Source: Dendronephthya gigantea (taxonomy: Eukaryota). From it: a stretch of DNA of 64,000 bases. The notes below the pieces were generated by a model. It did not search any database and was not told the origin of the DNA. It worked only from the letters and a program-made list of their open reading frames with translations. The stretch's first letter is position 1; every line of letters starts with the position of its first letter. A program made the translations under genes and the position numbers. Of the stretch, positions 1-64,000 are shown piece after piece. The stretch covers positions 2,099,271-2,163,270 of the forward strand of contig NW_021163026.1 of assembly GCF_004324835.1 (NCBI RefSeq), given 5' to 3'.

Positions 1-358
1 GGTGCCTCTTTCGCAGAACTTGATCCATACATGCATACGGTTTTCCGGAAAAAGGATATGAAGGAAGATTTGAATTATCTCTACCTTTGATTATTTTGTG
101 CTTGGAGAAGGTTCACTCTATAAGCATGCTCAACATCACAACGCAGGCTATTTGTAGCTTGATCCTCTTCAAACGGAAGAAATGTCACGGACTTGTCGTG
201 TTTATCTAAGAAACGGAATATGGATTTTAACAAGGGATATTAGCCGTTAACGATACAGAATTGAAGTGAAGATCTTTGAGCGAGCGATTAGACAAAACAA
301 AAACAGAAAGCTCAAAGTTTACGCGAGCAAATTTCCCTGCAAACAGACCAAACCATAC

Positions 359-725
359 CTTGAATAATCATCTCCAAAATATTACAGTGTCTACTTGATT
401 CGCGCGGTATCAATGATCTTATTTTTACTTCAACTGCACCCTCTTCCTCGTTAATTTTCCCTCCCTTCGGAAGACCCAACAAATCATCTCTCGAAATATT
501 TCCATTTCCCGTCATATTCTTTAAAACCAGCGCTAAAAAATCGCTTCCTTTTTCTGTGAAAAACGACTCTATTATGAACGATCCTACAAGTCGGCGGTTC
601 AAAACCTGCGGTCTTTCTATCCAGATCTTTAAAGCGCCGAAAAATGCCTCTTCTGTAGATATTGTGCTCAAAATCTCCTCGCAAACAAAACTCCATGATA
701 AACTCAACTCCTCGTCGGCCGCCAT
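359..725 (-). CDS. First coding exon of an uncharacterised gene that continues beyond the window start. The protein begins MAADEELSLSWSFVCEEIL...
   Basis: ATG at 725 on the minus strand. The 122-codon open frame ends at a good donor, CAAG|GTATGG, where the exon ends at 359. No recognisable domain; the downstream exons lie outside the window. Confidence 0.35.
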
Positions 726-901
726 ATTGGATTTCGTGTTATCGTGGTGTACTTCATGTAAGCTGTCATGTAATAATCAAAATCAGTCACCAGTTCCTTC
801 ATTCTCGAACAAGAAATGTGGAGCGAAAATTTAAAAAACAGAAATTCAAGAGTAGTTTCCCGTTGCTTTTAAAGCTATAAAATTTGCCAAATCTTTCCAA
901 G

Positions 902-2132
902 ATGTTGTGGCTTCTTCCAGTATTTATCAAGACATTGTTGTACCTATTTGGATGCCCAGTCGGCGGAGTTTTGTCGCTTTTCAGCAATGTTATTTATTCG
1001 GTATTTCTATTATGCATTATACCTGCTTACTTTTTGTATGCTGGCCCAGAAGCAGCCGTTCGACTTTCTTTGCTGCTTTGTGTTCATTCATTGCTGTTGG
1101 GGATGATTCCAAGAATCGTGGTATGTATGAAGACTGTCAGTAATGCCAGCTGATTGGTTAAAAAGAGACAGTGTCTACTGGTTTCAATATTAACAGCACT
1201 ATAGTGACAGGCCTACCATCTGATAGGTTACCATTTTTTTGCAGAAACTTATTGTTCCTATGGTAGAGCTGGTGTTATTTATTTCTCTGCTGTTCCTACC
1301 AATCAATGTCACACCACCAATAGCAGTCTGGTTCTATGAAAAGTTGCTGTATCTATCATCACCAATACTCTCTGTGTTTGAAGCAATAAACATTGTGCTC
1401 ATCATTATGAAAGGAAGCCAGATGGTTGTTGATCAAATTGAGGAGCATCCTAATGTGGTAAAGGTAGGGCGTGTAATCAATCACTATAGCTACTGTAAAC
1501 AGGGGGTTAACCACCATGGCACCAGCGACAAGGTGCCTGCATAGTTACAACAGAATTTGACTGGGTATGACCCCACACCCCAATAATGCGATCTTAGATA
1601 ACCTTTCTTGAATCATCATTTTGTGCTTGCATTTGTGTCCTAGTCTTTTCATAACTTAGGCATGCATTTCATGGATACAATTATCAAGTTTTATTTTCTA
1701 GTCGGTAATCCTTGGTGTGGCTACTGTGGCTACGGTACTTGGTTCTCTTTTATCTCACTACATTTACACTGTGTACTCAAGCCACTCTATCAACAGGTCT
1801 GTGCATTCGAAAATATACCCAGTAAACTTCCGCTACTGTTTCGCCCAGAGGTGTGGTAAAGATTACATCTCTTTTCAGGATCATTGAGGTTCTTGTGGTC
1901 ATAAGTTTAATATTACTTGTTCTCTCCTTGGTCAAAGATGAAGGTTGATGTGACTAAAAGTGTTTCCTATTTCTTAATCCTTTTTTCATTTCTCGAATTT
2001 CAAGCAGTTTTCTTCTTAAATTCTTCAACCTTTCTTCTTATCCTCTCCACAGGCATAATTAGTGAAGTTCCTTGCATATTTTTTGTGATGATGTGTGTTG
2101 TTTGGGCTCTGGCCAAAGAAAGTGTGTCATGA
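902..2132 (+). CDS. Five-exon gene for a ~225-aa multi-pass membrane protein, family unassigned.
   Basis: Exons 902..1120, 1245..1463, 1702..1796, 1879..1943 and 2053..2132. All junctions use GT/AG with polypyrimidine tracts, the phases are consistent, and the total is 678 nt (226 codons). Each exon encodes hydrophobic helices, e.g. LLPVFIKTLLYLFGCPVGGVLSLF, LVLFISLLFLPINV, ILGVATVATVLGSLL, IIEVLVVISLILLVLSL and CIFFVMMCVVWALA. Confidence 0.5.
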
Positions 2133-4292
2133 GCAAGAATCGTATTGAACCACCATCACTATGGCTCAAGTATGTGTCCAACTTTCTCGTCTTTTTGTTA
2201 CATAATCCAATTATGTTTATGGATTGTGTTTAGTCACTCTTCCTCTCATCTTTCCTCTGTATTAAACAGGCAGATTCCGAAACAATTGTCATTTCTTGAT
2301 GTAATAGCAAACATGGCTTCAAATGGATTTGGTAAGATTCACTTCATTGTCATTAGCTAGTTGTTGTCCGAAATTCTAGGAACTCCGAATGATTTAGAAA
2401 CTCTCAAATTCAAACTCAAATTTAAATAGGCACTTTTTTTTGCTCAAAAAATACAGAAGTAAAGTTAGTTTGAAGTCTACTTAGGTCAATATTATAGATA
2501 CAAGATACGACCTTCAAGAATTACATAGTTATTTTTTGGTTTTTTCAGCCTCGTTTCTTCAGATCAAAACGGTGTTTTTTCATCTGATCTCTCCATCGCT
2601 TCTGTTGATGTCTGCTGTCAGAGTATTGAGCTTGGCTTACATTTTGGGGCAGGTCAGAAGGAAGGTATGCCCAGTCCATTATATTATAGCTCAGTGGATC
2701 AATTAGTATGATTTGGCTGCCCCAGTGCGAAAGGACTGGAACTGATTGCATTTTCATGGAATTTAATAGTTCCGAGAAAGAACGAGCGATAGCGACAATG
2801 AAGAAGACGATGTCGATGATGAGGATAATTCTGAGAATTTTGACACCAACAGCGTGTTCTTTTCGCGTGTTGCGGTGATCTTCGTTTGCACGGAACTTCT
2901 TTTGCGTGCTATGCACACTGTCACGTCATCGAGCATCACGTCATCGATCTCGTATCCTAGCAACGAGGCATTTGATTCTCTGAAGCAGTTGGAGTCTTGG
3001 TGGGAGGAAACGGACATTGCGAAAAGTTTCTTGGATTTCAGAATATGGAGAATTGTGCAACTTTGTTTAATGGTAGTTGTTTATGTTTACAAACTTGTCT
3101 TTCGAGGCGAAGATGAAGATGACGACTGGTAAACAAACAGCAAAAACTCGCTTGGAATTTTGTCTAAAATTTCCACCGGAAAGCCAGATTCTGCTCTCGG
3201 ATCAGTTCAGCAGTTCAGAGTTGCGAAATGGGAACGTCTTCAAGACTTCAACCACCCCCATTTTCCACGATGAATTTTTCATACGTGGGTTCTATATACC
3301 TGCCTTGCTGAATTACTTGGAAATCCTCTGATATCCGCTAAATTGCTAATTCTTTAATACTTTACGCAAAGCGCAGACCCGTAATTATGGCTTGCCGCCT
3401 AATTAATTAATTGCAACAGAATGAAATATTTATAGCGGACTTCTCTTGACAAGTTCCAAGTCTTGGTTGTCTTTGCAGACATAGCATAGTTTCTGCTTAC
3501 AACGATTCACTTTAAAGTATTCCTAAAGGTAATATTTGATAGCTTATATCGGCTAGTTAAATTTCCATTTCCATTTCATAGTATGATTTTTAATTTCATC
3601 TTATTGTTTAATTATATATGCATTATTAAACAAAGTAATTTCAAAATGTGTCTCCACAGCGCATAAAAAACATATTTTTGGCTACGTTCATTGATTTATT
3701 GGCCAAGTCTTGTGTTGAAAGCGAGAAGTTTCGCGTTATTTTGAAGAGCAAGGTTTCTACATTTGCATTTTGACGCAAGATTTCAAAGGCATCGATAAAG
3801 AATCCAATTTATATTTGAATGCTTTTGTTTGTATTCATTTGAAAAATCTTCGTTGGTCCTTAATTTTTATTTACTCAGATGTTTCCTTTCTAAACGCATT
3901 CAGTGATATTAGCAGTTGAATTGAAAGAACTGGTCATCGCGTATTTGTTGTGTTAAATGGAACTTTAAAGAATCTTTTAAGAAAATATTTCCGCTGTTTG
4001 GCCGTGCATTGTCAACTATGAAAAGGGCTGCTTTCATTTGAATGACTATAGAACAGAAGTGAGGCCATTCGGAATTGCAAAAGGTTGGTGATTGCAATTG
4101 ACTCTGATAACGTACGTGTCTCCTACTTTTAAATCTACGCCGACGGGTTTGGAACGGATGCGGAATTGCGGAGTGAAAGCAGTCGCTGTAAAACGCTAAA
4201 AAACCCCGGCAAGGAGAAATCTCATTTAGCGTGGACAAGCTATTAGCTGTACAATTTGTGCAACAAATTTACACGAATCATCGTCGCTTAAT

Positions 4293-5261
4293 ATGTTTAA
4301 CAGTACGACAGCCCCTTTCGTAGACCCGTACGCCCCTAATTGGTTGAAATGGCGTGTTATTACCAACCCTTTCTTCATAATCCTGCACGTTCTCTCTCTG
4401 ATGACAAACCTCGTCATGCTTACAACGATGTTGAAAGATCCTTTGAAATGTTTTCGATCGATCTCATCATATTTGCTCTGCAATCTTCTCCTAAACGGTT
4501 TCATTCCAACGGTTGCCTATTGTATGTACGTGATAACCCTAGCCGCTGATACAATATACTTGGGTGTGTGGGCGCTGATAACTGGTTTTAATAATACAAT
4601 CATAGCTGTTCTACTACTCTCCCTAGACAGATATATTCTCGTCAGCCGTCCTATAAAGTACACTGTCATTTTGACGAAGTCCAGGGTCGCATTCACGCTC
4701 GCCTTGTCGTGGATTTTGACTGTGGCAATGGGCTACGGTGTAGCTCTTTACCAATATAATCTTTTCTCCAAGATTTTGGTTTTTGGGATTTTACCATTGC
4801 TTATGATTCTTGCGGTCGCGATCATCGTGGTAGATATCAAAACGTGGACCAGCGTCACGCATGCGCAGCTAGATCTTCAGCGCTTGGGGAATCGAAGCAG
4901 TTTGGACAGAAGAAGTGCGAGTTATCGTAGCGAGCTGAAGCGTGTTCAAACAGAGAAACGTTTCGCAAAAGTTGTTGTGTTATTGCTGTTCAACGTGCTG
5001 TTGTTTATACTTCCGCAAGCCGTTGTTGTTGCCTTGCGTTTACTAAACATTTGGTGTGATTCCTGCTTGAAATTCTTTGGTCGAGATGAAGCGTCTTTGT
5101 TTCAAATTTATATTTTCCCGTTGTTTTACCTAACAACTCCTATTCTGTATTTGGCGTTCATACCAAAATACCGCAAATCATTTGCAGTGTTGGTGAGCTG
5201 TTGTTTCAAGACTCGCCATCGTTGGCGTGTTCCGAGTTCTACCACGGGTAGTATCGACTGA
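4293..5261 (+). CDS. Intronless class-A (rhodopsin-like) GPCR, 322 aa.
   Basis: Single ORF from ATG 4293. It has 7 hydrophobic segments, a DRY motif (LSLDRYILVSRP) after TM3, and an NPxxY-position motif TPILYLAFIPKYRKSF in TM7. Confidence 0.85.
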   Translation: MFNSTTAPFVDPYAPNWLKWRVITNPFFIILHVLSLMTNLVMLTTMLKDPLKCFRSISSYLLCNLLLNGFIPTVAYCMYVITLAADTIYLGVWALITGFNNTIIAVLLLSLDRYILVSRPIKYTVILTKSRVAFTLALSWILTVAMGYGVALYQYNLFSKILVFGILPLLMILAVAIIVVDIKTWTSVTHAQLDLQRLGNRSSLDRRSASYRSELKRVQTEKRFAKVVVLLLFNVLLFILPQAVVVALRLLNIWCDSCLKFFGRDEASLFQIYIFPLFYLTTPILYLAFIPKYRKSFAVLVSCCFKTRHRWRVPSSTTGSID

Positions 5262-5552
5262 ATCATGTCGCATGGGCTTCACATGTTACTCGCGTGTCCT
5301 TACAAACGAGAAAGCCCATGATTTGTTTTAAAATTTATGTTTAAAATTAGGAACGGTTGATCTTGTTGTAGACAAGATTTCAAGTACAGAGTTCGCTTCA
5401 CATAAAAGATATTTTTGGATATTTTTAGCCATATTTCATGCATGCAAGTTCTCTGCAGCTCATCGTAGACACGAGACAATTATGCAAGAAAGATATTGAA
5501 TATATTTATTTAATTCATTATTTTACATATATTTCACTGCGTTGTATTTAAT

Positions 5553-6501
5553 TTAACAACAATTGATGATAGGCCCCGAGCAGACTCGTTCTCTTGCAAA
5601 GCATTTTTTGCAAACTGCTAAAAAGGACATACGATATTTTGGAATTAGGACAAGGTAAAACAAAGCCGTGTTTATATCATGAAAAATGAAGAGTACAATG
5701 CAAGCTGCGTAAAATTTATCGTCTGCAATTTGTTTGAATAAACAGAGCTTACAATTGTGATTAAACGTCTTCACAGTATGAAATACAAACAAAGGACAGA
5801 CGAAGAATATAAAGTTTAATAGTAAAAGCGCTACAACTAGAGCAAATTTACTTTGCATGTCAATTCGTTTCTTCATAACCTGGCTGTTTCTTCCCGATTC
5901 GATTTCAGCAACACCTCGAATAGTAGAGTTGACTTTTCTTATTTCGATGAAGGTTTTAACATCAATTGCAACTAGAAACAGCAGGGCAACCCCGAAAGGC
6001 AGATTTATCCATAAATATCCAGTGCTAGTCGTGTAGTGAGTGAGCACCCAGTACATGAATACACCAACCCCAACTGACCATATCCAAATTGCTCCTGCGA
6101 CAATTTGAACTCGCCGAAGAGTCATCATTTGCCGGTATTTTATTGGTGCCGTCACAAGAACGTATCGCTCCGAAGGAAAGAACGAATATGAACGTAAAAG
6201 AAGCGGTTGCGGCCACTGAAAAGATGGTGAAGAACACATGCAAAGTCATGCCCTTAGTTGAACGTATTGCTTTGAACACTGAAGATGAGATGCTTGTCAG
6301 CAAAGCTCCAACGTTTAGGCTTGCGACTAGATACCCACAGGGTCTTCGTAAGCTGTGCAACGGATCGATTAGGAACAGCGAAATTATTGTGATATTTATC
6401 AGGAAGCTGATCAGGCACAAGGTTATCACCAACGGTTCTGTAGTTTCGTTGAATAACACGAACTCTGGTATGGTAACGTTTCCATACAAGTTTGATGTCA
6501 T
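5553..6501 (-). pseudogene. GPCR paralog whose reading frame is broken by a 1-nt frameshift between TM3 and the ERY motif.
   Basis: Two overlapping minus-strand ORFs, 6025..6501 (TM1-3, ...SFTFIFVLSF) and 5553..6239 (ERYVLVTAPIKY ... TALFYLVLIPKYRMSF), together encode one GPCR. They only join if a single G is removed from the TTCGGAG run near plus coordinates 6168-6175. Confidence 0.55.
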
Positions 6502-8417
6502 GTTTCTTTCAAAGCTGTCCTAAGCGGAAGATTTCGCGTTCGTAGCCTTAGTGCATGCATCAAGTGTCACAAAACCAGCTGCAATTTCCCTTTTTTTAGA
6601 CATCACCCCACAGTTAATTTAAGACTGATTTATCAATGTTCTCTTTCATTAAAGCGCAAATGCCGGGTGGTTTCTTATTGAAAAGAGGTTCCTATTGCTC
6701 GGTAATGAAAAATATGTTTTGATCGGTAAAAAATTAGCAGATTACTCCGTGTTCAATACCGTATGTGTTTCCTTTTTTGAAAACTTTGGGGTAAAAATTA
6801 AATGCATGCCGTTTTATTTTTGAAGGGTCGATTAATATTAACGTGGTTTATGAAAATTATTAAATCAGTCCTTCTTTTGCACTAAATTTGGGATTAATCT
6901 CAACGTATATTTCACGATCTCTTTTTGGCAACACTGGTCACTAGATGGATGAAAAAATGATTGATCTAAAACATATACTATTTTAATCAGAATGTCAAAT
7001 TTGCTTGCCTGACTCCTTTTAAATCTTCTGATATCTTACGTAAACAATTTAAACTTCAACGTTTCAGTTTCTTTTGTGTGTTTTCCATGTCTCATAATTA
7101 TTTACTAGCGGTTTTTAATTAATAGCACAAGCTCTTGCTCAATAAATCGTCCATGTTTATACGCGTGCCTGCGTAATCTAACGTTGTGCTTTATTACGAG
7201 CCGATATTTTGACATGTGTCATTGGACATTAATATTCTTCACTTAATTTCACTCGGGGAAAAATTACAATTTTTTTAATACAATGCCGTGAACACACTAG
7301 GAAACATTGTTGCAAAGAAACGATTGTATTCCAAGCTGCTTTCTCAAATGTTTCCCTCTTTTTCCACTCGTGGAAACATCGATGCGGAAACAAGTTTGCT
7401 TCAATAGAAAGTAAAATGGTTTCCTATATAGCTACTGAGAACAGCGCCAACCGACCATGAATAAGCAATATTTGCATAAGGTTTATTGTAGCTATATGGT
7501 GAAAAAGATTCAGTGTGGCATGTTCCACCTGTGTATATATAAATCAACCAGAAATAGTCCAGTTTTAAAACGCTTTTTAGGGCTGTGAAGATATTCTTTG
7601 TTATACAAGGCTAATTTTATAGATTTTCAGGTTGATTTTTTGCGGCGTATGAATTATTAAACCAGTCATGGCCAATTACCGCTTCTAAGGGACGAAACTG
7701 GGCAAATATTTGGTATTACTTTGTATCGCGGAGATGCATTATGAGGCAGCTTCATGGAGTCTGTGTCATTTCTTCAACGAGCTTCTCTATCAATATTTTG
7801 AAAAGATGAGGAAAAACAAAAATTTGACAAAAGGAATAATATGCAAATATACGACTTCATGCAGACATAGAAATATACTATATACAATTAACAATTAAAA
7901 TATATTTGATTAACTGACTGCATGATGCAGGTGTTTCAACAAAGGGTCGTATCGCTTTAAGTTATCTTTAAATTTGAACTAACCTTTGTGTTGTGTCGAG
8001 AACGCTTTGGTCATTATCGCAATTGGGCGTGTGAACGATTAGATATTGAACTATAAAATCTCTCATCTTCTGGATTGAGGATTTCTGTGGTCATGTGAAG
8101 ACGTTAGGGTGGAATGAAGACGTGTAGAGAGGTTATTTAGAATTCTATTCAAAAGTTGAACACGTTCCTTTTGCCTCTAAAAGATTGGAAAGTGAAAGAT
8201 TGGATATCATCAGATATCGTTAATGACAGTCGGTTGAAACAGACAACTATGTAACTGTCGTAGATTTTGAAGTTTTTAAGGTTCGAAAAAGAGGTGTAGA
8301 TTCGGAGATCCTATACAGACTTCCACGTGTTTTCAGGCTTGTTTTATTCTGAGTGTAGCTTTCCTATGTAACTTTTTGCACAGCCAGAATTTTTCACAGC
8401 CAGAATTGAACACCGTA

Positions 8418-9383
8418 ATGAATGACATTATGAATGACACCGGAGGTTTGAACAACGTTCCAGAAGAAGGCTTGAATGAACCAGCATTTTTCGTCATCCG
8501 TATTATCTCTGCTATATTCTCTGCAGTTGGAATCCTCGTGAACATGGCGCTTGTGACAACATCAATTCTAGATCCCTTGAAGTGCCTTCGTTCAACCACT
8601 GGGATATTTATTTTTAACCTATCCCTCAGCAACCTCCTGTGTTCCCTGACCGTGTTCATTGCCAGTGCTTGGGGTCAAAGTATCCCGGACATTTTTACAC
8701 TCGTTTCTCAATGTTTCGCTGGAACTTCCTGCACGTTTGCTGTTGTGCTGTCTGTTGATCGACTTTTTCTGGTTGCTTATCCAGTTTGGTACAATCAAAC
8801 AGTCAACAACGTGAAACAGCTTCTCGTAAACATCGCTGTCTGGGTAATATCAGTTTCCTTAATCATATCCTACCATTACACGTATTTAAATCTTGGCAAC
8901 GATTGGAGAGCTCATTTCATGGCCGCTTTAACCGGAGTTAAACTCCTCCTATTCGTGTCAATCGATATTGCAACACTTCGAAAATTGAAGAGACTGCAAG
9001 AAAATTTCAAACAACAGATGAAAACCTCTGGCGTGGTGCAAACATCTGCAGAATTGAAGCGACTTCAGACTGAGAGACGGTTTTTCATCGTTGTTGTCGT
9101 AATGTTTGTTAACTTTCTTTTCTTCATCTTGCCAATTACCACTTTCTATCACATACGAATCGCCTTTCAAAGAGATATGGATGTCTCAATAGTTTCTGAC
9201 GATAGTTTTATAACAATTTTGTTTCTGTTGTTTTCGCTTCATTCCTTGGTGGATCCGGTCAGTTATTTTGCCGCGATCCAGAAATATCGGAAATCCTTTC
9301 TAGCTATGAAATACCCCGCACTCGTGATGAAAGGTTTAACCACTTTTTTAATGTCCTGCGCTGAAGTAAATCATCGACAATAG
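8418..9383 (+). CDS. Intronless class-A GPCR, 321 aa from Met at 8418.
   Basis: The ORF-track start at 8376 is a TTG; the first ATG in frame is 8418 (MNDIMNDTGG...). Seven TM segments, LSVDRLFLVAYP after TM3, and DPVSYFAAIQKYRKSF in TM7. Confidence 0.8.
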   Translation: MNDIMNDTGGLNNVPEEGLNEPAFFVIRIISAIFSAVGILVNMALVTTSILDPLKCLRSTTGIFIFNLSLSNLLCSLTVFIASAWGQSIPDIFTLVSQCFAGTSCTFAVVLSVDRLFLVAYPVWYNQTVNNVKQLLVNIAVWVISVSLIISYHYTYLNLGNDWRAHFMAALTGVKLLLFVSIDIATLRKLKRLQENFKQQMKTSGVVQTSAELKRLQTERRFFIVVVVMFVNFLFFILPITTFYHIRIAFQRDMDVSIVSDDSFITILFLLFSLHSLVDPVSYFAAIQKYRKSFLAMKYPALVMKGLTTFLMSCAEVNHRQ

Positions 9384-10286
9384 GTGCGTTTAAAAACACA
9401 CAAAAAAAGACAAAACACTCGTGTATCATTGTATATATATCTAGCTTTAGATTGTAGCGGTTTTCAATAAATTAAAACAATCCAAACTTTCTGTCATTTG
9501 ATGTTCATTTTTTGCTGAGAAAATCTCATTATAATATCTTTTATTCACAAGTCACAACCTTATTAAATTTTCCTTATTAAATTAAACTTATTAGACCACT
9601 CGTATACTCACTGCCTATATACTCCCTATTCCGGTGCTGTCCATGACAATTAATCAAATACTTCGATTTTCATAATATATATTCTCATAGCTAATTTATT
9701 GACTTTGGTTTTAACATATGGCATTGCGTGCTCTGGAAATATTAATAAAACTTATTCCTTTATCTTAAGTTACCCATTTAACATGCAGTATATATAATTC
9801 AGCGGTTTAATAAGATTTTTTCATCACGGGGATGGCAGCTGAACTAGCATGGTATAATTCTAATTTCACTGCGTCCATATATAACCGGCAAATTATAATT
9901 AGAAAGAATGTTTAATTAGTTCAGTGTATATGTCTTGAGTATTCATTTATTTTCTGGTGAAGCTTAGTGGATAAATGTTTCAATGAATAATGGTTGAAAT
10001 CTTGTAACGTTGTGGAAAATAGAATGTGGAAAGAGAGTGCAAGTCTTTTATGAGCGGCAAAATTATCGGAGGTAAAGTGCCTTAACACGATATTGCATTA
10101 AAAGAAATTGTTGGATATACGTTTAAACAATTTAAATATTTATCCAACCAAAGACTGAACTGGACAGAGGAGCGCGTAACAATAGAATCTTATCATCTAG
10201 AAGTAGTGTCAAGAGAACAATTTCAACATTGCATATTTCCTGAAGTTGTCAATTGATCAAAAAAATCTTTACTCGCGAGCTGAACG

Positions 10287-11213
10287 ATGTCGATGAATAA
10301 AACTATAAATGAATCCTTTCTTTTGACGAAATTCGACATCTTTAACAAAATAACTCTTCCTATATTTATCTTATCTGCAGTAATATGCTGGCTAGTTAAT
10401 ATAAGTCTGTTGATAACAATATTTATCGACCGTTTGCATTGCTTGAAGAAAGCTTCAGGACTGTTCGTCGCTTGTGCAAATTTGTCGTCAATTGTCTCCG
10501 CAATTTCGAACGTACTCTTTGCCTTGAAAAATTCAACGGGAACAAGAAACAGAGATCGCGTCTACTCAGACATCGTGGTATTTCTGATTGCCTCGTCCGT
10601 CACAAGCAACCTGGGTTTTATCGTTATATTGTCCGTCGAGCGTTTGTTGCTCACAGTCAAGCCAATGCGATACAAAATATTCATGACGCAGACCAAAGCG
10701 AAAGTCATTGCCACTTTTACATTCATCTTTTGTATTTGCTTGGGATTGCTTTGTTTCTGGATTGTAACGTACCAAAAAGATCTTTACGTCTACTACGCCA
10801 TTCCTATAATTATGATGATAATTCCTATTATCGTCGTGGATGCCTTAACTTTCTGCAAATTGAAGAAACCAAACAGAATTTTGAGTACGATTGATGGTAG
10901 CGATATTCAGCGTGCAATGGTCGCACGATATCGCGTGGAGAAGCGTTTTGCCCAAGTTGTTTTGCTGCTGTTGATAAACTTTGTGTTATTCTCGTGCCCT
11001 GTACTGGTTCTAGATTGGATTGGGCGCTTCGATAGCACATGCTCTGGTTGTTTGCTAGCGAGTAAGATGAACATGAAAACAATGTATTTTTTTGTGCTTC
11101 TGTTAGGGCAATTCCACGCAACAAATAGCGCCTTATTTTATCTTGTTCTCGTTCCTAAATATCGTCAATCATTCAAAGCGACATGGAAAGCAGCCATTTC
11201 ACATATTTTGTGA
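10287..11213 (+). CDS. Intronless class-A GPCR, 308 aa.
   Basis: ATG at 10287. Seven TM segments, LSVERLLLTVKP after TM3, and NSALFYLVLVPKYRQSF in TM7. It is a paralog of the other three GPCRs, sharing the KRFA/KYRxSF tail motifs. Confidence 0.85.
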   Translation: MSMNKTINESFLLTKFDIFNKITLPIFILSAVICWLVNISLLITIFIDRLHCLKKASGLFVACANLSSIVSAISNVLFALKNSTGTRNRDRVYSDIVVFLIASSVTSNLGFIVILSVERLLLTVKPMRYKIFMTQTKAKVIATFTFIFCICLGLLCFWIVTYQKDLYVYYAIPIIMMIIPIIVVDALTFCKLKKPNRILSTIDGSDIQRAMVARYRVEKRFAQVVLLLLINFVLFSCPVLVLDWIGRFDSTCSGCLLASKMNMKTMYFFVLLLGQFHATNSALFYLVLVPKYRQSFKATWKAAISHIL

Positions 11214-11757
11214 CTAACCAGACAGTATTCCAGTAAGCCTTACTATGCCTTAAAAATTGACATCTTTTGTTGCTTAAGAAGCAGTCTATTTGTAGATGTG
11301 TACGAAAACGGAAAGATTCATGTTATTTTTGTGCTTTATTTCAAGTAAACTATGATACAAGTAAACTATGACAGAATAATACACGTTTATACTCTCGACT
11401 GTTTCTGATTGAAGGAAGGCTTCCCTCAGTCTTGCCGAGAAATTAAGAAAGAGGTTTTGCCTGTTTCAACCTGTTTCTTGCGTGCGGAATGCGACGAGAA
11501 AGCGTGACGCACGCACACGAAGCTTCGAGGTACAAACACGCGAGACATCGAAAGTCATTGAATTTTCAACCAATGGCCTTTCAACAGCTACTGGTCTTGA
11601 TATATATACATATAGCCTACTGGAGTAAGGCAATGGTAATTTCGAAATTGTTGCAAGGCAATAAAATTACGTTTCACAATTGGATCATTTATCTGTGATT
11701 AGAATAAAGTATACTACAAAAATCTAGCTAATTAACCATCAGCTATTACGACATTTC

Positions 11758-13308
11758 TTACACAAATATCGAGCACGCCAGTGCTAGCACAAGCATTGAC
11801 AATAAAGTCATCGATGAGATATTCTTTCTTACTGCCACGTTCACGATTCTTTCGATCTCAGTCTGCGCAGAGCCTTCAGTACCATAAAATGCAATCAGCG
11901 GTATCCACATTCGTTGTACGCTCTGCATAAACATATGATACTCATCGTCCCAAATATAGAACCATAGATTTGTATTCAATTCAAAATACGGCGTACTTGC
12001 AAGGATCTTCGAGGCGTTTCTAGCCGGGCTGATCATCACATATCCCTCATTGCTCCCCACATCAATATATATCTTCTGCCTCGGTCTTACTCCCCTGTGC
12101 TTCATCAGCGTGCTCCTCGTAAACTCGTATCCAGCGTCGTCGGGAAACGTCGCGTTCTCGGGAAATGGCCACCATAGCGATGGCGACATGCAAGCTGCTG
12201 ATCCAAATGTTTGAGGGCGCGTCCAGATGGCGTGGCACGATATCATGCCGCCAAGAGAGAATCCCATAATGCCGTAGTTCTGAGGACCCGCGAGGCTCCG
12301 GTACTTCGACTCACATTCCGGGATCAAAGTGTCTTGGATGAAATCCAAGTATAACTGACCATTGACCTTAGGCATAGCAAGCCACCTGTAGCATCGTCTG
12401 TAGTCATCGACTAGTTGTTCATAAGAACAAAACGAGGATCTACACGATACACAACCGTTGCAGCGGTTTTGCATCGTGCCATTTATGCAATGAACATCAG
12501 TGCCATTACTAACTGCGAGTAACCGTGTCCTGTTCGCGTAGGAATTAACAACTCCAATGACCAGAACCTCTTTAATCAAAGCTCGTTCTACCATCAAAAT
12601 ATTCAGCTGCGGTAACAAAAGGCCCAGTCGTTGCCCGTCGTTGACAAATAATGTTTCATATTTTTTATAAGTATTCTCTTGAAAACTTGGCGGCAAAGAT
12701 ACGTTGATTGAACGAGCCTCGCCCAATTGCGGTGAGTATATTGTTCGCCTTTCAACCGTTCCCTTCTCGTTGAAAAACCACGGATACTCCCAGAACTCTG
12801 GAATCTTGCTAGTATTTTTAACGTTCGTTGACATTGGGAGGTTTAAAAGAAAATTTGGGCCAAGCATGTTTTTCGAGTCGTCCAAATAAACACGAAATTC
12901 AAATCGCGCTGGCGGTTTCTTCCCGTTCACCAGATCCAAATTACTTGGTATGGCGTATTCAAGTCGAAGCTCCCATGTATCTTGTTGTGTTTTATGCATT
13001 ATTCTTCCTTCATCCCAGGACAATCCGAGCCCGCTTCCACGCACAAACATCTTTGAGGCATCCACGAATGCGTTCTTTGCATACTCGTTGCGTTCAGGAT
13101 AACGAATTTTGATGCGGAACGGTTGAGCCGTTGGATTAAACGCTAAATAACATTTCTTTTCGAAACAGAAGCCAGGGTTTCCGTCCTTCGAACATGGCGA
13201 GGCATAGGTTTTTGCAGTCTCGCAAAACTTATCGCCGGTTGGTTTACCATAGCCTGTTGTTGTGCAGCAGACGGACAGGAACAAAAGCCAAGCTATTTTC
13301 ATTTTCAT
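11758..13308 (-). CDS. Intronless secreted alpha/beta-hydrolase of the putative-esterase (esterase D / enterochelin-esterase-like, PF00756) type, 516 aa.
   Basis: The minus-strand ORF is open from 13461, but a signal peptide MKMKIAWLLFLSVCCTTTGYG starts at the Met at 13308. The N-terminal region is Cys-rich. The motif RRTIYSPQLGEARSINVSLPPSF...YETLFVNDGQ resembles the RxxxVYLPPgY...LYLLHG lead-in of PF00756 enzymes. The nucleophile elbow is GFSLGG and the C-terminus is a hydrophobic tail. Confidence 0.8.
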   Translation of the reverse strand: MKMKIAWLLFLSVCCTTTGYGKPTGDKFCETAKTYASPCSKDGNPGFCFEKKCYLAFNPTAQPFRIKIRYPERNEYAKNAFVDASKMFVRGSGLGLSWDEGRIMHKTQQDTWELRLEYAIPSNLDLVNGKKPPARFEFRVYLDDSKNMLGPNFLLNLPMSTNVKNTSKIPEFWEYPWFFNEKGTVERRTIYSPQLGEARSINVSLPPSFQENTYKKYETLFVNDGQRLGLLLPQLNILMVERALIKEVLVIGVVNSYANRTRLLAVSNGTDVHCINGTMQNRCNGCVSCRSSFCSYEQLVDDYRRCYRWLAMPKVNGQLYLDFIQDTLIPECESKYRSLAGPQNYGIMGFSLGGMISCHAIWTRPQTFGSAACMSPSLWWPFPENATFPDDAGYEFTRSTLMKHRGVRPRQKIYIDVGSNEGYVMISPARNASKILASTPYFELNTNLWFYIWDDEYHMFMQSVQRMWIPLIAFYGTEGSAQTEIERIVNVAVRKNISSMTLLSMLVLALACSIFV

Positions 13309-14857
13309 GGGAGTCTGAAAAACGTATCTTTCGTTCATCAACAAAGATCTTCGTCTTCTTCTGAACGAATCTTTTGTAGTAAAATCCTTTGATGCTGGCG
13401 TCTCTGCGACTCTGAAAGATAACACAATAATCCCGTGTTTATAAAAGCGCTGTCGAGCCACTCAAAATAACATGAAGTTGTACAAACAATGCCAGATATT
13501 AGCAAACTATGATATTCAGTTGCCACTGGCAATATCCTTTGAGACAACTCTCTTATCCTCAAATAGACAAGTACATCATTTGAGTTCTACCATAAATAGC
13601 TTGTTAATATGACCATTCAACCAAATATATCAGATTATACCAAATCTTTCCTGAAAAAGGTATTTTTCACCAATTAACGTGAATCTAAGTTTCCAATGAA
13701 CGAGGATGTTGACAAGTTTAATTTAAGGACATGAAATTAATTCGTGACAGGAATTAAATGACTTTTTTCATATTTTTTCAAGTCAGTGTAATTTACCAGG
13801 ACGAGTTTCTAGTTTTCACGAATTTCTCTGCAGAAATTCTTCACCTTTTTCAGGTATCTTTGATGAAATTGTTGCAATTCCCATCCTAGTATGTTTTATC
13901 CAAATTAAAACGAAACAGTCTTGAATGTGACAGGTCTGAATTTAATTACTCAAATCGTTAGGAGCGTAACGTGCCTGTCAGATGCAATAATTTAACCAAA
14001 CGAGGACGTAGTGTGAGGATTATTTAATAACATCCTGTGTAAACACCCTGGAAATTGCGTAAGGAATTTGGCTCGAGGATATTGCACTATTGTGCTTCAA
14101 GATGGGAGGATTATTAGCGGGGGCTGAAATAAAGCGAGGTTGAAATCTTGGATAATCATGCGATTTGCAAATACACGTTTTTTTCGGAATCGATATTGTG
14201 GGGTTTTAATCACAGGCGCACGAGACAGAACGTAGAGGGTATCCCCTCCAGATTAGGCGAATGTTCGCCCACGCTGAAAAAAGAAATCTGGGGCCGTAGA
14301 CCTGTGGTTTTCATTGTTATTGTTCAGAGCGAGATAGATAAATAAATGCTAGTTTTCATTCGGTCCTTGCTCGTCTCTACAAGTGGTAGATGAGAGTGTC
14401 AATATTTCAATATTCGTCTGGTAGCATCAAAGCTGATGTGCATGAACACAATAACACAACTATCCCACATCCTTCGCTTATCAGTGTTGGTACTCACAAA
14501 AGTATAGCGACCAAATGGAAAACAAGTTAAAGTCTTTTCCGCTTGCCATGCAGTTTACCCCTGTGATTGATGGATAACTCTCGAATGTCGTGCAGGCTTT
14601 GCATCCGAATTGGACCCGAACGTAATCCGAGGATCCCATCGGATCACGAAAGCGTTTTGTCGTGATCACGAGGCTATATTCACACGAGCGTCGTTTTGAA
14701 ACTGTCTCCGCGATCCAAAGGGTAAATTGCTAACTCTTCTTCTATCGTTAAATTGAAAGTGCTGGTCTGTTTGACCATGTGGAGATAGCCAATTCCAGAA
14801 AAACTAATTCTAATGATTTTTAAGAAAAAGGCGAGTTTGGACAGCAACTTGCATCCA

Positions 14858-15097
14858 GGGGTCGGTTGTATCAAGCCCGTTTAGCTTAAACGGTGAATGA
14901 GTCAAAATTAAATAACACTCTTACAACTCTCTTGAATAAAACAACTTGAATATCATGCACTGAATATGTAGTTGTAAACAGTTCTTTGTATTAAGGTAAA
15001 AAACATTCAGTTCGCTTGTTGAATAAAACGGCAAACTTGCTTTCTATTTTGAACTTATCCACCGTTTAAGCTAAACGGGCTTGATACAACCGGCCCC
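14858..15097. mobile_element. MITE-like element, 240 bp, with 38-bp terminal inverted repeats.
   Basis: Left TIR 14858..14895 is GGGGTCGGTTGTATCAAGCCCGTTTAGCTTAAACGGTG. The reverse complement of the right TIR at 15060..15097 matches it with 1 mismatch. The interior is AT-rich and non-coding. Confidence 0.7.
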
Positions 15098-18000
15098 AGG
15101 GATTTAATCGTACCGCGGATGCTTGACTTCAGCGTGACGTCATAAATTCCAGTGGCTTTGGGGGGCATCTCGAGATCGATACAAAATGATTTAGTTGTTC
15201 GTTGTAACAACGCTGTTGTATGTGCTGAATTTGTGGTTTGTAGGATTTGTGGTAAATCTGTGGAGTTTCAGTATTATTTTCTCGCTTTAAACGTCCAGTG
15301 CAGTACGAGTGTCGAAACCCAAGGTATTTGAGGCTGACCTCCTCTCACAAAAGTGATTGAAATTCCGAACAATGAAATCCGGTGATATACGTTGTTGATC
15401 ATAATTACTCGAGACATTTACAGTGGATATGATAACTCGAAGATAAAATACTGGATAACCAAAACTCTTAAAGAGCAATGTGGTTTCATAATGATCGAAA
15501 GAATCGTGAATTTCAGTAAAAATTTAAAGATTTCATCACCACATTCCAACTGTGCCAAAAGTTTCAACGCGTCTATATTACTCATATGCCGTATCGGGTA
15601 ATTAGTCGAAAAATACATGTAGCTATGTTTGTAAATTAAAATATATCTAATTAATATTGATTACCTTGTGTGTAAGAAAGTCCTGTTTCAAAAACCGAAT
15701 GCCTGAAAGTTTCTTTTAGGAAACATTTGCTCCGTGCTTCCTCTATTTTCATCGGTTTATGATTTCAAGGGTATAATAACCCTTGTGTGGGTTTTCCCTA
15801 TGCATACGATATTGTCTTTACTAGCAAGCCTCATTTTAATGCAATGTATTTTTTTAACGCCGAAGTGAGGCTTGGTGGTCAAGACGTCAAGATGATGGCA
15901 TAAGGGAATCGAAAAACCACATAAGTGCTATTGCCTTTATGAAACGGTTTCAGATTTCAGCTCGTGCATAAATTTCATGTACATATTTGCCAATCAAAAG
16001 CACGTTGGAAATTGTAAATGAAAGAATGCAAATTTTTTAACCGCTAATCGGAGGAGGATCTTTGCCGCCAGGGAAATATGAGCAGGATTTGTTCGGCATT
16101 CATTTGAGAGGTGTTTGTGACGTAGATATTGCTATAATCTTCAGAATCGGATGTAGGAGATCATGCCTCACGTTACAACATCGATAAAGTTCTCCAACTG
16201 TTACTTCTCGAAAAATCACAGATAGAGCACCCCACATTTCACTGAGTTCGTGTCAAAACAGTTGATATGTAATAGTATTTCAGGGTGATGTTTAATCTCA
16301 CAGTTCTCGTATGGTGTTTCCTTTGTATATTTAGCGTCAGATTTTCAGCCTTTCCTCGAGATGTTTCAACTTCATTTCCACGTAAGAACATTTTATTTCA
16401 CCCGGAAACACATTTTGTTCTGGATACTGCAGTTTTTGATTGGAAGGTTAACCTGGGATATAGTGGAACCTTTAATGGCATTTTTTTAAAATAATGATTT
16501 ATGATTTTTTATGTGGTGTTTGGATTAATCTCGTGTACGTGCCTTCTCCTTTTTTAGGATTCCTTTTAGCAATTAATCAATCGAAAAAGGGATTGGATCT
16601 GGTGGCAGGGGACATGCACTTCAGATATCAATTAGATCCATTCCTCCACTTGATTCATATTTGGCGCATAACATGACGTATCGGAAACAGATAAAGCCGC
16701 GTTCATTCGTCGCATGGTACACGGCAAAAAACGCTCAAGTTGTTCCTTGTTACGCTTAACAATATTGCAACATGTTGTTGAGAACATTGTTCGTGGGGTG
16801 CAGCACAACATGGTTGAGGACTGTTCTCACCAACCGTGAACAACTTGAGCATTTCTTACCGTGTACAAACACTCGTGTTTCGTGTAATATGACACATGTA
16901 ACATCAAAGAAACTCTTGTGACTGTACACATGGCCTGTTGTCACCTGACCGCCGTGACGTCATTAATGTCCGCATTCCACTTACAAACTAAACCACCATT
17001 TTAGGATATACTTAATTTCCCAGTATTATAAGTACGTGGGGATATTTGATCAACATCCTAAATTCATTACGCGGTTACAAGGTTCGGGACTTCGGGAATC
17101 CTTCACAAAAGCTCTTCCACAAAGAAACCCCCTAATATGAGACATAATATGTTGTGTATACATCAGCCCCAAGACACTAAACCACGCAGTGGTGATTATC
17201 AGGTTCATTCCTGCTGTTACTGGCAATTGTTTTTAAAGCATTCAATATATTTGGCTCAAATCCAAACCGTATTATAAGATTTACGAATTTGCCTGTTGAT
17301 AATCCAATGCCTACAATTTGTGAATGAAAATACAACATAATTACCATTGGTCATTTGAATAATGGCATGTTAAAAATTTGCGTCCCACATTCTGCCTAAA
17401 TCAGTTGCCAAATTCTGTTACAACTTACAAGCCGCAAGAAGCTCACACTCGCAAGTGGAAACATGTTAAATTAGAGGGTAAACTTATATATTGCACATGC
17501 ATGCCCAATATTTTGATTAATATCTTGTTACAAGAAAATAATTCATTTCATGATGGGCGTAAATGTAAATCTATTAGCTCGTCATGTTTATCAGGTAATA
17601 TGCTGTATAAGGCTACAGGGGTTTGTGTATATAAAAATAATTGTAAACATCGCAACCAAACCGAAAAGTAGGGAATCTGTAGGTGAGGAATACTTCATGT
17701 AGCCATTTAATGTCTGTCCTTCGGCTAAGTCATGTATAGAACACAATAAACTGATACAATTTTAGCATTCTTCCCGCCAAAAGTAATTCTATTAGGGTGT
17801 AATTGGGTAACATATATTATTGGCTAATATCCAGATTGCTCGCAAGCTTTTAGGCGTGCGATTATTTATATTTTCAATCTGAAGATGCAAACATTTCGTT
17901 TATGTCTGTGCTTTTTCCTAATTTGCAATGTGTATACACCGTAATTCATAACATTTCCCTTTCTTCCCGCCAAAATTAATGGCAATTCCGAGAAATAGCC

Positions 18001-18300
18001 TTTGGCATGCGTTGTTATTTTGGTCTATATTACTTAATTCGCTGCTGGAATGTCAACAGGCTGTTAAAATGGGCGGTTCGTCGGAAACAATAGTTAATGG
18101 GTGAAGAATATCCAATCACATATGCACTCGCACTGGTGGGTGTCTAGTTCAGCCAATCAGCTTCGAGGGCTCAGGTTAATTTGTAGGGGGGTTTAAGGAA
18201 TAGAGCAAAAAAACCTGCAAAAATAAGAGCCTTTATACACGTGTCACTTTGGAGGAGTTTTCGACGCTTCATAGTTTTATAGTAGCTTATGTAGACTAGA

Positions 18301-21300
18301 ATGGATGCAAACGAACTGTCGCCTCCAGTGGTCCCTACGCACGATACAAACGGCGATCCTGGGTAAATATTTTACTATTTATGTATGTGTAGCATGTATA
18401 TGCCTTGGGTATAACTGTGTGTTGTGTAAAATAAGGAACAAAGCGAGTGAATAATAACATTAGCAGCCAAATACTTAGAGGCTTAAATTTCATCGCGAAT
18501 CTTTTCGCTACTTTCTAGGAAAATTTTCGTCGGAGGCCTTTCTAAAGTCACGAACGCTGGTAAGTTTCACAGAAACAATTTGTAACATCGCCAGCGCATT
18601 GTCGATTTCAAATGATGGGGTTTGTTTACGTTACTGGCTTGCTTTGAACATGGCTCGTTCGAGTGCTGGATCACGAGTTATCTGATCAGCTTTTGTCATC
18701 GAGCATCATGCATGTATTTCCTTTTAGACCGTTTGAAAGAATACTTTAGCAAATATGGCGAAATCAAGGAGTGCTTGGTTATGCGTGATCCTGTGACCAA
18801 AAACTCCAGGTAAATTTGCAAAGCTGTTTATAGCTCCCCAGCGGATTTCAAACGCTTTTTGACTAATGGCGATTACGCGTCTCACGCTTCGATAGACACC
18901 TTGAAATTCAAGTTCTCGTTTTGTTTCACTAAAGGTGCTTCGGATTCGTAACATTTCAAGATCCAAACTCGGTCGAAGATGTGGTCAGTTCAGGGCCTCA
19001 TGTGCTGGACGATCAAACAGTTAGTGTATACAGTATATTCAAAGCTATTTTCTCTTTATTTTTGTAAATTATACGACTTGTGTCAAAGTGTCTGTTATAT
19101 TGGCCAGCCGCAACCGTTTGTGTTGCTCGATCTTCATATTTTACCACGCGGAATTTATTCTGTAGAAATGTAACAAAATTGTAAACTTGCGGAGTGCGGT
19201 TTCAAACAAAACCGTTGTGTTATTATTGAGTTCAATCCCTCTTCCGCTTTTTCAGACAGCCTTCTTTGCACTCCTATAGAACTCTTGATATATAGTATAA
19301 ACACATTCGCTTTGTGTGCTACGAATCTAGTCGGTCTATGATTTAAACGTCGTATATTTACTCTATGTTTTACAGATAGATCCAAAGGTTGCCATTCCAA
19401 AGCGGCCTCAACCAAAGGTATTAAGTTTTTTAAACAGGAGAGTTTATAATATCGTATTTTGTAACGCTTAATTCCTGCTAGATTGACACAACAGACAACC
19501 CGTTTATATTAAATTTTCTTACGCAAACACAGTGCATATGGCTACGAAAGGTCTTGTATTTTACAGAGATAGGAAGCTAGGCATGTACTGTACATTATTG
19601 ACGCTTTATTTACAACGTCTGCCAGCGAGACAGACGGCAGACCCCTACTATTCGGTTTCAAATTATGAATGTCTTTCTTTACACAATAACCCCGTGAGGT
19701 AAGACACGTTTTTATCGACTTCCGCTGCTGAAAATCCGCTAATTTCCAGCGTATAAAAGTTGCCTGTTTTATTAACCACCGCTCAATTGAGCAACGAACG
19801 TATAAACACAGCGAAATTAATCGAAAATATTTAAAGCGTTCTCTGTTATTCACAAATACAGCGTGTCAAAGACAAGATTGACAGCTACCAGAGTCAAGGT
19901 ACAAAGAATATAATAATGCGTGTCATCTTTCGGTTGATATGATAAGCAGCTTGAGATATTCGTGACGAATGCGTGTTTTTTTGTCAAAGCACGATTTCGA
20001 GCCTCGTGATTCAAGCTTTACTTTTAAGCCCTACATAAGCGATCAGAGCAAACACTTTTTAATTCGTTGTTCATTTAGCGTGCCAGCGCGGAACTTTGGA
20101 GCAATTGCATACAGCGTGTGTGACTGTGCACGATAACTATAAAAGCAAATATATTTAAAATAAGTTAATTCACATCATCGGAAAACGAAGAAATAGCAGG
20201 GTTTTTTTTAAATTTAAAAAGTTTCAATTATAGTCAGGCCTGTAATTTCAAATTTTATTATCGATTAAGGTGTTTAATATATTGTAAATAATGTCCTCGG
20301 TTAGATCTGCAAAGAGGTTATAATAGCTTGGCTTGTATCTTTCTTTCGGTCGCATCCGCGTGGGTTTAACAAGACATGAAATATGAGATACTTCCAGTGA
20401 CGTTGTACCGCATAACTTGTCATTTATGGAGAAAAGTTTACTTCTTTTTCCTTTTTATTTACACGAAAAAGAATAACAATATTTCTCAGCGTTATTATAC
20501 CAATCAATTGTCTATTTTCAGGCGGCCAAAACCTGCTTATTACCCCCTTAAATCGTGTTTCAAAACTGCGGTAGATCTGTTTGTGAATCGCGTCATATGC
20601 TCCAAAGCTCAAAGACAAACATCTTAGGCCAAGTGGAGAATCTGGCTTATTACCATATACTGATAGCCGAAATGTAAAATATTCCGTATTTCCGTCGTGG
20701 AAAAACCTTCCTGAGTTGGAAAATCCGACTCTTTATATAATGCACTCTTATAAATTGGACTCTTTCGCCAATTCGGACTGTTTAAATCGAAAGGGACATT
20801 TGTTTATCGGTAACTCAATAGCCAGGTTTTTTTATATGGAGTTTATACGATTATAAGCCTAGCTGCTTCATCCGAGTGAGATAATCCCCGAAAGAGAAGA
20901 TTTTCTACCACAAAATGTGAAGAATTTTAACCATCTTTCCACAAAGGCGCGTGAAAAGCTCAGTGCGAAGGCATGACCTGCGCTTTTTCCAGTAACGCAC
21001 CGAAGGGCTGAAACTCAAGCATATTTTCACTTACTGCTGTTTAATGTTTACTAAAACAAGAAATAATTACAGAAAGCTATTAAGGACATTTCAGTATTGA
21101 TGACAATGCGCCTTCACGCTGTTTTCCCGTTCCACTACATAAAAACGGAAGTTGCAATATAAAACACATAATACCGTGTACTTAATGTCCAAACGCTATT
21201 TCCGAAAGCCACCACTCTTGATTTCCTGCATGAAGTATTTTGTTTTTTCATAAGATAGTCACCAAAGCGATAGTCAGCAGTGCGCCTTTCAAGTTTTAAA

Positions 21301-24300
21301 AGCGTGGGATTGGAGATTTATGTTCCCCATCGGCTGAAAAGAGTCAGATGTCTTAGGCCGTGTTTTACCCACAGGCGATCTTAGTTGCGTGAGGATAAGT
21401 CAAAGTCGTCTCATGCATCTGCTGTTCTTCGACTATCCTTTGGCGTTGAACTCTAGACGTTTTAATGGTTTTAACTTCGGTTGATGCATTTCCTTGTCGC
21501 GTTTTGTATTGATTTTCTTCGGTTTCCCCTTACAGGAAATCAGTCGAAAATATGATTTATAAAGAAAGCAATTCACAGAAACATGAACGACATTAGCTGC
21601 ATTTAGATTTGTATTTTGATTCAACAAATGACAGTGTTTTGCCTGAAAGGTCAGAGGCGTTCATGTCAGAGTGTATTTTAAGACGTATAAAATATTTGAC
21701 TCATGTTTTTAAGTTTAAAGCCAGACAAAACCAGCCGTAATTTGATAATTTGATGCCAAATTTTGGTAGTTTTGAATTTGAACGGTTTCACAAGAGCGTT
21801 AGCTTGCCTAATTTAAGTGTGACTTTTACTTGATATTGACCTAAACAATGGCGGATATATTTATTAAAGTAGACATAGCAATGAGGTATATTTCTAGACT
21901 TGAAGACTTTGACTATATATGGAAGTTAATGCACCTGCAACGGCCGGGACAATAGCTATTGTACAGCTGTCGATAAGCAGCCAGCAAATTTCAGGGCGTC
22001 CGTATCATTGAAATTGCCCTCCTTCCTTTCTTAAATGCAATTCGTTCAGTTTCAATTAATTCAAGCAATTTGGTAGTTATATCATGTGAAGAAGATATTT
22101 TCAGAGTTAGTTTAGGTTTCCTGCTTTAGTAACACTATATATATAGATCAATACGAGATAGATCCTTATTGGACCTTTAGGAAGAACAGTTTAGAAATGA
22201 TAGAGCTATCCAGTATAAATAAAGTTAGTTTAGTTTAGGTTTCCTCCTGTAGTAACACTAGATCAATAAGAGATGATCCTTACTGGACCTCTAGGAAGAA
22301 CGGTTTAGAACTGACAGAGCTATCCAGTATAAATAAAGCTAGTTTAGTTTAGGTTTCCTGCTGTAGTAACACTGGATCAACAGGAGATGATCCTTATTTA
22401 GAGAGACTGTTGAAGTAGCTGATGCAGTCAATAGAAATTCTTAGTTTACCTGGTAAGATCCGTTTCTTAATCCTAACAATTCATGTATTTCGGTTGTCAT
22501 ACATTTAGTTTATAACAAAAACGAAAAAGATATTCGTCGGTGGCCTCTCTCCTGAAACAACAGAGGAGGATCTAAGATCATATTTTCAAAATAACTATGG
22601 CAAGGTAAGAGCTCGGAAGACGTGCAAATTACAAAGATTGATTTATTTCAAAAAGTGAGAATTGTATTCTTCACAGCTTTTACTAGGCACCATTTCTTTA
22701 CATTATTCTGTCTCTTAAGGTGGCTCAGTGTCTGCTCATGTTCGATACGACAACTAAACGTCATCGAGGATTTGGGTTTGTGACTCTGGAGACGGAAGAT
22801 ATTGTTGATAAAATATGTGAAGAACGTTTTCATAAAATAAACGACAAACGGGTAGGTGCATAGATGTACTACTGAGCAGGACTGAGTGTGATTCTAGCAG
22901 CGCTCTGTAGTCTGTTTATAATATTATCTCAACAATACTTGACAAATTAAAGTGCCTCTTTTTCGACCATTCAAAACACAGTTGTTACCTAAAATGACAT
23001 TCATATCTGTCACTGAAGTTTAATGCCCTAAATATACGCTGGCGCTTCGAGTTGCGCTCTGCACATCAAGAGAGATGTGTCATGCTGTAATTATTCAGTG
23101 TCAAAATTATATTTATGTTCATGATTCAGGTTGAAACGAAGAAAGCTCAGCCGCGTGAAGTCATGAATCCTCAAGGAAGAGGTCGCGGACGAGGGATGTT
23201 TGGGAGAGGATATGGATGTATGTGGATATAACATATGTATTTGTGATCGTGTTTGACTGAAGTTTGTTCAACTTGCCCACTCGTAATTCAAAACACAGCA
23301 TGTAAATATTTCGCAAGGGAACTTCTTATCCTCAAGTGAAAATGTCCAGCCTGTCACGTATTGAATATCGTCTCACTTCATTTTCAGATTATCCACAGTT
23401 TACCCCATTTGGTTCGTTCCCTCCTGCACTCGGCTATCCTCTGCCTGGTTACCAGGCTGCAGCTGCCGCGGCCAATGCTGCCTACACGACCCAGGCCCCT
23501 CCACAACACGGTAAACCACCGAGGAATCCCGAACGATCTCGTCCGAACTTTACTTACACCTACCCTTCGCTTCCTGGAAGTATGTGAAATTCCTGTTAAA
23601 GTTTTTTACTGACCTGTCAATATTTTACACTTCTTAAATAGCCCCGGAGTCAAGCAATAGTTATTCGGGCTAGTCTGGTCGCAAAACATCAGGTCCCCCC
23701 ACTCCCTAAATTCGGCCTGCGAGCAGGCTAGACTTGGGAACTCAACTAAACCCTTGCTTGTCCACTCTAATCCTCATTTGTCCAAGGCTGAAGTGAATTC
23801 CTCATACTAAATTTTTAATCATCCTCCTTTTAGACTATTACTCCTCTTTTATTAACGCCTCTGGTGATAGACGTCCTCATTACTACGCAGAATATGCCAA
23901 TCTCTCATCACCAGGTCTCCCACCAAGGCCTGGCAACACGACCGCACGCACTGACGGCCAACCGTCCGTTGACTACCCCGATTATTCAGGTAAGGCAGAA
24001 TGTTCATTGATCTGCTACAGGCTGGCCTTAGGCAGGAGCCTCCTTGATAAACAGGCTCGTTTAGAAGCTGATCGTATGCGGTGATCTGTACTGAGCATTG
24101 AGTGCAAATTAGTAAAGCCAGTGGCAGCTGTAGAATGGTCGGCTAGCTTCGTTTATTTTCGTTATTAAATCGTAGTTAATAGAATTCCTAATACACAATA
24201 CTTATCGACCAGTCAAATCACTAGCTACACGTCATTTTATAACCAAAATGATTTTCCGTAGACGCAAACAAATTAGTTGTTTTATCGTGTTCAAGGTGTT

Positions 24301-36917: not shown

Positions 36918-39900
36918 TTACACTAGTGTCGGAAATAATTCAGGGAACGACTCTTCCCACCACATATTTTCATTCATGCTTGGTCCAGCTGCATAATTTT
37001 CAATTGCTTTATCGAGTTCAATTGTTGTCATGAATTCTCCGCCGGTGGGTTCCAAGCTTTTTGCGTCTTTCCCCATTCCTTCTGAAAGTTTTTCGTCTCC
37101 TCGTTCTTCTTTAAGCTCGGAGATTTCAGGCTCTCCTGCGCAGACGACGAGTACGTCTTCTGGTTCTTGTTTGATGCTGATGAAATCGTCGGGGTTGCCT
37201 GGCTTGAAATCTTCAAGAAAGCTGAAAAGCTCATCAGACTAGGAGAAAAAAAAAGGAAAGAGCATTAGGTTTTTTTTGTGGATTCACACGACAGCACAGG
37301 AAACTTTTTCACACTTTTCACTTGTGTTATGGCACGTTTCGTCAAGTCCCTTGACGTAATCTCGGGTACATTAAAGCGACCTATGACAGATGTAAAAGTA
37401 TATTTGCTCGAGAGAAAGTATCGCTCCTTAACAGTTAGAAAGCCGACAAGTTCAAACGTAGGCAACGTTTTCTCCGTCTGGTTCCCCGCAAATGTTTGCT
37501 CCTACAGAATTTATAGTTTTAGCATTTCTCTGCACATCAATGACTCTACTTGGATAATACCTCATGAATACAATTACATTTTTATTAATGCAAAATTTTT
37601 TCCTCTTCGTAGAAAGGAATTCACTTTATTGACATCTTTATGTAGAAGTGGTGTTCAGGATATTGTTAGGGCGGTTTACAGATGACATCTTCATTACATT
37701 ATGCGCTGTACAAAACTGACCGCCTCTTGAGTGATTCGTGACAGTTTGAAGTGGCAGCAAATGAATGGATCAAAGTGCAAAATATTTGCCAGGATGTGTA
37801 CACCTGATAACTGTTAGTCAATTACATAAACCATTCCCTCTTAATGAATATCGCAATTTAAATGTAGTCTGTTGTTGGAGCTTATGACTGCTCTCAGATA
37901 CAAATACGATTTAAATTACTGTCTTAAGTTTTTTTGCAATGCTTAGCTGACCATAGAGATTATAATTATAATCTCTATGTAGCTGACAATGATATTCAGT
38001 TTATTCCCTGATAATATCATTGTCATGTCCTTTATCATTTATTATTACATAACATGAAGTACTCACCTTAGGAGATGGAGTAGCACAGTAGTCGTGAGTA
38101 GAGAAAGAAAGGGAATCGGCGAGTGTTCCTTCTGCTGAGAAACGCTGAGTTCTGCATACTCAGATGATTCCTTTTCTTGCTTTACCACAACAACTGCTGG
38201 TTCATCCTGGGAGGGGGAGTGGGGTGGGGTAGGTGGGGGTGACGGTGTATTTTCCTCGCTGTTAGTAGGTGAGGACGGTGGGGACAGGCCTAGACGTGTC
38301 TTAAGTTCTGTGTTTTCGCTTTCGAGGGACGAAGCCCGCAATTTGAGATCTTTGTTTTCTTTCATGAGTTTTCGATTCTACAAAGGCAAAGTGATAGTAC
38401 ATCGGTTTTGTGGCAGGTTGTGTCAGGGTTGTGGGAATGTCAAGCCCAATATCAGCCTGTTTTTAAAATGAAATATTGTGAGATAGGACAGACTTACAAT
38501 TCTTAATTTAAATTTCAAATACAGTCGCAATTTCTTCGCAATTATTCCTTAAATTGGTATGTAATTTGACCCTTTCGCTTCTAATTCTCATTAAAAACCC
38601 TTCAGTGAGATATAAATACAAGAACGCAAACAAAAAGCATTCCGGTTTCAAGCACTCGTGCATGACCTGATCATATTCACGGTCAAAGTCTAACGTCGTA
38701 TTTCATAATTGTAGAAAAAACATTTGTTCAAGAAATTGAATTGCTCCAACAGCCTTTAACATATGTATGTTGTATGTATAAGATACACTGATTTTATCTT
38801 ATTAACCAATATACATATAGTTAAGTGGCAAAATAGTCCAGCCTCATTTCCGTTGCTACTAGACAACGCACGTCAATTGGAAGGATGCAGGCCACTTGAT
38901 ATACCAGCCCACATCTTAAGGTTTCCAGGGCAGGCGGAAAAATTCATTTGAATGTATGTTGACTTTAACACAGCTGGACTCGTATAAATTTCATTCAAAT
39001 GCGCTGTTGATCTTACGGGTTTCAATTGTTTGAAGTCAGGTTGCGAAATTGCCAATAACTGGTTCAAATATGTCACCTATGGACGTGTTTCCGTGATACG
39101 AACACTGATCAGTGGATACGAAGAACTTCCATTTTAGTTTTAAATCCCTTGCTTACAGAGGAAGTATTCAACTAACAAATACATATTTAGACTTGTTGTT
39201 ATAAAGCCTTGTTGTTATGGATGTAAGAGCTCTGTTTTTCCACTCTGAAACGATTATAAAGTTGCTTTGTTCGTAGGCTATTTTCAAAGGCAAAGGCATA
39301 TATATGACAAATGTTCCGCTTTTCTTTATTTCAAGCGTGGTAATGTCTTTCTTTCACCCTATCAAGGTTACCGTACAAAGGCTTTGTTTGTCTCCCCTAT
39401 AATGAAATAACTAAGTAACCTCGATGACTCTCGTTATATCATAAACGATTACGCTACTTTCTATATTGTAGCAAATAAATATCAGGAAAGGTTTCGCAGT
39501 TTCATTTAGGAAGAATTCGGACAAGTTTTTAGGGAACTTGTGCCTTTGCTTGTTCTTTATAGAAACACAATGCCTTCGCCGGTTTAAACCCCACTGCCTT
39601 TGGTTTAGTATTGACCTGCACACTCATAAAGCAGCTTTGTTGTTAACTCTTCATTTAGCCAAACAGAGTATCAAATGTTCGGGTTTTTTTGGAATTTCGG
39701 AACAAACTTACAATGTTGCAATTCGCCTGCCGTAAAGCAGAAAATACCCGTATTTAAATGGCGCTAAAAGTGTCGTTTAGTTATGTGATATTAAGGTTAT
39801 ATTAACCTGTTCTTCAAAGATGGCCAAAGATTCCTCCAATTCAGTCATGCGAGCCTTCTTTCTATCCCTGGCCGTCTGAGCAGCAACACGATTCTTTAAC

Positions 39901-40148
39901 TTTCTACATTTGTGAAAGGAAATTGATACATTGTATTGTTAGAAAATTCCGCGCGTTGTTAGAAAATTCCAGAGTGCAATTAGAACGCAACAAAATTGAC
40001 AAAAGGAATACAATTCTATAGTGGATTGCGACACCAACCTTCGAAGCGCTCGCTCTTCGGGTGTTAAATTATCCAAGCGACGTCTTTTTCGGGGGCAGCC
40101 AGGTTCGCATGGCGGATCCATAAGAATTGCCGGATTTATAAGTGCCAT
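36918..40148 (-). CDS. XBP1: XBP1 (X-box binding protein 1) bZIP transcription factor, 4 exons. Both the XBP1s and XBP1u reading frames are recoverable.
   Basis: Exon 1 40148..40039 encodes MALINPAILMDPPCEPGCPRKRRRLDNLTPEERALR. Exon 2 39903..39807 encodes RKLKNRVAAQTARDRKKARMTELEESLAIFEEQ, which matches the XBP1 basic region. Exon 3 38377..38067 encodes the leucine zipper NRKLMKENKDLKLRASSLESENTELKTRLG followed by a Pro/Ser-rich segment. Exon 4 starts at 37238. The unspliced frame runs to a stop at 37025 (243 aa, XBP1u). Removing the 20-nt IRE1-type intron 38154..38135 shifts the frame, and it then runs to a stop at 36918. That spliced frame ends ...FISIKQEPEDV...NENMWWEESFPELFPTLV, which resembles the XBP1s C-terminus (…SWEDTFANELFPQLISV). 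Total 819 nt = 273 codons. Confidence 0.88.
38135..38154 (-). other. XBP1: Predicted unconventional (IRE1/RtcB-processed) 20-nt cytoplasmic intron of the XBP1 mRNA.
   Basis: Minus-strand RNA reads CUGAGU[AUG|CAGA]ACUCAG CG UUUCU[CAG|CAGA]AGGAA. It forms two 7-nt loops on 6-bp and 5-bp stems, each with G at -1 and CAG at +1..+3. Cleavage at both sites removes CAGAACUCAGCGUUUCUCAG. This moves the ORF from the short XBP1u frame into the frame that encodes the conserved XBP1s C-terminus. Confidence 0.6.
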
Positions 40149-40334
40149 TTTGATTATTTTTGTTGTTAATGGAAGAGTATTATTACAATAGCAATCTTCC
40201 ACTCCTGTTGTACTATGCTATACTGGCACACAAAGTTTCCTCAATGACTATATTTACTCTTTCGCACAAAGAGCGCAGTTTGAAAAGCGGAATTACGTCA
40301 TTTACCATATTTGGGAGATTTCAAAATTTGAAAG

Positions 40335-40353
40335 CCAATCAAAAAGCGCCACG
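40335..40353 (+). promoter_or_regulatory. ER-stress response element (ERSE, CCAAT-N9-CCACG) about 190 bp upstream of the XBP1 start codon.
   Basis: The sequence is an exact CCAAT CAAAAAGCG CCACG, with CCAAT at 40335..40339, a 9-nt spacer and CCACG at 40349..40353. The XBP1 ATG is at 40148 on the minus strand. An ACGTCA half-CRE/UPRE-like site lies at about 40285..40292. Confidence 0.5.
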
Positions 40354-41658
40354 GTTGCGCTAATAACAGGAACTCATTGTGAAGACTTCTGTGGCTATGG
40401 CTTTTGCCCCGCTTTCTGACTTCCCTTTCAGTAATAAGCTTGGGAAATTAATATTTATTTACTACAAATAGTTGAGTAAAAACAAATTATTCGTTGTTTA
40501 CGTAACCTAAATGTAGCATCCAATTCAAAATTGTTATCCGGCTGTGTGCGATTGTGTAGGTTTTTGGCTTTCTGCTAAGATTGTTGCGATAAATAATCTT
40601 TCCCAAAATAATTAATTTGTGGGATTTATGTTTCCTGAGCGTCTGAAACAGCCTGTAATTGCAACTTCCCACGTCTAATTGTAATTCAAGATAGGATCGA
40701 GTTGGCGTTCCTGTCTCTGTTATTAAAATAGCGTAAACAAAAACGCATTAGGCGGTAAATATCACATCCAGTAAAATATGTACGAAAAAGCATTTTAAGC
40801 GGTGAAAATCATGGTTTTACAGTAGGTTTCTATAGATTGCGCGCGGCAACCCAAACTTTTGCGTTTCCCAAACTTTTGCGTGATAATTTTAACGCGATAA
40901 ATTTTTCGGGAATTTGAGCTCCGCGGGAATCCAATATGGCGGCATTCAGCATCAGCATTAACATTACAAAGAAATTGTTTACCTTTTTTCTTCCAAGAAA
41001 TGCACAAATGACAACTATTCTAGAGGGTTAAAGACATTTTGAGAATGAAGCAGTTACACAGAAATTTAGAAAAAGATAGTTCGGGGTTTGTATGTCTTTA
41101 AAAATTGGAGCATTAACTTGCATTTTATGTGAAGGTGCAAGGTCTATAAAAGAAATAAAAGAATGGGTCCGTTATCGAAGAGTATAAAGTTTAGTGTTGT
41201 CTATTTTGAGTCCATTATTTTGGTTTTAATATTTCTTAGGCCAGTGACAAATAAATGTAATTTTTTTCTGTTCAGCAGAGTCAATCCTATGAAATAATAA
41301 AATTTAAAATAAATCAAGTTTTCCTACATGTACAAAAAAAGCCCTGGAATTTCACTGTTTTCCTTGTTCAGGCCTTCCTTGAATAGATAGAGCCAGGCAC
41401 TCATTTTGCAGAACCATCAAAAGCTTTTTTAGGGGGGGTAGGCATGGGGGTCAGGTTAAAAGGGGGGGTGGGGTGAGGAGGAGAACTGGTTGAGAAGGTG
41501 ATGTCCTTCATCCCAAGTATTAAGAAGTGAAAAGTTGAGGCTCGGACATATTAGCATGAGGGTTGTCAGTTTTGGCATAGTTCCACCTCATGCTGACTTT
41601 ACATGAAAGACGTCCAGCAAACTTTAGTTAGTTATTACTAGTTGACTTATCATCATTG

Positions 41659-44600
41659 ATGGATTCCAGGGTGATCGGACTTATTCCAGATGAACCAGAA
41701 GATATGTGGCACGCTTACAATCTTATTGCTGTTGGGGATAGATTAAGAGCTACCACAATTAGGTAAACATGATGAAACAAATGTCTAGGATCAAACCACA
41801 TTCCTGTCTTGCCTGTTAGCATCTAAGTGTATCATACACTGGCCACTTTCTACTAGTATCCATTGGCTTCAGAGTCTCCCTGTGGTATACTAAACAGACT
41901 GACAAATCCATGTTTCTTTCATAGGCGGGTTCAGAGTGAGTCTTCAACCGGCTCAGTAAGCAGTAATAAAGTTCGGACAATGTTGACCATCCAGGTGGAA
42001 GGTGTGGAATATGATACACAGGCATGTGTTCTGAGAATCAAGGGAAGAAATGTCCAGGAAAACCAATATGTTAAAGTACGGTTATGTATAAAAGTGATCT
42101 CCCACAAAGAACAAAATTTGCATAGTTAAATCCTATTTAACTCCTATTTAACTCAGAAATACACAACTCTGATTGGCCAATTCTGTCCTTAACTACAGTT
42201 AAAAGTTAACTAGCTAAGTCTTTTATATGGTACAACTGACCCTAGACCAATCCATACAGAAAAGGTTTAACATAAAAATCCATAAAATCATTGTGCTACC
42301 ATGCATTTTTTTATAATTCTAGATGGGAGCTTATCACACCATAGACTTGGAACTCAATCGAAAATTTACGCTTTCAAAAGACCACTGGGATTTTGTAGCT
42401 CTGGAAAGAATAGGTACTGAATAATTTCTAGCATAGCCTTCTTTTCAGCTGGGTCTCATCCACGTTCTTCCTGATCTTATTCATGTCTTTGATTTGTGTT
42501 ATTACATGATGAATTGACCTAAATTGATTCTATATAAGCTGACCCTTGAGGCCATTTCTCTTTGTGAATATTATGCTCAAGTTTATATCTGATCCTATGT
42601 TTTAGATTTAGCATGTGATCCAACACAGCATGCTGATTTGGGAGCAGTTATTATGCATGAAGGTCTTTGTCATGTGTGTCTAATCACAGCCAGTATGACA
42701 TTAGTTCGTGCTAAGATCGACATGAACGTCCCCAGGAAACGAAAAGGTTATTGTGGGCAACATGATAAGGTATTAAATATTTCAGGCCTCTGTTGGACAT
42801 TGCCTAGTGAAATGTGTACATAGCATTTCTGAACCAACTTCTATAGAAACATTCCTTGTATCTTTAACTGAACTAGCTGTTAGTCTGTCACGATTATATA
42901 GCAAAGATTATAAACATTTTCTTTTTTAGGGGATAATGAAGTTTTATGATGCAATTATTCAGGCAATTGTTAGACATATCAACTTTGACAGTAAGCATAC
43001 CAGAAGATATTAGATATGTAGTAATAAGTATACATTTGGGTTTGCTAAGGCATTGCTTTAGTTCAAGTTATACCACAGAGGAAATATAGCTGTATTTGCC
43101 AGATAGCTCAGTCTATGAACTCCTTTGTGTCTCTCCTAGTTGTCAAATGTGTTCTCCTGGGAAGCCCTGGTTTTGTCAAGGTAACAGTACAAAGCATATT
43201 TTCTCTAAACATTGTATTACCTATTCAAAAATTCTTCTAGTATATTACAGCAAGATATATCACATATACATTGTACCTTTGTATAGGATCAGTTCTCAGA
43301 ATACATGTTCAACCAAGCAACCAAAAATGATTTAAAAGTTCTCTTGGACAATAAGTCGAAATTTTTATTGGTAATTTGCCTTTAAATGAAATTGGTATCA
43401 TAGAATAGAATTCAATGCTCTGGATGTAAAACAGTTTTTCACTGATATTTCAGGTGCATTCATCCTCTGGCCATAAACATGCTCTTAAAGGTAAAAAAAT
43501 TTTAACTGTTTGACAGTTGTTGTAAGATATGCTGTTGAGAAACAACCAAACAAGACAACTTCATGATTCTTGAAGTTACTCTGCTAGCAGCTCCCTCTTT
43601 GTTGCTGCTCAGGGTTAATTTTTCACGAAGACCATTATTTCTTTAGAGATTCTCTCAGATCCTGCAATTGGTGGTAGAATTTCAGACACCAAGGTAATGA
43701 AAACAAGGCATTTGAGTGAATGATAAATCCTCATAAATACTGATAAACGCATGTCTGGTTTTCAGGCCAGTGAGGAAGTAAAAGCGTTGGATAATTTTTA
43801 TCAAGTTCTTCAAAATGACCCTGATCGGGCGTACTATGGGTGAGCACAGTTAGAAAATCTTTCCATTCATTGCAGTACTACAACTAGTGCAACTTAGTGT
43901 TAACTGTTGCTACTGAAACTAGCCTGACTAGTCTAGTACTTACTGCTTTGCAATGTTTTATTCAGTGTTTCTCTTTCAACCTGACTCAATGTCAGTTGAT
44001 CATTGCAGTACTGCTAGTCACACTGAGTGTTGACTGTTGCTACTAATACCAACCTGACTAGTCTAGTATACTGCTTTGCAATGTTTTATTCAGTGTTTCT
44101 CTTTCAACCTGACTCAATGTCAGTTGATCATTGCAGTACTGCTAGTCTGACTGAGTGTTGACTGTTGCTACTAATACTAGCCTGACTAGTCTAGTACTTA
44201 CTGCTTTGCAATGTTTTATTCAGTGTTTCTCACTTATTTTTAGTGTGAAACACGTTGAGAGTGCGAATGAAGTGTTGGCCATAGAGACATTGCTTGTGTC
44301 AGATGAATTATTCAGGTGTGAATTTTGCGTTACTTTAATACTGAAACAAATATCTTTGGGTTGTGGCTCAGTGTAGGTAGTATTCTACAATAAGAACTAC
44401 CTGAGAAAGATATCTAAAACGTGGTGGTCCAGTGTAGGTAGTATTCTACAATAAGCTGTCATGGTTTGTGTCTGAACTACCTGAAAAAGATATCTCAAAC
44501 GTGGTGGTCCAGTGTAGGTAGTATTTTACAATAAGCTGTCGTGGTTTGCGTCTGAACTACCTGAAAAAGATATCTCAAACGTGGTGGTTCAGTGTAGGTA

Positions 44601-45449
44601 GTATTTTACAATAAGCTGTCGTGGTTTGTGTCTGAACTACCAGAGAAAGATATCTCAAACGTGGTGGTCCAGTGTAGGTAGTATTCTACAATAAGTTGTC
44701 GATGTTTGAACTACCAGAAAAATTAAATTAAAATTCGTATCTATTTAGAGCTAACGATGTAGCGGTGAGAAAACAATACGTGAATTTGGTTGAAAGTGTG
44801 AAAGAAAATGGCGGAGATGTAAAGTAAGTTGAAATGAATATATAAAATATGATTTGAAAGAAACACTTTCCAAGTTCTAGTTTCCTCTCGTTGTTTCACT
44901 AGAATATTCTCAAGTCTTCACGTGTCAGGAGAGCGTAAGTCCTGTGATTTATATCTTAAATGCAAAACCTTTGAAATATGGCATGCCTGAAGAATTTCCA
45001 CAAATAGAAATGTGTTTGTGCTTCAATATGATATGACAGTCTTCTGCCCGAATATAGCTCTATCTTACAGTAATATCTTTCATCGTAATTATCGCTACTC
45101 TGGTTTTAATAAATAGAAAGTAATCACCACACAAAGATTAACTTTCACGACCCAACGTTTTGAAACTCCGGTCTAGTGTCTTCATCAGGGAATAAAGACA
45201 CTAGACCGGAGTGCCGAAACGTTGGGTCGTGAAAGTTAATCTTTGTGTGGTGATTACTTTCATTTATTAAAACCAGAGTAGCGATAATTACGATGGATTA
45301 TATACCTGGTTGCCGTAAACTCATTAAATTCAATTCGTTGCAATTGAGTAATGCCTTTTTTAGAATTGGGTCAGTTGTCGGGTGTGGCAGCCATATTAAG
45401 ATTTCCTGTTCCAGACATAGTGGATGACGATGAAAGTGACTCAGACTAA
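41659..45449 (+). CDS. PELO: Pelota / Dom34 ribosome-rescue factor, 14 exons, 372 aa.
   Basis: Exons 41659..41762, 41925..42075, 42323..42413, 42606..42769, 42930..42990, 43140..43180, 43287..43370, 43455..43491, 43647..43693, 43766..43839, 44244..44315, 44749..44823, 44903..44934 and 45364..45449. Total 1119 nt. The translation is collinear with Pelota: [192 protein letters not shown], and [29 protein letters not shown]. The N-terminus is ~14 aa shorter than vertebrate PELO, so a short upstream coding exon cannot be excluded. Confidence 0.85.
43845..44240. repeat. Tandem repeat, ~125-bp unit in ~3 copies, in Pelota intron 10. The last copy supplies the acceptor of exon 11.
   Basis: Repeating unit CATTGCAGTACTGCTAGTC(A/T)(C/G)ACTGAGTGTTGACTGTTGCTACTAATAC.AGCCTGACTAGTCTAGTA..CTGCTTTGCAATGTTTTATTCAGTGTTTCTC... 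Confidence 0.8.
44370..44745. repeat. Tandem repeat, ~77-bp unit in ~4.5 copies, in Pelota intron 11.
   Basis: Unit GTGTAGGTAGTATTCTACAATAAGCTGTCGTGGTTTGTGTCTGAACTACCTGAAAAAGATATCTCAAACGTGGTGGTCCA. Confidence 0.8.
45081..45295. repeat. Near-perfect long palindrome (hairpin) with ~100-bp arms, in Pelota intron 13.
   Basis: Left arm CATCGTAATTATCGCTACTCTGGTTTTAATAAATAGAAAGTAATCACCACACAAAGATTAACTTTCACGACCCAACGTTTTGAAACTCCGGTCTAGTGTCTT. A short loop CATCAGGGAATAA follows. The right arm is the reverse complement of the left, apart from one small indel (AAATAGAAAG vs AAATGAAAG). Confidence 0.8.
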
Positions 45450-46133
45450 ACTAATAATAATGCCGGTAATGTATGTAAAAAAAATCATTATATAAATTTA
45501 TGAAGTGAAAATATATATAATATACATCAGAAATGTATTTTGAGAGGAAAGCTGGTTTTAGGCTTTTTATGGTGATTCTCTGACCAGTGTCAGAGAATAC
45601 TGTGTGTTTTTTCTATTTTGGCGAGTTTTAATTCCTGGATCACTGCCACTGGAGAAGATTAATCGCATATTTACTTGAAGTCCTTTACCGTTTTTTATTG
45701 TCATCTTTTCGCTCGTTTTCCGGCGTTTATAAATATGTTCCTGAAATGCTTCACAACTTTTATGCGAAGTTTTTATGACTATTGTCATTCCACGACAGTC
45801 CAGCGAATTTCGAGATCAGTGAGAGATCCACGCGCCCACGATTATTGATGATTTATCGATCCCATCATGCTTTAGCCTACAGCTTATAAGAGTAACTGAT
45901 CTATAAAGATTGCACTGTACTATGCCCAACGAACGAAAGCTAGCTTAAGGGTGGGGGGGGGTAGCAACACAGGGGGCGAAAACCCGAGGTACGAGGTTGG
46001 GGGTAGGTGCTTTTGTCCACATTTTTTTGGTACCGTCAACCACCGTGCATATTATGGTAATATTTTGCCAGTGTTATGGTGGTTGTTATCACCTATTATA
46101 AAATAACATGTATATAACGCCTGTTCTGATTGG

Positions 46134-46400
46134 TTGAAGCCCGTGTTTGGATCAGGCCATCCAAACACGGAAATTTCGTGGGAATTTAAAAACAAATTTA
46201 TAATGGTTAGTTATTTTATAAAACAATTACTTAATGGTTTCCGTGTTTGGATGATCTGATCCAAACACTTGGGAATGTTGCTCGAGTTAAGAAAAGCTCG
46301 CAAAACACTCGCCTTCGGCTCGTGTTTCGCGCGCTTTTCTTAACTCTCGCAACATTCCCGCGTGTTTGGATCAGGCCATCCAAACACGGAAACCATTAAG
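46134..46400. repeat. Complex nested inverted-repeat element; a DNA-transposon/MITE remnant is likely.
   Basis: The 30-bp palindrome CCGTGTTTGGATCAGGCCATCCAAACACGG occurs at ~46141 and ~46359, with a variant at ~46240. Separate inverted repeats lie between the two palindrome copies: GTTGCTCGAGTTAAGAAAAGC / GCTTTTCTTAACTCTCGCAAC, and AACCATTAAGTAATTG. Confidence 0.6.
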
Positions 46401-46824
46401 TAAATGTATATTACCACGCTTTATTATAGAATTATATCTGAAAAAATACAACCAAATGGATCTTTTGCCTTTTGGAGTTTTACTTTTTACACTTAAAACT
46501 TGCGAAAAAATCATATTCTATATAAGATAAATTAAAAAATATCTTGCACAAAAACTATAAAACTCACGCTATTCTGCTCCATAAAAACGTGGTGTAGCAG
46601 GTTGTGTGTTTATATGCAAGAAAATTAATGTAAACAATACCATTAATGGAAATACTGAACAAATATGTACGAGCATTAAAAATAAAATGGCCGGGCATTC
46701 CTGTTTCTTTTGTGTATTTTGGAGATTTCGCAAGGGACGATGTGTTCAAACAGACAGTTTACGGTAGTTTTTAGACGCTTGGTTAAGCTTTACAACAAAA
46801 TCGGCTTAGGAGATTGAATTACTC

Positions 46825-49800
46825 ATGAATATTTCGAGCAAACTTTTCGACACTAACGGGCATTTGTTGCCGCCGGAGAAAACCAATATCAGACCTCTCG
46901 ATCCACTCACGAAAGGCCGAGCAAAGAGTCCTTCCCGTCGGTCACCGTCAAGACTTGGGAGGCAAAGCTCAGGAAGCGAGCTGAAACTCCCTAATTTTGT
47001 GCAGGAAGTAACTCAAAACTCCGAGTCCTCGGGTGATATCCGTGTGGCGAGCCCAACGGCTGTAAGAGCTGAATATTTTACTGTGGAAAAACATCGTATT
47101 TCAACGGATACCTCACCCAGTCATGGCAAACACTTGATAAATCACCATTTGGCAAAGGACTCGACAAGCAAGTTTAAACTAAGGTATTGTTCTTATCAGA
47201 CTTCTGATTATTTGATATAAACACACTCAGTTCCTTGTTTTGGACCCATTCATATGCATTGAAATGAAACAATTATACACATTCCAATAAAAATTCGAAT
47301 GATAGAAAAGTATTTCAGCTATGTCAAGTGCGAATATATTGAAAGAGATGCTGGCAGTTGGTCTTGTGTTGGTTGGTAAATATAACTTTGTTCTTTCATT
47401 TGACGCAGTGTGTTGTCTAAATCGAAGGGGAAATTCAAAATGGAGTCAGGCATTTCAAATGAAGGAGCTGTTGCATTAGAGGTTTGATCGATTGCTACAT
47501 TTCACAAGATATATAAAGTAATAATCTTTGTTTACAAATGATCTAATCTAGCTTCAGATGTTTAACCAAAACAGCTTTATTAATAGACATTCAAAATTAG
47601 TTTAGTTGATATTCTTTGATCATATTAAGAATTCATCAAATTGTTTTGAGTTCCAATCGAATATTAAGGCCAATATTATCGCGGTATTAAAACTTATATG
47701 ATATCGTTCAACCGAGTTTGAGATATGTTTGTTATACTGTAAGCTCAAGGAAGGAGTTTTATTAGTAGTTTGTTTAAGTGACTTATTCTGTAATAATCTA
47801 CGTTTGTCAACTGTCATTGTGTTCATACAAAGCTTTGACATCCAATATCATTTTGAAATATAATAGTTTTATGATGGTAGCTTGATCCATCTCATATGGC
47901 CAGATCTCAAAGTGTTGATAAATATGCCATACCCAATTGCTATTGAGTTAAAAAAAACAGGGTAAAAAATAGGCATGTTATTCATAAGTTGAAACTTCTA
48001 ATATATGGGAAAGAGGGGATTAATAATTTGATAAGGAAGTGAAGGAATGAAAATAATTGTAATTTGAGAAGTAATTATTAGGCATGTGACAATCCTCCTT
48101 CATTTCTTCAGCCTTATTCTTCTTCCTGTTTGAGAAATACTCGCTGGATGGCGGATATTTCTAAGAAAAATATATGTAACAACACATATTACAATACAGT
48201 CCAGTAAATTTCAAAGCACAAGGATAACAGTATTCAATTTTTCACTTGCATATTGATTAAAAAGTTGTTGGAAAAGCCAGTCTTGAGTTGGACAATAGAA
48301 GATGTTGGCATATGGCTGGATGAGATTGGTTTAAACAAGTTGAAAGAACATTTTATTGGTAAGTATCAGACCCACTTACTAGGATGTAAATCTTCATTTT
48401 ACATAACAAAATCCTAACACTTGTTTTTTTAAACTAGATCGTAAAGTTTCTGGTAGAACACTTCTTAATCTGAGCTACGAAACACTTGGTAAGATGATTA
48501 TTAGAATGTTTTACAAATTGATTGAATTACAGCTTATTTCTTATGATGTAAGCCTTATTAACATGTGATTTACAATTTGTCCATCATGTGATTTTGCAGA
48601 AGAACTGAATCTTTCGGAATCCAGTGAAGAACGAGAGCACTTCCTCTCAGAGGTTTATCATCTTCAGCAGGAAAGCGGCCATATTGATGACGAAGAAGAA
48701 CAAATGATGGACAAAGAAATTGAAGGTCTGTGATGCTGGAATATTTGTCTTAGAAACTAGAAAGGAGACACAAACTATGTATTCACTTGTTTGAGGCTAC
48801 AACTGTTCTATAGTGACTTTAGTTGTAATGCATGATCAATGATCATCATATTTTTAATAAATCAATGATCATATCACCTGAAAATGTATTTATATATGAT
48901 AAAATGCCATCTTCATTAGATTGTGTATATAGAATTTGTTTATAAATTCTATCTAATATGAGTGGGACATGCTTGAGTTAAATTATTTGTTATTGTTTCT
49001 GAAGCTCTTCAAAGTGGGTTAAGAAATTGTTTTCAACCAAAACACCTTCATATCATTCAGCATCAAAATACAACGCTCTTTCCTCAATATAGAAACATTA
49101 AGAGGAGGTGTAAATGGACAAGAAAACGGCCATGACCGGACTCATATCTTGGTGAGTGGCAGCAGTGATCTCACACCTACTGATTCGTTCGCATCATCAA
49201 AAACGGCCAGCGACAATACACCCTCGCCTACGTCAGAAATGTCGAACGATGCAGTTCTAAATTCGAAAGACGAACCAGTTAGTCCTAAATCAACCGATCA
49301 AAATAAACCAGAACCGTCTCGTCATACCATTACAAGCAATCAGGTGAGCGGTTGTCTGCGATCTTTTCCATCTTTCCAACGGAGTCTTTTGTATCAGAAA
49401 CTCCATAATTGCACATCTGGATCTTTCAATTCTTTCAACAAAAAAGGGAAATGATACATTATTTCATTTTAAAAGCTTTCGCCGACGAAAATAAGGGCGA
49501 AAAAGGATTCCTCAAAGCAAACATCGAAGAAAACAAAGCCTCGTGGAACAAGGTATGATCCGTGCCGAAAATTGTGGTAAAAAATTCCCAAATTCTCAGT
49601 CTGCATACCAAGGGATATAGCCTAATATTCCAGGTAAAACAAGGAGCTATCTAGAAAATACATTCCTTCATTTGTTTACCTCTGTGGTCAACAAGTTGAT
49701 TTGGGACCTCTTTACCACTATGTGCGTCCAAATAATGAACGTATTCATATAAAATTTATTAATATTTTGCTGTTTGGTTCGTTTTTGTTGCAGAATTTCT

Positions 49801-52800
49801 CGTCTCTTCAATTCTCGCAGCAGTCACAAAGATCCGTCTCTGCTTAAAACGGCTCCTCCGATCTACAAGAATGCTTTTCACAATCTCATGAACACCGGAC
49901 CACAAGGTGTCATCAAAGTTTGGACTGAAATGTTTCTCACAGACATGCAGTACGTCAGTTTGTTAGTAAAACACGAAGCAACCGCATTTGAAGTTATCAA
50001 GATGGTGTTGGAAAAATCAAACGCTAAAGAAGACCCGGAGTGTTATCGAATTTGTGAAATAAATGAACATAAAAAAGGTTGGTAATATCCGTGTATTTCT
50101 TTACGTATAAAACCAGACATGTACTAATGAAAAAAATACCAATTTCCTTGGACTTTTTCCCACTTAACACATGAGATGAACTCTGGAGATATTTCTTTAT
50201 TGCAGAATATATTTTGGATCGAAATGAATGCCCGCTTCAGCGGGAAAGAAAGTGGTCTGACCCGGATAACTGTAGGTTTGAACTGAGATGGCGCAATGAA
50301 AGACTAATTGAGGTATTTTAATTTCAAGTCTTATGGTTGTAACATGCAATAATCTGTGCAGATAAATATACTAAAAGAATGGATGAAAATTCATCTTTCT
50401 ATATTTTTTCTGTAGTGGGGATCCACTGCTGAAGATTTATCAAAGAGGGCGATTAATGAGGTGAGTTACAGCATGTGCGATTTTCGTCTTTTGATAGATG
50501 TGAACGAGTAATAAGTTACGAATGCTCTGATGTGTAAGAGCTCCTATTTGAACATCAGTAACTAATTCACTCGTTCACATCTATCAAAAGAGGAAAATCG
50601 CGTATTAAATCGCAGCAAAAATTGCAAGTGTAAACTGGTCTTTCTTAGCCAAAACTAAGGTGGTTTTAACGGAAGTATACATGGACCTCAGACACAGAAA
50701 TGAACGATGCATAGCATACTCCCTCCTCGTTCAAATCAAATATTCTGATATGTCCAGTTATTTAAGATATATTTGTTTTTAAAGGAACCTCCTCACCAGG
50801 GAAATCAGGACGAGGTTCAACCTAACAACACGTCAAGTCCTCCCTCGAGTGTTTCCACATCAGAGGGGGATTCTCCTTTATCCAACGAGAAAAAACGCAA
50901 TAATGTCATGGAAACTGAGTTTGCTTATGTCGTGCAATTGGATAACGAGAAAGAGGAGAAAGAGTCTGAAATTGATACGAGAAAGTCTGAGGTCAAAGAA
51001 GAAACTACCCCAAATGATTCCCAGAATGCTTTAGACCCCTATAAAGCTGGTGATCCAGACTCTCTACAAAATGCTCCTGTGAGACTGGTTTCCTCGTGCC
51101 CTGATCTTTCCAAGAAAGATGCGATTGATGGTGATCCGGAATACGGGAATCTTATTGTTTCTAAGAATTTTGGTTTCTTGAACGCTGAAATGGCTGACCT
51201 AACGGCTATCGACGATGAGCCTACGACAAATCTCGATAGCTCGTCGTCCTCCTCGGAAGAAATCGACACCTCACCGACCGTTAACGAGTTTGAGTACTCG
51301 CAGCAGCTTCGTAGATCTTCGAAGCGGCTATCCGACCGTTTGAGGTTTCAAGGAAAGCCGATCATTGAGGGACAGGCGGTTGAGATAGGGATAAATGCGA
51401 GCAACTTGGATGAAACGAGGACAGTAAAGGATAGCATCGATGGGAACGATGGTGAAATAGGGAAGAATGGTGGACTATCAATTGATAGAAGTGAAGGTAG
51501 TAATGGGTTACCAGGGGATCTTCTTGAAATTACCCGAGCAGATTTGAGCGCTGGAGGGGAAAATGCCTCGGATATTTCCGAGGCAAAGGTTGTTATGAAT
51601 GGGCATGCGCATGTAGACGAGACCACGGTAGAGCAGCCTGGGAGTGAGGCAGCGCTACCTGGGAACGAGGTCTCCCCTCCTGTAATTTCGCCAGAAGTTC
51701 TGAAAAGGATCGAGGAACTCGAGAATGAAAATTTACTTTTAATCGAAGACAATCGTGAGCTAAAAAAGAACTGCAGAACTTTTGAGGGAAGAAGCCGACT
51801 AAAAGAGCGGGAATTAGAAGAAATGGAATTAGAAAAGAATGATTTGACCCATCAGGTGCAACACATGGCTGTCGAGCTACACTCGTTGAGAGCGACCAAC
51901 ACCGAACTTCGTGCGGAGGTTGACGAGGCCAACACGAAACTTGGTGATGTCGATGGCTGGGTCACGCGGGACGTGTTCGAGGATATTCGTGGACAGTTGT
52001 CCGTGAGCGCCGAGGAATGCGATAAGAAAGATGAGGAAATTAGAGAAATTGAAAAGAAATGTAAAAACCTAGAAATGGAGAATAAGAAAATGCAGGAACT
52101 TGAAATGGAAGTGGATAAACTTAACGAAAGAATAAAAGAGGACGGGAAAGCGACGGAAGAGACAAGAAAGAAGTTGAGAGATAAGGAAAAGAGTGTATTA
52201 GAGCTCGAACTGAAAGTTGAAACATTAGAAAATTCCTTACAAGAAAAGGAAGGCAAGTTAGCTGAAGTGGAGGCTGAGGCAGAGGGTTTACGGAAGACTG
52301 GTGCAGAGGTGAAAAAAGATTTGCAGAAGAGAGTTTCTGATCGGGAATACGAGATCTTGATTATGAAGGAAGAGAAAAAGGAGCTTTGTGTGAAGATGAA
52401 AAGTTTTGAAAGCAATGTAGAAACATTGCGAGAGGAAATGAAGAAAAAAGACGCAGAACATGAAGAAGCCATTGCTGAGATTGAACGACAGACCGCCATT
52501 AAAGATGAGGTGTGTTTTTGTCATGTAGAGTTTTATCATGTTCTTAAAGATAGCAGCTATATTAGCTCTTCTTTAGGGACCTTCATCTTCCTAAGTTCAT
52601 GAACTTGAATTCATCACAAGCCCAGCATATTCCGCTTGACTTGACGAATGCTGAATATTGGTTATATTTTATAACAGCAATTGTATGCCATTTTTACAGA
52701 GTCTTTCGGTGATGGTGTCCAATCTCGAGGAACTTGTAAACGAAAGAGATATGAGAATCAAGCAGTTGAAAAACCAAATTGCGCTCTCGGTAAGAACATA

Positions 52801-53072
52801 CATTTTGATGGAAGTTCTGTTGTTTTTCACTAGATACGATTTGTCAATGAACCTTACTTTACAACACGAACTACCTGTGTGGGCATCGTCAGCATAAGCG
52901 ACTATACTAACCGCTTACCTTTCTGTTCAAGGGCACGCCTCAAAGTGAACTGGAAGCGAGAGAACATGAGTACGAGCAGAATAAGGCGTATCTGAAGCAT
53001 TTGATTGCTTTAGTCCGTGAAAAAGACCCGACAATTTTGGACGGCTTGAATAAGAGCCTCAGTTCCAGGTAA
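46825..53072 (+). CDS. Large SAM-domain + Ras-association (RA)-domain protein with a long acidic/coiled-coil region (Ste50-like domain order); 13 exons, ~1140 aa.
   Basis: Exons 46825..47183, 47409..47481, 48265..48358, 48437..48487, 48600..48725, 49093..49343 (an alternative in-frame donor exists at 49151), 49475..49551, 49794..50077, 50206..50312, 50416..50460, 50785..52509, 52700..52789 and 52932..53072. Total 3423 nt (1141 codons), phases consistent. The SAM-like segment is LSWTIEDVGIWLDEIGLNKLKEHFIDRKVSGRTLLNLSYETLEEL. The RA-like segment is GVIKVWTEMFLTDMQYVSLLVKHEATAFEVIKMVLEKSNAKEDPECYRICEI...WSDPDNCRFELRWRN. The 575-codon exon is Glu/Lys-rich, with heptad-like LEMENKKMQELEMEVDKLNERIKE. 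The first exon, the acceptors at 48265 and 49475, and the terminal exon are the weakest parts of the model. Confidence 0.6.
50478..50599. mobile_element. MITE-like element, 122 bp, with ~32-bp terminal inverted repeats; same family as 30207..30317.
   Basis: TIRs CGATTTTCGTCTTTTGATAGATGTGAACGAGT ... ACTCGTTCACATCTATCAAAAGAGGAAAATCG. It lies in the intron after exon 10 of the SAM-RA gene. Confidence 0.65.
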
Positions 53073-54111
53073 TGTCGCAATTAATCAACTGATCTCATGC
53101 TACACTGGATTTAGCAACTGTTACACTGTAGTTCTTTTCTTAGAATTATAAGACCTGCTAAATAATTCTAGAATTCCTGGATATTATAGTCAGTAGAAGA
53201 CACGAGTGAATTGACTGCTTTATTTGTTTAGAGACTCTGAAGACTGGTGTTAAAATCATCAGTCATTTTGACTCTCCTGTCATTATTTCACGTGATCATC
53301 ACATGCAACATGCAATACGAATCATCATTGAAAGCCTCTGTAATACGTAGTATTTAAAATTAGTTTTGTAATATGAATAATTTGCGCCTAAGATTGTTAT
53401 AAAATAACTATTTGTTGAGACTATTTCACAAGTTGAGTTGTATTTAATTGAGGTTATTTACTTGAAAATGGTTGAGTTGTATTTGTAGACGTCCAGTAGC
53501 CCAGTTGTCCAGTTACGTATTGCGGTCTGCGCTGCATGCAACTTACTGTACTATAGATATATGCTACAATTGGTGTGCATGTATCACAGACTGCGATATT
53601 AAACTGGACACATACTTCTAGCTTACTTAAGGTAGAGATGTCAAAGGGCCTTGAATCAAATTGGTTGGTAATGCAACAGTAACAGCGGAGAAATTAAATT
53701 TATCTCCGACAATTCAAATATATGGTTCATGTGTCTTCTAGCTGATTATAGTTAGACAAAAATCATTACAGCACGAGTAGTTTTTCTAGAAAGGAATATA
53801 GTATTTTATATTTTATTACGCACAGAATACATCAAAATTTTATACTAGGGACATAATATCTGGAATAATATGAAACAGTAAACTGAACAACTTTGTTTGT
53901 CTTTTTCATTTAAAACATTTATTATTCATAAATACGATTATGCTTAAATCCAGTTGATAACTTAAAACGTCCTAGTTAAACTTACACCAAGAATTCTTGT
54001 AAATATTCCTCCCTATATATTACGACCAAAATTATTCCTAAAAGTTTCTACAAGCGCCCCCCCCCCCGGCGAGGAAAATAAGTATATCTCAGACTCTCAG
54101 TATGTCTATGC

Positions 54112-57100
54112 TTAGGAGTGGCTAAAAGTTTGATAGCCCCCCTGGCTGTCGACGTTCAGCGACGGATTTTTCCGACGGCGCCACGTGAACAGCGCGATGA
54201 GCAATACCCCGACCAATAACGTGACACCAACTGTAATTCCGGCCGTTGCACCTGCGCTCAGGCTGCCACCCTTCGATGAGCCGCCTTCTTGTTCTTCCTT
54301 TTGTGCTTCCATTCTTTCCCGGAGGTTTTCAACAGCTCCTTTTGATGGGTTGATTTTTCGTAATGACATGTTCATTGACATGCTAAAGTGAAAAATAGAA
54401 GAGTGTCAGCTTTGTCGCTCGCATTCAGTTAATATAAAGAGATCTGTGGCGAAGTAAGGTAGGGTGCCATACATTATGCACAATCTACCTTAGAGTCAGT
54501 TCCATCCATTTCTCTTTGTGGGCATCAAAACGTACGAAAACCTTGTTTGTGTCATTGTTTTCAATCATCAGCGGGAACATAACTGCCTTGTTTCGACTGG
54601 GTTTCCTGTGGAACGGAGGTCGCTTGATGGTTGGTAGTCCTTGTGACGTCAAAAAGTTTGCTTTGGTACAGTAATTGATTTCACAGTCCTCATCAATCAC
54701 TGCCAGATGTTGCGAGTAGCCGCGAGGGCAATGCTTCGGAAATGCTGGAGGTCCATTACTCATGACATACTTAACCAAACCTGAAAAATGATTCCTTTGT
54801 AATGAATAGCTTTATCAATTCTAAACTGTTCTTCCTAGAGATCCAGTAAGGATCATCTCTCATTGATCCAGTGTTACTACAGGAGGAAACCTAAACTAAA
54901 CTAACTTTATTTGTACTGGATAGCTCTTTCAGTTCTAAACTGTTCTTCCTAGAGACCCAGTAAGGATCATCTCTCATTGATCCAGTGTTACTACAGGAGG
55001 AAACCTAAACTAAACTAACTTTATTTATACTGGATAGCTCTATCAGTTCTAAACTGTTCGTCCTAGAGACCCAGTAAGGATCATCTCTTATTAACCCAGT
55101 GTTACTACAGGAGGAAACCTATACTAAACTAACTTTATTTATACTGGATAACTCTATCAGTTCTAAACTGTTCTTCCTAGAGGTCCAATAGGAATCCCCA
55201 TTTTATCTCTTGCTTGTTCCACTGTTTTTAGTGAAGAGAAGAAATTACCTTTACGAGAGGTCATTGCCAGGGGGTTGCCAGCTGAACAGCTCATAAAACC
55301 ACCGAATGGAATGCTATACTGGGCTCCCAGCTCATAATCATCACTGATACATACATACATATCTTTAGGACCGAATCTCTGGGGGTAGTACTTGACCGGA
55401 CACTTCTTAGCTTTGGTAATAATGTTATTAGTTGTGTCACTGTAAAGACCACCAAATAAATAACCTGGGAAATACAAATGCAGATAAATGAAGCACGTTG
55501 TTTGGGAGAAACATTCTTCAATTCATAACCCCACCTACCAGATTCCTGTGGGACACTCCCCTCCGCCGCACACCAGAAGGTTGAGTAAACTCCTCCACCG
55601 CAGTTTGTGTCACATGATCTAAAGACCCACCAACCATGACAAGAGGTTTGACAATGCGTAGCCAGCGTTCCATCGTGTAAGCGGATAGCCGTGTAACCAG
55701 CGGGGCAGCTAAAAAAACAAAAGGCTTTGAGCGGATCTTTCCTGGTTTCTATGCACTGGCTAATTTGCCGTCACAAGACTCAAAGTTCAACGTTTATTTC
55801 CACCCCTTTATAGGTAAAATCATTCCGAGTTTCTCATGTTACCTGTATCCTTGTGTCTTGGGGTTTTTCTGCGTGTAACCCACACACGGGTCGGAAGGTG
55901 GTGAGCCAGTTGGTGAGCAGGTCTGGTAAACTCCTCCAAATGTGAAATTGGTTAACAGTGTCTTGCAGGAATGGTCGTCTAAATTCGCTTGGAAGTTGAA
56001 GTTTGGCGAGTCCGCATCAGTGCAACCTGAAGATAAAAATGATGTGAAGGTTTCTTGCTCTCCTCTTTTAGAAAACATGGCCAGGAAATTATATTTTGTA
56101 CAAGAAAACAACTTCAAGATCGTACCTGTAATGGCGTTATTTTTGTAATATCTTTGAAGCGATTTCAAAACCAATGCACTCAACTTGAACGTTATCGTCT
56201 CGGGTAGTTCAGGCAGAGCTTCAGTTGTGATGAGGTAATGCAACGGGTCTCCTTCCCGATCGATAGCTACGAGATTATTTACGAGATTTTCCTCCCAGTA
56301 TGAAATGGAGAAATTGTCGCGAATCGGAGGACCTCCGTAGGTGTAGACTGAGGAATCCATGACACTCTTTTTGTATGTGTCGCTGACTGTGTGCGTGTTT
56401 AAGTGAGAAACCGATCCTGATGCCCCAAATGTTCCAAAGAACGACGCGCTCGCTGAAGCTGTGAAAATATAAAAGACAAAATGAAATTGGAATTGTAAGA
56501 CTTAGATATTTCTCAGGTCCAAGAGAAAACCTGGGAGTTTGATACAGAAAACATTGCCCTTAATGTTACACTATGTTTTCTAAGGTGGGAGGACTTCAGT
56601 CTTCATGGAAGAACAACAGTTCTTAAGGTAAACCAAATTTCATTTCAAGAAAAAGCGTGGTCTTGTGAAGACCTGTGGGAATCACACTTGGTCCTGGTTT
56701 TGCATCGATACCAAATGTTTTCGTTTTCAACGAAGCAAATTCGTGTTCCGCAGTAATATTTTCATGGATGACGAACATGAAAACATCTGAGGAACCAGCA
56801 ACGTTTTGTGAATGTCTTGTTGTAGGAAATATTGTTTTCAATGTCTTGGCAGCAATGTTTTTTTGGTCACTCAGAACTTTGGACTTGTTCTGTTATACAT
56901 ACAAGTACTTTTTTTTGGGAACAGCACTTCTGGAAGACACTGACCTTTCGTTTCCTGTCGAGTTGTGTCCTTAGATGCGATGTACGTTTTCAGAATGTGA
57001 TCCATCTTGGCCAGAACTCCCCCTGAGTCAACACGCGTGATGTAGTGCGTGCCGTAATCACGCACCAAGATATCCGCAAGGAAACGAGCCACGCGCATGT

Positions 57101-58293
57101 TCTTGTTCTGAAGATGCGCGGCAATATCCAGAAGCCTGGTCTTGAATTTCGGGTGGAGTTGTGGATCCGGTTGAAGATACGCAGCGTACATTCGATATCG
57201 CAGGGTGACCCTAGAGGTGACCGTCTTATCTTCCACCTGAAGAAAGTACGCAGTTATCATTACCTAGAACTTGCGCTAAGGTTTTTGCCCAAACTCACGC
57301 TAGTTTTGACACAGGTTTTCCTGATCTTGTATTGTAAGGATCCCGCTCAATTTGAAGCTGGTGAGATGATATCAGTTTGACAGAACCTCGTGCAAGTCCA
57401 TGCCTTGCTTTTCGTTTTAAAACAGGGTTCCACTCAGGAAAATTATCCTCAGAATCGGTCTGGACAGGAAAGTTGTTATGTCTTTCAGCTCTCGATCACA
57501 ACAATGAGATTTTGACACAATTAATGCATTCTGTCCGATCCGGTCCGGTCCTGAGGTTTATCTTCCTGAAAGGAAACCGGCTTGCATCCATTTTGCATGG
57601 ACTCTAGAAGTTGAGCGACTGATTTCATTCACGGCAATTCTTTGTTTAGAAATTATATGAAACATGAAATAACATGATTCATACGCGAAATGTATTTTCA
57701 TAACATCAATCATTTTTCTCAAATGAAGGCGAATATCATATTGTTGTTTTTGTTTTAAAAAAAACTCCTGTCACGCACGGCTTGTGCAGGGTTCCGGCAG
57801 AATCCGGGCTACTGACCTGGTGAGTCTTAATCTCACTATATTCTGAGGAAAACGATCCGCTAATGCTGCCAAAAAATGACTCGTGAGCTTCAACATTGAC
57901 CGTTGTTGAAGTCGTTGAGGTGAAGTTAGTCCAGTGATCGATAATTTCGGAAAACAGCGACGCTTTGCTTTCTTTGATCGGTGTAACAAATACGTCGTCC
58001 GGTATCAAATATCGTCCGTCCTCGGTCGTACGACATTGGGAATAGTTGAACAATGCTACCATTCCCGATACACGATTTCGTAAATTATCCCAACCTAAAC
58101 CGGGAAGTGTTTCAAGTCTTGGCGCGGAGTAGCCGCTCAAAATGCAGTTCCTGAAGTCGCCGATCGGAAAACTTGTCCTTAAACCAGAAGCTGGTGTCCC
58201 TGCATCTTTGCCTTGCGTTTCTTCAGCATTGCTGAAATTGACAAGGCAGAAAGCGAGCAAAATACAAGCGATACGGAAGCTGTGGAGCTCCAT
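54112..58293 (-). CDS. MPEG1: MPEG1 / perforin-2-like MACPF pore-forming protein, 9 exons, 777 aa, with a signal peptide and a C-terminal TM anchor.
   Basis: Exons on the minus strand: 58293..57817, 57236..56945, 56786..56688, 56458..56126, 56026..55843, 55708..55539, 55464..55249, 54780..54489 and 54382..54112. Total 2334 nt, phases consistent. The translation is collinear with vertebrate MPEG1: LPGLGWDNLRN...NYSQCRTTEDGRYLIPDDVF, the MACPF signature YGTHYITRVDSGG, VAIDREGDPLHYLITTEALPELP, GCTDADSPNFNFQANLDDHSCK..TNFTFGGVYQTC, SCPAGYTAIRLH, YELGAQYSIPFGGFMSCSAGNPL, and CPRGYSQHLAVIDEDCEINYC. It ends with a TM segment ITVGVTLLVGVLLIALF and a basic stop-transfer RRRK. Confidence 0.88.
54795..55200. 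repeat. 113-bp satellite family, ~3.5 tandem copies in reverse orientation, filling most of MPEG1 intron 7.
   Basis: The units are the reverse complement of the 22108..22400 repeat (…TTCTAAACTGTTCTTCCTAGAGATCCAGTAAGGATCATCTCTCATTGATCCAGTGTTACTACAGGAGGAAACCTAAACTAAACTAACTTTATTT…). Confidence 0.8.
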
Positions 58294-59287
58294 GTTCTAC
58301 AGCTTGACAAAAATGATTAGCCTGTCAAATTTTCCAGCACTTTCCCTTTCGTGTTTATTTATGTAAATTTTTTTGCGACTCGGTCACAAGACCCAATGAA
58401 ACATGATCCTTTCAAAAGGTTTTGCAATACACGGAAGTTATATTGCTTCTGTATCCAAATTTGAAAAATGAAAACACAATCATATGATTTGCAGCATGCA
58501 GAAAGTAACATGATTCCACAAATAACTTCGTGCATTGCTCAAAAACGAAAGTTCAGAGTCGCAAACAGTTTGACTCCAAATCATAAACAACGAAAATTAA
58601 ATATTAAAGTTTAAATAACCAGTGTGAAAGTGAAACGAATATAAAATGAGCGTGAAACTCTTGTGGATTTAACTTTGTCGACTGAATCAAGTTGGGCGAC
58701 TTTATTTTTCATCTGCGTATGTCATCAGCAGACGACAAACGTGAAATTCGTAGACATTCTGGAAGTCTCACATAAAAAAAAGCAGGCTCGGAGCACGTTG
58801 AAAGAGTTCCTAGCTTAGTGATGAATGCATTGTCGTCCGATCCTTTTTCCCAGAAGTAATTATCCCTTCCCCTCAACGCTATTGGATACAAGAATAAACT
58901 GAAAATGTTATTTTATTATTATTAATTATTTACAATTTCGATACGAAAACTCCCTAAAATATTTGTACATATATCCTTTATTTCTTTGTCCAACAACAAC
59001 GCACGAGCCGATCAAACATAATGCTTTGAGAGTCCGTCTGTAAATTGACTTTACATTCCTCTTTTCTGGCAAAAATGAATTCTAGAAATCTTCATTCTTC
59101 GATTAAACGGGGTTTTATATTTCTTTCTGTCCTTTTATAGTGTCATGTTTTATGCGCGGGTAGGTCTGTGATAACACCAGACATTCACGACACGACTTCA
59201 CTAATATTTCGCTTTCATACTGCACTTTTGGAGCGAGTAAGCTTTCACACTGCATCGCCAAGATCTGTATCTGTAAGAAAGATCAAT

Positions 59288-59470
59288 AATGGTTATTATA
59301 GGCAGCTTAGTTTAGGTTTGCTCCTGTAGTAACACTGGATCAATAAGAGATGATCCTTACTGGATCTCTAGGAAGAACAGTTTAGAAATAATAGATCTAT
59401 CAGTATAAAGAAAGTTTAGTTTTCTATCTATGGTAACATTCAATTTGAAAGACATGATCCTTATTGTATC
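59288..59470. repeat. 113-bp satellite family, ~1.5 copies, 3' of the RNF13-like gene.
   Basis: Matches the repeat unit at 22108..22400 (…TAGTTTAGGTTTGCTCCTGTAGTAACACTGGATCAATAAGAGATGATCCTTACTGGATCTCTAGGAAGAACAGTTTAGAAAT…). Confidence 0.75.
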
Positions 59471-59517
59471 CTTAGCAAGAATAGTCGTAGAACTGCTATG
59501 AACATCAAATAAAGTCT

Positions 59518-62500
59518 TCACTCACATTTTACTTTAGCCAGCTCTGCGATCTGAACAGCTCTTGTCCTATTTTCTTTCCATCTTTCATTTTCTTGAACAT
59601 TCAAATCATTTCTATCGAGTGAATTTTGTAAAATGTCTGCATTCCTGCTGTTTAGTACCGCAGTTGAACGCCCGGAATTTGTACTCAAATGCGGGACACT
59701 CGTTCCGGCTGCTTGTCTGCAGCCTTCAGGAGCCTCGCGCACTCGTTCTGTCCATAAATTATCGCTCGTAGGAGTCGAATCATTGTAATGTGTCGTGTCT
59801 ACCATATCATTTGTTGCTATAGATAAATTGTCACTATGAGAGTCCTCCAACGTGATGCTGTATACCATGCTAGAAGATGATAGAGGACTGGACGCAAAAC
59901 AGCATCGAAAAACACTTCTGATTGAAGGAGAACAGCGACTTTCCGTTTTAATCCCATTTCCTTCTCGTTCTGAAAACACAACGTTGTCAAATTAGAGACC
60001 ATGAAAGTCTGTGAAACTTGAGGGGGGGGGGGGGGGTGAGGGTTACACAGTGAAATATTCCGTAGGCTTTAGTTGGGAGTCGATTAGTTCAACTACTTAC
60101 CGACAATATTTAGCATACACAGCGGGCACGTGTAATTCGTCAGTAACCAAGGATCGACGCATTTCAGGTGAAACTCGTGACCGCACGATACGATTCGGAT
60201 TTCCTGGAGACGATAAAATTACGGTTATTTATAGAATGGTGTGATATCTAATATCTCTGCTCTGGTTGTCTGGCTCAATGTGGGGGATTCATTCAAAGCA
60301 GAGAGAGAGGGCGTTTAAGAAAAAATAGAGGGACGATGAAGCATTTTTGTAAAAGATGTCCAGGGAATATGAAGTATTATAAATGAAAGAAGCTCTCACC
60401 TGTCCTTGCCGGAATGGCTCTAAACAAATGACGCAAGAAATGCCGACCACGGAACAAGAATGACTTCCTAACGCTCGATCATGTTGTTTCTCTTTCATTT
60501 TCTTCACCGTCTCAACTTCTCGTTTCTCTTCGTATTTCTTTGACTCCATCTTAGAGACGGCATCATACGCCATCTTTGCCAACGAAGACTGCAATTTAAA
60601 ATAGTAGTTGTAAATAAAATGCGGGGATAATCCGCGATGTTGGATTATTAAGAAGTTTTGCAAACATGAATGATTCTAAATTACCTCTTTCTTCGTCTGT
60701 TTCCACTTGATCTGGGTAGAAAAAAGGACGTACATTGGTAAACTGAGTGATCTCAGAATAGACGTTTAAAGATGATTTGTAAAAGCAATGGTGAGGGGAA
60801 TGACTCACCTTTAGGAGAAGTATGAAACATGTGATGGTGATTAGAATAAAACACGTCATGAATATAACCATATCAACATATTCACCAGAACTATCCTGAA
60901 ATGATAAATGTATGTAAATATTTGTTAATACTGCTCTCTATCTCTCTCTCTCTGCGAATATTATGCATTGCATTGTACAGCCTATGTCGGTCTAAAGGTA
61001 GCCGCCGTCACAATTTTACTTATGAGGGACGGGGAGAGCGGGGAGGGGACATCACTTCCCCCAGAGCACTGGGCGTGGCCCTTGACCAAAACTTCAACAT
61101 GCGACGCAAATTCATGTACAGCGGTCTAAACAAAATGGCGGATCATTCACCTGGATTTTAAATCGTAAACATTTTGTATTATTTATGTGGAAATTATTGT
61201 TGTTTCAAGTGATGTGCAGAAGGAAATTCAAAGTAAGTATACTTTCCTATATATACTTTGTATTTCTGGTGTAATATATCATAATGGAACTATAAATTTT
61301 CCATTAATTAACGGTTGAAAACAATTTAGTTAAAAAATTATTTTTTTAGTTTTTCGGTGATCAAATAGTTTTTGTACAACTACAATGGTCTAAATTATGT
61401 CAAAGTTTACTAAAACCAACCGTTGTTTGATTCATGCGTGGCTTCCACGATATACGAGCTTTTAAAACATTTTGCCTGGAAGGAATATGAAATATAAAAA
61501 TAGTTTACAGTCAATCATAATCTGACAAAACAAGTCGCATAGCCTGAGAGAAAACAAAAATGCAAGTGAAACGGCGTGTCATACCTTCTCACAATGGTCA
61601 TTAATTTACGAGCATGTTTCCCACTGATTATTATGACTGGTCGTTGTATCAGTGTTTTCTGGGAATTTAACTAAATAAGAAAATATAGCAAAGATGATTT
61701 ACCAGGGGTAATCTAAAGTATATCTTCAAGGTTTTAAAGTTAGAATGTAATATAGCCATATCATTCTCATATCATTCTCTATTGATTGACCTGGGTTTAT
61801 TCGGTATTTGTCTCTTGGTATTTTTTTAAATGCCAGAAAATTTACTAGGGGTACATTACAGTTTGTGTTAATGGGTTATAGATCTGTTCCTTCTGTCTAA
61901 CAGTCATTAAAACTTCTTAAAAAACTAAGTGATTCCTAGAGGACCTTAAATCATTTATAAGTATAATTTCCCCGACCAGCCCCAGTGTGGAAAGTTTGTA
62001 TAGTGCAAACCGAGATATTGGGCATGCAATTTTGATATCTTCAATATGTTCACTAGTATATTTTTTAAATCTCGTTTGCACAGTTTGCATACTTTCCAGT
62101 CAGGAACCAGCTAGCCATTGGACATGCTTTTGAAGGAATTTGATCTGGGGGAATTATATAAAATTACAAATTTCAATTTGTGACTGATTATTAAAGCATG
62201 TGTTGGTTTGAATAGGACCTTAGTAGATTATGCTTATCAATTGGAGGAATTAAATTATCTGAGCTATATTCAATAACAATAAAAATAAAGGATATTAAAC
62301 CAATGGCTGTGACTTCGTTTATGAAAATGCCTTCACAGACATTCCTTATTTCATACTAAGTATTTTGAATAAGATATTCACATTTTCTCTGAGATATTAG
62401 ACATGCAAATATTGACCAACATAAGTATTGGATGAATATTTTTTGAGACAATCCTTAGCATTAATCTTATTTCAGTCTTGGTTAGCTGTTGACAAGCATA

Positions 62501-63156
62501 TATAGTCCAGCCCATTTCATTTCTAATTAATTAAATCATGCCATGTTTTATGATCTAATTATAACTGTGAGATAACTGAAGATCAATTTATGAATTGAAA
62601 TTGACATTCTGCTGGTGCACCATGATTTATGAAGCATCCAAAGACATCATGTAATGATTACATGACATTCTCAAGTCAAATGCAGATGTTGAAGTGACAC
62701 CACACTGCTCTGGTCACTTCAAGATGCAAGAGCAGCGACAACATAGTTATCAAAATAATTTTATTTTTCATTCCAACTGCTGGTGCTAATTTAATGCCAC
62801 CTGTGGACTAGCAGACCAAACATACCTCAGCGGCTGCACCCGGACTGTCTGTCACATCAAATATCACAGCTTTGGCACCCTTTTTCACAGCACCTAATGC
62901 CTAAAACAAACGAATCGTCACTGCATTATAATGATTTGAGAAACGTTTGTACAAATAAAACAAAGTCATTTTCAGCTCAGACAAGGCCAGCTGTAGTTAA
63001 TTCTCAATGGTCTCCGTGTTTAATTCATACCTTTTGAACTGTGTCATTACATGATGGTGACTCCCTAGAGGGTACGGTCAGCTTGACCACGCCCACCCAC
63101 TCGTCATCGTAGAGGGACTCGCCATTTGATATATTGCATAAGCCAAACGGACTGAT
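59518..63156 (-). CDS. RNF13/Goliath-family E3 ubiquitin ligase (PA domain – TM – RING-H2). This is a partial gene model; the N-terminal and some middle exons are not located, and the gene probably continues upstream beyond the window end.
   Basis: Seven exons were located on the minus strand. The two PA-domain exons are 63156..63031 (...[39 protein letters not shown]) and 62900..62826 ([25 protein letters not shown]). The TM exon 60895..60809 encodes [21 protein letters not shown], and 60710..60684 encodes [13 protein letters not shown] part 1, 60588..60400, ends ...[17 protein letters not shown] part 2, 60203..60101, encodes [34 protein letters not shown]. The Ser/Thr-rich tail exon 59969..59518 runs to the stop. 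The 3' five exons total 858 nt with consistent phases. CxxC...CGHEFHxxCxxxW...CPLC is a RING-H2 signature. Confidence 0.6.
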
Positions 63157-64000
63157 CTAATTGCATGGGAAAACAGAATCAATAGTCAATTTGATTATTA
63201 GAAGTCCATTATCATTCATCTTCATTAAGGTGTTTTTTTGAGAAATCTGAATGTTCCAGATAGCCTCACGGCTATATCGTCTGTTTCTCGCGAGGGGTCA
63301 CGGCTGAGAGATACATTTTTGCCCTTGCAACCTACTTTAGAATACCTAAAGGAGATTTGTCCCCTGGACTGCATTTTGCTTTAGGATTAAACCTTGGTTA
63401 GGATAAAGATTAGACCGATATACATCATATACTCTGTTTAATTTCAACACTTTCCCTAGTCTGCCACCGAATGTTATTATGACATGTCAAAGGCCTCGAT
63501 CATTAGCTCAAGCGCTCTCCTGGATGAGTAAAATTTATCAGATTTATCCCTAATTTGTTCAAGTTAAATATGTTTATGATATCAGTTAAATGTCCCCTTT
63601 TTTAGAACTTCACGAATACTTCTCCTAACCCACAGTGTCTTTGCCCTTTGGTTTGGGACTTAGACAATCTCGCAGTTTCGAGAGACAATGATTTTATACA
63701 TCAGTAAAAACACAATGGAAAGTGCGGTCAAAAGGGAGACACGAAAACAGACTTTAATCGCACGGGCGTCGTGGAGACTGATTACCCTTATTCGCATCTC
63801 GGAATTGAAAAGAATTCAAAATCGGTGAGTCGAATTAAGATTTCAATAAAGTGTGTTGCCCTGATGCAATTTACGATAACGCGCGTGGGATTGAGGCGTC
63901 AGCAAACTCGTGACATTTGCGCGATATACATTCCTCCAATACTCGGATGTAATTGATGAATGAAGCAAAAATTACGCACATTTCAATGGAAAGGCTTCGA

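Follow-up and report, generated by a model that had tools for sequence, protein, structure and literature searches.

A near-perfect palindrome of 215 nt lies in the last intron of the Pelota gene of the octocoral Dendronephthya gigantea, within a stretch of 64,000 nucleotides (64 kb) that is referred to throughout as the window. With modest confidence, we read the palindrome as a recent, non-coding, foldback-type miniature DNA transposon (MITE), consisting of inverted repeats from end to end. A preliminary description of this DNA listed three possible origins, namely a hairpin-RNA locus, a foldback or MITE transposon and palindrome formation associated with replication. The foldback/MITE type is favoured by the absence of the palindrome from two other octocorals, its youth, its CpG richness and the presence of further inverted repeats around it. 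The palindrome is best filed as an element of the foldback/MITE kind that is so far an orphan, and as such it is an ordinary type of feature.

The Palindrome and Its Host Intron

The stitched exon translations of the host locus find their best match, in a protein search, in Pelota of D. gigantea. Exact spliced mapping of this 382-aa protein places 15 coding exons on the + strand at 41045-45449, with every residue reproduced and a GT-AG boundary at 14 of the 14 introns. The mapping confirms the sense-strand location within a Pelota intron that had been proposed, although the intron was given there as number 13 and is actually intron 14, the last; intron 13 is 79 nt long. Within intron 14, 146 nt separate the palindrome from the 5' splice site and 68 nt separate it from the 3' one. 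The features of the locus are as follows.

44903-44934, + strand: Pelota coding exon 14 (spliced mapping)
44935-45363, + strand: Pelota intron 14, the last intron and host of the palindrome; 429 nt, GTAAGT...TTTTAG (spliced mapping)
45068-45080, + strand: weak outer continuation of the inverted repeat on the left, CAGTAATATCTTT; complementary to 45296-45308 at 8 of 13 positions
45081-45182, + strand: left arm; 102 nt, with an extra A at 45115, variant bases at 45161, 45163 and 45164, and 5 CpGs (arm alignment, fold)
45183-45194, + strand: apical loop or spacer, CATCAGGGAATA; 12 nt, unpaired in the RNA and DNA folds
45195-45295, + strand: right arm; 101 nt, reverse-complementary to the left arm, with 6 CpGs (arm alignment)
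45296-45308, + strand: weak outer continuation of the inverted repeat on the right, GATTATATACCTG; pairs with 45068-45080
45364-45449, + strand: Pelota coding exon 15, the last, with the stop codon (spliced mapping)

Both arm alignment and a repeat search bear out the near-perfect palindrome of about 215 nt that was reported at 45081-45295. It is A+T-rich (38% G+C), and its length rises to 241 nt when the weak outer extension is included. The arms, described earlier as reverse complements of about 100 bp with one small indel, are indeed of this kind and are identical at 98 of 102 positions, but three clustered mismatches have to be added to the 1-nt indel (the A at 45115). These mismatches fall within four positions, at 45161, 45163 and 45164 against 45216, 45214 and 45213, and the arms are otherwise identical; the first of them (45161 against 45216) is a G-U wobble in the RNA of the + strand. 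The loop measures 12 nt rather than the 13 nt originally given. Outside the arms, the inverted repeat continues weakly over 45068-45308, where 8 of 13 further positions are paired (P ~0.011), and this extension contributes 3+4 additional base pairs to the RNA fold.

Terminal inverted repeats, a short length (below about 800 bp) and a lack of coding capacity are the marks of MITEs and foldback elements. The palindrome carries such repeats in its arms of 102 and 101 nt, is well within this length and has a longest stop-free stretch of 50 codons.

The folding energy, suggested earlier as a check, agrees with the hairpin structure. RNA of either strand folds into one continuous hairpin with a minimum free energy (MFE) of -176.7 kcal/mol, compared with -51 +/- 4 kcal/mol for dinucleotide shuffles (z = -29.8 and -31.0 for the two strands), and none of 200 shuffles folds as well. 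The DNA fold has an MFE of -114.2 kcal/mol (z = -25.9). The folding of the palindrome thus far exceeds chance, and both strands are equally good folders, as expected of a DNA palindrome. The long inverted repeat gives an extended double-stranded RNA (dsRNA) stem of about 100 bp, as is found at hairpin-RNA (hpRNA) and endo-siRNA loci, and its position in the gene implies that it would be transcribed.

Age, Distribution and Boundaries of the Palindrome

The main evidence for recent arrival from elsewhere, as opposed to a copy of the resident intron, is the contrast in CpG content between the palindrome and its host gene. The observed/expected (o/e) CpG ratios are given below.

Pelota introns 1-13: 0.23 (20 CpGs in 2,840 nt)
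Pelota exons: 0.56
Flanks of the palindrome inside intron 14: 0.53
Palindrome: 1.41 (11 CpGs in 215 nt)
Upstream GPCR cluster in the window (region 4001-20000): about 1.1 (1.05-1.12)

Each arm holds 5-6 CpGs, whereas 0.71 would be expected at the rate of introns 1-13 (Poisson P = 8e-4), and arm density is also high against the flanks within intron 14 (P = 0.015). None of the 1,593 windows of 101 nt in introns 1-13 contains at least 5 CpGs, whereas over the full 64 kb the proportion is 26%. Mean CpG o/e in D. gigantea is 1.03 for repeats and 0.84 for gene bodies (PMC8857923). The composition of the palindrome resembles that of repeat DNA, unlike the CpG-depleted Pelota gene body. The depletion of Pelota is consistent with a broadly expressed gene that may be methylated in the germline, and the CpG contrast, as far as composition can date an insertion, supports a late arrival of the palindrome. 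The palindrome is young, because its arms are identical outside the mismatch cluster and the indel and because the five CpG sites common to both arms are intact in each (5/5). Where the right arm has its extra CpG, the left arm has TG, as classically produced by deamination. At the scale of the window, the contrast between Pelota and the GPCR-rich region is the bimodal signature expected if germline methylation affects a broadly expressed gene and spares tissue-specific ones.

The orthologous Pelota loci of two other octocorals, Paramuricea clavata (L001) and Xenia sp. (L002), together 45 kb, were compared with that of D. gigantea. The Pelota exons align well and the last intron does not. This intron is 69 nt long in Xenia sp. 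(L002 15056-15124) and 459 nt long, unrelated and G+C-rich in P. clavata (L001 9617-10075), and the arms have no match in either Pelota locus. The palindrome is present in D. gigantea and absent at the orthologous sites, although the introns cannot be aligned and no exact empty site is reconstructed. From this comparison, the palindrome is lineage-specific, neither ancestral nor conserved. The last intron of P. clavata is itself inflated relative to that of Xenia sp. (459 vs 69 nt); the added sequence is G/C-homopolymer-rich, repeat-like and unrelated, so that the same intron seems to have been hit independently in another octocoral lineage.

Searches for copies and homologues cover DNA, protein and RNA families. 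In the 64-kb window, blastn at word size 7 returns self-matches alone, and the arms have no match beyond 15 nt elsewhere. K-mer scans with three patterns, including the apex hairpin, find no copy of the palindrome among 2.9 million viral contigs, and a single scan of prokaryote genomes gives no match. In a metagenome scan, the arm 21-mer AACTTTCACGACCCAACGTTT occurs in nine contigs that represent one bacterial locus, which is ruled out as a homologue since the match extends over 21-23 nt only and is a single chance coincidence. Six-frame translation, a search that would also pick up copies called as ORFs in public assemblies, finds no match among 5.8 billion proteins, even at E <= 10. Inverted duplication of a coding exon is the route by which some hairpin-RNA genes originate; because no protein is matched, the arms are not such a duplicate. 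At gathering scores, no Rfam family is present in the whole window. A relaxed local Rfam search of the palindrome yields sub-threshold, structure-driven matches to unrelated miRNA models. The best of these, a generic hairpin match to mir-28, scores 34 bits where the gathering score is 64. Neither a tRNA nor a SINE-like tRNA head was found in the palindrome.

A scan of all symmetric boundaries reveals no non-palindromic direct repeat that flanks the palindrome as a target-site duplication would. The candidates are all self-complementary, with ATAT outside the arms (45073-45076 and 45300-45303) and TA, AATT and TAATTA inside them; they are ambiguous because they are indistinguishable from the inverted repeat itself. 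Two particular configurations were considered and rejected. Tc1-like ends of the form TA|CAGT...CTG|TA are ruled out by the right flank, which is GT and not TA, and two independent head-to-head insertions of a short repeat are ruled out since the arms end at the identical base, 12 nt apart.

Small inverted-repeat elements are common in the window, which besides the palindrome holds six of the hairpin type; these are 125-250 bp long, their arms are 88-91% identical and one of them has a second copy.

14855-15100, 16717-16866, 32453-32667 and 35169-35370: four inverted repeats of 150-250 bp with arms 88-91% identical; no second copies in the window
46141-46407: second palindrome with long arms and a short loop, about 0.7 kb downstream of the Pelota stop; arms at 46223-46308 and 46322-46407, about 89% complementary
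50477-50601: inverted repeat with arms of about 51 nt, 88% identical; a copy at 30201-30314, 20 kb away, is 79% identical

By Smith-Waterman scores, which are within the range of shuffles, the palindrome at 45081-45295 is unrelated to these six, and it is the youngest and most perfect of the inverted repeats in the window. The elements at 50477-50601 and 30201-30314 represent a putative MITE-like family of D. gigantea that is demonstrably multi-copy. The palindrome at 46141-46407 is likewise unrelated in sequence to that in Pelota. It is built on three copies of a 32-nt mini-hairpin, CGTGTTTGGATCAGGCCATCCAAACACGGAAA (at 46142, 46242 and 46361), has a CpG o/e of 1.41 and in Rfam has sub-threshold matches to plant MIR models only. 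The inverted repeat at 35169-35370 has TTAA at its start and its end, possibly the mark of a piggyBac-type site, although the self-complementarity of TTAA makes this ambiguous.

Competing Origins and Expected Behaviour

Several observations count against the transposon reading. There is no unambiguous target-site duplication, and the inverted repeat fades across 13 nt at each end with no sharp stop. No second copy is found in the window, the 45 kb of octocoral loci or the k-mer scans, which is weak evidence as D. gigantea is sampled in the window alone. The palindrome is unrelated to the other inverted repeats nearby, and arms of about 100 nt round a 12-nt loop represent the foldback extreme of MITE architecture. 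The main rival is an inverted duplication in situ, in which about 100 nt of adjacent sequence is copied in reverse complement by a template switch, with the nascent strand using itself or its opposite as template, or by fold-back repair of a break, in one step and with no transposon. We regard this origin as unlikely. It would account for the absence of a clean target-site duplication, for the single copy across the window and two octocoral loci and for near-perfect arms, as expected soon after the event. The weak 13-nt continuation moreover resembles a pre-existing quasi-palindrome of the kind that seeds template switching. Template switching makes perfect hairpins in a single event, and 81 of 99 intragenic TSM-associated human miRNA loci are intronic on the sense strand (PMC10710096). 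However, a resident arm should be CpG-poor, whereas those observed carry 5-6 CpGs per 101 nt with about 0.7 expected. Under this model, the duplicated segment would itself have had to arrive recently. The template-switch hairpins documented so far have the size of miRNAs, with lengths of tens of nucleotides, and the arms of about 100 nt are longer. A relic of other foreign DNA with hairpin ends, such as a parvovirus-like terminal palindrome or a fragment of the terminus of a larger element that is not a MITE, would equally be young, CpG-rich, compositionally foreign, palindromic and without a target-site duplication. This is highly improbable, as no viral or other coding sequence adjoins the palindrome, the remaining intron amounts to only 214 nt, and neither the three k-mer scans of viral contigs nor the six-frame protein search gives a match.

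A selected small-RNA gene, that is, an hpRNA or endo-siRNA locus or a very long miRNA-like precursor with Dicer products that silence a target in trans, is improbable. In favour of this reading, the intron carries the hairpin on its transcribed strand, and the stem of about 100 bp is highly stable, with nearly all of its bases paired. Long hairpins are efficient sources of siRNAs in Drosophila (PMC12553114), and hpRNA-like clusters have been described from non-bilaterian animals (PMC6211395). Nevertheless, the palindrome is unconserved, being absent from P. clavata and Xenia sp., and its strands fold equally, with no sign of selection at the RNA level. Its arms have neither a coding match in six frames nor a window match above 15 nt, which leaves the inverted duplication of a target gene unsupported as their origin; a genomic target site of about 21 nt could still exist. 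The miRNA-like reading included in the preliminary description finds no support either. The palindrome belongs to no Rfam family at gathering score (mir-28 falls well below it), and its stem is about three times as long as the 30-35 bp of a canonical miRNA hairpin, in a phylum that apparently lacks very long miRNA hairpins (PMC12553114). It is a doubtful proposition that the palindrome is a newborn, single-copy source of long-hairpin small RNAs that arose de novo within a constitutively transcribed ribosome-rescue gene, either from a unique insertion or through template switching. No small-RNA studies of octocorals were found in the literature.

An assembly artefact, in which long-read chimeras or polishing would have generated a false inverted duplication, is scarcely credible, even though the source assembly is based on PacBio reads, for which palindromic chimeric reads are a known failure. 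Such artefacts would be palindromes of read length, usually at contig ends, and the present arms are 100 nt long and lie between correct exons. The arms also differ at four positions, which is unexpected of an artefactual copy, and the loop does not correspond to the SMRTbell adapter sequence. The D. gigantea assembly, which is 286 Mb in size and derives from a genome reported as highly heterozygous, combines 108x PacBio coverage with correction by 128x Illumina coverage (PMC6447388), and at this PacBio depth reads should span the element.

If the palindrome is a foldback-type transposon, it would have transposed into Pelota from another genomic site. It would have no promoter of its own and would be transcribed solely within the Pelota pre-mRNA. 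There, the stem of about 100 bp would be predicted to snap shut, looping out half of the intron and leaving about 215 nt of unstructured intron. Splicing would then remove the hairpin, and the Pelota protein would be unaffected. In the nucleus, the dsRNA stem would be an incidental substrate for which ADAR hyper-editing is expected and Dicer processing is possible, and the hairpin would not be a selected small-RNA gene. In the coral Acropora millepora, 61,340 of 79,341 genic hyper-editing sites are intronic (PMC5850803), and in Nematostella, endo-siRNA clusters that are structured and multi-mapping fall on transposons (PMC6211395). As DNA, a palindrome with a short spacer would be prone to hairpin or cruciform formation and to deletion, which fits the observation of only a young copy.

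Palindromic or foldback MITEs of animals include zebrafish Angel, the palindromic short repeats of C. elegans and human MADE1, the source of the mir-548 family. The palindrome is like these in being short, non-coding, A+T-rich, intronic and lineage-specific, in forming a hairpin over its whole length and in having inverted repeats of similar size in the window. It is unlike them in that it has no demonstrable target-site duplication and no other copy or autonomous partner in the sequence searched, and in its unusually short loop (12 nt) and unusually long arms (about 100 nt). Fly hpRNAs have identifiable target genes, are independent transcription units and show some conservation, whereas the palindrome is intronic and unconserved and has no detectable target. 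With the hpRNA loci of Drosophila, which give rise to Dicer-2 endo-siRNAs, it shares a long, near-perfect dsRNA stem of about 100 bp or more and, judging by its position, probable transcription by Pol II (PMC12553114). TSM hairpins are similarly near-perfect, sense-strand intronic, possible in one mutational step and without a target-site duplication (PMC10710096); they are miRNA-sized copies of adjacent resident sequence, unlike the arms of about 100 nt, which lack the CpG depletion of the resident intron. As with the hyper-edited repeats of Acropora, which are intronic inverted-repeat substrates of ADAR (PMC5850803), the palindrome would form repeat-derived intronic dsRNA that is co-transcribed with the host gene, although from one self-complementary element with a 12-nt loop and not from two repeat copies.

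Young intronic insertions of inverted repeats are routine in animal genomes, and the palindrome matters little alone. It does provide a clean case in which an intronic repeat can be dated and sourced from its sequence, since insertion and in-situ duplication can be told apart by the CpG contrast with a germline-methylated gene body. If it turned out to be single-copy or to give rise to small RNAs, it would offer a useful natural example, within an anthozoan, of a long hairpin of very recent origin. A newborn hpRNA or endo-siRNA locus, if this proved true, would show the birth of anthozoan small-RNA genes with plant-like extensive pairing. In cnidarians, dsRNA is reported to trigger an apoptotic response (PMC12553114), and intronic A-to-I hyper-editing is widespread in one coral (PMC5850803). 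For annotation, masking the palindrome as a repeat is appropriate, and a miRNA call is not.

Other Repeats and Features of the Window

Repeats account for the size of all three introns above 400 nt at the 3' end of Pelota (11, 12 and 14). In introns 11 and 12 (404 and 433 nt) these are tandem repeats, and intron 12 carries 10 of the 20 CpGs of introns 1-13, on account of which its repeat may be relatively young. Elsewhere in the window, a tandem cluster of intronless open reading frames (ORFs) has the appearance of seven-transmembrane receptors and is probably a lineage-specific GPCR expansion. Dispersed arrays of a 114-bp unit look like a mini-satellite or a mobile element that carries repeats. 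These features are listed below together with two low-complexity tracts.

4293-5261 (+), 5553-6501 (-), 8376-9383 (+) and 10287-11213 (+): intronless ORF tandem cluster, 300-335 aa
22144-22396, 24585-24856 and 54806-55182: short tandem arrays of a 114-bp unit, 2.2-3.3 copies, the third reversed
43867-44231: tandem repeat in Pelota intron 11, 128 bp x 2.8 copies
44394-44708: tandem repeat in Pelota intron 12, 80 bp x 3.9 copies
30859-30957: G-rich low-complexity tract with units of the type GGGAGGTGGGG
34361-34585: 10-bp microsatellite, about 23 copies of (CCATACCTTA)
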